The translations under genes and the position numbers were made by a program. This document shows positions 1 through 50,472 of a DNA stretch of 50,472 nucleotides, in pieces. The notes under the pieces are model-generated. The model was not told where the DNA came from. It worked only from the letters and a program-made list of their open reading frames with translations, and ran no database searches. The stretch comes from a virus. Its lineage: Duplodnaviria > Caudoviricetes. Location: IMG/VR virus record IMGVR_UViG_3300025018_000196, positions 1 to 50,472 of that record; one strand, given 5' to 3'. How positions within the stretch are numbered: position 1 is the stretch's first letter; every line of letters begins with the position of its first letter.

Positions 1-380
1 TAGAGCGGAAGATCGCGAAGAGTTTACACCAACGTGGTGTTAACCATGAATACGAAACTGAACGTATAGCCTACACAGTGCCCGCTGTTGTAAGGCATTA
101 TACTCCTGACTTCATCATCATAACTAAGACTGGAAAGAAAATATATGTTGAAGCAAAAGGCATATGGGACGCTAACGATAGGCGAAAGCACCTTCTCATT
201 CGAAATCAAAACCCCGCGCTTGATGTACGATTCGTCTTCTCGAATGCTTCTAATAAAATCTCAAGAGTATCTCGAGTCACGTATAGAGATATCTGTGAAG
301 GGCGAGGACGTGGGGAATATCGAGGAGTTTGTTGGAAATATTCTGATAAACGAATCCCAAAAGAATGGCTAGAGGAATGA
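1..380 (+). CDS. T7 gp3-like endonuclease I / Holliday junction resolvase, 5'-truncated allele A
   Basis: YTPDF...YVEAKG PD-(D/E)xK motif, IPKEWL C-terminus; homologous to the complete copy at 49627-50058. Confidence 0.85.
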   Translation, partial: ERKIAKSLHQRGVNHEYETERIAYTVPAVVRHYTPDFIIITKTGKKIYVEAKGIWDANDRRKHLLIRNQNPALDVRFVFSNASNKISRVSRVTYRDICEGRGRGEYRGVCWKYSDKRIPKEWLEE

Positions 381-382
381 CT

Positions 383-595
383 ATGAACATTGAAACTAAA
401 CTGATTGAACAAACGATTGCATTACTTGAACAGTTCGTGTTCGAAAGTAGCAGCGACCAGCTTGAAGCTGAAGCAGCAGACGTAATCACCCAACTTTATG
501 ACGCACTGGAGGCAATCAATGGCACGCAAACGAATGAGCCCACTTCGATGGAAGCTGACTCCGCTGAAGTATCTTCCGTTCCTGAGGAAGCCTGA
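383..595 (+). CDS. small acidic hypothetical protein (allele A)
   Basis: MNIETKLIEQ ORF after GAGGA; frame and stop conserved in copy at 50061-50273. Confidence 0.7.
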   Translation: MNIETKLIEQTIALLEQFVFESSSDQLEAEAADVITQLYDALEAINGTQTNEPTSMEADSAEVSSVPEEA

Positions 596-662
596 GCTTC
601 AATACTGGAGCGATAGCCAGAATAAATGGTGTGATACCCCGTACATAGTAGTGGACGAATAA
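519..662 (+). CDS. 47-aa hypothetical protein not in ORF track (MARKRMSPLRWKLTPLKYLPFLRKPELQYWSDSQNKW...)
   Basis: GGAGG RBS; protein conserved in diverged copy at 50197-50334. Confidence 0.7.
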   Translation: MARKRMSPLRWKLTPLKYLPFLRKPELQYWSDSQNKWCDTPYIVVDE

Positions 663-663
663 G

Positions 664-855
664 ATGTACAAACCACGCAATGCGTATGATGCAGAAGTAA
701 TACAGGACCTAGCTGAGAAACTCTTCTTTCTAATGAAGACATCAGATCCGCTGACTACCAATGTGTGGTTTGTATCTGAACTCAAGTTGATGGATGTGCA
801 GAGGACTGAGACTGCGTTAGGGAGTACATTAATCCAGTACTCGAAAAGATTATAG
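664..855 (+). CDS. hypothetical protein
   Basis: 63-aa ORF tightly packed in the plus-strand operon. Confidence 0.6.
   Translation: MYKPRNAYDAEVIQDLAEKLFFLMKTSDPLTTNVWFVSELKLMDVQRTETALGSTLIQYSKRL
671..797. repeat. exact 127-nt overlap with contig end (50346-50472), circularisation overlap
   Basis: direct base-by-base comparison; 127 is a common assembler k-mer size. Confidence 0.9.
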
Positions 856-879
856 ATCGAGAAGTCCCCAAGGAAGAGA

Positions 880-1356
880 TTGATGCCAATTAACTTCAAT
901 CAGTTCAAAGAGGAGGTAGTGTACCACACCCTGTGGTTACTGACACCTGATATCCCATACAGTGAGCACGTGGTAGACCTGTTGATGCTGACCTGTGCAG
1001 CTGAGTCAGACGGTGGCACCTACATCAGACAGATACAGGGCCCTGCTCTTGGCGTGTATCAGATAGAACCTAACACAGCTACTGATATACATGCGCATTG
1101 GCTAGAGAATAGGAAGGAACTCAAGCATAAGGCTGTACTCTTAGGGATGAATCATATCCCCATAACACAGCAGATTACTGGTAATCTGTACTTAGCCACT
1201 GCATTCGCTAGGTTCCACTACCGTCGTAGTCCTGATCCAATCGGCACTACCATTGAGGACCACGCTAAGATGTGGAAGAAAGTATACAATACAGAACAGG
1301 GCAAGGGTACCGTACAGCACGCAATAGAATCATACGAGAGGTGGAGAGATGAGTAA
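880..1356 (+). CDS. lysozyme-like muralytic enzyme, putative endolysin
   Basis: LMLTCAAES...YIRQIQGPALGVYQIEP...WKKVYNT..GKG pattern of a phage lysozyme/transglycosylase-like family. Confidence 0.7.
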   Translation: MMPINFNQFKEEVVYHTLWLLTPDIPYSEHVVDLLMLTCAAESDGGTYIRQIQGPALGVYQIEPNTATDIHAHWLENRKELKHKAVLLGMNHIPITQQITGNLYLATAFARFHYRRSPDPIGTTIEDHAKMWKKVYNTEQGKGTVQHAIESYERWRDE

Positions 1357-1534
1357 CGATGTTCAAAGATACCTTGAGCGACAGGATATGGTCGTGATAT
1401 CTGTTCGTGAACCCAGTTATCTACTCATGTTTACTAATGGGTCTGGGAGAACATATGAAGCGTGGATCAGAGCGGAGAACACGTCTGAAGCAAGCCTGGA
1501 ACTCAATAAGTTAGCGCAAGAATATGCATTCTAA
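1349..1534 (+). CDS. hypothetical protein
   Basis: 61-aa ORF with GGAG RBS, overlapping both neighbours. Confidence 0.55.
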   Translation: MSNDVQRYLERQDMVVISVREPSYLLMFTNGSGRTYEAWIRAENTSEASLELNKLAQEYAF

Positions 1535-2147
1535 AGATAAGGTAGTGCTATCTTTGTTCGATGCCAGCGCTGTGATGGTGCAGCCGTAGGCTGAGGCTGG
1601 GTACCATTGTGTAACGATGGACATAGAGAATGATTGGCTAGAGAACACACAGGTAGTAGGTTGGAATGGTGGTACAATCCATCGTGTACGTCACGACATA
1701 CGTGACTGGTTGCCTCCTAGGACAGAGTATAGGATAGTCTTTGCATTCCCCCCTTGCAATAACCTAGCCACATCAGGAGCTAGGTGGTTCAAGGACAAGG
1801 GACTCGCAGGACTTGCCTCAGCAATTGAGCTGGTCGAGAAGGCGAGGGACATATGTGAGTGGGCGGATGCACCTTGGATGATAGAGAATCCAATGAGCAC
1901 TCTCTCCACCTACTGGAGGAAGCCTGATTATACCTTCCACCCTTGGATGTACGGAGATAACTACACCAAGAAGACTTGTCTGTGGACAGGAGACGGGTTC
2001 AAGATGCCCCCTCCTGACACGCAGGACCCGCCTGATGATGTTGATGTAGACTACATACATAAGCAGCCTGACTCTAAGGGCAGACAGAAGAAGAGGTCAC
2101 TTACCCCGGCAGGATTTGCAAGAGCAGTGTACGAAGCTAACAAGTAA
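1524..2147 (+). pseudogene. phage Dcm-like C5-cytosine methyltransferase interrupted by in-frame TAG at 1587-1589
   Basis: MHSKDKVVLSLFDASAVMVQP*AEAGY continues in frame into FAFPPC, IENP, YTKKTCLW and RSLTPAGFA motifs. Confidence 0.75.
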
Positions 2148-2159
2148 ATTTCTCCCAAT

Positions 2160-2201
2160 AAAAAAACCCCGGTTGGATTGCTCCTTCCGGGGTTTTCTTT
2201 T
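2160..2201. terminator. bidirectional rho-independent terminator between the convergent genome arms
   Basis: A-run + AAAACCCCGG...CCGGGGTTTT + CTTTT, located between convergent stop codons. Confidence 0.9.
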
Positions 2202-2210
2202 GCCTATAGT

Positions 2211-2528
2211 TTACTGAACTATAGGGGGCACTCCATACTCTAGTCTGTACCACCTATCATCCACGTACACTCGTGTGTACACATGGCCAGACTCTGACTT
2301 CATCTCCCAAGGTATGCCCATTGTATCTGCCCAATCGCTTATCCTAGCTGAGTACTGGCTACAATCTCCTACAAGTATGCCTATCTTATTGTAGTGCCCG
2401 CTATCTGTCTCCATCCATATGAATCCATCAGAGGATAGTCTAGCTATCTCAACTACTTCATACGGCACACAGCTAGATAGTAAAGTAATGAGTACCGTTA
2501 TTATAAAGGCGGACAGAACCGTACGCAC
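2211..2528 (-). CDS. small lipoprotein with transglutaminase-like Cys/His/acid motif
   Basis: hydrophobic leader ending LLSSC (lipobox); GDC...GIP...GHVY..V.VD..W..LE. Confidence 0.55.
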   Translation of the reverse strand: MRTVLSAFIITVLITLLSSCVPYEVVEIARLSSDGFIWMETDSGHYNKIGILVGDCSQYSARISDWADTMGIPWEMKSESGHVYTRVYVDDRWYRLEYGVPPIVQ

Positions 2529-4047
2529 TAGAGATTACCTTGTTGTTAGCTCCATCTATCTTGACAGTAGCTGTGCCTAATAGGTTAAATGTAGCTGTAG
2601 AACCAGCGAATGTAAAGCTGCCAGGTAAGGCAACTATGTCTAACCCTAGCCCTATGGCCCCTGTAGAGCCTTGTAAGGCGAAGTTAGCAGGTACCGCTAC
2701 TACCCCTAGGCCTAGATTAACACTAGCTGTACTGCCTGCTAACGTCCACGTAGCGGGTATGGCGGTAATGGTGACTAAATCAGCTATAGTTACAACAGCT
2801 GCCTGAGCGCTGAACGTAAACGAATCAGGTACGGCAACTATGCCTAAGCCTAGTCCTATTGTAGCCGATTGAGGAGAGAAGGTGAAACTGGCAGGTGTGG
2901 CTGTTATGCCTATGCCTAAAGCTATAGCAGCCTGCTGGGCAGAGAAGGTGAACGATGCAGGACTAGCTACTATATCTAGACCTAAGCCTACCGTTGCTGA
3001 CTGTGCAGAAAAGGTGAAGGACTTAGGTATGGCTGTTATAGACAGGCCACTAGATACGAACTCAAATGCACCAATAGTTGGAGCTGAGCTACTACGCGAT
3101 ACACCAAGAATATCAGTAGTTGGGACATTAGAATCAGTGCCGCTGCCAACGCCCGTTGAGATAAGACCGCTACCGGTAATCGGAGTTACGTCAGCCGACT
3201 GTAACGTGCCGTTTTCCGGATCAGTCATGTCATCTGTGACAGTAGTGGTGAGTGCTACTCCATTTGTCTCGGAATTTGTAGCCTCATCGATAGCGTTGTA
3301 GTCGTGGTTCCATGCCGAAAGGGATGGCGCGGTATCAATATTCGTTGTATTGTTGTATAGTACGTTGTTGTAGAAATCATAAGTAAGATCTGCGTCGTCC
3401 TTAGCGTAGCTAATCGCTACGCCACAGCCGAAAATCGTATTGTTGTACGCCCGCTGCGTTTTAACGACCGTGCCTGAACCGCCAAACAATATGCCCGCTG
3501 TACCACAATCGAAGATGATGTTGTTGTAGGCGGTGAACTCTGTACGGAATGTGCCGATGTTACCAACGATACCGCGGCCGCTCGCTGTGGGGGCGGTAAG
3601 ACGACAATTCTTAATAACCACTCCCCCATCCGCCACCTCAACACCGTGTATGCCGCCTGCACGCGTCGTACGTAACTGAAGACCATCTAGGGTGACGTTT
3701 GCTTCATTGATGCTGATTCCCGCGAAACTCGTACTGGTATCAACCCGCCAGTGACTAGTAGACCACGCTAAATCACCGTCGTAAAAGCCATCATTATCCG
3801 TGGCTGCATCGTCAGCCATGACGGTAAGGGCGCCATTAATAGTCCAACCGGAGATCACAGTACCCGCTGTCTCAGCTGTCGAGCCTGCACACTTGATGAT
3901 AATCTCATCACCAACGTTAATGGTACTCTGTAACGCTGCCTCAGCAGCTACAAGAGTAGCGAACGCAGCTGTACTGCCGGAGTGATTCCTAGTAGTACCG
4001 TCACCGCCTGAACTAGCTGTGTCTACATAGTAAGTTGTTGTTGTCAC
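2473..4047 (-). CDS. fibre / receptor-binding protein: beta-helix domain plus seven ~22-aa repeats
   Basis: YNNIIF/YNNTIF/YNNVLY beta-helix repeats, PTIGAFEF, then repeated LGLxIxAxPxSFTFSAQxAxI. Confidence 0.7.
   Translation of the reverse strand: MTTTTYYVDTASSGGDGTTRNHSGSTAAFATLVAAEAALQSTINVGDEIIIKCAGSTAETAGTVISGWTINGALTVMADDAATDNDGFYDGDLAWSTSHWRVDTSTSFAGISINEANVTLDGLQLRTTRAGGIHGVEVADGGVVIKNCRLTAPTASGRGIVGNIGTFRTEFTAYNNIIFDCGTAGILFGGSGTVVKTQRAYNNTIFGCGVAISYAKDDADLTYDFYNNVLYNNTTNIDTAPSLSAWNHDYNAIDEATNSETNGVALTTTVTDDMTDPENGTLQSADVTPITGSGLISTGVGSGTDSNVPTTDILGVSRSSSAPTIGAFEFVSSGLSITAIPKSFTFSAQSATVGLGLDIVASPASFTFSAQQAAIALGIGITATPASFTFSPQSATIGLGLGIVAVPDSFTFSAQAAVVTIADLVTITAIPATWTLAGSTASVNLGLGVVAVPANFALQGSTGAIGLGLDIVALPGSFTFAGSTATFNLLGTATVKIDGANNKVISSAYGSVRLYNNGTHYFTI
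2585..3045 (-). repeat. seven degenerate ~66-nt coding repeats
   Basis: 22-aa periodicity in the translation. Confidence 0.8.
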
Positions 4048-4454
4048 AGCAAATCTTTCTCAGCTACATCAGCTAGAACAGACCTATCCGATGCATGATC
4101 TCTCCGACCCAATGCTCGTACGAACACAGACCACTGTGAATCTAAACTCTTATTCCCCCTTCCTTCAGCTATTCTAGAAGGCTGTACCCTAGTTGGATTA
4201 AGAGTCAGCTTTCTCCTAGCCATAGGATTTCCATGTGAATCTTCCGAGGATTGGAGAAGCTTTTCTTTTAGTTGAGCCAAGGAGAGAGGGCAGTTTCTAA
4301 GATGCAGATTAACAAATCTAGGATGAGACGCAGCTGTGCCCGTATACGGCATAACATCTACGAATTCACCCTCCCTCCATCTGCCAGCCTCCTTCTCAGG
4401 AGGCAGCTCATGATCAGGGGTTACAGCCATAACAATTATGGTGTAATCTGCCAT
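4044..4454 (-). CDS. hypothetical protein
   Basis: 136-aa ORF, translationally coupled in the late operon. Confidence 0.7.
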   Translation of the reverse strand: MADYTIIVMAVTPDHELPPEKEAGRWREGEFVDVMPYTGTAASHPRFVNLHLRNCPLSLAQLKEKLLQSSEDSHGNPMARRKLTLNPTRVQPSRIAEGRGNKSLDSQWSVFVRALGRRDHASDRSVLADVAEKDLL

Positions 4455-4455
4455 C

Positions 4456-4917
4456 TTAGTAGGTCAGGATGCCCGAAGAGAATGCAATGGTAGCACCATT
4501 GGTAAGGTCTACAGCTGTGGTACCATCGGCAGTGAGATCCATGAATCCGATTGCCCGCTTGTTAGTGTCTGTATCATTGTAGATGATGGCTGTCTTAGCT
4601 GTGATAGGGTTAGAAGCATTGACTGCCACCGACACATCATCACAGTTGAAGGTCACAGTGCCAGAAGTCTCGGACCACGTAATAGTGGACAGACTCTTGC
4701 CGCCTGCAGAAATGTCACCACCTGTAACTTGAGTGGATGATAGGTCAGTAGTGCCTGTGCCACCAAAGTGGGGCGCTGGATCGCTTGCAGCCAAGGACCC
4801 TACGGCCGTGCTAGTGAATGCCAGTTTAATAGTGTTCGGCGTACCGATGAAGTCGTGGATCGAATCGCCGAGATCTTCCTTAAACTGGTTGAAGATAGTA
4901 ATTGTACCTTGCGCCAT
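4456..4917 (-). CDS. virion structural protein (fibre-associated, Gly/Thr-rich)
   Basis: 153 aa; NTIKLAF, AIIYNDT, IAFSSGIL motifs typical of small phage structural proteins found beside repeat fibres. Confidence 0.6.
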   Translation of the reverse strand: MAQGTITIFNQFKEDLGDSIHDFIGTPNTIKLAFTSTAVGSLAASDPAPHFGGTGTTDLSSTQVTGGDISAGGKSLSTITWSETSGTVTFNCDDVSVAVNASNPITAKTAIIYNDTDTNKRAIGFMDLTADGTTAVDLTNGATIAFSSGILTY

Positions 4918-4919
4918 AT

Positions 4920-5474
4920 TTAACTCGCTAGTGTAGTGATTGTAATGTTGTTAGAGTCGGCGTTACCAGACTCATCGTTGATGTAGATCAGAGTGTGTTG
5001 GTCTACATATTGTGGAATACGTACAGTTACAGGACTAGAGGTGTCAGTAACACGTATGATATTAATGCCCGGCAGTAGCCAGCTAGGTTTAATCTTAAAG
5101 TCGAATCCTTCAACAGTGATCTGCCTAACTGGCTTTAAGACGGATCCTCCAATTGCGTTGGAAGTCCCATCCCTGCCCGGCTCTCCTTTAAGATCAACAG
5201 GATCTGCCCATTGATCAGGAGCTATTTCAAAAGAAAGGCTGGTCCCCTCCCACTTATGGCGGGGGAGCGCACCTATGGGACCGGACAGGCCTTGTGGGCC
5301 TAGGGGACCAGCCGGCCCTTGCTTACCCTCAGGACCCTGCGGACCTGTTGGACCTACAGGACCTATGTCTCCCTTAGGACCTGCCGGACCTGGGATACCT
5401 TGGGGACCTATAGGACCAGGAGGACCTGGTATCCTAGGTAATGGACCTACTTTTTTTAAGTTACCTTGTATCAT
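4920..5474 (-). CDS. collagen-like fibre protein
   Basis: about 18 consecutive Gly-X-Y triplets; C-terminal [13 protein letters not shown]...[13 protein letters not shown] fibre-domain fragment. Confidence 0.85.
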
Positions 5475-6367
5475 TTGATCGCAGAAGTTATTTGTTCAGG
5501 AGAGAATACTACTACTTCTCCGTTTGGAAAGATCGCAGAAGTGGCTCCATCTCTCGCTAATGTTTTCAAAATCTTGGCTTGATATTCTAAGGATTTTACC
5601 ATAAGGTCGGGGTATAAATCACTAAGTATTACGGGCCTATCCCCTAGATCTAACTTTACTGGGCGAGTGTTAGAGCCTTCTAAAAATCTACCTCTCCCAT
5701 TATCTAGAACATACTCCCCGCCCGAAGGATCTGGACTGAAGAAAATACCTCCAGCACTTTCTCCATCTCCGTAATCAAAGGTAGGTGAATCTTTTATTTC
5801 AAAATTTTCAAAATCTGCTGTAGTTGAGTGATAAAATATTTTATCTTTTGACGAGATCTTTTCATCGCCCTCTAAGAAAAAAATATTTCCAGACTCATCC
5901 CTGCCATAGACGGCCTCAACTGACGAAGACTGGGAAGTGTCCGGTTTTCCTAACGCCCCTATCTCAGATCTTTGCTGAAGCTGTTGGGTCGGGATGTTAG
6001 GATCCACCGATGCAGGACCGGTTGCTACCTCACGTGCACTAGCACTAACCTGAGCAGATATCTCTTCTTGGGTGGGGGCAGTGGAACGAATCTTACCATT
6101 CTCTACAATGAAGGTCTTACCTGCATCATCACGGTAGACTCCATCTTCTAATGGCGTCAGACTAGGAGCTTCCTCTGCAGGTACAGCAGCCTTCTCTTCC
6201 ATCTTAGCCTTCTCTCGTATCTTAATCTGCTCTCTTTGAGCTATCTTATCAGCTAAGATACGATCAGCTTCGTCTAAAGATTGTTCAGACACACCGCCAA
6301 CAAGCTTGCTCCTTGCCTCGGTGATGGCCTCTATACCCTTAGCTGCTTGTCTAGTTCCGAATGGCAT
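5471..6367 (-). CDS. putative ejection protein with C-terminal ADP-ribosyltransferase-like (ART-PolyVal type) domain
   Basis: [33 protein letters not shown]; follows the internal virion genes. Confidence 0.65.
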
Positions 6368-6369
6368 TA

Positions 6370-8550
6370 TTAATCGCCCCCAAGCACATCTTCTATATCT
6401 TTATCATTCCAGTCAGGGTGTGCAGCCCGAAGTTCTTCTCTCATATTCTGCCTAACTGCCTCAGCTCTAGCTGTAGCTGCTGCTTGACGCTGCTCTTTAG
6501 TAGCAGGGGTAGGCTTGAACCCTCCAGCTGCCATCATATTAAGCCCTGCACCTTGGTAGTCCGTGCTACCTTCTACGATGTGCGCGAAACCCCGAACAAG
6601 GTGGCCATACGTTTTACTATACGCCATTGTAAGATCCCTACCTGCTTGGATAGCAACTGCTCTGTCAGCATATTCAGCAATAGGCTTAAACGAAATGTTT
6701 CCATTCTCATCTACATCAGTCTCCAAGAACTCTGCAGCCGAGATGTTGTTACTATCTGCCCTAAGACGTTCAGCTGTACCCGGTAATCCGCTGGTAATGT
6801 TGATACCAAACAAGCTGCCAAGTATCTTAGGGTTAGCATCTACTACCCTATAATCAGATGTACGAGCTGCCCCTACATTCCTAACCATAATGATGTTAGA
6901 TGAATCTTCCTGAAGATTCCTGAGTAAGTGTTCGTAGTTACGCTGCATCCCTCCAACTAGATTATCTGCTGCCTTGCGATCAATGACTGCAATGGCGCCA
7001 ATAACTTGGTTAGCCACATTAGGATTACCAAAGAACCTGGCAATCTCATTGTAATACTCAGGGGTTAGATCTTCTTGGTCTTCAGAGTTCACAGCTTTCA
7101 TGATCTTAATTGTAAGATCGGAGAGATTAGATACTGGTTGCCCGTTAAAAGAAGTGGTGGATCCCGATATGCCCTCTAATCCTTCAGTGGGTATGACGGA
7201 CAGCATATCATTCAAGTTAGCTAAAGAAGTTGAAGCGATCTTCTCCGCTTTTTCAGGCGTATAACCCATCTCAATAGCAGTATCCTTGAAGCTCTTACCT
7301 TTCTGTACTTCAACGAAGCCAGGTGACATAGCTCGGATAAGAAATTCTTCTACGTCTAACTTAATACCTTCATTAGCAAGTCTGCTTTCAATTCGAGCAG
7401 ACATAAGGGGATCCATACCCTTAGTAATCTTGATCCAATTGATAGCTCTTGGGGCACCTGGAATCTTAAGGAGCTCGCTCATGTCTCTGCGTGTTAGAAT
7501 ATCATTCGAATACTGAATCATATTCGATTGAGCTTCTAACATAGCAGCTTGATCCTTAAGATCACTTCCTAATGCAGTAGCATCCATCCTGGATGTCAAC
7601 AATTCCATGTACGGATTCAGAGCTGCTTGTACAGTGGCTACGTCTATACCATTCTTGGCTGCCAAGTTAGTAGCAATACTGACTTGAGCGTTGGCCATAT
7701 CATTTCGGAAAGCGGTAATATCAAGTGGGGTTCCGTTAGCTTGGGCATCCGCCAAAGCTCTGTCTATAACACTCGCCATCTTCTGCGTTGCTAGGTTTAA
7801 CTGAATACCACTCGTCTCACGCCACAAATAGAGAGCTTGTTCTTCCCTAAACTTAGCACCTAAGCTAGCATCTTGTGTCTCTCTAGTAAATTCCTGCTGA
7901 CCTATCTCATTACCTAAGGTTATCGTTTTAAGATAAGCCTGTTGAGACATTATGCTTCTAGCCCGGAGCCTATCCGTAAGAGGATCGCCTGTGTTGATGT
8001 CAAATTCTTGGATAACCTTGAGTTCAGCATCACGTTGAGCTTCAGCAATCTTAGTTTCAGTTTGTTCGGTCAGAAGATTTAAAGCATTCGTGGTTTTCCC
8101 ATCTGCTTCCTTGTACTGAGCGTACAATTCTCTAGCAAAGAAAGGATTACGTGCGATAGCCTGTCGCATTAGGATATTTCTACGGAGATCGTTCAGATTA
8201 GACAGAGTACCCTGCCTTTCAGCCGCATCTAAGCGACCTACTTCAACAGCGGCATCCCTCTTAACAAAGAATCCCATCTCTGTTAATGTAGGCTCTCCGA
8301 ATTCTTCCTTCAGTACATCAAATGCAGACTGGTTAGTGCCGATCGGTTGATTTTCAGCGATGGATATACCCGCAGCTTCCGCTTTAGCGGCCTCCATGTT
8401 TGCTTCGGCACGGTTTCTACCGGATACGGCTCGCCCGTACGTTTCCCCGAGATTATCAAGGCCTCTTACAGTGGCTGTTTCATCCACCAGATTGGGGGTA
8501 GAGACGTTTGGGGCCCCTACATCAGGCTTTTGTGTTACTAAACTAACCAT
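6370..8550 (-). CDS. internal virion / ejection protein
   Basis: 726 aa, helical Ala-rich, located after the nozzle genes. Confidence 0.65.
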   Translation of the reverse strand: MVSLVTQKPDVGAPNVSTPNLVDETATVRGLDNLGETYGRAVSGRNRAEANMEAAKAEAAGISIAENQPIGTNQSAFDVLKEEFGEPTLTEMGFFVKRDAAVEVGRLDAAERQGTLSNLNDLRRNILMRQAIARNPFFARELYAQYKEADGKTTNALNLLTEQTETKIAEAQRDAELKVIQEFDINTGDPLTDRLRARSIMSQQAYLKTITLGNEIGQQEFTRETQDASLGAKFREEQALYLWRETSGIQLNLATQKMASVIDRALADAQANGTPLDITAFRNDMANAQVSIATNLAAKNGIDVATVQAALNPYMELLTSRMDATALGSDLKDQAAMLEAQSNMIQYSNDILTRRDMSELLKIPGAPRAINWIKITKGMDPLMSARIESRLANEGIKLDVEEFLIRAMSPGFVEVQKGKSFKDTAIEMGYTPEKAEKIASTSLANLNDMLSVIPTEGLEGISGSTTSFNGQPVSNLSDLTIKIMKAVNSEDQEDLTPEYYNEIARFFGNPNVANQVIGAIAVIDRKAADNLVGGMQRNYEHLLRNLQEDSSNIIMVRNVGAARTSDYRVVDANPKILGSLFGINITSGLPGTAERLRADSNNISAAEFLETDVDENGNISFKPIAEYADRAVAIQAGRDLTMAYSKTYGHLVRGFAHIVEGSTDYQGAGLNMMAAGGFKPTPATKEQRQAAATARAEAVRQNMREELRAAHPDWNDKDIEDVLGGD

Positions 8551-11500
8551 TACTGTTCACGTCTCGCATTGAAAAGAGTTTCCATTATTTTAATAAGCTC
8601 TGCTTGGCCAGTGAATGGGGCCATATTTTTAACCCGCGTCACCGCAGAAGAGCCGGGGTCAATAACTCCTGACCCGAGGGCGGATTCAAGAGCTTTAATC
8701 ATCTTCGGAGTTTGTCCATCCGAACTTAAATCAGAGAGGATACGACTTCTCATGGATGTCATCATGTACATCCACTGCTCAGGGTAAACTGAGTCTCTGA
8801 GAGCCTGCATTTCCCTATACGTCAACTTAAAGAACAAATCTATATCGATCTCTCCGTCATTAAGTTGACGAACAAGTCTCATGTTACGATCGTACATGGT
8901 ACGGGCTGCTTGTTCCAGAGAAGATTTCATCCCTTCAACTGTGTGGATAAGAGGAGGAGTGAATTGTCTGTTGAATTCTGACTGCTGGGTCTCTCTCCTG
9001 CTACGCAAACCTAACCAGGAACGAGCGTAGATCTCTCCGTGGCTAGCTTCGGTAGTTATTCTGCCCTTACCATCCACAAAGGAACCATGTTTGTCAGCTG
9101 CAATAGCGCTGATGTTTGCGCTATAGATCGGCAAGACCTTAAGCATCTCATCCAGAGCTAAGGCATAGGCATTAGCATCTTCCGGCAGCTCCCCCCTAGC
9201 ACCTTCCCCTAAGATAAAGGCTGCTTGCTTGATACGATCTAATACTTCCGTCGATGCACTGCCAGCAGCCCCGAAGAAGAACTCAAAAGCATCTGGCTTT
9301 GTGAGTGTCAGAGCTTCTAGAATCTTAGTGACAGGATTGGAAGCTCGGATAGCGAACGTACCAGACTCAGGGATTGGGATATCCATAAGATCTAAGCCAA
9401 TACTTCTACCCAGCTTAGACCCAGCTTCCAGTACCGCAGCGAAACCGCCGCCCGTACCTGCAAATGGGGAGAAGCTTTGAGAGAACTCGATGTCGGATTG
9501 CAATTCCCCTTCTTCATCTAAGGCTGCAGCCAACATGTTGATTGAATAGCCAGCCATGCCCTCTTCTACAATCTTAGTAGCTTCAGGCGGGACCTCAATC
9601 CCAGCTTGGGCAACCATAGCTTCGTACGTACGGTTGATTCCGAATGCACCAATAGGCCCGTATACTAAAGATTGAAGCAGAGCAATGCGCGCTTTCTCTC
9701 TATTGTTGAGCCACTTGCTACCGAACCTAGTCCCCGTCGGGAACAACATCTGAAGAGACTTAGTAGTGTGGCTCATAAACTGGAACATCAGTCCCATGCC
9801 ACCACGTTGGAATCTGGATGCATCCCCTCTGTTCATAGAAAGAGAGATTTCTCTAGCATCTGCAGTAATATTAGCCAGGTTAATATCGTCCGCCCACTTG
9901 TCAGCAAGCTTGGGATTATTCTTCATCCAACGATTCTTGGATACTAGGAATGCCCCCATCAATTGGGTGATTTCACCAAAGTCAAAACCTAAGCGACGAG
10001 AGATGCGGACAGTATTCATGAAGCCTTTCTTCATACCGTCCCAAGCAGCGGAATTACTTCTATCAATACGTCTAGGATCATTAGCAAAGGCTGTTAAGAA
10101 ATCATGGGAGTCAATGCCTTGAATCATTCCGCTTTTTCGGAATGCATCAATAGACAATTGAACCTCTTGCTCTGTAATCCCTCTAGCATTAGCTATATTC
10201 TTACGAGTAGCCAGCCACAAATCAGGCTGCCATCTCGTGACCAGTCCGGCTGCTAGCTGTGCGTAGTCCCTTACGAATCCACCGCCAAACATGTAAGGCA
10301 GAGTTTTGTCCAAGCCTGCATAGACAGTGAGCTGTTGAGATTGGAGCAGAGCTTGTCTGATAGGATTTAAGATGATGAACTTTAAGAATGCTGCCTTCTT
10401 AGCTAATGCAGTCGGATCATTACCTGCAGCCCTGAGAACTGAACTAGCTGCCTTGTTACGCAGCCCACCGTACTCAGGCTCTGACAATGCATCTGCCAAT
10501 TTGATCATGACGTTAGAGTAGTTACGTTGTAACGTACCTTCGTCGATACCTGCAATCATAGCAATCCTATCACGCATTGCTACAGCTTGACGATACCTAT
10601 CTTCTTGATGTGCATCAGTAGTCACCTTATTCTTAGGTAACGTACCCCTCAATGGAACCTTACCGCCAATCCCGAAGTCTTGACCATAAGTTCTATTCAG
10701 TCTCTCATAGAGATTCTCTACCAGGGGATCAACGCTAAGGTGACGAGCCATCGTAGCCCGAGCTGCATCGAGAGAATCAGCAACACCCTTAAGTGACCGG
10801 CTTCCTAATACAGTCTCTTGCAGAGGTTTAAGCTCTTCCCCTCGAGGAGAGAAGAACAGCTGGCCTGATTCAACCAGATACTCGATAGAAGATCTATCTA
10901 ACAGCTGCTTACCTGGATCAAGACGTTCTAATTCCCTAGAAGCTTTGATCTTATAGATATCACCTGGAGCATCATTACCTGCAACTTCTGCATCTAACCT
11001 AGCGTTCAGATTTCTAAGCTCAGCCTCAGCCTCAGCTTCCCCTCTGTTAGCAAACAGAGATACCGGAGAGAAGTATCCTTCTGGCTCACGGGTAAAGTTA
11101 TGCATTCCTCTGCCTTCAGTACCTACAATGTAGGCTGCATCATAGGCACGGGGGAGATAACCGGGTATCTTCTTAACTACGTTAAAAGGAAGGGGCGACA
11201 CCCTCATAGTCTTACGACTGGTGTAGATAATATGATCTGTGCTATGCCCATTAGCACGGAATCTAGTCTTAGCCTCGTATAGCTTCTTACCCTCTGCGTA
11301 TAGGGCCTCTACAGCCTCGTCAGTGAGTCTTACGATCTTACCCTCTACTGGGTCATAGGCCGCTGTAATGCCCTTTACAGGCTCATCTAGGGGCCTTCCC
11401 ATGTGCTGTACGAATTCTTCTGTAGGTGGGCCACCATTCTTACCCGGACGTACAACTCTAACGCTAAGAGCTTTCTGCCCTTCACGTTGGAGTCGAGGGC

Positions 11501-13409
11501 GTATGTGCCTATTAAGCATCTTACGTCCTACCTCTAGCATTTCTCTCGTGGCCAGGTATCCACGATATGCTTCGTAATCTCCGCCTAGACGTGTTAGTAC
11601 ATCCCGTCTCTTGAACTCTTTCCTAACTTGATCTTCTTCATTCAATACCGCCATAACAGCAGACTGCTTAGTTCGGTTAAGCTTATTGAAAGGCTGCATG
11701 ATATCGCCTAGTGCACGTTCGATAGCCGGTTGGCGATCTGTCCCCGCATTGATAGCTCGGCGAACTCTATCCGAGAAGACAGAAGAGTTAGTCATGTAGG
11801 CAGCTAAGCGTCCACGATAGCCGATGAAGTCTGAATCTTTGAAGCCACTAGCAATTGCCCCGATGTAATCGAAGGGCTCACGTACTTTAACTTGAACTAG
11901 GAATTCACCAGGAGAGTTGATGTCTTCTTTGTTATTAGGATCTACTACTTTATAAGTATCGTCTTCAAAGTCTCTCTTTAGAATCCTCATGTTAGATTCA
12001 TCTGGAGCTACTTCTACATAAGCTTTGCCTAACTTACGGGCAAGATCATAGGTCGGGAATGCTTGAGAAGCATTAGCAGCCACAACAAAATTAGCTTCTA
12101 ACGCTCCGCCGACATCCTCGATTGTCGTCTTGCTAAGATGCACATGTCCCACCTTAGCTTCGAGTGCGTCTTCCGTAGCAGCTATACGTTCTCTGAGAGA
12201 TTCTTTCTGCAGCCGCCGTTCTTCTTCTGTGAGAAGAAGGCCAAGGGGATTATGGTTGAGTACATCTTCAATACCGTAGGCATCATCTAAATTAAGATCG
12301 GGGTTGACAGTGATGTCGGCCCTGGAAGCCTTGGGTAGAATAGTATCGATAGCAATCTGAGACAGATCTACACCCAGACTATTAGCCAGCTGTTCATTCT
12401 CTGTCTCCAAGGCAGACCTGAACACAGTCTCTGCATCCTTGGGTGCAACAGAAGCTAGCCTGCTAGCTGCAGAATCTTGAGTGATACGAGTCTTGGGAAG
12501 AGCCATGCGTGACATGACCCTGCCGGCTGTGCCTAGTAACGGGATAACATCTAACACGCCAAAGATATTCAGTAGAGTTTTCTCTACTGGCATATTTTGA
12601 CTAGAAGGATCTAAGCCCCCTAAGAAATCTTGAATAGCTTCCCATTCAGTAACGCTATTGTCTATGAGATTCGGAGAGATATTCTTAATCTCTTGCAGCA
12701 GGAGCCTAGTAACTTCTATCTGCCTCGGCTCTTCCAGTTGGAAGAACATCTTGCGGAAGCTTTCTATGCTGTTACCGGCAAGCAGATAGTCAGTGCCCGA
12801 GAAAGTTTCGGGGCTAACACGTCTGTGGATCTCACCAATCCTAAGCTGGAATCCAGGTAGAAAAGCAGAGACTATAAATTCTAAACCTGCCTTGCCAAGA
12901 TTACTATCCAGTCCAGCCCCACGCTCATTTACTAATCTACGAACCTCATCAGATACCCAACCCTTCTCTTTGAGGAGAGCTTTCCGTTGGTTTTCAATCA
13001 CTGAAGCCCCGATCAGATCAAGGCCAGTTAAGGGTTCTGAGTTATACATCAGGGAATCGGTAGCTAGCTCACGCATGCTAGCCTTAGCCTGAGCCCGGTC
13101 TCTCAGCTGATCAATCCTTCCTTGCTTTTCTTCAAACGTAGAAGTACCTTTGATCGTAGCATTAGCCAGATCAGCGAGTTGGAATTGTCTCTGCTTCTCA
13201 AGTATTTGCTGCACCATGTCGTACGTTTGAGATACGCCATTGGTTTGGAACTCTTGCTTGACCGCATCATACAGCTGGGGGTTAACGCCCGCGCCGAGTG
13301 CAGCCAGTTGTGCCATCTTGTCAGCAACGTCTGAACTAGCAGCATTCTCGGTTTCCTTGGCACGTTGCATGTACCAAGATTGAGACAGTTGATCTGTTGT
13401 TTGATCCAT
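8550..13409 (-). CDS. large internal virion / ejection protein
   Basis: 1619 aa; size and position typical of a podovirus ejectosome gene; GYLPRAY motif. Confidence 0.7.
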   Translation of the reverse strand: MDQTTDQLSQSWYMQRAKETENAASSDVADKMAQLAALGAGVNPQLYDAVKQEFQTNGVSQTYDMVQQILEKQRQFQLADLANATIKGTSTFEEKQGRIDQLRDRAQAKASMRELATDSLMYNSEPLTGLDLIGASVIENQRKALLKEKGWVSDEVRRLVNERGAGLDSNLGKAGLEFIVSAFLPGFQLRIGEIHRRVSPETFSGTDYLLAGNSIESFRKMFFQLEEPRQIEVTRLLLQEIKNISPNLIDNSVTEWEAIQDFLGGLDPSSQNMPVEKTLLNIFGVLDVIPLLGTAGRVMSRMALPKTRITQDSAASRLASVAPKDAETVFRSALETENEQLANSLGVDLSQIAIDTILPKASRADITVNPDLNLDDAYGIEDVLNHNPLGLLLTEEERRLQKESLRERIAATEDALEAKVGHVHLSKTTIEDVGGALEANFVVAANASQAFPTYDLARKLGKAYVEVAPDESNMRILKRDFEDDTYKVVDPNNKEDINSPGEFLVQVKVREPFDYIGAIASGFKDSDFIGYRGRLAAYMTNSSVFSDRVRRAINAGTDRQPAIERALGDIMQPFNKLNRTKQSAVMAVLNEEDQVRKEFKRRDVLTRLGGDYEAYRGYLATREMLEVGRKMLNRHIRPRLQREGQKALSVRVVRPGKNGGPPTEEFVQHMGRPLDEPVKGITAAYDPVEGKIVRLTDEAVEALYAEGKKLYEAKTRFRANGHSTDHIIYTSRKTMRVSPLPFNVVKKIPGYLPRAYDAAYIVGTEGRGMHNFTREPEGYFSPVSLFANRGEAEAEAELRNLNARLDAEVAGNDAPGDIYKIKASRELERLDPGKQLLDRSSIEYLVESGQLFFSPRGEELKPLQETVLGSRSLKGVADSLDAARATMARHLSVDPLVENLYERLNRTYGQDFGIGGKVPLRGTLPKNKVTTDAHQEDRYRQAVAMRDRIAMIAGIDEGTLQRNYSNVMIKLADALSEPEYGGLRNKAASSVLRAAGNDPTALAKKAAFLKFIILNPIRQALLQSQQLTVYAGLDKTLPYMFGGGFVRDYAQLAAGLVTRWQPDLWLATRKNIANARGITEQEVQLSIDAFRKSGMIQGIDSHDFLTAFANDPRRIDRSNSAAWDGMKKGFMNTVRISRRLGFDFGEITQLMGAFLVSKNRWMKNNPKLADKWADDINLANITADAREISLSMNRGDASRFQRGGMGLMFQFMSHTTKSLQMLFPTGTRFGSKWLNNREKARIALLQSLVYGPIGAFGINRTYEAMVAQAGIEVPPEATKIVEEGMAGYSINMLAAALDEEGELQSDIEFSQSFSPFAGTGGGFAAVLEAGSKLGRSIGLDLMDIPIPESGTFAIRASNPVTKILEALTLTKPDAFEFFFGAAGSASTEVLDRIKQAAFILGEGARGELPEDANAYALALDEMLKVLPIYSANISAIAADKHGSFVDGKGRITTEASHGEIYARSWLGLRSRRETQQSEFNRQFTPPLIHTVEGMKSSLEQAARTMYDRNMRLVRQLNDGEIDIDLFFKLTYREMQALRDSVYPEQWMYMMTSMRSRILSDLSSDGQTPKMIKALESALGSGVIDPGSSAVTRVKNMAPFTGQAELIKIMETLFNARREQ

Positions 13410-13885
13410 TAGCCTTCAAACTTCGGTGTGGTATTGTTGCCGCCGCTACTTGCTTTATAAGAAGCTACGTTACCTGCAATACTCTGGACAGTACTAAACC
13501 CAGCAGCTACGTTACGGAACTTCTGCGCCTTAAGCTGCCCCTTCAGAAGGATATCGCTTATCGCTTTCTGAGATGCGAAGGCAGAGTTAGCGTATCCAAT
13601 GTTAGATGCCGTCTGCGCGCCCAGAGCCCCACGTGCCCCTTGTAAACCTGAACTCACATCCACCCCAGAGGACACTGCGCCTGCTACCAACTCGGCATCA
13701 CGTGCGTTCCTAGCTGCGATAGCCTGCTTACGCTCACGCAATGCAGTAACATCAGCCATCCTACGCTCAACCTTGTTAGCTTCTTTAGCAGCTTTGTTTT
13801 GCGCCTTAGCCGATTTTACCGTGGCTACAGTAGAGCCTACCGCCGCTACCGCTGCCACTACTAAGGCAAATTCTAAACCTGTCAT
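13409..13885 (-). CDS. small internal virion protein (T7 gp14-like position)
   Basis: hydrophobic Ala/Val N-terminus, AGAVSSGVDVSSGLQGA, Ala/Gln-rich. Confidence 0.7.
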   Translation of the reverse strand: MTGLEFALVVAAVAAVGSTVATVKSAKAQNKAAKEANKVERRMADVTALRERKQAIAARNARDAELVAGAVSSGVDVSSGLQGARGALGAQTASNIGYANSAFASQKAISDILLKGQLKAQKFRNVAAGFSTVQSIAGNVASYKASSGGNNTTPKFEG

Positions 13886-13886
13886 T

Positions 13887-15605
13887 TTAAGTGTCCGTCA
13901 TTCCGATAAATGGGATGACCCATCCAAGAAGATGGAAGTCTTTCCCTGACTCTGATTCAAATCTGAGACGAATAGCTTTACCTTTTCCTCTCAATTGATT
14001 TAGGCATTCGATAACTTCGAAGCCATAATCAAAAGCATCCCCGCTTTCCCCCACAAAATAGGGGCGTCGGAGTTTGTAAGCTTGCATCCTTTCAGTCCAT
14101 CTGTTAGAAGATGCACTATCTGTCCAATGCCATTTAGCTCTAACAGTACATCCAGAAGGATAGTCGAAGTTTACAGTTCCATCTTCCTTTGTTTCGAAAG
14201 AAGTCTCTGTTCTCTTGAAAAACGTGTGCAATCTCGAAGCTTCCTTCTCCGTACCTGCTGCTTCTAACACATCATCCCCAGTCTCTATGAAGGAGGAGTA
14301 GTCTTGTGAAGCACTATACGGAGAGTTATCCCAATCTAGAAATGTTCTATTCTTAAATTCAGCAAAGGAATATTGCCATGTGTCCGTAGAAGTTTCTTCA
14401 AAACACACAAGCTTCAAGGATGTAGCCCCATAGTTAGGACTGCCTACCTTAGATATAACTTCTTCCGTGCCATCCAGGACTTGATCAGCCCCATCTAAGA
14501 CAAGATCGTCTCCTTCTACAGTGGTGCCTGACTTCTTCTCCACCATCGCTGAGATAAATGGGGTCGATTCAGACAGGCTTACAGAGTAAGTATAAAATCC
14601 CTCAATGGTTAGATCTAGAATCAAGATCTTATTGTACCTGAATCTCCACTCTGCTCCATCATAGCTGGATTGATCGTTGTAGAACCAGTAGATTTTCTTA
14701 GAAGACTGGTCGTAAAATCCTCTAGAGAACTTCCTACCCGCTACAGGAATGGTGAGATAGAAAGTTTGGATGGTATTTTCAGAGATATTCTGAGGGCGAA
14801 GGCTCCCGCTTACCTCATCACGGCCGAGTGCGTATATCCCGCCGTCACTCCAGTAGAAGATCTGGCTCTCAGCCACAACAACAGAGTCCTTAGACATAGG
14901 CCCTATGTCTGTAATCTTTCTAACCTGTTGTTCTGTAGCCTTAAACCCACCCGTCTCTCCGCCAGACACGGACCATATGCCATTGTCTGCAAAGATAACA
15001 AGCTCAATACCTATGGGCTCTAGCCTTAAACCTCTGGCCATGCCATCGATGTTTATCTTACCGCCATCAGTAGCGATAAGATCGTTAATATCTTCAGCCG
15101 TGGGATCTTGTTCTTGGTAGCACTTGTTAGCTTTAGACAGATCAGTTAAGATCTGAGAGAAGTAAACCGTACCATCTCGCATAAGGTACCAAACTCGGCC
15201 GGCATAGAATGCCGTAGCCACCGGTCTTGAGGATTCTAAATCTCTCTCAGGATCATAGATCCCTGAGATCCCGGACACTGTCTGGCGATTTCTATCGAAC
15301 GCATTGATAATGAAATGCCCACGAGGAGCTGGGGTATTGCCAAATGGCACAGTCTCTAGGAGCCATGGGGAATAGGAGTCTACCCCACGTCCTTTCTGAG
15401 CTGTGCTGGCCTTAGCTGAGTAGAGGATGTCAGCGTTGGATGGGTAGAAACCCATCTTAGTTTTCGTATGGGCAACAGGATCCCCAATGAAAAGAAACTC
15501 GCCATCTCTATCGTCTAAGTTAGAGAAGCGAGTTGGCCAGCCTTGGTTACGAAGATTGTAATTGTGGTCTGCTGTTAAAGTTGTGGGTCTTTCATCTATT
15601 CGCAT
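13887..15605 (-). CDS. tail nozzle (tail tubular protein B), C-terminal part
   Basis: RPTTL..HNYNLRNQGW, AFYAGRVWY, CYQEQDPT, ATDGG, NGIWSVSG, RGKGKAIRLRFES..GKDFHLLGW. Confidence 0.8.
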   Translation of the reverse strand: MRIDERPTTLTADHNYNLRNQGWPTRFSNLDDRDGEFLFIGDPVAHTKTKMGFYPSNADILYSAKASTAQKGRGVDSYSPWLLETVPFGNTPAPRGHFIINAFDRNRQTVSGISGIYDPERDLESSRPVATAFYAGRVWYLMRDGTVYFSQILTDLSKANKCYQEQDPTAEDINDLIATDGGKINIDGMARGLRLEPIGIELVIFADNGIWSVSGGETGGFKATEQQVRKITDIGPMSKDSVVVAESQIFYWSDGGIYALGRDEVSGSLRPQNISENTIQTFYLTIPVAGRKFSRGFYDQSSKKIYWFYNDQSSYDGAEWRFRYNKILILDLTIEGFYTYSVSLSESTPFISAMVEKKSGTTVEGDDLVLDGADQVLDGTEEVISKVGSPNYGATSLKLVCFEETSTDTWQYSFAEFKNRTFLDWDNSPYSASQDYSSFIETGDDVLEAAGTEKEASRLHTFFKRTETSFETKEDGTVNFDYPSGCTVRAKWHWTDSASSNRWTERMQAYKLRRPYFVGESGDAFDYGFEVIECLNQLRGKGKAIRLRFESESGKDFHLLGWVIPFIGMTDT

Positions 15606-16327
15606 TAGAACAAAACCGTTCCGGGGGCGAGACCTTCAAAACTACTGAAGGTAAGGTTGCCGAAGTTAAAAGCAAATCCGCTTGTACCTATCAACGCAGC
15701 GATGTTTAAAGTAATATCATTAACATCGAAGGTAGGATCAGTTGGAGTATTCGTAACCGAGTCTCCAAATAGCTGGGGGGAATCTGAATTCTCCTCAATA
15801 CCGTCTGTATCACGGATCTTGATAGTTAGTTTAACACCTGTGAATTCTCCAGTATCCTGATTGTATTGCAGGTAGGCTGGAGAGATAGAAGGCGAGACTA
15901 CGAAAAGCTTGCCCTTACCGGATGCCACAGAAACAGGATCCTTGTAGAATGTATCACTGATCTTGATCGGATCTAAGTCGATCTTACCGATGACACCGGA
16001 AGATATCGCATCCACTCCGATATCGTGGAAGTAAAGTTCTCCACCTATCTGCAACACAAGAAAGTTGAGATCATCGTTACCGTCCACAGATGCCCATTCA
16101 TTAGACGTGATGGCGTACGTGGATAACTCTGGCCCAAACGAAGAAGAGGAGTAGCTTCCACCTGTCTCGAAGTCTACTCCTCTACGTCTGCGAATAGAAC
16201 CGTCCCGAGTCAACTCTACGTTGTCTAGATCCTTGGCGGTATTCTCAGGGAACGTAAGCGGGCTGGCCTCAGTATTGAGGCCTCCCACAAAGTTCCTGTA
16301 TTCTTTAACTTGTTGGCGTCTCGCCAC
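15605..16327 (-). CDS. tail nozzle (tail tubular protein B), N-terminal part
   Basis: FVGGLNTEASPLTFPEN...DGSIRRRRGVDFE nozzle N-terminus; TAATG coupling to the next gene. Confidence 0.75.
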   Translation of the reverse strand: MARRQQVKEYRNFVGGLNTEASPLTFPENTAKDLDNVELTRDGSIRRRRGVDFETGGSYSSSSFGPELSTYAITSNEWASVDGNDDLNFLVLQIGGELYFHDIGVDAISSGVIGKIDLDPIKISDTFYKDPVSVASGKGKLFVVSPSISPAYLQYNQDTGEFTGVKLTIKIRDTDGIEENSDSPQLFGDSVTNTPTDPTFDVNDITLNIAALIGTSGFAFNFGNLTFSSFEGLAPGTVLF

Positions 16328-16772
16328 TTACTTCATCCCATCGCTTTTGCAGATAGATACGGGCATCTAATTCTGCTTTGGAATAGCTAGTCCACTTACC
16401 TTGGAATTCCGGAGGATTCTCTCCGCCTTCTGCGAATTGGATTCCGTATCCTGTAGTGTCTGCCAACTTGTAAATCTGTACAGTCTTGCCGTTAGGGGTT
16501 TGACCGATCTTGGTCTTACCAGGTTCTACCTCTTCAGTTAAGAACTGGCTAGAGATATGAGAATCTTCTTCAATGGCCATAGGTACTGGCTCATTGAAAG
16601 TCGGCGTTCCGTAATGTACGTCTTCTTCAGCAACTACAGCTTTGAGGTCTCCCTCAGGCTGTACGAATACTGCGTCACCTTCACGTTCTTCGCGCACTGC
16701 CTTTATCTCCGTCTTCGGAGGTGTAGTAGTAGTTACGCTTTCGACCGTATCTGACTTTTCTATCTTGCTCAT
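16305..16772 (-). CDS. hypothetical protein of the tail module
   Basis: 155 aa; GGENPPEFQGKWTS motif; lies between adaptor and nozzle. Confidence 0.65.
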   Translation of the reverse strand: MSKIEKSDTVESVTTTTPPKTEIKAVREEREGDAVFVQPEGDLKAVVAEEDVHYGTPTFNEPVPMAIEEDSHISSQFLTEEVEPGKTKIGQTPNGKTVQIYKLADTTGYGIQFAEGGENPPEFQGKWTSYSKAELDARIYLQKRWDEVSGETPTS

Positions 16773-17490
16773 CTATTTTCCTCGCGTCTTTTCGAAGGCG
16801 GGAGATGCCCCTAGCTGCACGCTGCTCATCCTTTGGGGATTGTCCCTGCTTCCAATACGTAAAGGCTGCTGCCCTAACTTCTGCCAAGAATACCGAGAAC
16901 ATTTGTTCTGGCATATCTGGTACGAATGTATCGGAGCTAGTCCATGCAGGTATAACCTTGGCTTCCACCAGCGATTTCGAAGATTGCATTGTCGTGTCAA
17001 CCGCGCTATCGTACGAATCGAATACAATGTATTCATCGTCGAAGCTGGTCCAGAATGTCGGCGCCTCATCATTGAGGATAAACATCGGCACGTTGTCAAA
17101 GTTTAAGACAACTGTAACATCTGTATTATCCGTGCGACGGGTGTGAATTCTGTCTAAAAATTCCTTGGGAGGACAGTACTTAATAAATTCGAATGTCCTA
17201 TGATCATCTGTAGACTTGGTAGTCTCGTATTTAAGATTGTAAATACGAACAACTTCACTAGGCATCTTTAAAAAGTTAGGCCTAGCGGTATCTGCTACTG
17301 CTTCTAAAGGGATAAGCTTGTAAAGATGGGGCCAATCATCACGATCCATAAGATCATAGTACGTGACTCGCGCCTCCTCTGCAATCTGCAGAGACTCTAC
17401 CGTATCCGATATAGAATTAACCGGATCATGATTCATTGCATCTAGTGTGCTCTGAACCACTTCCAGTAGTGTCATCTTATTACGAGCCAT
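16681..17490 (-). CDS. tail adaptor (tail tubular protein A)
   Basis: TLLEVVQSTLDAMNHDPVNSISDTVES.Q, PTFWTSFDDEYIVFDSYD motifs; position. Confidence 0.75.
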   Translation of the reverse strand: MARNKMTLLEVVQSTLDAMNHDPVNSISDTVESLQIAEEARVTYYDLMDRDDWPHLYKLIPLEAVADTARPNFLKMPSEVVRIYNLKYETTKSTDDHRTFEFIKYCPPKEFLDRIHTRRTDNTDVTVVLNFDNVPMFILNDEAPTFWTSFDDEYIVFDSYDSAVDTTMQSSKSLVEAKVIPAWTSSDTFVPDMPEQMFSVFLAEVRAAAFTYWKQGQSPKDEQRAARGISRLRKDARKIDEQDRKVRYGRKRNYYYTSEDGDKGSARRT

Positions 17491-17491
17491 C

Positions 17492-17989
17492 TTAGTTTCT
17501 CGCTAGTAACAGAGTTACACTTGCGGATTGAGTGCTACTTGTAGCCCCATCCGAAGCTATCTCAAGCAGGTCACCTTCGCTGAAGGTGTTCAACGCTGAA
17601 GGCGTGCACGAATCGATATCACCAGCTGCTGAACTAGTGAATGCAATTGTAATAGAACCGTTAGTTACCGATACGGTATTGATCTTCAACGTAAGGATCG
17701 TATCCGTAGTAGCAATGGCACCGTAAATCGCAGACCATGCCTTTGTAATACTCCCATCGAATGGGGCCACAAAGTAAATGCTTCCTGCCGTGCCGATGTC
17801 AGGGAAGTGGAGAACTACGGGTTCACTCTTCGCTGTAATTTCGGCTAATGTAAGTTGACGAAGATCTCCAGTACCTGCCGTAGATGCGGAGGGTGTAATT
17901 ACCTTTCCAGCATCTGAAGTAGCAGCTGTCTGGATATACTTCGGTTCGTGTAATGACGACCCAGTCAGGGCCGAATGTTGTGCTGGCAC
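17492..17989 (-). CDS. virion structural protein
   Basis: HSALTGSSLHEPK N-terminus, Ser/Thr-rich beta domain, follows capsid genes. Confidence 0.6.
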   Translation of the reverse strand: MPAQHSALTGSSLHEPKYIQTAATSDAGKVITPSASTAGTGDLRQLTLAEITAKSEPVVLHFPDIGTAGSIYFVAPFDGSITKAWSAIYGAIATTDTILTLKINTVSVTNGSITIAFTSSAAGDIDSCTPSALNTFSEGDLLEIASDGATSSTQSASVTLLLARN

Positions 17990-17999
17990 TTTATCACCT

Positions 18000-18035
18000 T
18001 AAAAAGTGGCGGGGGCTATTACTAACCCCCACCAT
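18000..18035 (-). terminator. rho-independent terminator after the capsid genes
   Basis: minus strand TGGTGGGGGTTAG-TAA-TAGCCCCCGCCA followed by CTTTTT. Confidence 0.8.
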
Positions 18036-18056
18036 GACGAATAGATCAGAGAGCTA

Positions 18057-18587
18057 TTAGATAGCGCCCGAGATCGGTTCAGTCGGAGTCGAGTCCGGAG
18101 ACTTGCGAGTATACTCAATCGTGAGAACAGCATCACCAGCCGTCCACGGGCCAGTGGCCGTGGTCGTGCTGACGTATGCATCGGCCGTGCCGACGTTGTT
18201 GCCGATCAGAGCACCGTCGCAGACGATGTTCGTGTTGGCAGCAAGAGCTGCTTTAGCGATCGTAGCATCAATTCCATCCAGATCAATTGCAGTACCAGCG
18301 GAATTGACAAAGCCAATGCTCAATGTGGTAGCGCCGCCGGAAGTGAATGCCGTCTCAACGCTGAGATCAGCGCGAGTAATGACAGCACCGGCCGGGATCG
18401 GAATGGATTTCATCGAAGGAGCGACAGTATCCCCAGTCGGAAGGTTATCCCATTCCAGATTGACTTGAAGAACTTCGCGATTGCCGCCAAGTACCATGAC
18501 TTGACCAGCATTTTCATTCGAAGAAGTGCGAGGACCGTATCCAACTACCAGACCATCATCATTCGTCCACGTTTGTTGACGAGACAT
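18057..18587 (-). CDS. capsid decoration / minor capsid protein
   Basis: WTNDDGLVVGYG, IPAGAVITRA..VETAFTSGGA; immediately after the major capsid gene. Confidence 0.7.
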   Translation of the reverse strand: MSRQQTWTNDDGLVVGYGPRTSSNENAGQVMVLGGNREVLQVNLEWDNLPTGDTVAPSMKSIPIPAGAVITRADLSVETAFTSGGATTLSIGFVNSAGTAIDLDGIDATIAKAALAANTNIVCDGALIGNNVGTADAYVSTTTATGPWTAGDAVLTIEYTRKSPDSTPTEPISGAI

Positions 18588-18601
18588 ATTAGATTCCTCT
18601 G

Positions 18602-19579
18602 TTAGTTGAGCGTGGTGCTCGACAGCATCACGATAAGATTCTCCGGCCGATACAGCTTAAGACCAAACCGAGCGAGCATCTGATGATATTCGATCCGCTT
18701 GTCTTCGTCACGCCACGAAGAGAACGTGGGCATACGACGCCATGCGCCGATGAACGGCATGTTCATACGGTCTGCGGTGGAGAAGAAAAGATTGGCTTTG
18801 TAGCCAACCGCACCAGCGGTAGTGTTACCGTTGTAATCCGTGAGAGAACTTTCTGCAGTTGTAATCGTATCAAGATAGTTCGACACGTAAATGTCAAAAC
18901 CATAAATGTTACGAATCCAACGCATGCCAGTGCTGTCGCCGATTCCAGTTTCGATAATACCCTGATGATTCGGGTTGTAGGTCATGTCGCTCAGACCCGT
19001 TTGAATGTTCGTATTGAACTCAAACGACGGGTCCACAACAGCGACTCGACCAGCGCGGGGAACACCTGCCTTGTCGAGTGCGTATCCAGCGTACGCGATA
19101 TCCTGCACCGTAATCGTAGCGCCCGATCCGTTAGCCGTATAACGATGACGTGCACCGTTAATAGTATTCGGGTCATTGGCGGTTTGTTGATTTTGGAGAT
19201 GGAAAACGCGAGTCTCGATGTACTCGTCCATGGCGCGCTTCATGCGTTCCGGGAGAGTTTGGAGGACGGTGTTAGCCATGTGATCTTCTTCAATGAAGTC
19301 ATCGGTAAACGAAGTTTTCGAACCGATGTACTCATTGATGTTGAAGATAAACTGACCAGCATCCGGCCGACGATCAGGCAGAGAAGTAGCTTCTGCTGCT
19401 TGGTCAATCGACAATTCACCGACAGACGCGATCTTATAGTTCGAGCCGTCCGTGAAGTCAGAAATCCAGTTCACCCAGTTGCTAGCGCCGATCAGGCTGT
19501 CCCGGAGCTGATCTTTCAGCATCGCGTTCAGGACTTCCTGGCGATGGAAATATGTAGAGCCCCAAGTGGTATCCAACAT
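18602..19579 (-). CDS. major capsid protein
   Basis: 325 aa after scaffold; GRVAVVDP, IYGFDIYVSNYL, ARFGLKLYRPENL; biased codon usage. Confidence 0.85.
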   Translation of the reverse strand: MLDTTWGSTYFHRQEVLNAMLKDQLRDSLIGASNWVNWISDFTDGSNYKIASVGELSIDQAAEATSLPDRRPDAGQFIFNINEYIGSKTSFTDDFIEEDHMANTVLQTLPERMKRAMDEYIETRVFHLQNQQTANDPNTINGARHRYTANGSGATITVQDIAYAGYALDKAGVPRAGRVAVVDPSFEFNTNIQTGLSDMTYNPNHQGIIETGIGDSTGMRWIRNIYGFDIYVSNYLDTITTAESSLTDYNGNTTAGAVGYKANLFFSTADRMNMPFIGAWRRMPTFSSWRDEDKRIEYHQMLARFGLKLYRPENLIVMLSSTTLN

Positions 19580-19612
19580 TGTTGAAAGCCTTCCTTAGCT
19601 AATTAACTGTAG

Positions 19613-20338
19613 TTAATTTTTGTTAATGACGTTGTCGTTCAAATACTGTCGGTACTTACGTTGGAACTCTGAGGAATCCCAGAGCTTACGATTTTCCCGT
19701 CTCACTTTCATGAAGTATTCGCTCGACAGTTGCTCGCCGCTCTCAGAAGGAGCGACGTTTGAAGATGTGGAAGAAGATGTAGGTGCGGGCATGCGGTTAC
19801 TTTGAACATTCATGAGTTGTTGGAAAGCTCCTGGAGAGGACTTGGCCAAGTCTTCCATTTGTTTGGTGGTCATGTTAAGTTCCGACGCTCGGTTACGAAC
19901 CGCTTCACTATACTTCTCACCATGAACTTTCTTAACAGCCTCAATAGATGCATTAAGGTTAGCCTGTTGCTTAGCGACCTGCTCTCTCTCCGTGAGAGTG
20001 CTGAACACTTCTTCCTTTACTTTGGTAGCAAGGCCATCAACGTCAACGGGGGTCGTCCGGTTCGTTGAGTCCTCTTCCCTGCGCGCAAGAAGTTCCTCGA
20101 TTGTTTTAGCATGCGCCATCTCTTCTTGGAGACGCGCTAGTTCCTGTCTATACTGGGCAGTTTCAGACTCAAGAGTCTTAATGTGTGCCTGTGCATGTCC
20201 AAGAGACTTCAGCTTCTTATCAATTTCTTCTCTGCTCAATCCAGCTAGCGAATCGTTATCCTTGTCGGGAGTCCCGGCGCTGCCAAATTCTGCTTCCTTG
20301 CTCTCGACGTTGTCTACGTCAAAAATACTATCTGTCAT
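19613..20338 (-). CDS. capsid scaffolding protein
   Basis: acidic N-terminus, coiled coil HAQAHIKTLESE; lies between portal and capsid genes. Confidence 0.75.
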   Translation of the reverse strand: MTDSIFDVDNVESKEAEFGSAGTPDKDNDSLAGLSREEIDKKLKSLGHAQAHIKTLESETAQYRQELARLQEEMAHAKTIEELLARREEDSTNRTTPVDVDGLATKVKEEVFSTLTEREQVAKQQANLNASIEAVKKVHGEKYSEAVRNRASELNMTTKQMEDLAKSSPGAFQQLMNVQSNRMPAPTSSSTSSNVAPSESGEQLSSEYFMKVRRENRKLWDSSEFQRKYRQYLNDNVINKN

Positions 20339-20580
20339 ATCTTCACCTCGGGTATCAGATCGAGCACTTCCCTTAATCCCCGTCGATAACCGAGAGTGCT
20401 ATACATTTTTGCCACATCAGAAGAGATTACCTCTTCTTCATCGATGTAGCTGGCTTCTATTCTTTTGGAAATTTCTTTCCGAAGAGCCTTAATTAAATCT
20501 TTGGAATACTCAGCTTGCCCTGTTACTAAGGCCTTGTCTTTCTCGTCAAGGCCTTTTAGTAAGTGAACGTTTATTCTCAT
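20335..20580 (-). CDS. hypothetical protein between portal and scaffold
   Basis: 81 aa, GYRRGLREVLDLI, overlapping start/stop codons. Confidence 0.7.
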   Translation of the reverse strand: MRINVHLLKGLDEKDKALVTGQAEYSKDLIKALRKEISKRIEASYIDEEEVISSDVAKMYSTLGYRRGLREVLDLIPEVKI

Positions 20581-22355
20581 GCAAGTCCGCCCTCTGCATT
20601 CGGGACTGTTGGGATAGACGTTTCTACTTGAAGCTGTTCTTGAGCTACAGACTGCAGTCTCTGCATCTCTAGCTCCTCACCGATACGTCCAAACTTCTCG
20701 AAGAGATCAAGCTTCTCAAATCCAAGAAGATCTTCCCAAGCCTTAGCCAGTCTTTCACTCGGGAAATGTTGGGCCATCATCTGATCGGATTGAAGAGCTT
20801 GCATGAACTGTTGTAAATTCTGGACTAACGTAGCTTGACGTGCAAAGTGCCTAGCGCCAATCGGAACTAATGTACCGTTAGCCCTAAGATCCTCATTCGT
20901 AATCTTAAGGAATTCAGTAACACCAAAGTCATCGTCGATTACACGTACGGTGTCTACTTGATTTAGATTGCGACGAGCTACCTCAATCTCTGCATTAACG
21001 ATAGGCTCAAGGAACTGTTGTTCAAAGAAATTGATCTTCGATTCAAAGATTCTTGAAGCTGCATTTTGCAAAGAGGAAATTTCAAATGCCGTCTTCTCAC
21101 CAGGTGTGCGAATGCCCATGGCTTCGCGCGGAGCCCCGGCATACTCTTCCATCTGTGCTTCCTTCCTTTGAATCTGGAAGTCTGCGTTAAGGACAGTAGT
21201 GTCTGGGCTGAGGTAGCTTACAGAACCACCTTCAGGTACGTAGTAATCAATGGCAGCTCCACGCTGCTCCGGTTCTACATCACCTACCAGGATCCTATCT
21301 GGATCAATCATCTGGTCAAATGCATCTGCTCGAGCATTCTCCAGGTGGTTGATCATATACTGCATACCTACGAGATTATCCAGCGGGCCCATGGCCCACA
21401 GATTATCGGGGCGTAAACGCCAGCCACAATGGAAAATGTGTGGGCGACCTGACCAAGTGTTGAGAGGCTGGGAACGAATCACCCATTGGCGATCAACAAC
21501 AGTGATTACTTGATTCTTTAACCACTTGTTAGAATTCGTATCGTAGATATCTCCGTAGAATTCTAAGATTTCTACGTAGCCAGAGTTGTAGTAGATACTG
21601 GGAGAAGAGAATCCATCGAACATCATCTGGACATGCTTGTCCACTTCAGTATCGGTATAGCTCTTAAGCTTGATACGATGCTGATTAATCTTGTTGATGA
21701 TCTCTTGAGAATATCCTAGTTCCGGATTCTCTTCTGCATCTCTAGACAATTCCCCAAGAGTCTTAAGGCTTCGGATGATCTTAGGTGAATGTTCAAAATC
21801 TGACGCCAATGGGTTAAATACGATGTCATGCGGGGAGATGCGGTATGCCCAGGGTCCAATATAGCCAGGAATAATTTCGCCTGTGTCAGGATCCGTATGA
21901 GATTCCTGTCGGAAGGTAACTCCGGCGAAACAATTTCCTGTGAATACCCAATCGGTAATGAGCCCATTGGTAATGTTCTTAAACTTGTTGAGGCGATGCT
22001 TGGTAGTAATGTACGCGAGTACGGCGCGACGCTTACTGAATGTTTGCGACTCTTCATCATGCCCCTCAAAGCGCAGCCAATCCTCATTGGGGAACAAGGC
22101 TGCCATGTAATTGGCCACAAGATTGTCAAAGATCTGAGCAATCTTAGGGTTGTGTGTGGTGTGACTGTGAGGATTCTGAACGTTGCTAGTCTCAGCTGTA
22201 CTGGTCGCAAGAACGTACTTTTGATTTTCCTCTACTCGACTCATCCAGTCGCGTCGGCCATTCTTCCATAGTTCCCATAGACGAGTAACTTCGTTAGCCA
22301 GACCGTCAGTCTGACCGAAGATTATGTCAAAATCTTGAGAGTCTACTCCGCTCAT
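20577..22355 (-). CDS. portal protein
   Basis: 592 aa after TerL; RISPHDIVFNP, GWRLRPDNLWAMGPLDNLVGMQY, AMGIRTPGEKTAFE. Confidence 0.9.
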   Translation of the reverse strand: MSGVDSQDFDIIFGQTDGLANEVTRLWELWKNGRRDWMSRVEENQKYVLATSTAETSNVQNPHSHTTHNPKIAQIFDNLVANYMAALFPNEDWLRFEGHDEESQTFSKRRAVLAYITTKHRLNKFKNITNGLITDWVFTGNCFAGVTFRQESHTDPDTGEIIPGYIGPWAYRISPHDIVFNPLASDFEHSPKIIRSLKTLGELSRDAEENPELGYSQEIINKINQHRIKLKSYTDTEVDKHVQMMFDGFSSPSIYYNSGYVEILEFYGDIYDTNSNKWLKNQVITVVDRQWVIRSQPLNTWSGRPHIFHCGWRLRPDNLWAMGPLDNLVGMQYMINHLENARADAFDQMIDPDRILVGDVEPEQRGAAIDYYVPEGGSVSYLSPDTTVLNADFQIQRKEAQMEEYAGAPREAMGIRTPGEKTAFEISSLQNAASRIFESKINFFEQQFLEPIVNAEIEVARRNLNQVDTVRVIDDDFGVTEFLKITNEDLRANGTLVPIGARHFARQATLVQNLQQFMQALQSDQMMAQHFPSERLAKAWEDLLGFEKLDLFEKFGRIGEELEMQRLQSVAQEQLQVETSIPTVPNAEGGLA

Positions 22356-23944
22356 CTTACTCTAACCCTGCCGCCAAAGCGTCCATATACTATCTTACCG
22401 TTATTCATTTCTTTGTAATCCAGCCGCTTAGAAGCTGGGGGCTTAGCCGTCGATACTGCCGCACAGAGCGCATCCTTGAGGTCATCGTGGGCGGGTTTCG
22501 ATGATACGAGTTCTTCTTCAAGCGTTGGAGTGTACCCTCCTTTCGCGTGCCAGATGGTCTTACTTTCGTATCTGGGCTCGAGAACTGCTGCCCATCTTTC
22601 CGCTTTAGTACCCTGGTGACTTGTGGAAGCACGTCTATCAACAACGAGATTGCCGCCGTTACGCCGGACGAGAGACTCAATTTCTTGAGCAACCAGCGCT
22701 CCCCCAGCATTCGTTTCAACAACCATTTTCCTGAAGCCCCACTGTTGTTGGAGGCTGACGCAGCTTTCGTAGTACTCTTGGAAGTTTGAGGTTTTGAATC
22801 GGATGAGGTCAAGGACGTAGATGAATCCTTCTGAGTCGATTCCGATGACGGCGATCGCTGTATAATCTGCCTTGCTATGGTCAGACCAAGCCACATCCAT
22901 TGCAGCATAAACGTTTAACCTATTACCTCTGTGCTTTACAGTTCCATTTGAAACTACGATATGCTTTTGATCGTAGTATTGGAACTTATCGCGGCCTATC
23001 CTATTCGTACCCACATCGTTGGGGTCATTGTAATACTGAGAATAGAAGTGTACTGTACCTTGATGGGACTGATAGTCAGCTTTAATCTTAGCTAACTCTC
23101 GTATGTCAAACCCATACGACTTCTCATCTCTGGTCGATTGAGTACGTGGCCACAGGAATCTACCTGTACCTGATCTGTCAGGGGAGTCTTCTACAACTCT
23201 TTCCTTAACATCCCAAAGCGGTTCCTCCTTCGTGAACGCTCCCTCTATCTCATCCCATATACCCTTGCGGGCTGCTATCATAGATTGATATGCATCTTTA
23301 GGATGGTACCTAGTACCTACTGCTTTAATCCAACCGCCCGGGTTAAGGATCGATGAGAAGTAGCCGAGTGATTTAGAAAGCTCGTTACGTCCAACTGCTG
23401 TATCTGCAAACTGAGGTACAACCACGTCGTCGAATACTAGGCCATCGCTGTGCAGGCCCTGGGCATTCGACTTAACTGTCTTAATGATTACAGTGTGGTC
23501 TCGTACACCGTGAGCCTTACGATCTGGGTGGTCTACGTCGAATGCGTATGCCGACCAGACGCCCCGCTCACCCTTGTTCTCTGCAAACATCTCAGGCCAG
23601 ATAGCCGTGTAGATGTCTGAGGTCATCATGCTCTTCATAGCGTAGACTTGAGCCTTAGCTAAGTCTTCCTGGGAAGCTACGTATACTAACGTTGTCCAGG
23701 GCTGATAGGTTACACGCCAAACACAGTAAACAGCAATGCAATGAGACTTGAGATGGCCACGAGGGAGTAGAAGAAGTTGTCGTTCCGAACCATTGGGGTC
23801 TCCAAGCCAGGAAAATACTTCTTCATGAATCTCTCCGTATACGTAGTAGGGGTTTAGTAATCGAGCGAATGCGAATAAATTGAATTCACACTCTTCAATT
23901 ATCTTCCTTACTTGCGCCGGTTTCGCTTTGTCCAGATCGCGCAT
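22352..23944 (-). CDS. terL: terminase large subunit
   Basis: LLLPRGHLKS Walker A variant, LVFDD Walker B, GTRYH, DYTAIAVIG, HDDLKDA nuclease motif. Confidence 0.95.
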   Translation of the reverse strand: MRDLDKAKPAQVRKIIEECEFNLFAFARLLNPYYVYGEIHEEVFSWLGDPNGSERQLLLLPRGHLKSHCIAVYCVWRVTYQPWTTLVYVASQEDLAKAQVYAMKSMMTSDIYTAIWPEMFAENKGERGVWSAYAFDVDHPDRKAHGVRDHTVIIKTVKSNAQGLHSDGLVFDDVVVPQFADTAVGRNELSKSLGYFSSILNPGGWIKAVGTRYHPKDAYQSMIAARKGIWDEIEGAFTKEEPLWDVKERVVEDSPDRSGTGRFLWPRTQSTRDEKSYGFDIRELAKIKADYQSHQGTVHFYSQYYNDPNDVGTNRIGRDKFQYYDQKHIVVSNGTVKHRGNRLNVYAAMDVAWSDHSKADYTAIAVIGIDSEGFIYVLDLIRFKTSNFQEYYESCVSLQQQWGFRKMVVETNAGGALVAQEIESLVRRNGGNLVVDRRASTSHQGTKAERWAAVLEPRYESKTIWHAKGGYTPTLEEELVSSKPAHDDLKDALCAAVSTAKPPASKRLDYKEMNNGKIVYGRFGGRVRVR

Positions 23945-24476
23945 TACTTCTCATTAGTTCAATTACGTTAAGGGATTCAGAGATAAGCTTGTCGTTCTTA
24001 ACTTGCTTCTCTGTCTCTTGCTGCGCTTTGACTTTCTTAGGACGTCCTCTAGTTTCTTCCTTAACTCGGTCAAGGAGTAACTTAGCCGCGGTAACACTGC
24101 CGGCAGCAGCTGCTTTCTCGAGCAGCTTGACAGCTTTCGCTTCTTCCATAAGTCTTTTCTCTTCGCGCCAAGACGCGAGGCCACGCCAACCTGAGCCACT
24201 GTGCTTGCCAGGTCCGTTCATAAAGTTGTCGTTAGCCATGAGCTTTTCCCAGTGGGCCCAAGAGCCCACCAAGTTCATTGCTGCTTCGTATTCGCTAGAT
24301 GCAGCCATGTAGATTTGATATGCAGAAGGCAGGCCTTCTCGCGGACTATCAAACATAGTGTAGACTGGATCATACCCAGCCTTCTTACGTGCGGCGGGGC
24401 AGATCTCACGAAAGATAGCCGTGCGCGTTTGCCCGTTAGAGCTACTTAGCTTGGCTTTCAGTTCGTCAGAAATCAT
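23895..24476 (-). CDS. terS: terminase small subunit (putative)
   Basis: directly upstream of terL; EYEAA..LVGSWAHWEKL, AAKLLL, RGRP motifs; TAATG coupling at 24476. Confidence 0.65.
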   Translation of the reverse strand: MISDELKAKLSSSNGQTRTAIFREICPAARKKAGYDPVYTMFDSPREGLPSAYQIYMAASSEYEAAMNLVGSWAHWEKLMANDNFMNGPGKHSGSGWRGLASWREEKRLMEEAKAVKLLEKAAAAGSVTAAKLLLDRVKEETRGRPKKVKAQQETEKQVKNDKLISESLNVIELMRSNARSGQSETGASKEDN

Positions 24477-25804
24477 TAGTGAACCCAAATCAAAAGATGA
24501 AGTTTACAATCACCTGCCGTTGCACCACCTGCTGTAGTAACAGCTAAGTGCTTGTCAGTAAGAGCACTGCCCCCGCCCCAAGGCTGGCTTGTAGCATTGT
24601 AGTTAACTAAGCTAGAAGTTATATCCACCATATCATACTGAGATTTTCCAGTAGCTGTGGTGTAACCGCTTAAGAATGCACTGGAAGATCCGTTATACCC
24701 GAGGCCAATGGTTGTGGTCCCTGTGGTAGCAGAGGTGTATTCTAAATGAGCTTCTAAGATTCTGTAATTCTTAGTGCCCATGAATGGGGAGAATCTCTGG
24801 GTAACAGAGCCACCGTCAAGAGCAATCTCAGGTGAAGTCAACCGAAGGAGTACAGCGTCATCAACTAAGAAGCCTTGAGTATTTGTACTGCCGCTAGAGA
24901 ATACGGGGGTTGTTCCGGTGTAGGTGTTATTCCGGAAATCATTAAAGCCCCGACCACCGGATAGAGTGCCGATGTCGAATGCCCCGAGATCGCAATCCAG
25001 AATCGTGTTACCATGGACACGCATCCCGTGCGCCACAACGCCGCTGATGCCAATTGCGTAATGTGTGGTCTTGGTGGCATTACCGTTCATGTAATTATCA
25101 AGAACGGCTAAGTCTGTATTACCAACATTACCATACTCATCTGATTGAGCACCGTCAACATAGATATGGTATACCCCGTTATTCTCGAGGTAGCAACCGG
25201 ATACTAAAGCTGCCGATTGGTTTGAACTCCCCTTAAGCCACAATCCCTTAGCATCATTATCTTCAAAAATGCAACCGCTTGTGAAAGTTACATCTACCGC
25301 ATTTTGGATGTAAGCACCGGCATCTGTGGCATTCCTGAATTGACAGCCAAAGAAACTATATTGATTACCGCCGACCATCTTGACGTTGTATTCTTCTGCA
25401 TCTTGAAAACGACAAGATATAAAATTAGAGAAGTCTGCACCGGGAGAGCAATCCACACAGCCACTAGAAGCCCCAGATGTTTGGTTAGATCTGTTAGCTT
25501 TAAGGAACATGTCATACATGTTCAACGTAGCCGTTACATCTAAGATATAAGAATTAGCTGCATTCTTAAGTTGTAAGATAGTGGCTAGTCCTTCGCCCCG
25601 AATAGTTATATTGTTGGTAATTGAAAGCGTGCCGGTAATGTATGTCCCCTTGGGGATAAACAAGGTGCCTCCAGATGGAGTAGCGTTTATGGCGGCTTGG
25701 AGTTGAGAAGTCACATCTGTAACACCATCTCCAATTGCCCCATAATTGGCAGAACTTACGCCAGAATAAACAGAAGAAGAACCTTTAACTACTGTGAGTG
25801 CCAT
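24476..25804 (-). CDS. tailspike 2, pectate-lyase-like beta-helix depolymerase
   Basis: YGAIGDGVTDVTSQLQAAINA..GGTLFIPKGTY; GGAG RBS before ATG 25804. Confidence 0.8.
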   Translation of the reverse strand: MALTVVKGSSSVYSGVSSANYGAIGDGVTDVTSQLQAAINATPSGGTLFIPKGTYITGTLSITNNITIRGEGLATILQLKNAANSYILDVTATLNMYDMFLKANRSNQTSGASSGCVDCSPGADFSNFISCRFQDAEEYNVKMVGGNQYSFFGCQFRNATDAGAYIQNAVDVTFTSGCIFEDNDAKGLWLKGSSNQSAALVSGCYLENNGVYHIYVDGAQSDEYGNVGNTDLAVLDNYMNGNATKTTHYAIGISGVVAHGMRVHGNTILDCDLGAFDIGTLSGGRGFNDFRNNTYTGTTPVFSSGSTNTQGFLVDDAVLLRLTSPEIALDGGSVTQRFSPFMGTKNYRILEAHLEYTSATTGTTTIGLGYNGSSSAFLSGYTTATGKSQYDMVDITSSLVNYNATSQPWGGGSALTDKHLAVTTAGGATAGDCKLHLLIWVH

Positions 25805-25806
25805 GT

Positions 25807-27741
25807 TTAGCTCCAAGGCAGGCTAGCGAGTTTACGCCAGCCATAGTGTATGTTATAAGATCTGCTGGTTGAAGATGCAGTAGCAACTGTAACAACACCA
25901 TCCTTATCCACAGTCAATGTTATGTTACCGACCCCTGAACCTTTAGTTGCGGTAGTTCCGATAATCTCTGTTGAAGTGTAATCATTGCTAGAGTCATCAA
26001 AGATTACTTTGTGAATCTCAGAGCGAGAATGATTGTTATCATTACTCTGCACAGTAACACTTACTAAATAAGATCCAGCTCTTCCCAAATCAAACGTAGT
26101 ACCAGGGGTAGTAGTTGTTCCTACAGCAACAGAGGAACTGTTCTCTGTGTGGTATGGGTTAGCTTTTAAAGCTCTTCCATACTGGTTAACGTGAGTAGTG
26201 GCTTGGTCTACTACATAGTCTTGTATCTCGACCATGTCGCCATCATCCAGAACTAAATAGCCGGGAGCTGTGGCAGCATAAGTGCAATCACTTTTAAAAT
26301 AGATATGGCCCACTTGAACTTTGTATGCAGCAGACGTAGCGTCTATAACTACAAAGTCTTTTGCTCCAGAATCAGTTCTCTTCTGCCAAGCAAAGATACT
26401 TCCTATTTTTAATCCCCTAGACGCAGCTGCGCTAGATAACTTAATCAGCGTGTTGCATCTGGTCTCCCCGTGAACAGTTCCTATGTACGTAGACTCAGGA
26501 TTACCATCTAACTCTATACCGACTTGAGCAGTATAAGTATCAGCTCTAGACTCTAATGTGATGGTAGGAATGTGGATATTCTTTACATTTCCCATGTAAA
26601 TTATAGTACCATTCTTAGCCATTTTAGACACAAATGTGTTATGACTATACAGCGTATGGCCATCATTGATGTACCATGCTCCACCTAAGTAGTCAGCCCC
26701 AGCATTCCAGAATCTGCAATTTACTATAGATACTTGATACGGGCCAGTACCAGAACCATTGTCTAAGTATAAGCCCCATTTTCCAGATGCACAACCATCC
26801 ATAAAGAATCTATCAAAGAGTAAATTACCGCCTTCGCCGACTTGTATGCCGCCTCCGGTGGTAGTCTTTATAGAAAATCCAGTATGGTTTATATCGTCAT
26901 TGCCTGTGCTATTAGTAACATAGTCTAAGCAATACCCAGTGCCTTCGTATAACAAAGTTGTAGCATACATGCCTTGACCTTCTATACTGAAGCCGCCTTC
27001 TCGAGAACTTGGTTGAGTATTATCTTGTAAAGTTATCGGTATACTAGATACCAACCTGATACTGCCCTTAGGCAAAATCATTTTATATTGATTAGCTGCA
27101 CAATAATTTGCATAGGCTAAGAAAGCCGCAGAATCATCTGTAGAGCCGTCAGCCACTATGCCGAAATCTGCAGCCGTAGGCGTCTGTTGAAGAATGGCTT
27201 TAACATTGGTGTTAACTGCCGAGCCACCACGATTGTATGTGACAATGGATGAGTCTACAGAACTAGCTGTGGTAGCAGTAGACAGGGCAAGGAACATTAC
27301 CTCATCACCTGCTTGTAGCCCTTCTGAGAAGGTTACAACAGTACTTGAAGTCTCTGTAAAACTAGCTTGATTTACCCCATTAATCCACGCAAGAAGAGTG
27401 TTCGTACCTGGGATATACGTCATCAGACTTAATGTAAAGACAGTTTGACCAGCTGTAGCTGTCTGCGTTTCCTTGGCAAACCCTGTGAGAGTAAGGCCAC
27501 CAGAAGTAGCAAGGTTCAACAGTTGGGCATACGTGGCCGGCTCTGTGCCATTAACAGGCGTAGGGAGATTCAGGATACGATTAGAATTCATATCCAGGTC
27601 TGCACCCATAGCATTAGGTGTAGAACCTGATCTACTTAGTCCATCAGCTAAGGCTGTCTCAATATTATCAAAGTTCTCATTGAGAACGTCTACTGAGTTA
27701 AAGCCTGACTGTATAGTCTGTGGATTAAAGGGGAGGGACAT
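25807..27741 (-). CDS. tailspike 1 with N-terminal virion anchor
   Basis: LNENFDNIE..DLDMNSNRILNLP anchor, TATAGQTVFTL linker, DFGIVADGSTDDSAAF beta-helix start. Confidence 0.8.
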   Translation of the reverse strand: MSLPFNPQTIQSGFNSVDVLNENFDNIETALADGLSRSGSTPNAMGADLDMNSNRILNLPTPVNGTEPATYAQLLNLATSGGLTLTGFAKETQTATAGQTVFTLSLMTYIPGTNTLLAWINGVNQASFTETSSTVVTFSEGLQAGDEVMFLALSTATTASSVDSSIVTYNRGGSAVNTNVKAILQQTPTAADFGIVADGSTDDSAAFLAYANYCAANQYKMILPKGSIRLVSSIPITLQDNTQPSSREGGFSIEGQGMYATTLLYEGTGYCLDYVTNSTGNDDINHTGFSIKTTTGGGIQVGEGGNLLFDRFFMDGCASGKWGLYLDNGSGTGPYQVSIVNCRFWNAGADYLGGAWYINDGHTLYSHNTFVSKMAKNGTIIYMGNVKNIHIPTITLESRADTYTAQVGIELDGNPESTYIGTVHGETRCNTLIKLSSAAASRGLKIGSIFAWQKRTDSGAKDFVVIDATSAAYKVQVGHIYFKSDCTYAATAPGYLVLDDGDMVEIQDYVVDQATTHVNQYGRALKANPYHTENSSSVAVGTTTTPGTTFDLGRAGSYLVSVTVQSNDNNHSRSEIHKVIFDDSSNDYTSTEIIGTTATKGSGVGNITLTVDKDGVVTVATASSTSRSYNIHYGWRKLASLPWS

Positions 27742-27742
27742 A

Positions 27743-28156
27743 TTAGTAGTTCACACCTGCAACTAGCTGGATAGTCATGTCGTCTGCTGTTGCTGCAATG
27801 GCTGCGCTATCGTAGATGCGGATAGTCCAGCCAGTAGCCATAGACACATTGGAGGGGAGAGGAATGATCAGCTCTCCGTTCACAGCTGTAGATTCTCTTA
27901 CCTGATGGCCCGGTACCAAGAGGTACTTAACCGTGGTAGATGCAGCTTGTACGGCACCTGCCGAGATGTTGAACAACTCTGTAGCGCTGTCATCTGCGAT
28001 GATAATTTCGAGCCTACGGTTGCCTACATCTGCGGTAGTAGCCAATGTTACTTGACCATACAACAGCTGGTAATCATCACCAGGCGGTACGGTCAGGGTC
28101 TTATCACTATCATCAGCCGTTGCTTCAGAGATGACTCGAATTTCATCGAACTTCAT
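27743..28156 (-). CDS. beta-rich virion protein
   Basis: start reassigned to ATG 28156 (MKFDEIRVISEA...), 137 aa. Confidence 0.6.
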   Translation of the reverse strand: MKFDEIRVISEATADDSDKTLTVPPGDDYQLLYGQVTLATTADVGNRRLEIIIADDSATELFNISAGAVQAASTTVKYLLVPGHQVRESTAVNGELIIPLPSNVSMATGWTIRIYDSAAIAATADDMTIQLVAGVNY

Positions 28157-28158
28157 GT

Positions 28159-28323
28159 TTAGACTTTCCATTCCAGATGGGAATCTACACCAACAGCTTC
28201 TGCTACTTGACGTACCAGATCCGTTGCCTCTTCGACGGTGATAACATCGTCTTGCGTAGCGTTTTCTACCCATGCCATCACGATCGACATGACTGCAAAC
28301 GCTTTCATTACCTTGTTAAACAT
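28159..28323 (-). CDS. 54-aa protein not in ORF track (MFNKVMKAFAVMSIVMAWVENATQDDVITVEEA...)
   Basis: fills the gap between neighbouring genes almost exactly. Confidence 0.6.
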   Translation of the reverse strand: MFNKVMKAFAVMSIVMAWVENATQDDVITVEEATDLVRQVAEAVGVDSHLEWKV

Positions 28324-28326
28324 ATT

Positions 28327-28626
28327 TTATTTACCAAATACATCGGAAATTATAGAAATTACCACAGAAACCACAAAAGCAAGGCCTGAATATATCATAC
28401 CCTGCTTAATTTTGACCGTAGTCATCTCTTTTTCATAGTTTTTTAAGAATTTGTTGAAGTCAGCCTGGAATTTATCCAGATCTGTCTTCAAATCTGCATA
28501 CTTTTCTAAAGATGCGAGCCTATCTCTGACTTTTTCCATGTCAGTTTTGAGTTCTTGTAGGCTCTGCAAGACTAATCTCCTGTATTCGAACCAGGAATCA
28601 CCTTGCTTCGGGTTATTCTCCGCCAA
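28327..28626 (-). CDS. coiled-coil protein with C-terminal transmembrane helix (holin/XhlA-like architecture)
   Basis: heptad-rich body, MIYSGLAFVVSVVISII hydrophobic tail. Confidence 0.55.
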   Translation of the reverse strand: MAENNPKQGDSWFEYRRLVLQSLQELKTDMEKVRDRLASLEKYADLKTDLDKFQADFNKFLKNYEKEMTTVKIKQGMIYSGLAFVVSVVISIISDVFGK

Positions 28627-29090
28627 TTTCTGTCATCCCGTCCTTGAGATATTGGATAATACTCAGTCCGGCTATGCCAAACAAGTTGCCACAATCATCA
28701 TAGAGAGGCCACTTGTAAACGAGTATATGATTGGGAACATTCGTCTTGACGAAACCAGCTTGTTCCACAAAAAAACCTACCACGTCCAGTAGTAAGTATT
28801 AGATTATCGTTAGCTCTGTATTCCTTATCCTCCCCACCTTTCCACACATCATCATCTTTACGATTAACATAGTCTTCTAACTTAACACCAAAGACTTTTG
28901 TGTAGGCAGGGTTGACGAAGACGGTTTCCCCTGCAACATTCCTAAGCCACATAGGAAGAGGACAATCCAACACAAAGTCCACAAAGTAATCTAACTCTTT
29001 GTCTTGTGAGAGGATGTCTTTTGAATTGAGCCGATTAGTCAGCTCTTCTAACTTATCTAGAACAACTTTGTATGGCATAGTAGTAAACAA
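28613..29090 (-). pseudogene. PAS-domain protein with one extra T in a T7 run (28769-28775)
   Basis: PLPMWLRN..G..VFVNPAY..FG...DDDVW...YRAND; shifted frame gives VYKWPLYDDCGNLFGIAGLS, the expected PAS C-terminal strands. Confidence 0.75.
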
Positions 29091-29649
29091 TTATTCCTTT
29101 AATTGTATGCTAACACTTTGGATCCAATTCTTTCTATACTAGAAATACTCGTATCGGACATCAGAAAAGTGAAAAAGTTCAACTTATTTTACAATTATTT
29201 TAATAAAAAGGCCTAAAAACGGTATTTTTAGCGAGAAATTTGTGAGTGGACTTATGAATTCGGACGCCTGCCCCTAGCCCCCCTGCCCGGCCCCTGGCGA
29301 ATGCGAATTGTTTGCATTACCATTCTCACCTAAATCCCCACTAACCAACAGTTAGATAAAGGCGCGAATTCAAATGCTAACGGTTAGTCTATGGCGCGCC
29401 AACGGCCCAACTATGGCGCCCTGGCGCACGCTTGCAGCTAACTGTTAGCCTACGTTCCTGCTAACCTGTTCTGCTGTGGTGCGATGCGGATATTAAAATG
29501 GTGACAAGCACGGACCGTAGTTAGTAAGCAAGTGAATTCGATTCACGATGGACGTGAAAACGTTTCACGTTCTGTGATCGCGCAGATTCTTCGAGCCGTG
29601 CGATTCTGTGCATTGGTGCGAGTTCCGCACCGCTACCGGAGTAAACGAG
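29091..29649. promoter_or_regulatory. divergent control region and probable physical genome termini
   Basis: only divergent intergenic region; AT-rich to GC-rich switch, C-runs, palindromes. Confidence 0.6.
29574..29609 (+). promoter_or_regulatory. 36-nt repeat copy 1, putative early promoter
   Basis: GTGATCGCGC-N12-CCGTGCGATTCTGT, 31/36 identical to 30546-30581, ~40 nt before a start codon. Confidence 0.6.
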
Positions 29650-29775
29650 ATGAAGCGCTTCCTTACTGACCACTTGACTAACGCGATGCTCGCGTACACG
29701 TACGCGCCTAACGCTGCCAGTCGCGCAGCGATTGCCGTTGCCCTTCACTACGCGCGCACGCTGGGGGAATCGTGA
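29650..29775 (+). CDS. 41-aa early protein not in ORF track
   Basis: GGAG RBS, MKRFLTDHLTNAMLAY..., TGATG coupling to the next gene. Confidence 0.5.
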   Translation: MKRFLTDHLTNAMLAYTYAPNAASRAAIAVALHYARTLGES

Positions 29776-30527
29776 TGACGACATACGTGGATGCCGACGG
29801 GCGCCTACATGATGAAGCGTGGCCACCAGAGCCGAGCATGGGCACACCTGCGCCCGGTCGGCCCTTGTCTGACTTCACGCTAATACCCGGACGTCCGGCC
29901 ATGAAGCCGAGAGCATCGACACTGTGCGACGTGCTGCCATGGGGTGCTCGACGCGCACTAGTCGCACGTCTGCGCGCACGTAGCGAGCGCGCCGCGCGCT
30001 ACGCGGACGATGGGATTGGCGGGGTAGTCAGCGTTGACGCTCAATACGCGCGCCTAGAGGCGGCCGACGCGCGCGAGCGCGCCAGGCGCGCCGCGGGTGA
30101 ATTGCCGGCGCGGACAGCGCTCCCGACGGCGGTAGAGACGGACGTCGGGACCGTACGCGGGCGCATGAGCCCGTCCGGGTACGTGCGTGCTACCGACGGT
30201 CCGTCCATCGGGATTGTGCGAGCGGGGCGGTACCTCGTTGATCATCTGGACGCGCCCACGTGGATCGACGCGACCGATCCACACGACGTGACCTACCGAC
30301 CGTGCGTACGCGTCTGGATCGGTGACGGCATCGTCCGCGAGTTACCGGCCGCGTGCGTCGCCATTCCACGCGCAGCACGTCAGTACCGAATTGTAGACCT
30401 AGGCGATACCGTGGACTGCGACCGGGCCGAATCGCTGCGCCGTTACCACCAACGGCAACGTGGCCGGTCACACTCTCTAGTGGCCGTGTGGATGCGCCGC
30501 ACGCACACAGGTGCGACGGGTAAGTGA
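29775..30527 (+). CDS. hypothetical Arg/Ala-rich early protein
   Basis: 250-aa ORF, GGGGGA RBS. Confidence 0.55.
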   Translation: MTTYVDADGRLHDEAWPPEPSMGTPAPGRPLSDFTLIPGRPAMKPRASTLCDVLPWGARRALVARLRARSERAARYADDGIGGVVSVDAQYARLEAADARERARRAAGELPARTALPTAVETDVGTVRGRMSPSGYVRATDGPSIGIVRAGRYLVDHLDAPTWIDATDPHDVTYRPCVRVWIGDGIVRELPAACVAIPRAARQYRIVDLGDTVDCDRAESLRRYHQRQRGRSHSLVAVWMRRTHTGATGK

Positions 30528-30545
30528 TCCGACGGACGGTAGGCA

Positions 30546-30581
30546 GTGATCGCGCGGATCTTCCGATCCGTGCGATTCTGT
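30546..30581 (+). promoter_or_regulatory. 36-nt repeat copy 2, putative early promoter
   Basis: same bipartite motif as 29574-29609, 50 nt before ATG 30632. Confidence 0.6.
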
Positions 30582-30631
30582 CAATCGACCGAGCGCATTC
30601 GCGCTCAGCGCGCACACAAGGGGTAGCGCCT

Positions 30632-31336
30632 ATGCCCAAAATTTATGCGGACGACGCTGTGCGCTCAGCGCGCATCGCGTTCACGCAACGCCGCGAAGTC
30701 ATGCGCGCCATGCGCCAGGGCGGTGCGGCGCTAGCATCTGATCGGCCACGCGAGCGCGCGAGCGCTCGCTACAGTGTGCATAGACGCACTGTAGGCGCGA
30801 ACGGGATCCTAGTGCCCGCTACGTTCGGCGCTATCCGCGATGGTACGGTTGATTCCGTGCCCGGATTCGTGGCCATTACTGGCTACGAACTCGGGGCGCG
30901 GGTCGCGGGCGCGAACGTGAAACACGGCGAGGATACGCCAGCGTGGATCGCCGCCGAATCCAGGCGCACAAGTGTGCGCAAAGGATACGAAAGCGTGCGT
31001 CCGTCGTCATCTTCCGCGGCTATCAAACGTGCCGCGGAAGATGAAGCGATACGCGAGGTACTGATTGCCCGTGGTGGGCATGGCGCATTCGCTGAGTACG
31101 TGAATGGCGATGCCAAAGCACGGCGCAGACTACGCGCGCGCTTCGGTATAAAGGTACCGAAAGCTAAGGCGGTACCTACCGCGCGCGTAGAATCCACGCG
31201 GAAGGAATCCGAACGCGCGATGATTGCGGACGCAATGCGAGAGCAAGGCACGCTTACAATCTTTCGCCACGCGTGGAGCGTAGGCAATCTGGAATGTGCC
31301 GAGAAGCTGCTGGCAGAAGCGAAGGCGGCCCTTTAG
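30632..31336 (+). CDS. hypothetical basic early protein
   Basis: AAGGGG RBS, MPKIYADD start, followed by GGCGGCCCT/AGGGCCGCC hairpin. Confidence 0.6.
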   Translation: MPKIYADDAVRSARIAFTQRREVMRAMRQGGAALASDRPRERASARYSVHRRTVGANGILVPATFGAIRDGTVDSVPGFVAITGYELGARVAGANVKHGEDTPAWIAAESRRTSVRKGYESVRPSSSSAAIKRAAEDEAIREVLIARGGHGAFAEYVNGDAKARRRLRARFGIKVPKAKAVPTARVESTRKESERAMIADAMREQGTLTIFRHAWSVGNLECAEKLLAEAKAAL

Positions 31337-31349
31337 AGGGCCGCCGGTA

Positions 31350-31450
31350 TGCACTAATATGGTGCGCCTGGCGTGCACCAATATAGGGCATCCCTTTAGT
31401 CTAACTCGCAGGACTGGGCTGACAATTTTAATGTGCACTAATCATGTGCA
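31350..31450. promoter_or_regulatory. three NtrC-box-like 17-mers
   Basis: TGCACTAATATGGTGCG (31350), TGCACCAATATAGGGCA (31374), TGCACTAATCATGTGCA (31434) versus consensus TGCACCA-N3-TGGTGCA. Confidence 0.55.
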
Positions 31451-31481
31451 TATTAAAATGAACAGCACAGGAGTAATGCGT

Positions 31482-31790
31482 ATGATTCATGATCCCAAGG
31501 CATGGGCGTGCGTTCACGCGCACGTGAAGGCAGCACAGGCTGCTGTCGACAGGGCATGGGAAGAATACAGGCATGCCGAGCGCATGGTCGCGGCCTCTCA
31601 GGATGAAGGGACCAATATATATTGGTTATATTGGTCAGTCGAGAGGCAGGTCATTCAAGCGCGTGAGTACCGCAAGGCATGCAGTGCCCTAGACATAGCA
31701 GAAAGCTATGCCATTAGGTACTCGGGCTGGCGCATGGACAGAAGGTACATGTGGCAGTTGGCAATTGCCGAGGATCGTGCGCACGAGTGA
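31482..31790 (+). CDS. hypothetical early protein
   Basis: CAGGAG RBS, 102 aa. Confidence 0.55.
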   Translation: MIHDPKAWACVHAHVKAAQAAVDRAWEEYRHAERMVAASQDEGTNIYWLYWSVERQVIQAREYRKACSALDIAESYAIRYSGWRMDRRYMWQLAIAEDRAHE

Positions 31791-31955
31791 TCAGATTCAA
31801 GGGCAGGTATGCTTGCCCTTGTGTGTGTTCACTAGCATAGGAGGACACTGTATATGCCGGGTCTGTATCGCTGGAGGTCTCCAGCCTAGAGTGTATTTTA
31901 AAATAGAACGTACACTGTAGGCTGGGGATGTTCCCAGTGCAGAAGGACCACAACT

Positions 31956-32792
31956 ATGACCAAGTTCGAAAGACTGCCCACCGGGGCAGAGATCCGCAGC
32001 CTGCTGGCTGCACACATCGACACGTCAACCCTTGCAGGTATCTGCAAGTCTCTGATCTTCGTTGATACCTACTCGGCATCTATCGAAGCGGAGGTCAAGG
32101 TCTCTCGCGAGAGCTTGGCGGGTGCCATGCGTGACTTCGCCGTGATGGTGTACGACGTGCACCAGAACGACAAGGACACGTACGAGGCGGCTGGTGTGCG
32201 GTGGAACGAGGTGGCGTCACGCCTGTTCGAGTCGCAGTGCGACGAGGGCGAAGGCATGGTCGCGGCCGGGGCCAGTAAGGCCGGGCTGAAGAACTGGAAT
32301 CAGTACCGGAACAACCTCGTTCGGTGTATGAAGCTCGCCCGTAACGGAGAATTTTCGGAGCGGGACGAGGCTGGGAATTTCGTGCTCTCCGGCATGAACA
32401 AGATCACCGCGTTCAACAAGGAAGAGCAGGAACGCCAGGACGAGGCCGAGGCAGCGGAGGACGCCAAGCGACTGGCGGCGAAGGGCGTCACGCCCAAGCT
32501 GGTCAAGGCGGAGGACAAGGCCACCAACGAGGAAGGCTCGGCAACGGGGGATCTGTTGCTTGGCGGACTGCCCGAGGAGATACAGGATGCGCTCATGCTG
32601 TACATCGCCGGTGTCGACGAGTCCCTCAAGTACCGGAAGACCAGCGATGTCCTGCAACAGATCAATGCCCACGTGGGCAAGGTCAACAGCGCAGGACTGA
32701 GTGCCCGCCAGCATGCTGCACGTCAGGCAGCGGCGGCGGCACAGGCTGCCATCGACGAGATGGAGCAGGAGGCTGCCTCCAAGGTCGCCTGA
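31956..32792 (+). CDS. hypothetical helical early protein
   Basis: 278 aa, AAGGA RBS, strong G/C third-position bias. Confidence 0.8.
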   Translation: MTKFERLPTGAEIRSLLAAHIDTSTLAGICKSLIFVDTYSASIEAEVKVSRESLAGAMRDFAVMVYDVHQNDKDTYEAAGVRWNEVASRLFESQCDEGEGMVAAGASKAGLKNWNQYRNNLVRCMKLARNGEFSERDEAGNFVLSGMNKITAFNKEEQERQDEAEAAEDAKRLAAKGVTPKLVKAEDKATNEEGSATGDLLLGGLPEEIQDALMLYIAGVDESLKYRKTSDVLQQINAHVGKVNSAGLSARQHAARQAAAAAQAAIDEMEQEAASKVA

Positions 32793-32825
32793 TCCACCGG
32801 TCTCAGTGTCTTGATCCGGCATGAT

Positions 32826-32996
32826 AGGGGGCAGGTCCGTGTGGCTTGCCCCCTGTGCTCAGCAGGGAGAGTATCTCTGCCCTCTACCAGAGTTAAGAGG
32901 GTAGGACTATCTCTCTCGTGCTGAGCCATTTTAAAATCGCTTCGAGCGAAGGGGGACAGGACTGTCTCTCTTGTGCAAAGCGATTTTAAAATGGCT
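32826..32996 (+). repeat. three consecutive long hairpins including a perfect 19-bp inverted repeat
   Basis: AGCCATTTTAAAATCGCTT (32924) / AAGCGATTTTAAAATGGCT (32978); GCTCAGCA/TGCTGAGC; AGGGGGCA/TGCCCCCT. Confidence 0.8.
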
Positions 32997-33033
32997 TGCG
33001 CAAGCGAGCGAGCAAGCGAGCGAGGTGAACGAG

Positions 33034-33249
33034 ATGGGCAATGACTTGTGTCTCTACCTGTGCATGGTCCTCGACATTCGAGTCGAGGCAGCACGTGAGA
33101 TGGAACTCCTGATCAGCCTGCAACGTACGATCAGGAGCCCGGACGTACGTGAGACGAGGGCCGCACAGATCTACGCTCTCTCCGATTTCATCGAGCGCGC
33201 TCACGATGATCTCATGGAGGAGATGCGTCCGCAATGGGAGAGTGAGTGA
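33034..33249 (+). CDS. hypothetical protein
   Basis: GAGGT RBS, 71 aa. Confidence 0.6.
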   Translation: MGNDLCLYLCMVLDIRVEAAREMELLISLQRTIRSPDVRETRAAQIYALSDFIERAHDDLMEEMRPQWESE

Positions 33250-33551
33250 TGTCCGATACGAGGGTGAAGGTGATCACTCGTGCACCTACCCCGAAGGAAT
33301 TCGTGGAGACGTACAATTCCCTAATCGCAGAGAATCTGCGTCTCCATCGTAGGATCGAGGGGTTGGAGCACAGGTTGAAGATCGAGGGAGAACTCTACGC
33401 TACTCTAAGGGAGTCGTACGAGTTCTGTCTGAGAACTGTCCAGCTTGTGTTCAGGCAGACGGGATGGCTCCCATCTGCGTTCATTGATGAGGTGAAGAAC
33501 CCGCCTCCCAATATCAATTGGAAGAAGGCGAGGATTTCTTTCGACGAATAG
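33246..33551 (+). CDS. hypothetical coiled-coil protein
   Basis: 101 aa, GTGA overlap with the upstream gene. Confidence 0.65.
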   Translation: MMSDTRVKVITRAPTPKEFVETYNSLIAENLRLHRRIEGLEHRLKIEGELYATLRESYEFCLRTVQLVFRQTGWLPSAFIDEVKNPPPNINWKKARISFDE

Positions 33552-33947
33552 GGGCGACTGGCCCCCTTGCCAGGTAGATAGGAGCGCATGCCCCTTTGGC
33601 AAATGCTCCCTAACCTGGCGAAGCGCTGGCGGAGGGGTGGGTGGGACTGATGTGGTTGTGTGCCGAAGGACTGAGGACTAGTTATCTTTAGTCTTGAGGG
33701 GCATGACCACGACAGCAGAGAGTGCTGACATAGGGTATAGATGGAGCTGTATGGCTCTGTGAGCGGGGGTAAGGGCCACTGGTACCTACCTACCGGTCCC
33801 CTAGATAAACTCCGGAGGGAAGGGCTTGTGTGCCGCCTCTGCAGGGCGTGAGCGTACAAGTACGGGATAGTCAACGAGACTCGGCACATCCAGGACTTTC
33901 CAATAACCTTGGGTCGTCGCGAAGACTGGATGTGTCGGGTCTCACCA
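33552..33947 (+). ncRNA. structured non-coding block A, ending in a 72-nt hairpin with 3' ACCA
   Basis: no credible ORF; several long stems with G-U pairs. Confidence 0.55.
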
Positions 33948-33949
33948 TT

Positions 33950-34032
33950 GCCCGAGTGGTGAAACGGTAGACACCGGGGACTTAAAATCCCCTGCCATTG
34001 GCATGTGGGTTCGACTCCCGCCTCGGGCACCA
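33950..34032 (+). tRNA. tRNA-Leu (anticodon TAA)
   Basis: GCCCGAG/CTCGGGC acceptor, GGGGA-CTTAAAA-TCCCC arm, long variable arm, GGTTCGACTCC, encoded CCA. Confidence 0.95.
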
Positions 34033-34041
34033 TCGGATAAC

Positions 34042-34118
34042 GGGCCAGTAGCTCAGCTGGTTAGAGCAGTCGACTCATAATCGATTGGTCCTAGGTTCAA
34101 GTCCTAGCTGGCCCACCA
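34042..34118 (+). tRNA. tRNA with CAT anticodon, most likely tRNA-Ile2 (lysidine, reads AUA)
   Basis: full cloverleaf with CCA; CGACTCATAATCG arm as in E. coli ileX; lacks initiator features. Confidence 0.85.
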
Positions 34119-34322
34119 TATTAGCCGTCAACCATAGCTACGGCACCGTAGAAAGGGTACCCTTAAGCTATAGGGGTGTTACCTGAGTAGGTGAAGTAAG
34201 CGGAGGGTCAGCATTCGTAGCGTAACACATGTGGGTTATGCCCATAGGAGGTGTATCATGTAACACTTATCGTCTACCTCAATCCCCTTGTATAAAAAAG
34301 TGTCCAGCCCAAGAGTGGCATC

Positions 34323-34354
34323 GGGCCAGGTCACGCTAATTGTCTGGCCCACCA
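34323..34354 (+). ncRNA. minihelix copy of the tRNA(CAT) acceptor stem with ACCA
   Basis: GGGCCAG-GTCACGCTAATTGT-CTGGCCC-ACCA. Confidence 0.5.
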
Positions 34355-34440
34355 TATCACCTCGCTATCCTTAACAGGACGCGGGGTATTGGTGTGCCCA
34401 CTACTTGGTGGTCGATCAATCAACAATCGAGGTGAGTACC

Positions 34441-34743
34441 ATGAGAAAGTGGTTCAGGAAGAAAGGTGGAACACCCCCCTTCGTGGATGACAAGGGCTCC
34501 GACAACAACCTGCACGTGGTGGTGCAGGTGTTCGAGGGTGAGGCTCCCGACGCCCGAAAAGTGCAGGAGTTCAGTGTGAACTTCCTGTCCAAGAAGGGAC
34601 GCATCAGCATGCGCAAGACGGCACACTGGGCCATGTGCTCGGGGTATGTCATGCGTACCGTGCCGAAGCGGATCCCGAAAAGCGTGTGGGATCAACGGCA
34701 CGTCATGCCGGAAGCGGACGAGGAGCTGCGCCATGCCAGTTGA
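34441..34743 (+). CDS. hypothetical protein
   Basis: GAGGTG RBS, MRKWFRKK start, 100 aa. Confidence 0.7.
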   Translation: MRKWFRKKGGTPPFVDDKGSDNNLHVVVQVFEGEAPDARKVQEFSVNFLSKKGRISMRKTAHWAMCSGYVMRTVPKRIPKSVWDQRHVMPEADEELRHAS

Positions 34744-35008
34744 GATCAATCTCACCATCATAGGTGTGGTGTGTCTGTTGGTCAGCATCATGTTCGTGTA
34801 TCAGCTGGGCATGCTGCTGTTCGAGATCCTGCTATCTGTCGATGAGACTCGAGGGTGGATCAGTGCCCAGAAGTTGATCCCTCTCTCCGAGGTGCCGGCA
34901 ACTCAGCTCTTGATCAAGGAGCTCAGGTTCTTCACCGCCATCGGCCTCGTTCCGCCTGCTGTCGCAGCAATCGGATTCTTCTTCGTCTTCTGGGTGACGC
35001 TGTCATGA
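34733..35008 (+). CDS. small two-helix membrane protein
   Basis: GAGGAG RBS; two long hydrophobic segments. Confidence 0.7.
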   Translation: MPVEINLTIIGVVCLLVSIMFVYQLGMLLFEILLSVDETRGWISAQKLIPLSEVPATQLLIKELRFFTAIGLVPPAVAAIGFFFVFWVTLS

Positions 35009-35277
35009 TGAAGATGCAAGAGGTACACTACATTCCCGAGAATGGGAATGATCTGTGGATCTTCCTGGTCGAGCACACCAGGAACGGGGGCGTCGTCAAG
35101 GTGGGGAGCACGAGTGTCACCCGTGCCACCGACGATGGGTTCGTGTTGATGACGGACTTGGGAGGGGTACACTGCACCTCCACGCAGATGATGTCACGTT
35201 GTCGCACGATCTTTCAGGAGAGGGAGACCATCAAGGTCACCGTTCGTGAACCGGTGCCGGGACAGGAGGAGAAGTAA
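35005..35277 (+). CDS. hypothetical protein
   Basis: ATGA overlap, 90 aa. Confidence 0.65.
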   Translation: MMKMQEVHYIPENGNDLWIFLVEHTRNGGVVKVGSTSVTRATDDGFVLMTDLGGVHCTSTQMMSRCRTIFQERETIKVTVREPVPGQEEK

Positions 35278-35278
35278 C

Positions 35279-35473
35279 ATGGGCATGCGATGGGAAGAAA
35301 CGGAGAGGCAGATGGTGGAACAGTGCCTCTCCTGGGTAGCCGGTATGCCGTGGGAGGAAGGGGAGTTTGGGCTGCTCCTCCCCACGACAACCACCATACA
35401 CGAGGATGCCGAAAGGCTTCCTCTCGAATGGTCGGATGATGTGGAGCAGCACTTCGTTCTCTCCAACAACTGA
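35279..35473 (+). CDS. hypothetical acidic protein
   Basis: AGGAG RBS, 64 aa. Confidence 0.55.
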   Translation: MGMRWEETERQMVEQCLSWVAGMPWEEGEFGLLLPTTTTIHEDAERLPLEWSDDVEQHFVLSNN

Positions 35474-35905
35474 ATGGCTACGGCTAAGGGTAGGTACGCT
35501 TACCCTTACCCGTGTCCATGCGCCCGTTGGGATCAATGGACAGTAGCGTATACGTGTCCACCCTATCGTAAGTAGGGCACCTATGTGGTTGCGTATCGCC
35601 GCAAGCGTTAGCGCTTATTAGGAGCCCGAGCAAACGGCGGTCCCTAGGGATGCACGAACCGGACCTCGGGCGGCGTTGAGGCAAGGATGCCCGTTAACGT
35701 GGGACACAGAGAGGCTAAGCTTCCGGTCTCTCCACACTGCAGACGATATGATATCGGCCAAGACATGGCTGATGGATGTGATGATGCGGTGCCGGCAGTT
35801 CACTCCAGCCGGAACTCCTGGCCTACCCTAAGGGGACGGCCATGCAGGTTCGAATCCTGCCGCTCTATCGAGCGTGGTGGAATAGCGTGGAAACTCCACA
35901 CCCAT
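35474..35905 (+). ncRNA. structured non-coding block C, ending in a circularly permuted tRNA-like unit
   Basis: serial hairpins, then T-arm 35844-60, closed stem 35861-74, D-arm 35877-99. Confidence 0.6.
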
Positions 35906-36171
35906 GCGCGGCATACACGAGGAGACAGTGGACAAGAAGCCAGACTGATTCTGTTTCGATGGAGATACCGACGTGAGTAACTCGGTACGTCTGCAACATG
36001 GCGTGCCTTGTGAACAGTTCGTAGGTACCATGATGTCCAGCGTGGGAGTACAGTGCGAGGGCACTCACGACTGGAGCCACATCAAAACGTACATCTCCAA
36101 GGCCGGGGCGCTTGCCCCGATTCTGCGAGCGGGGCGGCGCCGTCACTCCAATCCTCACTGGAGAATACGGT

Positions 36172-39147
36172 ATGGCCGTAGCCAAGAGGGAGAGAGGGGC
36201 GTCGGAGGCCAGTCCGCCGATATCCCCTCCGTTACTGACAGGCAACTCGCGGATCAAGGTACCGAAAAAGACGAGGAAGGTTGACGTTTCCAGCGTTGAC
36301 GACCCTCTCAATCTGTCCAACGTAACAGCCATCTCAAAGGTGTTGGGCAGAGGGTCATTCAATTCGGATGTGGAGTACCAGCTCTATCTGGAATTCCGCA
36401 AGCTGAAGGTGCCTTCATTGCCGAGGGTAATCGAGGAACCGGTGACTCCAAATGCAAAGGTACTCCCCTTTGCACCGCCAGCCTCGACGAGCAAGGACGA
36501 TGCCATCCGTTACCAGCGGTGGCTAGTCAACAATCAAGCAGTCGGATACACCAAGGGTGTGAAGACTGCAGGTACCATCCTGGTTGATTACATTGACCGG
36601 GATGGATCGAGTCGGACTCTTCAGGTGAATCATCGGGTTGATACCCCGGTGAATCACTACGACAAGCACTACCTTGTCTCCCCGCCAGGAAGAATCCCTT
36701 TCTGGATGGAGATACCGGATGTGCCTTACTCCATGGTGACATGGGTGGGGTACACTCACAGCCAGGCACCCGCCGCTTGGATAAAAGCCAAGCACCGTGC
36801 CACGGCGAGGCGTGAGAAGTCAGTTCGAAAAAGAGGGAAGCGGAATTCTCATCCCTCTACCGCTGGAATGTATACCTATCAAATGGGAGACATGAAGACG
36901 GTACTCCGCACGATCACTCCATCGTTGAGGTGGTTCTTAGACCACCCCGATGGTACCGGTATGTTCCGGGACTCGGCATATCCTAACGGGTACGTCGACA
37001 ACCCCGATCTTACCGGGATTTGTGAGTCTACTGAGGGGGACAATCCAATATCCCCTCAGCTTTGTCCCAGCTGTGATAGAACCGCAGTTGTCCGGGGCAT
37101 GCTCGTTCGTGACAAGGATGGGCATGTGACCGAGAATATGAGCACGAAGTACGTGTACTGTGCGTGCTGCGATTGGCGGAAAGAATCAACAATGGAGCAC
37201 GTTGCTCGTCCGATTCAACAAGAGCGTGAGAACGCTCATGTCCGTGATGAACCTCTCAATTCGAAGTTAGTCACGGTGGACGAGGAAGAGGTGGCACGTG
37301 AGCCATCGGAGTTCCACTCCTCCAACCACGCCCGACTGGGGTATTGCACCAAGTGCAAAGAGAATGGGTTTGCATACAACCTTCGTCTGAGCGAAGGGCA
37401 TACCTACTTTGCGTTTGTGTGCGGTCACTGTGGTGCAGAGGACCAGTGGGCGCCAGCTTCCCGCCCTTGGGTTGAGTCATCTCCGGATGAAGAAGAGCCC
37501 GTATCGTTGCAGGTTCAAGAAGGGAATGACTGCCTGGTATGTGGAGGGCCGGTTGAAGAAACAACCTTCAGCCACTCTCATTGTGCATACTGCGGCTTCT
37601 CTGAATCTCTGGCCAAGAACGACAGTGCATGGAGTTCGGAAGACTCAACGATCAACTTGGAAAGACAGGTGATCGATCTCACCAATCCGATACAAGCAGA
37701 GAAAAACCTGGCGGCTTATCGAGAGCTGATCAGATCTCAATTGCTGGACATCATGGAAGTCGAGGCGGAGATGCGCATCAAGCGCATGTGTATTGAGGTA
37801 GGCATCCCACCTGCCAAGGCTGAATGGTACTGCAGACCTGAGAACCAGGCTGCATTCCGTGTGGCCTACGGGTTTCGAAGGATGGGCCTTGATGCTCAAC
37901 ACTCCATCAAGATGCACCGTGAGATCGGATGGGTGAGACGACGGAGAGGTACGGTCAATGCCTCCCGAAGCGGGGCAAGTGACAGGAAGATACAGTTCCT
38001 CCTGAATCGCTCGCTGCGGCTTCAGAAGAAGTACGCGTTCGATCATGATCGAGACGTCGTGGTTACCAAGCGATGGTTCGGAGAGTACGCCGGGACTCCG
38101 GTCCCTGATCCGGGAGATTTCCACCCCATGGATTTGAGGTGGCGATTGGGCACCCGGTTCACCAAGCTACTTGCTCTCACTCCAGCATCGAATCGTGGAA
38201 AGGGTACGGTGATGCGGTACGTATTCCACAATGCAGGGCCAATGGCTGGCACAGTGTTGTCTGTCCACCTGTACAAGATGTTGGCCAAGATAACCTACCT
38301 CCGTAGTAAGTGGTTCTTGCTTACGGAGTACGGTGAAACTTGGGACCAGTACTACAATCGCTGGGAGAAGTACGGTAACTACCGTATGGAATACCCATTA
38401 GATCCACCGCTGCCAGCCTCTATTGCTCGGTTATCCCCCGAGTACTACAACAAGCTGAGTAGATTCCAAAGGTGGGTCATTGACTGCGGCGACCCGAACT
38501 CTCAGAAGACGGTCACTCGCCCTACATTGAGGGCTGTTGCTCGTCAGAAGAGACTGGAATCCGAGAGGATCAGGAAGTTGGGAGCGCGGACCATTCGTCA
38601 GAAGATCTCTGACGGATGGAATGAACTCAAGGATAGTGTAACACGGGAGCAATCCTTCCGTCTGTCCTTTGCTACCATCGACAAGTGGAAGTACCGCTTC
38701 CGCACTGACGAAGAGAGGTTGGACTATTGGCCATCACTGACGTTCATGAACTGGATGGCAGCGGCTGAGGATCCCACCCTTCAAGCTCACCTTCGTCACA
38801 AAGACTGGCTCAAGCGACTGCAACTGCGCTTGAATGACCTGCCTCTTGATGAGGACGGTGCCAGCCCCGGAGAGCAAGGCAGCCCGGGCAATGATGAGGA
38901 GAAGGAAGCGATCATTACCGCTCAGTCCTACTCCGCTCCACCGGAGCCGAAGCCGGTGACCAACGAAGAAGATGCGAAGAAGATTCGTGATCTCACCGAT
39001 TCAATCTTCCAATATGCACATGCCCTGATAAAGCACGGTGTGGGAGAACGTCGGGTACGTGAAGATGCGCGCAACCTTGAGCGTTATCTGAACAATGTTG
39101 TCATCATCGGCGAAGAACGGCCCGAGATAAAAATCGTCATTCCCTGA
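36172..39147 (+). CDS. 991-aa orphan protein with three zinc ribbons
   Basis: GGAGA RBS; CPSC/CACC, CTKC/CGHC and CLVC/CAYC pairs. Confidence 0.8.
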   Translation: MAVAKRERGASEASPPISPPLLTGNSRIKVPKKTRKVDVSSVDDPLNLSNVTAISKVLGRGSFNSDVEYQLYLEFRKLKVPSLPRVIEEPVTPNAKVLPFAPPASTSKDDAIRYQRWLVNNQAVGYTKGVKTAGTILVDYIDRDGSSRTLQVNHRVDTPVNHYDKHYLVSPPGRIPFWMEIPDVPYSMVTWVGYTHSQAPAAWIKAKHRATARREKSVRKRGKRNSHPSTAGMYTYQMGDMKTVLRTITPSLRWFLDHPDGTGMFRDSAYPNGYVDNPDLTGICESTEGDNPISPQLCPSCDRTAVVRGMLVRDKDGHVTENMSTKYVYCACCDWRKESTMEHVARPIQQERENAHVRDEPLNSKLVTVDEEEVAREPSEFHSSNHARLGYCTKCKENGFAYNLRLSEGHTYFAFVCGHCGAEDQWAPASRPWVESSPDEEEPVSLQVQEGNDCLVCGGPVEETTFSHSHCAYCGFSESLAKNDSAWSSEDSTINLERQVIDLTNPIQAEKNLAAYRELIRSQLLDIMEVEAEMRIKRMCIEVGIPPAKAEWYCRPENQAAFRVAYGFRRMGLDAQHSIKMHREIGWVRRRRGTVNASRSGASDRKIQFLLNRSLRLQKKYAFDHDRDVVVTKRWFGEYAGTPVPDPGDFHPMDLRWRLGTRFTKLLALTPASNRGKGTVMRYVFHNAGPMAGTVLSVHLYKMLAKITYLRSKWFLLTEYGETWDQYYNRWEKYGNYRMEYPLDPPLPASIARLSPEYYNKLSRFQRWVIDCGDPNSQKTVTRPTLRAVARQKRLESERIRKLGARTIRQKISDGWNELKDSVTREQSFRLSFATIDKWKYRFRTDEERLDYWPSLTFMNWMAAAEDPTLQAHLRHKDWLKRLQLRLNDLPLDEDGASPGEQGSPGNDEEKEAIITAQSYSAPPEPKPVTNEEDAKKIRDLTDSIFQYAHALIKHGVGERRVREDARNLERYLNNVVIIGEERPEIKIVIP

Positions 39148-39486
39148 CGAAGTGGCGGCAAATTAGCTCGGCCTTTCTGACGAGTACCCGTCCGGATTGA
39201 AACCCCGGGCGGGAGTCAGGTGCAAATCCTGATTCAGAGGTGAACCTCCAAGCTTCATCTGGTCGAGGGAAATCTAGGTTCGAATCCTAGCAGGAGCCTG
39301 GCGCAGCTCATGTCGGCAATTGAGTCCGAGGTACATTCGCAGAATTCGGTTGAATAAAGCAAATCAATGCGCGTCTTGGGATGGGCTACACAAACCGGGC
39401 CCGAGGCTAAGAAGACATGATACTCTGCGGTACACTCGCAACCTCGTAGGAGGTACCACACCACACTAGTTGAAGAGGATTTTGCA
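39148..39486 (+). ncRNA. structured non-coding block E with tandem partial tRNA modules
   Basis: D-arm + GAA anticodon arm + T-arm-like (39164-39232); D-arm + T-arm (39251-39290). Confidence 0.6.
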
Positions 39487-40146
39487 ATGTCAAATTCCCC
39501 CGGTCGTGGCATCCGAATCGCCCGACGTACGATCTACCGGGTCAAGATGAGGCCCGGCCCAGGGGAGAAGTCGGTACCATGGTACCAATACAGGGTGCTC
39601 GGCTTTCTTTGGTGGAGATGGCATACTCCGGTTGCCAATAACCTCAATGCACTGCGGCTAAGAGGTGTTACACTCATCGCAGAACTTGAGGAGTTGAAGC
39701 CAAAGCTCGCCGAAGCCGAGCGCGAAGTCAAGCAAGCAATTGCTGACGTCCAAAACTCCACACTGGGTGTTGTTTCACATCCTTTCGAAGCGGACTGGGC
39801 ACCTCGAGTGCCGGCTATCCCTGATGCCGAGAAGGCCTACAAGGAATCCATAACTTCCCTCGGGAAGCTTCGTGGGCTCCGGTCCAGGGCTAGTCCCCGA
39901 TCCGTTGAGGAAGCAACTGCATCCACCTACCTCCCATCGGACAGGCTTCTTCAAGGATTCTACAATCGTGAGAAACTTGGAGAAAACTACGATCATGTGA
40001 TCGATTTCAAACCTGAGAGGGAGCAGCAACAGCAGCAAGGTAGGAAGAATCGGGGTCGAGGTCAAAACAACAATCAGGGAGGGTCCAACTCGGGTGCAAA
40101 CTCGATCACTATCGCTCTCCCAGGCGAGGATAACAGTAGCAATTAG
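39487..40146 (+). CDS. hypothetical protein with coiled coil and Q/N/G-rich tail
   Basis: 219 aa, GAGGA RBS. Confidence 0.75.
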   Translation: MSNSPGRGIRIARRTIYRVKMRPGPGEKSVPWYQYRVLGFLWWRWHTPVANNLNALRLRGVTLIAELEELKPKLAEAEREVKQAIADVQNSTLGVVSHPFEADWAPRVPAIPDAEKAYKESITSLGKLRGLRSRASPRSVEEATASTYLPSDRLLQGFYNREKLGENYDHVIDFKPEREQQQQQGRKNRGRGQNNNQGGSNSGANSITIALPGEDNSSN

Positions 40147-40272
40147 GATGGATAGTTCCAACATTGGCAGTCACTGGCCATTCCATCCAACCCTGTAGTC
40201 AGGGCTGAGGGTGTGACTCAGAGCTGGTCGCACCCTCCACCGTGACAATGGGTCACATACTGGAGAGAGCTA

Positions 40273-40857
40273 ATGGGTAGAACCCTACTCATCTGGGGTA
40301 CACTTGGCCTCGCCAAGTTGTTCCTTCCGAAGCCGAAGCTGGTGCCTTACACCGAGAATATCGAAATCACCATCCTCTGGCATCTTGTCAACGGTCCCGA
40401 ATTTATTCGGGATCTGGAAAGGATCTTAGGACGTGATTTCGATCTCAACAGTTGGTCATCTCCGCTTCGATTGGTTCGGGAGGTGAAGGATCTTATCACC
40501 AACAAGCCTGTTGGGTATCACGTGTACCCTCAGTCGGTGGATATGATCGTGACACAGGATCAACTTCGGGAACTTCGAAAGTTCTCCGGCCTGATAATCC
40601 TGCATCACCACTACCAAATGAAGGAGCCGGTATACTATGTGAATGGGAGATACTTGAATCCCATTCGCATGGGGATGTGCAAGCACTGCGGCATCGCGGA
40701 TGATGACGAAATGTGGTCAGAGGATGATGACGCGTATTACCACGGCTGTGGAAACTGCGATGCCGCCGAAGGCCAGGGTTTCACAAGCTTTCAAAACTTG
40801 TCTGCCAAGGAACGGCGGACATTCATGGCGAAGCTGCCGAATTACAAGGACGAATGA
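40273..40857 (+). CDS. hypothetical protein with C-terminal CxxC...CxxC zinc site
   Basis: CKHC...CGNC; GGAG RBS. Confidence 0.7.
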   Translation: MGRTLLIWGTLGLAKLFLPKPKLVPYTENIEITILWHLVNGPEFIRDLERILGRDFDLNSWSSPLRLVREVKDLITNKPVGYHVYPQSVDMIVTQDQLRELRKFSGLIILHHHYQMKEPVYYVNGRYLNPIRMGMCKHCGIADDDEMWSEDDDAYYHGCGNCDAAEGQGFTSFQNLSAKERRTFMAKLPNYKDE

Positions 40858-40878
40858 GGCAGTTCAACGGAGAGAACT

Positions 40879-41349
40879 ATGAAGTTCTTGGTGGAGATAT
40901 GGAACGGATACAGGTCCGTGGCAATGGGGGCACTCCTCGCCCTCTTCCTCTGCGTGGGCTGGGCAGTGACGTATGCTGCCTCGGCTCCGCCGGAGAGCCC
41001 GCCGGTCGGTGATTCCGATCCGGTGTTACTCGAAGAAGTGCCGGCTCCGGAGGAACTCGGGTTCGTGGAGAAGCGAATCCGATCCTTCTGCGTGGCGCAA
41101 GGTGCTCAGTACGAGGCTGAACTCCTCGAGCGGAGTGCCGATCTCGATGATCGGGAAGCCGATCTGGCCGATCTGGAGGAAGAGCTTCGCACTCGTGAAG
41201 CTCGAATCCAGGAGGGCAGGCTCATCATCATGAAGATGAAGCAGGCCTTCGAGGGGGAAGTGCAGAACTACGAACGGGTCGTGAACACGGTGCGTGGTCA
41301 CCTGCATACCCTGGATACCATCTCCGTCGGTGACGGGGAGGGTGGCTGA
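40879..41349 (+). CDS. membrane-anchored coiled-coil protein
   Basis: N-terminal hydrophobic helix, acidic heptad region. Confidence 0.75.
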   Translation: MKFLVEIWNGYRSVAMGALLALFLCVGWAVTYAASAPPESPPVGDSDPVLLEEVPAPEELGFVEKRIRSFCVAQGAQYEAELLERSADLDDREADLADLEEELRTREARIQEGRLIIMKMKQAFEGEVQNYERVVNTVRGHLHTLDTISVGDGEGG

Positions 41350-41624
41350 TGCTGCGCGACCTGCAACGGGTCGCCAATGACGGACGGAGGACGCTCGTTC
41401 TGAGCGTTCTCCTCCTCAGCGTGGCGGCATTCGACCGTGACTTCATCATCACGGTCCTCACCCTGGTGCTCTTCGCTTCCGTAACGATCTATGGTTACGT
41501 GTGGTACAACGAGTCACTGGGCCCATTCATCAACAAGGAGAACGACGATGCCACGAGGGAAGCGACGGGGGCCGATCTCGGACATCAGCATACCGGGGAC
41601 GGTGGTTCAGAACAGAGCGGGTAA
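41349..41624 (+). CDS. small membrane protein
   Basis: two hydrophobic segments, TGATG coupling. Confidence 0.65.
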   Translation: MLRDLQRVANDGRRTLVLSVLLLSVAAFDRDFIITVLTLVLFASVTIYGYVWYNESLGPFINKENDDATREATGADLGHQHTGDGGSEQSG

Positions 41625-41877
41625 CGCGGGGCAACAGACCATTGTTGCTCCGCCCCGCAAACTGAAGGCTGTTTGGAGAACACTCATCATGCTCTCCATC
41701 ATCCTCCCCACGGCTCTGTCCGGCTCCATGCTACTGGGTATGTATGACCCAGCGGCTTTCAATTCGGCAATTCCCGATCGGTTGCCGGATAACTTGGATT
41801 CGGTTGTGTGTACGACCATCTTCGTACTCGCGTTCTTCGGCTTGGTCTTCGTGTCTCAGCTGGAAACGAGCGACTGA
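41548..41877 (+). CDS. small two-helix membrane protein
   Basis: AAGGAG RBS before ATG 41548; two hydrophobic segments. Confidence 0.65.
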   Translation: MPRGKRRGPISDISIPGTVVQNRAGNAGQQTIVAPPRKLKAVWRTLIMLSIILPTALSGSMLLGMYDPAAFNSAIPDRLPDNLDSVVCTTIFVLAFFGLVFVSQLETSD

Positions 41878-41955
41878 ATGGGAGCCGCCCTTCGGGGCGG
41901 CCTCCCCTGTCGTGAGGCACTGATCTCCGGTGCCTGACCACAGAGGAGAACCCTC

Positions 41956-42165
41956 ATGTTTCTTTTCGTCATATTCGTACTCTTCAACGATGGCTCCTCT
42001 ACTTCCATCGAGAGGATGTACGATACGAGATTGGAGTGTGTCACCGCTCAGGTAAAACTGAGCGATCAGATCCGTAAGGGTGAGATCGACACATCCCATT
42101 GGGCTCCGGGTAGCTACTCGGAGTGCCACTTCAACCCCACAGTGAAGGAGACATTCGAACTGTGA
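41956..42165 (+). CDS. small protein with hydrophobic leader and two Cys
   Basis: GAGGAG RBS; MFLFVIFVLF leader. Confidence 0.65.
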   Translation: MFLFVIFVLFNDGSSTSIERMYDTRLECVTAQVKLSDQIRKGEIDTSHWAPGSYSECHFNPTVKETFEL

Positions 42166-42938
42166 TTGAAGTTGAGCTTGCTATCATCACTGCGGAGTTG
42201 ATCATTCCCGCATTGGTGGTGTTAGCAATACAGGCTCTCAGCGTGGAGATAGGAGAGCGAAGCCTGGCCTCTCCATCCTACTTCTCCTCGCCAGTCCACG
42301 CGTCAAGTGGCAGTGGGTACCTGAGTCGGGTACCGCCAGCGTGGTCGGAGCGTGACCCGGGCATTTGATCCAGGCTCCATGGGTGCGTTGGAGTGCCGTG
42401 TACTGCCAGCCACGGACAGTCTCGACCGAACATGGGGCCGGTAAATCCAGGGTAAGACCCGGGCAATTCAAGCTGGGCTGGCCAGCGCTTGGGCTCAACT
42501 CTACGGCTACCACGTGAAACTACGTAATGCTGACGGGCTGAACCAGTGAGGTAGCGTGCCACCTGTCGTTTGGGATGGTACGTGGGAGGTTTGATTCCTC
42601 TGTACAGTAAGCCGTCTACGGACGATATCTCCTGTCTAGGGGATGGGTAAGGTATCGCAGTCTATTACGTAGGTTAAGCGTTCATCCGTACCAAGGCTAA
42701 TACATGCGTGCTACTGCGTTCGAATCGCAGATCCCCCCGTGGGGGAGCGTTGTCATCCCGACCTGATAAGCGGGCACTGGCGGGTGTAGGTGCTGAGGTA
42801 GAAGAAGGTAGGTGCATCCCTTAAGACCCGGGTGGAACCCGTTAACATCTTACAACGGTGGTGCGGATTGACGACCCGCGTAAGGAAGGAAACTCCAGTC
42901 AGTCATCGACGCCAAACCTTTGGATTAGGTGAGAGCCT
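42166..42938 (+). ncRNA. ~770-nt highly structured non-coding block D
   Basis: long-range stem 42170-77/42493-500, many hairpins, two T-arm-like modules (42585-601, 42714-30). Confidence 0.6.
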
Positions 42939-43169
42939 ATGAAAGTCGATGCAAGAAAGGTGATTGGTGATGCTGTACTCCAGTTAATCACGATCATCCT
43001 ACTGATCTTCGTCCTTTGTACGCATGCAACTCTCTATGTTGCAGCAGAAAGTATGGACACCAAGCTGGATATGCTGGCCAACGACCTCGTCCAACCCCCA
43101 GGTAAGTCATACCTCGCCCTTTGGGCTGAGAAGTGTGGCACCTATGCTTGGCAGCCATGTAAGGAGTAG
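42939..43169 (+). CDS. small membrane-anchored protein
   Basis: AGGTGA RBS, one hydrophobic helix. Confidence 0.6.
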   Translation: MKVDARKVIGDAVLQLITIILLIFVLCTHATLYVAAESMDTKLDMLANDLVQPPGKSYLALWAEKCGTYAWQPCKE

Positions 43170-43216
43170 CCTACAGAGGACGTTAAACCAACAATCAACA
43201 GAAGGAGAGGCCAGGT

Positions 43217-43366
43217 ATGAAGAACCGAGCCGTACACCTGGCACTGAATCAACAGCAGTGCATGTTCAACGCCATGATGGCTGAGCTGCGAACAGCAGCG
43301 AATACATTGGAAGGCGAAGAGCTTCTTAATTCCATGCGGGAGATCGAGCAACGTCACTGCAATTGA
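43217..43366 (+). CDS. 49-aa protein not in ORF track (MKNRAVHLALNQQQ...)
   Basis: AAGGAGAGG RBS. Confidence 0.5.
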   Translation: MKNRAVHLALNQQQCMFNAMMAELRTAANTLEGEELLNSMREIEQRHCN

Positions 43367-43427
43367 CAAGGAGTTCAGCATGAAGGTGCTGGATGATGAG
43401 TTGGTGGAGCCCCCGTAATAGGGGCTC

Positions 43428-43493
43428 TGGGGTATAGTGTAATAGCACACTCAGCCTTGAACTGAGAGGTGTGGTTCGAATCCACTGCCCCAA
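43428..43493 (+). tRNA. degenerate tRNA-Gln(TTG)-like gene
   Basis: TGGGGTA/TGCCCCA acceptor with U1-A72, CTCAG-CCTTGAA-CTGAG arm, GGTTCGAATCC; lacks D-loop GG, U33 and CCA. Confidence 0.55.
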
Positions 43494-43577
43494 TGGTGAG
43501 CATGCACCATCTTCGCATGCATTCAAGAACGTACGTAAACTCCACGCACGTACTTCTGAAGGCCCTGTGATGAGGAC

Positions 43578-43781
43578 ATGAAAATGTTTTTCCTCACAGC
43601 CATCGGCGTCCCACCAGACATGTCAATGTGGCTGATGGGCCCGATGTTCGTCCAAGTCCGGGTGATGGTGTCAGCTGTTAATGCCCGATACCTGCAACGT
43701 GTGCAGCGGGAAAGGCTGTTATCCATGAGTCCCGGGGATCAGTACCGCTATCATCTGATGGCGGGTGGTTACCGTCCTTAA
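43578..43781 (+). CDS. hypothetical protein
   Basis: 67 aa, GAGGA upstream. Confidence 0.5.
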   Translation: MKMFFLTAIGVPPDMSMWLMGPMFVQVRVMVSAVNARYLQRVQRERLLSMSPGDQYRYHLMAGGYRP

Positions 43782-43793
43782 CTGGAGACCGCC

Positions 43794-44042
43794 ATGATCG
43801 GCGAACTTTGGAAGAAGGCGACCGAACACAGCGTTACCTGGTTCGCATCCGGGGTACAGACGTGGGTCACAGGGGCATTCCCCCTTGCCATCATGTATCC
43901 CAACTGGGCAATCGATCTCAGCGCCAAGGTTTTGGTTCCGGCCAAGATCTGGGTGATCGAGACTGGTTGGCCCGCTGCCTCCAATTACTTCGAGGCAGCG
44001 ATGGATGTGGTCGGGATGCTGAAGTTCGGCGCCACGGCGTAA
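43794..44042 (+). CDS. hypothetical hydrophobic protein
   Basis: GGAG RBS, 82 aa. Confidence 0.6.
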   Translation: MIGELWKKATEHSVTWFASGVQTWVTGAFPLAIMYPNWAIDLSAKVLVPAKIWVIETGWPAASNYFEAAMDVVGMLKFGATA

Positions 44043-44081
44043 TCAACGCCTGACCCTTTGAAGATTGGGTAGGAGGAAAGG

Positions 44082-44246
44082 ATGCATAATCCCAGGATTC
44101 TGGAAACCCTTAAGATGTTCGAAGCAATGACGAACAAGCACTCGGAAGATCTCTTCCGCAGTTCGATTGTTTGGGATTGCTTCCGTGATCCGGATGAGTA
44201 CATCGTCCAGGTTGCGGGTCGTCTAGTACTGGAGTTCAAGCACTGA
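44082..44246 (+). CDS. 54-aa protein not in ORF track (MHNPRILETLKMF...)
   Basis: AGGAGG RBS. Confidence 0.55.
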   Translation: MHNPRILETLKMFEAMTNKHSEDLFRSSIVWDCFRDPDEYIVQVAGRLVLEFKH

Positions 44247-44338
44247 TCCAATGTAAAGATCTTGCATTGGCTTGAACTACTGGAGACCTCCTTAGTCTAA
44301 TGAAAGTTATCATCTCATTGGACATAGGAGGTCACTAG

Positions 44339-46024
44339 GTGAAGACTGAACTTCAGAAAGGAACCTTTGTGGACAGGGGGCCGTGTACTAAGTGCACTAG
44401 CTCTGACGCAATGGCAGTGTATCGGCAGGACGACGGGTCCTACGATGCTACGTGTTTCTCGTGCGGGCACTATGAATCTGATTACGATTGGGACAAGCCA
44501 AGAACAGCTAACCAAGCTGAGGCAGGTGAGGCTAACGTACGCAGTATGTTTACAGTCTCCACATGCTCTATGTGTCCGCACTCCGCCTTCTCGGATCGAG
44601 GCATTCGCTTCGAGACAAATGAGTTCTACGGTGTACGCTCCGCCCTCAATCAGAATGACGGCAGTACCGTAGCAGCTCACCTCTATCCCTACTTCAAGGG
44701 AAATATTTTAACTGGCTATAAGAAACGTGATGCTACTGTTAAACGATTCACATCCATAGGAGATTGTAAGGACGTAGATTTATTTGGCATGCATTTGTTC
44801 TCAGAAGGGGGGCGTAGGCTATACATCACTGAGGGTGAACTTGATGCTCTTTCCTTGTTTCAAGTACTGAAGGATCAAGCAGGCCCTGAATACAAACACA
44901 TGAATCCTTGTGTTGTATCCCTCCCCCATGGTGCGCGCAACTGTGTTGCCGCATTGTCCCACAATAAGGACTTCATCTCTAAATTTGAGATGATAGTTCT
45001 TGTCTTCGACAATGATCAGCCAGGTCAAGAAGCATTAGAGCTGGCTTGTTCCATCCTCGATCCAACCAAAACATACGTTGCTAAGTTCAGCGAGAAAGAT
45101 GCCAACGCCATGCTCATGGCAGGCAAGGAAAAAGAACTCAAGTGGAGCTGCATTAATGCACAAATTTATACACCCTCTGGAATATGTACTGTTGACGATA
45201 TCTACGACGATGCAATGTCTAGCCCTAGTGTCGGCAAACCTTGGCCTTGGCCCTCTCTCACCCGTCTCACTTACGGTCGTCAGCCTGGCGTCTACGGCTA
45301 CGGTGCTGGGGTTGGTGTTGGGAAAACAGAAGTCTTCCACGAAATAATAGAGCACATAGTATATGACGAACAAAGTCCTGTCGGAATCTTTCTTTTTGAA
45401 GAAGCTAAAGAAAGAACTCTCCGAATCCTTGGAGGAAAGCGGATTAATAAGCCTGTTCATAGACCCGATTGTGACTTCGATGAACAGGAACTACGAGCTG
45501 CTCTCGATGAGCTTCGACTTCCAAACAAGGTCTACCTCTTTGACAATAAGAGAGGTGACCGAGACTGGAAAACAATTTACAATCAGTGTCGACATCTGAT
45601 TGTAGTCCACAATGTCAAGGACATCTTCATCGATCCCCTCACAGCAGTGATTGCTCAAGAAGAGAACACTGACCGCACTCTGCATGCCATCATGGATGAC
45701 ATGTCCCGCCTCACGCACGAACCATACAATGCATCTATTCATTATTCTTCTCACCTTAACGAGCCTAGCCGTGACCGTACTTCACATGAGGAAGGTGGAC
45801 GCGTTACTGAATCTCAATTCGCTGGCTCTCGTGCAATGGTTCGCTTCTCGGACTACATCTTCGGGCTCGAAAGAAACAAACAACATCCAGACGAAGTCTC
45901 ACGTAACACAGTAACCTTCCGTATTCTTAAGGATCGTATGTATGGTAGTGCAACAGGTGAAACTTTTGACCTGTTCTACAATCATACTACAGGTAGGATG
46001 ACGGAATTACAATCAGAATTCTAA
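44339..46024 (+). CDS. T7 gp4-like DNA primase-helicase
   Basis: CTKC..SD..CFSC zinc finger, ITEGELDALS and FDNDQPG TOPRIM, GAGVGVGKT Walker A, FIDPL, GLERN; AGGAGG RBS. Confidence 0.95.
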   Translation: MKTELQKGTFVDRGPCTKCTSSDAMAVYRQDDGSYDATCFSCGHYESDYDWDKPRTANQAEAGEANVRSMFTVSTCSMCPHSAFSDRGIRFETNEFYGVRSALNQNDGSTVAAHLYPYFKGNILTGYKKRDATVKRFTSIGDCKDVDLFGMHLFSEGGRRLYITEGELDALSLFQVLKDQAGPEYKHMNPCVVSLPHGARNCVAALSHNKDFISKFEMIVLVFDNDQPGQEALELACSILDPTKTYVAKFSEKDANAMLMAGKEKELKWSCINAQIYTPSGICTVDDIYDDAMSSPSVGKPWPWPSLTRLTYGRQPGVYGYGAGVGVGKTEVFHEIIEHIVYDEQSPVGIFLFEEAKERTLRILGGKRINKPVHRPDCDFDEQELRAALDELRLPNKVYLFDNKRGDRDWKTIYNQCRHLIVVHNVKDIFIDPLTAVIAQEENTDRTLHAIMDDMSRLTHEPYNASIHYSSHLNEPSRDRTSHEEGGRVTESQFAGSRAMVRFSDYIFGLERNKQHPDEVSRNTVTFRILKDRMYGSATGETFDLFYNHTTGRMTELQSEF

Positions 46025-46221
46025 TGAGAAAAGAAGAAAAGATTTACAATGAGGGATGGGATTCAGTAGGAGAATGCCTAGAGCGTGCTCCCTACGATGA
46101 TCACACCCCTGAGTATGAATACTTTGCCGAAGGCTTTGCTTACAGAGTAAGAGGCAGACTCCATAGGTACCACGGACAAGGGGATTTCTTTAGTGGAAAT
46201 GATATTCGATATCGAGACTAG
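46024..46221 (+). CDS. hypothetical protein
   Basis: 65 aa, TAATG coupling. Confidence 0.55.
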   Translation: MRKEEKIYNEGWDSVGECLERAPYDDHTPEYEYFAEGFAYRVRGRLHRYHGQGDFFSGNDIRYRD

Positions 46222-48019
46222 TCTTATCAAGGATTGGTTAGACCCCAAGCCTGATGAGTTCTTCTGCGCTGCTGCTTTAGTAGACGGTAAGCTCATGACA
46301 TTCACAGAGCTAGATAAATTTCTGGAGGTGTATGATAAGGCTGACACTATCATCGGGCACAATATCATTGCCTTCGATATCCCCGCTCTAGAGCACCTAG
46401 GAGCCTCTAAGAGAGCACCTAGTACCCTAGTACTGGATACCCTCGTAATGTCCCGCCTAGACTATCCTGACAGGCGTAGAGTGGATGGTTCAACTAAGAC
46501 CCCCCATTCTTTAGAGGCATGGGGAGAAAGGTTCGGCTTTCCTAAGGGTGACTTCCATGATTTCTCAGCTTACTCTGATGAGATGTTGGAGTATTGTGTC
46601 AGAGATGTGGAACTCACAAAGAAAGTATACGAAACTCTAGCCCCTGACATTATGAAACAATCCTTCATAGCTTCTCAGCTTGAACATAGGGTTGCAAACA
46701 TGATGGCTAAGCAGGCTAGGGCAGGGGTCTACTTCAACAGAGCCTTAGCTGATAAGGTTATCGATAAATTAGAACGACGTGTTGAAGACATAGATACACA
46801 ACTTAACGCAGAAGCTAAGACAAAGACAATCAACACAGGATCCTACCTGTCTCCCTTCAAGATTGATGGAACTCTGTCTATGCGTGTACTCAAATGGTGT
46901 GGAGTACATCGTATTGACCCTTCAACTATATGTGGCCCCTATGAATCTGTTGATTTCGTAGGTGTAGATTGGGGATCACCTGTTAAAGTTAAGACATTCT
47001 TACTGGAGCGTGGATGGAAACCCCAAGTATTTACAGACAAAGGCAGTCCCAAGCTGGAAAATCTGGAGGACTTAGGTACTCTAGGATCCTTGCTTACGGA
47101 GCGCAGCCTCCTATCGCACAGACTAGGATCAATCAAGGGACTAGTATCTCAAGTTCGAGAGGACAACACGATCTCAGCAGGAGCCAATCCTTGCGGGACA
47201 CCGACGGGAAGAATGAGACACAGCAGAGTAGTCAACATCCCCAAGGCCAGCAAGTACCCCAAAGACCACGAGAAAGCGGGGTCTCTGGTATGGATGGACG
47301 ACCCAGGGTTTCAGAAGCCCCTGTTTGGAACGGAGATGAGAGCCCTCTTCACAGCTAGACCAGGACGTATCTTGTTTGGCTATGATGCATCGGCCCTTGA
47401 GCTTAGAATCTTAGCGCACTATATCAATGATCCGGAGTACACACGAGTAATATGCCATGAAGATCCACATGTCTTCGCTCAGCGAGCGGCTGACCTACCT
47501 ACAAGAAATGACGGAAAGACTCTCAACTACGCTCTCATCTATGGAGCTTCAGATAAAAGACTCGGCTCACTTAAGGGCGGAGGAGCGAGAGATGGCGCTG
47601 CAATACGTAAGCGATTGTACGAGGCGATCCCAGGACTTGAAAGACTTGACTCGAGCGTTAAGACCGCTGCTAAAAAGGGCTATCTAAAGGGGCTAGACGG
47701 ACGTAAGTTGTATGTACGTGCTGATAAGAGCCCTCTTAACACCCTCATACAAGGCGGTGGTGCTGTGTCCATGAAGGCTATTGCTGTTGTGCTACAAGAT
47801 GAAGTGGAAAAGACTTTAAGTAATCAACTCTTTGAGTTACCGGCAATCAAAGTATTGGATTCACACGATGAAGGGCAATGGGATATCATAATCGAAATGG
47901 TTGATGCTATGACTAGGCACGTTCACTACTCCTTCGCTAAGGTAACTGAGATGTTCAATCTTAATTGCCCCTTAGTAGGTGAATGTAAAACAGGAATGAA
48001 CTGGGCAGAGACACATTGA
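46193..48019 (+). CDS. family A DNA polymerase with 3'-5' exonuclease (Tyr at the 762-equivalent position)
   Basis: FDIET, GHNIIAFD, YCVRDV exonuclease motifs; TGRM, DASALELR, KTLNYALIYG, HDE polymerase motifs. Confidence 0.95.
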   Translation: MEMIFDIETSLIKDWLDPKPDEFFCAAALVDGKLMTFTELDKFLEVYDKADTIIGHNIIAFDIPALEHLGASKRAPSTLVLDTLVMSRLDYPDRRRVDGSTKTPHSLEAWGERFGFPKGDFHDFSAYSDEMLEYCVRDVELTKKVYETLAPDIMKQSFIASQLEHRVANMMAKQARAGVYFNRALADKVIDKLERRVEDIDTQLNAEAKTKTINTGSYLSPFKIDGTLSMRVLKWCGVHRIDPSTICGPYESVDFVGVDWGSPVKVKTFLLERGWKPQVFTDKGSPKLENLEDLGTLGSLLTERSLLSHRLGSIKGLVSQVREDNTISAGANPCGTPTGRMRHSRVVNIPKASKYPKDHEKAGSLVWMDDPGFQKPLFGTEMRALFTARPGRILFGYDASALELRILAHYINDPEYTRVICHEDPHVFAQRAADLPTRNDGKTLNYALIYGASDKRLGSLKGGGARDGAAIRKRLYEAIPGLERLDSSVKTAAKKGYLKGLDGRKLYVRADKSPLNTLIQGGGAVSMKAIAVVLQDEVEKTLSNQLFELPAIKVLDSHDEGQWDIIIEMVDAMTRHVHYSFAKVTEMFNLNCPLVGECKTGMNWAETH

Positions 48020-48162
48020 TGCTCAAGAAAGTAAAGAATAAACCAATTAAGTTTCGTCGTAACTTAGAAGAATTTGGAACTAAAGTACATAAGGTACGTC
48101 CAAAGTACGATAGGAAGAAAGATAAGATTAACCTGATTAAGGAATTAGAAGATGACATTTAA
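48019..48162 (+). CDS. 47-aa very basic protein not in ORF track
   Basis: TGATG coupling; MLKKVKNKPIKFRRNLEEFGTKVHKVRPKYDRKK... Confidence 0.6.
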   Translation: MLKKVKNKPIKFRRNLEEFGTKVHKVRPKYDRKKDKINLIKELEDDI

Positions 48163-48733
48163 CCCAAGCGCACCTGATACAGGGCCACAACGAGAACTCA
48201 TTCCGGAAGGCCTGCACGTAGCTTACTGCTCTCGCATCATTGAACTGGGTGAACAACCTGGATACCAGGGCAAGCCGGCTCGACCCAAGGCTGTCATTGC
48301 TTTCAATCTCCCCGGCTTTACTGTGGAGATGAATGGTGAGACGAAGCATCGAATGATCTCCAATCCATTCGGTATCACCATGAGTAACTTTGAGCGTGCT
48401 GATATGACTCAGTATACCAAAGCGCTCAACCCCAATGCCACCAACCTCGGTGAGTTCCTCGGTAAGCCCTGCATGGTTAACATCGTGCACTACAAGAAGA
48501 GTAACGATACGACGGGGGATAAGATTGATAAGGTCCTGCGTCTCATGGCAGGTACCCCTGCCCCCGAGCCGGACATTGACCTGTGGTGGTTTAAGTTTGA
48601 TGATCCCGATATGAATCTCTGGGAAAAAATCCCTGAGTTCCAACGTAAGATTATCATGGAAGCAGAGAACTACAAAGGCTCGTTGCTTCAACGATTGATA
48701 GAAGGTACGGACGATAGCGACAGTCCTTATTGA
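48152..48733 (+). CDS. putative single-stranded DNA-binding protein
   Basis: IPEGLHVAYCSRIIELG, LGKPCMVNIVH beta-rich pattern, acidic tail DDSDSPY, replication context. Confidence 0.55.
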   Translation: MTFNPSAPDTGPQRELIPEGLHVAYCSRIIELGEQPGYQGKPARPKAVIAFNLPGFTVEMNGETKHRMISNPFGITMSNFERADMTQYTKALNPNATNLGEFLGKPCMVNIVHYKKSNDTTGDKIDKVLRLMAGTPAPEPDIDLWWFKFDDPDMNLWEKIPEFQRKIIMEAENYKGSLLQRLIEGTDDSDSPY

Positions 48734-48817
48734 TGACCCAGTATACCTTCTTTCAAAACGCTGAAAGGTACGTTATACTTTTCTTTATGTCCCCACTTAT
48801 CTTAGGATTCTCTCTGT

Positions 48818-49564
48818 ATGCACGCGTTAGTAGACTTAGACATCGTTTGCTACGAGGTAGCGAACTCAAAAGATGACCAAGGTGACCCATTAGATTGGGG
48901 CCTGGTCAAATGGAGAGTAGATGACAGGATACATCGCATCCTTGAAGAGGCTAAAGCCTCGACTTGGCAGGGATATCTTACAGGTAGTGGAAATTTTCGG
49001 GACAAGGTAGCCACGATAAAGCCATACAAAGGGCCACGTCGGCTAAAGGAAAAACCTTTTTGGTATGAGCAGATTCGAGAGTACCTTGTCTCTCATAGAT
49101 TAGCCCTCATGATCGAGGGGATGGAGGCAGACGATGCGATTGCGACCGAACATACTAGATGGCATACCTCTGGGTCAACTGTCATATGCTCCCGAGACAA
49201 AGATTTCAATCAGGTCCCGGGATACTTTTACAGCTGGCCCGGTTGGAAGGATGATGCTGGAACACTTAAGGAAATTACCCCCCTTGATGGTATTCAGTTC
49301 CATTATGTTCAACTACTTACAGGCGATAGTGCTGATAACATACCTGGTCTCTATGGGGTTGGGCCATCTAGTTCTCTGGTAAAACAAATCCATGAGATGA
49401 ACGATGAACTTGAGATGCTCAGGTTAGTAGTTGATCAATATGAAAAACGGTTCGGTTCTTATTGGTATCAATTCCTAGTAGAGAACGGAACCTTACTGTG
49501 GTTACTTAGGTCAGAGGATGACAACTATGAGCGACGATTGTCACAAATTTTGCACTCACTATGA
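48818..49564 (+). CDS. 5'-3' exonuclease (T7 gp6-like)
   Basis: ALVDLD, NFR, YKG.R, EADDAI, DKDF.QVPG, GDSADNIPGLYGVGP. Confidence 0.92.
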   Translation: MHALVDLDIVCYEVANSKDDQGDPLDWGLVKWRVDDRIHRILEEAKASTWQGYLTGSGNFRDKVATIKPYKGPRRLKEKPFWYEQIREYLVSHRLALMIEGMEADDAIATEHTRWHTSGSTVICSRDKDFNQVPGYFYSWPGWKDDAGTLKEITPLDGIQFHYVQLLTGDSADNIPGLYGVGPSSSLVKQIHEMNDELEMLRLVVDQYEKRFGSYWYQFLVENGTLLWLLRSEDDNYERRLSQILHSL

Positions 49565-49626
49565 TGAGTGTCACATGTACAACGGTGGCGTATGCATAGG
49601 AGATCTTCTCAAGGAGGGGAACAGTT

Positions 49627-50058
49627 GTGCGAGGCAACGCTACAAGAAAGACGAAGAGAGCGAAGTACAGGAGCGATCTAGAGCGGAAGATCGCGAAGAG
49701 TTTACACCAACGTGGTGTTAACCATGAATACGAAACTGAACGTATACCTTACACAGTACCAGCTGTTGTAAAGCATTATACTCCTGACTTCATAATCACC
49801 ACTAAAAGTCGAAAGAAAATATATGTTGAAGCAAAAGGTATCTGGGACGCTGCGGATCGGAAAAAGCACTTGCTCCTGCAAGCTCAGCGACCCGAGCTTG
49901 ACATACGATTCGTCTTCTCAAACAGTAACAATAGAATCTCCAAACTATCCCGGGTCACGTATGGTGATATTTGCATGGGACGTGGTAGGGGACAATACTC
50001 TGGAGTTTGTTGGAAATATTCTGACAAACGAATACCGAAAGAATGGTTAGAGGAATAG
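49627..50058 (+). CDS. T7 gp3-like endonuclease I, complete allele B
   Basis: YRSDLE, YETERIPY, YTPDF, VEAKG, IRFVF, IPKEWL; AAGGAGG RBS. Confidence 0.92.
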   Translation: MRGNATRKTKRAKYRSDLERKIAKSLHQRGVNHEYETERIPYTVPAVVKHYTPDFIITTKSRKKIYVEAKGIWDAADRKKHLLLQAQRPELDIRFVFSNSNNRISKLSRVTYGDICMGRGRGQYSGVCWKYSDKRIPKEWLEE

Positions 50059-50060
50059 AT

Positions 50061-50273
50061 ATGAACATTGAAACTAAACTGGTTGAACAAACGATTGCAC
50101 TGCTCGAACAATTTGTGTTTGAAAGTAACAGTGAACAACTCGAGGCAGAAGCTGCCGAAGTAATCACCCAACTGTACGATACGATGGAGGCAGACGATGG
50201 CTCGGAAAAGAATAGCAAACCTGAGATGGAAGCTAACACCGCTGAGGTACCTCCCATTCCTGAAAGTGCCTGA
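50061..50273 (+). CDS. small acidic hypothetical protein (allele B)
   Basis: homologue of 383-595. Confidence 0.7.
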   Translation: MNIETKLVEQTIALLEQFVFESNSEQLEAEAAEVITQLYDTMEADDGSEKNSKPEMEANTAEVPPIPESA

Positions 50274-50334
50274 GCTTCAGCACTGGAGTGACACTCAAAA
50301 CAAATGGCTAACTGTGCCAGTTGAAGAAGGTTAA
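50197..50334 (+). CDS. 45-aa hypothetical protein (allele B of 519-662)
   Basis: MARKRIANLRWKLTPLRYLPFLKVPELQHWSDTQNKW...; GGAGG RBS. Confidence 0.7.
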   Translation: MARKRIANLRWKLTPLRYLPFLKVPELQHWSDTQNKWLTVPVEEG

Positions 50335-50472
50335 GAAGATGTACGAACCACGCAATGCGTATGATGCAGAAGTAATACAGGACCTAGCTGAGAAACTCTT
50401 CTTTCTAATGAAGACATCAGATCCGCTGACTACCAATGTGTGGTTTGTATCTGAACTCAAGTTGATGGATGT

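Follow-up and report, generated by a model that had tools for sequence, protein, structure and literature searches.

Fragments of tRNA genes are a known kind of element, and the two units in the phage spacer described here belong to it. The first unit is closest to the tRNA-Phe(GAA) genes of phages. At 11 loci in IMG/VR these genes have the anticodon arm CCGGAUUGAAACCCCGG, and unit 1 has the same 17 nt, including the A31·C39 mismatch and C38; the D-arm start TAGCTC and the order D-arm, anticodon arm, T-arm are also common to both. Several of the phage genes have odd T-loops too, for example TGCGAAC at locus L048 and TGCAAAT at locus L020.

For the second unit the nearest parallel lies in the partial tRNA genes that integration or recombination at tRNA genes leaves behind, which consist, in the section of that work on which we draw, of a T-arm and one acceptor strand (PMC9897764). 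Unit 2 resembles them in having just these parts with unrelated sequence upstream, and a 14-nt repeat of tRNA-Met lies nearby. It differs from the cases in that section in that the setting is a lytic-type phage rather than a cell, with no integrase and no full-length counterpart. In plant mitochondria, t-elements are non-canonical tRNA-like sequences with a perfect GGTTCRANYCC T-arm, located in the leaders and spacers of messages, where they and acceptor-like stem–loops act as cleavage signals for RNase P and RNase Z, according to the portion of the study cited here (PMC1920247). The t-elements of that portion have an acceptor-like stem and mapped RNA ends, whereas unit 2 shares the motif, has no acceptor pairing supported in the wider ensemble and is known from its sequence.

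The only Rfam family that matches in the spacer is mascRNA/MEN-beta (RF01684), a small mimic of acceptor and T-arm, at 39255-39297. This is a vertebrate family, and with 15.5 bits (E 4.1) against a gathering threshold of 42.5 the resemblance is one of shape only. The phages T4, P1 and P7 make small stable RNAs that are tRNA-like or processed by RNase P, from tRNA-region or early transcripts. Those are discrete processed RNAs with a partial tRNA shape, whereas the units of the spacer are read from DNA alone.

Genomic setting of the spacer

The window, by which we mean the whole stretch of DNA analysed, comprises a complete virus record (IMGVR_UViG_3300025018_000196, 50,472 bases) from a podovirus-like phage. 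Between about 2.4 and 29 kb the minus strand carries the genes for portal, capsid, tail, terminase and internal virion protein, and those for a T7-type primase/helicase, a family A DNA polymerase, an exonuclease and endonuclease I lie on the plus strand from 44.3 kb. Between the structural and the replication genes, from 29.5 to 44 kb, is a plus-strand block with a G+C content of 53-66% (versus about 46%), which holds three tRNA genes among ORFan genes and is interrupted by several long untranslated gaps; about 1.7 kb of this 14-kb early block is untranslated. The only tRNA genes found in the window by ARAGORN at its default and by Rfam at the gathering threshold are Leu-UAA, Met-CAU and Gln-UUG, at 33950, 34042 and 43428 respectively, and the tRNA-Gln is minimal, at 66 nt. 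A Pfam scan of 56 ORFs gave no integrase or recombinase family, although ORFans could hide one, and no tRNA-repair, nuclease-inhibitor or other tRNA-linked or anti-defence gene.

The spacer and its surroundings have the following features, in positions of the window, with P taken from the 39100-39530 ensemble.

36112..39147, plus strand: upstream ORFan gene, 1011 aa, stop codon TGA at 39145-47
39148..39486, plus strand: untranslated spacer of 339 nt between two early ORFan genes
39157..39165, plus strand: GGCAAAT and TA, read by eye as the remnant of a tRNA 5' acceptor strand and U8-A9, without a complementary 3' strand
39164-39232, plus strand: unit 1, evidently tRNA-Phe-derived
39166..39185, plus strand: putative D-arm remnant GCTC(G)-10 nt-(C)GAGT (TA 39164-65, GCTC 39166-69, GAGT 39182-85)
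39187..39213, plus strand: extended anticodon-type arm, 9 bp and A·C, loop UUGAAAC; P 0.86
39214..39234, plus strand: T-like hairpin, core TCAGG-TGCAAAT-CCTGA at 39216-32, extended to 7 bp; P 0.89
39237..39248, plus strand: small hairpin GAGG-UGAA-CCUC; P 0.93
39258..39298, plus strand: unit 2, tRNA 3'-half fragment
39258-73, plus strand: possible anticodon-loop or variable remnant of unit 2
39274-90, plus strand: T-arm of unit 2, CTAGG-TTCGAAT-CCTAG, perfect
39291-97, plus strand: 3' acceptor strand of unit 2, CAGGAGC; discriminator C at 39298, no CCA
39306..39325, plus strand: third 'D-like' hairpin GCTCA-10 nt-TGAGT (GCTCA 39306-10, TGAGT 39321-25); P 0.04
39473..39489, plus strand: Shine-Dalgarno-like AAGAGGA and ATG of the 219-aa gene
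39487..40146, plus strand: downstream ORFan gene, 219 aa

Neither a sigma-70-like promoter nor a plus-strand terminator-like site was detected within 39148..39486, and the ORFs of the spacer are short, none of them credible or supported. The 1011-aa ORFan belongs to no Pfam or PHROG family, the Atlas returned nothing usable for it, and a protein search found only the protein itself among 5.8 billion; for the 219-aa ORFan, Pfam, PHROGs and the Atlas gave no family.

The early block and the spacer are without a relative in any collection searched. A blastn search with 39100-39520 against 50,697 phage records returned zero matches, and unit 1 alone matched no phage tRNA by blastn, giving one chance 18-mer. 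In IMG/VR, back-translated queries from the primase and from the proteins of 1011 aa and 219 aa found no relatives. Searches with gapped DNA patterns yielded in one case 2 loci (a stretch without a tRNA call, coding by eye, and a normal tRNA array), in another 0 loci and in a further one 32 loci, 31 of them unrelated and 1 a true tRNA-Phe.

By ARAGORN and Rfam, neither unit 1 nor unit 2 is a tRNA gene. RF00005 had no match in 38900-39700 at E up to 10, and Rfam at loose thresholds over the spacer gave noise only. When the ARAGORN threshold was lowered to 80%, unit 2 scored 87.7 amid a noise of 45 other calls scoring 80-97, and the low-threshold calls beside the orphan T-arms described below (84-95) were likewise within noise.

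Unit 1 and the tRNA-Phe genes of phages

An exact-string search of IMG/VR with the inner 17 nt of the anticodon-type arm (39192-39208) returned 14 loci, 11 of the tRNA-Phe type and 3 in unrelated coding sequence. At all 11 the 17-mer forms the anticodon arm, and the acceptor stem of the surrounding cloverleaf is paired; 7 of the genes are ARAGORN calls at the default threshold, and 4, which have unusual T-loops, were read by eye. The UUGAAAC loop with its closing A·C mismatch is, as these loci indicate, a common phage tRNA-Phe arm. In unit 1 the loop A-TTGAAAC-C occupies 39196-39204, with GAA at 39199-201, and tops a 9-bp stem with the strands CCCGTCCGG (39187-95) and CCGGGCGGG (39205-13), one T-G pair included. 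Of the two units, only unit 1 has an anticodon arm with a 7-nt loop, U33, a purine at 37 and a 5-bp stem.

Two further comparisons point the same way, each with a bias of its own. A descriptor that combines TAGCTC, no more than 45 nt upstream, with a hairpin having U33 and R37 and, at a distance of at most 8 nt, a T-like arm occurs twice in the window, in tRNA-Met and in unit 1, and any occurrence was seen in 1 of 1000 shuffles, a figure that is generous because the descriptor was written after unit 1 had been seen. A covariance model of the tRNA-Phe family, trained on 9 genes (9 of the 11 loci contributing one apiece) and 2 other tRNA-Phe genes, placed 39175-39242 second in the whole window (20.6 bits, E 4e-4), with a score inflated by the choice of training genes through the same 17-mer. 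With a general tRNA model built for this analysis, unit 1 was not among the matches up to E 10.

Unit 1 retains, in the order of the family, a 5' acceptor-like strand, U8-A9, the D-stem TAGCTC...GAGT, the anticodon arm and the T-arm, and its GGCAAAT-TA matches in position GGCACTG-TA and similar sequences of the phage genes. Its T-like loop, TGCAAAT, has G at the position of U55, and the same loop is present in the true tRNA-Phe and tRNA-Met of metagenome locus L020. Unlike the phage tRNA-Phe genes, unit 1 lacks the 3' acceptor strand, which leaves the acceptor unpaired, and has an oversized D-loop of 10-12 nt. A 5-nt insertion, CCCGU, before the anticodon stem pairs with an altered variable loop, GCGGG, to give 9 pairs and A·C, so that 5 extra pairs replace the free variable loop. 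In the discriminator position unit 1 has G, and 90% or more of the 11 family members carry A there. With these gains and losses, unit 1 evidently descends from a phage-type tRNA-Phe(GAA) gene.

The initial annotation of this DNA had described the spacer as two complementary tRNA-like units, and all of the sequence motifs that it listed for 39148..39486 are present where it placed them. For unit 1 it had named a 9-bp stem with a GAA-centred, tRNA-Phe-like loop and the hairpin TCAGG-TGCAAAT-CCTGA; both hold up, with P 0.86 and 0.89, and the inner 17 nt of the former are those of the 11 phage tRNA-Phe-type genes. These two and the 39237-48 hairpin (0.93) are the only robust hairpins in the 39100-39530 ensemble. 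The D-arm that it assigned to unit 1 exists in the sequence and forms in an isolated 76-nt fold, but has a P of about 0 in the wider ensemble. The absence of pairing acceptor strands is true of the canonical register, in which GGCAAAT (39157-63) has no ATTTGCC partner. One alternative acceptor has 6 pairs (39175-80 with 39234-39) and is of chance quality, similar complements being present at 2-3 upstream offsets for each 3' strand tested.

Folding energies do not set the spacer apart. Unit 1 alone (39160-39235) has a z of -3.58, with 1 of 200 shuffles as stable, whereas 76-nt segments over unit 1 range from -1.4 to -2.75, and among 1100 plus-strand segments of 76 nt from 29.5-50.4 kb z averages -0.87, with the 5th percentile at -3.57. 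For the whole spacer z is -1.67 on the plus and -0.57 on the minus strand. The stability of the spacer is thus ordinary for the phage genome. An internal duplication of the spacer was considered and rejected, as 285 of 1000 shuffles aligned equally well.

Unit 2 and other orphan pieces of tRNA

Unit 2 is the T-arm and 3' acceptor strand of a second tRNA gene. Over 25 nt (39273-39297) it is identical to the 3' terminus of a called tRNA in two phage tRNA arrays of IMG/VR, and the identity of unit 2 to real tRNAs ends at the acceptor end. The general tRNA model places its best match after the three real tRNAs at 39227-39297 (15.2 bits, E 0.05), and blastn gave a weak match at 39258-39291, 88% identical to a Caulobacter phage tRNA-Gln in its 3' half (E 0.1). 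Unit 2 also matches the tRNA-Arg(TCG) of two candidate-phyla-radiation (CPR) genomes, with 21 nt exact and 25/26 nt matching. Among millions of tRNAs, a match of 21 nt would, roughly estimated, be near chance expectation, and we therefore name no donor for unit 2. A link to a host through the two CPR genomes was rejected, as neither the terminase nor either of the other orphan 3' halves has a match there.

Within the window, the best partial repeat of unit 2 is 18/21 nt with tRNA-Met, and a decayed whole copy of tRNA-Met was rejected as its origin, the global alignment of unit 2 to the tRNAs of the window being not significant (z 1.68). The window contains no full tRNA with the 3' end of unit 2, and none of the form GCTCCTG...CAGGAGC. 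No in-register 5' strand complementary to CAGGAGC was found in unit 2, the best 5-bp options having P ≤0.01; a GCUUC/GGAGC acceptor-like pairing forms in a 95-nt fold and has P 0.01 in wider context.

For this unit the earlier description fared well on sequence and less well on folding. The T-stem was said to equal that of the tRNA(CAT), and it is identical to the tRNA-Met T-stem at 34091-34107. The unit had been called anticodon-less, and we too found no convincing anticodon arm. A D-arm-like part was proposed upstream, and its sequence is there (AGCTTCATCTGGTCGAGG at 39251-68, followed by GAAAT at 39269-73), but it is not predicted to fold. CTCC (39246-49) and GGAG (39293-96) do flank the T-arm in the sequence, but their pairing has P 0. 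The further GCTCA..TGAGT arm is likewise present as sequence and has a P of only 0.04. In the 39100-39530 ensemble acceptor-type pairings are all at or below 0.01, and the T-arm of unit 2 itself reaches 0.19.

The matches described in this and the preceding section show both units 1 and 2 to be evidently tRNA-derived.

The window has 3 strict T-arms, defined as 5 Watson–Crick pairs around TTCGAAT, at 35844, 39274 and 42714, whereas 300 dinucleotide shuffles had a mean of 0.0033 and a maximum of 1. All three are on the plus strand in untranslated gaps, none is inside a called tRNA, and they precede the next start codon by 197-310 nt.

A further piece lies near tRNA-Met. The 14 nt CTGGCCCACCATAT at the 3' end of this gene are repeated 236 nt downstream, and with a second GGGCCAG the repeat makes a 7-bp hairpin, identical to the acceptor stem of tRNA-Met, followed by ACCA (34323-34354). 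This cut-down acceptor copy is 204 nt past tRNA-Met and has 22 nt identical to its parent. The two additional orphan T-arms, in other long untranslated gaps, and the cut-down copy fit a context of tRNA-gene turnover.

Probable turnover relics and the alternatives

We consider the best explanation of the two spacer units to be that they are relics of tRNA-gene turnover, and would put its chances at about even. The accessory block would once have held more tRNA genes, including a tRNA-Phe of a common phage type, and deletions, insertions and recombination at tRNA sequences would have left fragments. In unit 1 the 3' acceptor strand would have been lost, the D-loop enlarged and 5 pairs gained at the base of the anticodon stem; in unit 2 the 5' half of a second tRNA gene would have disappeared or been overwritten. 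Transcription of both units is presumably passive, within the plus-strand early message between the 1011-aa and 219-aa genes. The T-arms of the two units are 58 nt apart, and this spacing, which is too short for a whole tRNA, fits a deletion. Unit 1 keeps a 5' acceptor-like strand and TAGCTC, which a decoy would not need, and this fits descent from a whole gene.

Several observations nevertheless count against reading the units as relics. The arms of unit 1 are all fully paired, at 5/9/7 bp against 4/5/5 in the parent family, and the 5-bp extension needs two matching changes, for which we estimate that random decay would account in about 1-3% of cases. A hairpin template-switch could, as a single event, yield the extension without selection. 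All three orphan T-arms are flawless, while the remainder of the cloverleaf has disappeared in every case; about 1.7 kb of the early block is untranslated, in spite of the compactness of phage genomes; and the Met acceptor mini-hairpin retains 22 nt of its parent. Such observations may be signs of selection or of very recent events. If the units are relics, they provide a worked case of phage tRNA-gene fragments that gene finders rightly skip, and the orphan phage formerly had more tRNA genes, including a tRNA-Phe of a widespread phage type.

It is also conceivable, although we think it rather unlikely, that the units are processing or stability signals in a long early transcript, in the manner of t-elements. 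RNase P, RNase Z or the CCA-adding enzyme would recognize the mimic of T-arm and acceptor, with cutting between the messages for the 1011-aa and 219-aa proteins. Unit 2 carries the exact GGTTCGAATCC motif at 39277-87, outside any tRNA gene, and each of the three orphan T-arms, on the coding strand of an untranslated gap, lies 197-310 nt upstream of the next start codon. At 34323-34354 the hairpin combines a 7-bp acceptor stem with a trailing ACCA, the classic minimal substrate of RNase P, and the true tRNAs of the same transcript need excision in any case. However, unit 2 has no acceptor helix that is stable in the ensemble, its three candidate pairings having P ≤0.01 and its T-arm 0.19, no CCA follows it, and unit 1 is without any acceptor.

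A broader proposal, to which we attach a low probability, is that this phage keeps mimics of tRNA parts in the untranslated gaps of its early transcript, either as nuclease sponges or as message punctuation guided by tRNA enzymes. The set would comprise a Phe anticodon loop on a rigid helix of 10 layers with its T-like arm (39187-39234), T-arm and 3'-acceptor pieces (39274-39298, 35844 and 42714) and a Met acceptor mini-helix with ACCA at its end (34323-34354), all of them candidates. If true, this would be a non-coding layer of counter-defence or processing that is undescribed for phages; the targets of a sponge would be host nucleases that cut tRNA loops or tails, and phages would be using pieces of tRNA, rather than whole tRNAs, against host tRNA enzymes and tRNA-cutting immunity.

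The decoy idea of the initial annotation we regard as improbable. In this view a rigid helix in unit 1 would display the anticodon loop of tRNA-Phe, unit 2 would offer its T-arm, and the two would soak up or inhibit host defence nucleases that target tRNA. Numerous tRNA-cleaving defences have been published, as the cited portion of one article sets out (PMC10264068). The loop and inner stem of unit 1 are identical to those of real phage tRNA-Phe genes, its stem is stabilized to 9 bp and robust in the ensemble, and there are several mimics of tRNA parts within the one genome. Against this, no bacterial nuclease specific for tRNA-Phe was found among the literature matches listed, no paper on phage-encoded tRNA mimics or RNA decoys was found in a search that covered articles without their supplements, and the terms decoy, mimic and tRNA-like were all absent from the tRNA-defence papers that were text-searched. 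A passively transcribed spacer would be unlikely to outnumber cellular tRNA. Unit 1 keeps parts that are of no use to a decoy (the 5' acceptor-like strand and TAGCTC), an 'elbow' requires pairing of a D-loop with a T-loop and the folding prediction contains neither of the D-like arms, and neither relatives nor, among the 56 ORFs, a linked anti-defence gene were found.

Similarly improbable is the possibility that unit 2 is the core, or a relic, of an attachment site, that is, a copied 3' end of a host tRNA used now or formerly for integration. It is exactly the part that such sites carry, a T-arm and 3' acceptor strand with unrelated sequence upstream, in the section of the work consulted on this point (PMC9897764). 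The phage comes from aquifer and hot-spring samples and unit 2 has the 21-nt exact, 25/26 match to CPR tRNA-Arg(TCG), and the 14-nt direct repeat at tRNA-Met shows that such events take place in the phage genome. But no integrase or recombinase family was seen in the 56 ORFs scanned, and the phage has no full tRNA with the 3' end of unit 2, the nearest being tRNA-Met at 18/21. The two CPR genomes match neither the other two orphan 3' halves nor the terminase, and the 21-nt match itself is, by our rough estimate, probably near chance.

We give very little credence to a cis-acting leader of the 219-aa gene, in which 39221-30 would pair with the ribosome-binding site (39476-86) and gate translation. 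The minimum-energy fold of the spacer does include this pairing, a complement of 10 nt with one bulge, but its P is about 0.1 against 0.89 for the competing T-like hairpin, and a single complement of such size in 339 nt is weak evidence.

In a normal tRNA, the anticodon stem, the pair 26-44 and the D-stem make up 10 layers. That unit 1 is a working D-arm-less tRNA-Phe (39175-39240), with a 6-bp acceptor and a 10-layer anticodon helix in place of the stacked D-stem, is hardly credible: the alignment by the tRNA-Phe model has the same layout, the 10 layers match the normal helix and the tRNA-Gln of the phage is also minimal at 66 nt, but the acceptor pairing has a P of about 0 and competes with the P 0.93 hairpin, the acceptor complements are of chance-level quality, the G discriminator departs from the A of at least 90% of the 11 family members, there is no CCA, and ARAGORN makes no call even in mitochondrial mode.

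The samples that yielded the phage are from aquifer and hot-spring sources, and the runs listed for its sequence include no RNA run; an independent run from 2025 has an identical phage sequence, with zero differences in the spacer, and in other runs the phage is nearly unchanged and the spacer is without a listed difference.

tRNA-Met-like repeats and other tRNA-like elements

A hairpin resembling part of the tRNA-Met gene and a start-stop pair lie a short way downstream of that gene:
34041-34121, tRNA-Met
34246-34263, AGGAGG Shine-Dalgarno sequence with ATG TAA
34323-34354, hairpin GGGCCAG-14 nt-CTGGCCC-ACCA

The hairpin lies 204 nt past the true tRNA-Met gene, and its stem is the exact tRNA-Met acceptor stem, followed by ACCA. 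It is the sole case in the 29.5-44.5 kb interval in which ACCA directly follows a 7-bp hairpin. The 14-nt CTGGCCCACCATAT occurs as a direct repeat, with copies at 34108 and 34344, and the 8-nt CGGGCCAG is likewise repeated. The hairpin looks like a copy of tRNA-Met minus the D, anticodon and T arms. Enclosed by these tRNA-Met repeats is the strong Shine-Dalgarno sequence with its start-stop pair, ATG TAA; CATAGGAGGT of this site is found again upstream of the primase start at 44323.

Further elements resembling parts of tRNAs, and one short tRNA gene, lie downstream:
35844-35860, flawless T-arm, loop TTCGAAT, in an untranslated gap at about 35473-36110
42714-42730, flawless T-arm, loop TTCGAAT, in an untranslated gap at about 42500-42940
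43428-43493, tRNA-Gln(UUG), 66 nt

Neither T-arm belongs to a called tRNA; the second is closed by 6 bp of acceptor-like pairing (42639-44 with 42731-36). The tRNA-Gln(UUG) scores 53 bits against Rfam despite its small size, with a 4-nt D-loop that lacks GG and a short variable loop.

tRNA genes in other loci

An AT-rich, 2.8-kb metagenome contig, L020, carries seven tRNA genes and one tmRNA call (159-2279), and in both its tRNA-Phe and its tRNA-Met position 55 of the T-loop is G, the loop having the unusual sequence TGCAAAT. Among the IMG/VR loci L041-L054, eleven phage tRNA-Phe-type genes have an identical 17-nt anticodon arm, that of unit 1, but diverge widely in the acceptor, D and T arms. 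The T-loops of 4 of the 11 are non-canonical, and these genes are not called by ARAGORN at its default threshold.

The surrounding block, the record ends and other samples

Two further features of the record:
29500-44000, plus strand, 14-kb ORFan block
78-380 and 49627-50058, ORFs matching Phage_endo_I, at both record ends

The G+C content of the block is 53-66%, vs about 46% elsewhere, and the block is rich in hairpins, with z below -5 in many 76-nt windows (for example, -7.7 at 33642-33717). Because independent contigs span its right border, this junction is not an assembly chimera. The Phage_endo_I match of the first terminal ORF is limited to profile positions 46-132; the paired matches may reflect either a truncated second copy or terminal redundancy of the record.

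The same phage was found in a 2025 hot-spring run and in 2017 aquifer runs. Over 33000-44500 in the runs concerned (X2, X5, X7 and X8), two single-letter changes are seen across these 11.5 kb.

Follow-up and report, generated by a model that had tools for sequence, protein, structure and literature searches.

A non-coding gap in an uncultured phage occupies the slot in which related phages carry a large structured RNA

Most of a 773-nt candidate stretch (42166-42938) lying ahead of the primase gene of an uncultured phage is, from about 42260 onward, non-coding, and its position is conserved. In related phages the same slot (about 5098-5760 in the relative L002, and likewise in L003, L004, L008, L011, L013 and others) firmly holds a structured RNA of about 650 nt that belongs to no Rfam family. 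T-loop-type hairpins are present in the phage's own stretch, and it is plausible that this stretch is a diverged version of the relatives' RNA, a case that rests on position. The window, that is the whole stretch of DNA analysed, is the complete virus record IMGVR_UViG_3300025018_000196 of IMG/VR, at 50,472 bases (50.5 kb).

A conserved slot and its structured RNA in related phages

The window carries a T7-like replication module at the end of a + strand arm that runs from about 29.7 kb onward; it consists of a primase/helicase (44339-46024), a family A DNA polymerase (46193-48019), a 5'-3' exonuclease (48818-49564) and an endonuclease I (49627-50058), all on the + strand. The candidate is situated 1.4-2.2 kb upstream of the primase gene and shares its strand with all neighbours, and 16 ORFs upstream of the primase, including one of 1011 aa, gave neither a PHROG nor a Pfam match at E 0.001. 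Three tRNA genes (Leu, Met and Gln) were identified in the window by Rfam and ARAGORN, tRNA-Gln being placed 490 nt downstream of the candidate and tRNA-Leu and tRNA-Met upstream of it. Neither a sigma-70 promoter nor an intrinsic terminator was found in 41400-43700. The sequencing runs found to contain the sequence comprise 10 DNA runs and no RNA run, and the four that were examined contained identical copies only, with zero variation; the phage occurs at aquifer and hot-spring sites.

Primase relatives were found in the protein collection at 77% (P0002, on contigs of up to 10.6 kb), about 60% (P0003-P0009, 58-61%, on contigs of up to 50 kb) and 50-57% identity. A tblastn search with the primase against 50,697 phage records gave 39% identity at best, indicating that no cultured phage is close, and blastn in distant mode with 42100-43000 against the same records found no match. 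A search for related loci with a single primase query returned nothing; a search with a primase alignment yielded 5 viral loci from IMG/VR and 456 metagenome loci, of which 80 were taken, and none of these viral and metagenome loci with an upstream flank was closer to the window than 56% primase identity. The relatives used here, L002-L004 from IMG/VR and L007-L009 and L011-L013 from metagenomes, all belong to the most distant of the three groups and are 51-56% identical to the window in the primase. The two T-arm stretches of the candidate, used as exact patterns against viral contigs, gave 0 matches each, and a gapped GACCCGGGC...GACCCGGGC pattern was rejected, as its matches, at least 119 in number, arose by chance and none was window-like by blastn or tblastx.

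The tblastx comparisons revealed collinearity, with window segments 39535-39633, 43196-43357 and 44073-44255 and the primase occurring in the same order in the loci. All nine relatives with an upstream flank (L002, L003, L004, L007, L008, L009, L011, L012 and L013) contain an ORF-poor, T-arm-bearing stretch of roughly 0.5-0.7 kb directly upstream of a small membrane-type ORF, which is followed by a conserved ORF of 49-51 aa. The window fits this layout, for which the slot was taken to be a non-coding stretch of 0.5-0.7 kb ahead of both ORFs and about 1.2-2.2 kb before the primase/helicase. The 3' border of this gap is formed by a membrane-type ORF of 76 aa (42939-43169, + strand; codon score 0.28-0.34), the positional analogue, without sequence similarity, of L002 5769-5972. 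The synteny anchor is the conserved 49-aa ORF (43217-43366, + strand), which is homologous to the 51-aa ORF of L002 (32% identity, E 2e-11 in pairwise comparison) and whose region was matched by tblastx to L003 5982-6143.

The relatives' RNA was examined for structure in L002 and L003, which are 91% identical in the primase and about 75% identical in the gap. RNAalifold gave 192 pairs for this gap, 36 of which are changed on both sides with pairing kept, a count favoured by the derivation of the structure from the same two sequences. When the 3' partners were slid by 1-3 columns, 1-5 such pairs were obtained, and 0 of 500 column shuffles reached the observed value. Several hairpins have wholly different stems around a kept loop, as in GAGGGA-TGGAC-TCCCTC versus GCCGTG-TGGAC-CACGGC, and the fold comprises about 26 helices with a long-range closure. 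A module of 69 positions, here called module X (a hairpin, A.GG.GC and a T-arm), could be aligned in six relatives and shows compensatory change in 6 of its 12 pairs, and in L011/L012 covariation is also seen in the long terminal hairpin that precedes the downstream ribosome-binding site. The relatives' RNA is read from the + strand, because many of its pairs are G-U. No Rfam family was matched in the relatives' loci, and the RNA appears to be undescribed: no description of it was found in full-text literature searches, with the reservation that the supplementary tables of a viral csRNA catalogue (PMC10690425), which presents more than 10,000 viral candidate RNAs from IMG/VR with motifs of 29-151 nt, may hold sub-motifs of it.

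Further structured elements are shared between the window and this clade, namely a twin hairpin at 39188-39235 and, in common with L009 and L004, a junction module at 35816-35885 made of a closing stem, a T-arm and a hairpin; these two elements indicate that the early region of the clade is rich in conserved RNA structure. Of 30 orphan T-arms in the clade, 13, including that of the candidate at 42714, are followed by a hairpin within 3 nt, compared with 125 of 600 random positions.

Coding status and the search for known RNA families

The earlier note had seen no credible gene in the candidate. This proved right for about 42260-42938, which has no coding signal, but a probable small gene at 42162-42368 overlaps the 5' ~200 nt. 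This + strand ORF of 68 aa starts with a GTG that overlaps the TGA stop of the ORF 41956-42165, encodes one hydrophobic helix and is probably a gene for a small membrane protein. The protein collection contains an identical sequence, annotated as a predicted protein, and a search there found no homologue among four candidates (0 of 4), and an 81-aa reading of the ORF, used as a protein query, matched solely the window's own 68-aa product. Its codon log-odds are positive only in 42140-42260, over the first ~100 nt of the ORF, and the overlap with the 5' end of the candidate amounts to ~100-200 nt; the positive part contains the 5' strand of the proposed 'domain 1' and the long hairpin treated below. 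In L002 and L003 a positional analogue, preceded by a GGAG ribosome-binding site and starting with GTG or ATG, shows no sequence similarity to the 68-aa ORF.

From about 42260 the coding signal is gone. Within the core non-coding stretch (42369-42938, 570 nt, + strand), every frame scores at most 0.15 log-odds per codon, the neighbouring genes scoring 0.2-0.5, and the longest + strand ORFs reach at most 50 aa. No gap-spanning ORF opens under a reassignment of TGA to W or of TAG to Q.

With Rfam 15, cmscan of the whole window at the gathering score returned the three tRNAs only, and a scan of 41800-43300 up to E 10 returned three irrelevant weak matches; neither scan matched GOLLD, ROOL, tmRNA, RNase P, an intron, a ribozyme, OLE, HEARO, raiA or YrlA. 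The earlier note had proposed cmscan against GOLLD, ROOL, tmRNA including permuted forms, RNase P and introns as a check, and the candidate matched no family in it; the note's inability to assign the stretch to GOLLD or ROOL is borne out, since neither covariance model matched it at the gathering score or E 10. ARAGORN at default settings reported neither a tRNA nor a tmRNA in the candidate, ARAGORN -m at an 80% threshold reported 0 tmRNAs in 42100-43000, and no model of the Rfam tmRNA clan matched up to E 10. The tRNA model RF00005 (gathering score 29 bits) likewise had no match in the candidate up to E 10. YrlA (RF02553) gave no match in the window up to E 10 (41800-43300) and reached 18.6 bits in the relative L004 against a gathering score of 69 (E 0.53), and neither a TROVE domain nor an Rsr/Ro-type protein was found by Pfam among the 21 proteins of the + strand arm that were scanned.

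Motifs and folding of the window's own stretch

Sequence inspection found every motif listed in the earlier note in its place: the closing strands of 'domain 1' are AGTTGAGC at 42170 and GCTCAACT at 42493, those of 'domain 2' are ACGGCT at 42503 and AGCCGT at 42610, and GGGGATG is at 42639. What the note had built on them gained nothing beyond the complementarity itself. This applies to the two-domain architecture, to the idea of an Ala/tmRNA-like G3-U pair at GGGGATG and to the alternative pairing of GGGGATG as a 'switch'; the pieces with a T-arm or the proposed 'switch' gave z-scores between 0.0 and -1.2, and by an arithmetic estimate several 8-bp long-range complements are expected in 773 nt. 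The whole 773 nt folded with z -1.40 on the + strand, where 2 of 20 shuffles did equally well, and z -0.68 on the opposite strand, and sliding 150-nt windows across the candidate ranged from z -1.95 to +1.8, which is weaker than many flanking coding windows. The earlier note had regarded folding no better than dinucleotide shuffles as speaking against an RNA, and such folding is what was found (z -1.40), but shuffle z-scores are non-discriminating in this clade, because the covariation-supported RNA of L002 (local z +1.2 to -3.5) and the gap of L004 score equally unremarkably.

Two hairpins in the 5' third went beyond chance, with almost all of their shuffles folding less well. A long imperfect hairpin, TTGCTA-TCATCA-CTGCGG ... 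CCGCA-TTGGTGG-TGTTAGCAA (42178-42228, + strand, inside the small ORF), has an MFE of -21.1 kcal/mol and z -2.63, with 3 of 200 shuffles equally good, and fits a + strand RNA only, because it contains G-U pairs; at the matching relative place in L002 and L003, a hairpin shows two compensatory changes (GTAGTG/CACTAC versus GTGATG/CATCAC). A stable hairpin with a GGTACC...GGTACC apical stem (42296-42344, + strand) has an MFE of -24.7 kcal/mol and z -2.51, with 2 of 200 shuffles as good.

GACCCGGG occurs three times in the candidate, as had been noted, at 42354, 42456 and 42825, and this clustering exceeds chance, as the 50-kb window holds four copies on both strands against 1.13 expected and three of the four lie inside the 773 nt. 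The first two copies can pair with each other, because CCCGGG is self-complementary, and they close a sub-domain (42353-42465, + strand) with an MFE of -51.0 kcal/mol and z -1.93 (7 of 200 shuffles as good); the third copy (42825-42832, + strand) lies apart. The three palindromes could be read as a DNA-level element, either a replication origin or a protein-binding region, upstream of the primase/helicase. The significant clustering, a 21-nt context common to two of the copies and the location about 1.4-2.2 kb upstream of the primase/helicase would suit this reading, and the T7 primary origin is located in an intergenic region of the early/middle boundary. Against it, the GC content of the candidate is about 55% with no AT-rich stretch, the spacing of the copies is irregular (102 and 369 nt), BLAST found the motif absent from the relatives' gaps, and the compensatory changes with many G-U pairs in the relatives are a signature of RNA and not of DNA, so that we consider a DNA element very improbable.

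T-loop-type hairpins, defined as a 5-bp stem with a 7-nt T[TG]CRANN-like loop, are represented on the + strand of the candidate by a perfect TTCGAAT at 42714-42730, whose T-loop is identical to that of the phage's own tRNA-Gln. This T-arm, CTGCG-TTCGAAT-CGCAG, belongs to an arrangement (42639-42746, + strand) in which GGGGAT is followed by a 68-nt insert, the T-arm and ATCCCC (42731-42736). The ATCCCC closure has a competitor in a GC hairpin, TCCCCCC-GTG-GGGGGA (42732-42746, -9.7 kcal/mol); in the predicted fold of 42636-42740 both closure and T-arm are retained, yet this fold scores z -1.04. A second unit is a cloverleaf-like element of 73 nt with a TGG 'anticodon' (42537-42609, + strand) that ends in GGAGG-TTTGATT-CCTCT (42585-42601). 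Its TTTGATT loop deviates from the motif at position three; this T-arm carries T in place of the C56 of a canonical T-loop. ARAGORN draws the cloverleaf at -ps90, -ps85 and -ps80 and omits it at -ps95 and at default settings; at -ps90, shuffled versions of the candidate produce a match in 22 of 1000 cases, and three other non-tRNA matches occur elsewhere in the window. ARAGORN matches obtained at the 80% threshold or with introns allowed were discarded as noise, 441 of 1000 shuffles matching at -ps80. The predicted cloverleaf is thus at most a hint of a tRNA-like element or of a decayed tRNA.

If the latter, the gap may be a non-functional spacer of decayed genes, chiefly tRNA genes, in which a former small tRNA array has left pseudo-tRNAs and drifted sequence. 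The two tRNA-sized, tRNA-like units (42537-42609 and 42639-42736), which are separated by 28 nt, would be expected from such a history, as would the T-loop shared with tRNA-Gln, the folding no better than shuffles and the failure of blastn and nhmmer to find a homologue of the candidate in the related loci. It is countered by the background level of the relaxed ARAGORN match (22/1000 shuffles), by the silence of the Rfam tRNA model up to E 10 and by the clustering of GACCCGGG, which it leaves unexplained. A useless spacer of 570-680 nt would be unusual in a compact phage genome, and nine of nine relatives keep a gap of similar size, which is under structural constraint in L002 and L003 and has partial support for it in L011 and L012. 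We hold decay of this kind to be unlikely, while leaving it an appreciable chance.

Whether the window's gap holds the same RNA as the relatives was addressed with profiles and covariance models. Blastn and nhmmer searches of the candidate against the relatives' loci gave no match, and neither did profiles of the relatives' central region, module X and 5' block in the candidate. The model R1, built on module X, recovers its six training sequences at E 3e-9 to 9e-18 and misses the relatives L007, L009 and L012; up to E 10 it has no match in the window. For the 5' block, in which GGTGGTA.CCTG..GG.TCC precedes the AT-rich strand of a long-range helix, an nhmmer profile of five relatives had no match in the candidate, also missed L002 and L003, and found L009 only at E 0.1. 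The model R2, built from the closing stem, T-arm and hairpin of the junction module in window 35816-35885, L009 and L004, scored 12.9 bits (E 0.21) in the candidate; this match was rejected, since bare T-arms score alike (13.4 bits at 39275 and 10.3 in tRNA-Gln). Resemblances picked out by eye, for example GGCGGGTGTAGGTGCT, were dropped, because the blastn, nhmmer and profile searches matched nothing in the candidate.

These negative results carry little weight, because of the divergence and because known members fail the same R1 and 5'-block tests. Only at 91% primase identity can the relatives' RNAs be aligned for the greater part of their extent; at 77% the alignment is confined to blocks, and at 55-67% to blocks of 15-54 nt. 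No sequence link between the window and the relatives is therefore expected, the window being only 51-56% primase-identical to all of them. The earlier note had called for a covariation model from metagenomic homologues, and covariation was indeed found in the relatives' slot, but the models R1 and R2 provide no link to the candidate. Its reading of the stretch as a candidate large non-coding RNA outside the known families is plausible by position and partly supported, in that the stretch is mostly non-coding, has no Rfam family and shares its slot with the relatives, but structural support for the window's own sequence was not obtained. A large structured RNA is nevertheless a reasonable reading of the gap, because the same slot in the relatives holds a large RNA supported by covariation.

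The same slot could instead serve in cis, as a part of the polycistronic mRNA without a trans product, either as a structured leader of the downstream membrane ORF or as a set of processing and stability sites (tRNA-like 'punctuation' cut by RNase P/Z, or RNase III-type hairpins). In agreement with this, the stretch shares its strand with its neighbours, no standard promoter or terminator was found, the 3' end of the gap coincides with the ribosome-binding site of ORF 42939, the relatives have a covarying hairpin immediately before that ribosome-binding site, and T-arm hairpins stand at several gene borders of the early region (35844, 39216, 39274 and 42714). However, 570-680 nt is far above what a leader or processing site needs, the relatives' about 26 helices with their long-range closure describe a folded domain and not a string of sites, and the conserved pre-RBS hairpin with its GCCA-containing loop is not evident in the window, where 42860-42938 folds with z -0.25. 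A purely cis-acting role is accordingly judged improbable.

Proposed reading and comparison with known systems

The reading that we prefer, tentatively and at somewhat less than even confidence, is that the stretch from about 42260 or 42369 to 42938 is a fast-evolving, T-loop-bearing structured phage RNA locus, the window's version of the slot RNA of the clade, acting in trans in a tRNA-like manner. The window's copy would then fold, be homologous to the relatives' RNA and be transcribed, processed and functional in trans. It would be carried on a long transcript together with the early/middle genes on either side, and the cloverleaf-like 73-nt element and the perfect T-arm beside an acceptor-like closure and a GC hairpin might act as substrates or mimics for the host's tRNA-handling machinery. 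RNase P, RNase Z and enzymes that modify T-loops could release and stabilise the RNA, which may then act in trans as a tRNA-like decoy or as a scaffold.

A broader proposal, which we regard as possible but doubtful, is that the gap encodes a diverged representative of a so far undescribed class of RNAs, large (0.55-0.7 kb), structured and T-loop-rich, that keep a fixed early/middle position in an uncultured clade with a T7-like module and evolve so rapidly that nothing but structure and position survives; such RNAs may be tRNA-mimicking decoys or self-assembling scaffolds on the scale of GOLLD or ROOL. Large structured RNAs of phages, such as these two, are few. If true, a further class with a fixed position, visible tRNA-like blocks and many diverged copies for covariation would offer a fresh handle on the role of such RNAs and on phage tRNA mimicry against host factors directed at tRNA.

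The closest comparison is with the slot RNA of the relatives. The window's stretch resembles it in its position relative to the membrane ORF, the 49-51-aa ORF and the primase, in strand and in similar length; in both, a small membrane-type ORF with a hairpin inside it precedes the stretch, and T-loop-type hairpins are present, one of them followed by a GC hairpin. The two differ in that no sequence block is common to them, module X being absent from the window by R1, and in that the window has GACCCGGG repeats and the relatives have none.

GOLLD and ROOL (Rfam RF01998 and RF03087) are like the candidate in being several-hundred-nt non-coding stretches of phages, near tRNA genes and of unknown function. 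They differ from it in that their covariance models match neither the window nor the relatives at the gathering score or E 10, and in that the candidate's own secondary structure and any multimer assembly are hypothetical. According to a preprint, the linker of GOLLD sometimes contains tRNAs (bioRxiv 10.1101/2024.12.08.627333), and these linker tRNAs are loosely like the tRNA-like units of the candidate and the T-arms inserted into the RNA of the relatives.

Other tRNA-like elements offer a looser parallel; they include bacterial YrlA and related Y RNA-like RNAs, the T4 stable RNAs encoded beside tRNAs, and the t-elements of plant mitochondria. The candidate is much longer than any of these, and it departs from YrlA in that the window has no Rfam YrlA match and no Rsr/Ro-type protein among the 21 proteins scanned. 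What it has in common with them is T-arm mimicry beside a further hairpin, the location in a tRNA-bearing transcription unit and the possible use of tRNA-processing enzymes.

Structured RNA upstream of the relatives' primase genes

In the related uncultured phage loci L002 and L003 (IMG/VR), a structured RNA with T-loop hairpins was located upstream of the primase gene, at ~5098-5760 and ~5110-5775, respectively, and such an RNA also lies upstream of the primase genes of L004, another IMG/VR locus, and of the metagenomic loci L007, L008, L009, L011, L012 and L013. These RNAs are ~0.55-0.7 kb in size, carry several T-loop hairpins each and have no Rfam family; a 69-position module is common to six of the loci. 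In the L002/L003 pair, changes on both sides were counted in 36 of the 192 predicted pairs, a count favoured by the RNAalifold structure being derived from the same two sequences.

Recurring RNA elements in other gaps, and a GC-rich hairpin

Another non-coding gap of the window, 35473-36111, contains a TAAG-loop hairpin, a T-arm (GCAGG-TTCGAAT-CCTGC), a second hairpin and a closing stem, with the core module at 35816-35885. This module was found again, with compensatory stems, in the primase-proximal gaps of L009 and L004, and partial copies occur in other gaps of L013, L008 and L009. Comparison with the relatives by blastn gave E values of 4.5e-5 and 0.002, and matches for the module were obtained with R2, a covariance model of the closing stem, T-arm and hairpin from the window, L009 and L004. 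In addition, the 19-mer ATGCAGGTTCGAATCCTGC is identical across the window, L008 and L013.

Two abutting hairpins were located at 39188-39235, within the gap 39148-39486 that lies 3′ of a 1011-aa ORF; TGAAA lies within the loop of the first hairpin, and the second has the 7-nt loop TGCAAAT. The same twin shape is present at the equivalent place in L002, L003, L004 and L009 with differing stem sequences; these four relatives give folding z values of -2.5 to -5.7, and the window's copy gives -4.6. Directly after the ORF 41491-41877 stands a perfect GC-rich hairpin, GGGAGCCGCCC-TTCG-GGGCGGCCTCCC (41880-41906), and the 150-nt window around it has a folding z of -5.2. This hairpin is not accompanied by a T-run, and therefore may serve as a non-standard signal for processing or termination.

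The early arm, record ends and tRNA genes

The early + strand arm (~29700-44000) is richer in GC (53-66%) than the structural and replication genes (42-50%), and none of its 16 scanned ORFs matched a PHROG or Pfam family. Its 1011-aa ORF (36112-39147) has relatives in related phages and no sequence match in Pfam, PHROG or PDB. The scan covered 21 ORFs, all of them on the + strand, and none of these was recognised as a T7-type RNA polymerase.

Direct repeats occupy both record ends (1-797 and 49679-50472), and their identity of only 78-99% suggests either that two strains went into the assembly of a terminal redundancy or that the molecule is circularly permuted and varies among strains.

The 3′ end of tRNA-Met (TGGCCCACCATAT, 34106-34122) recurs 238 nt downstream at 34344-34360, within the non-coding stretch 34119-34440, and could be a leftover of a recombination or insertion event. 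The tRNA-Gln gene (43428-43493), at only 66 nt, is short relative to a bacterial-type tRNA.
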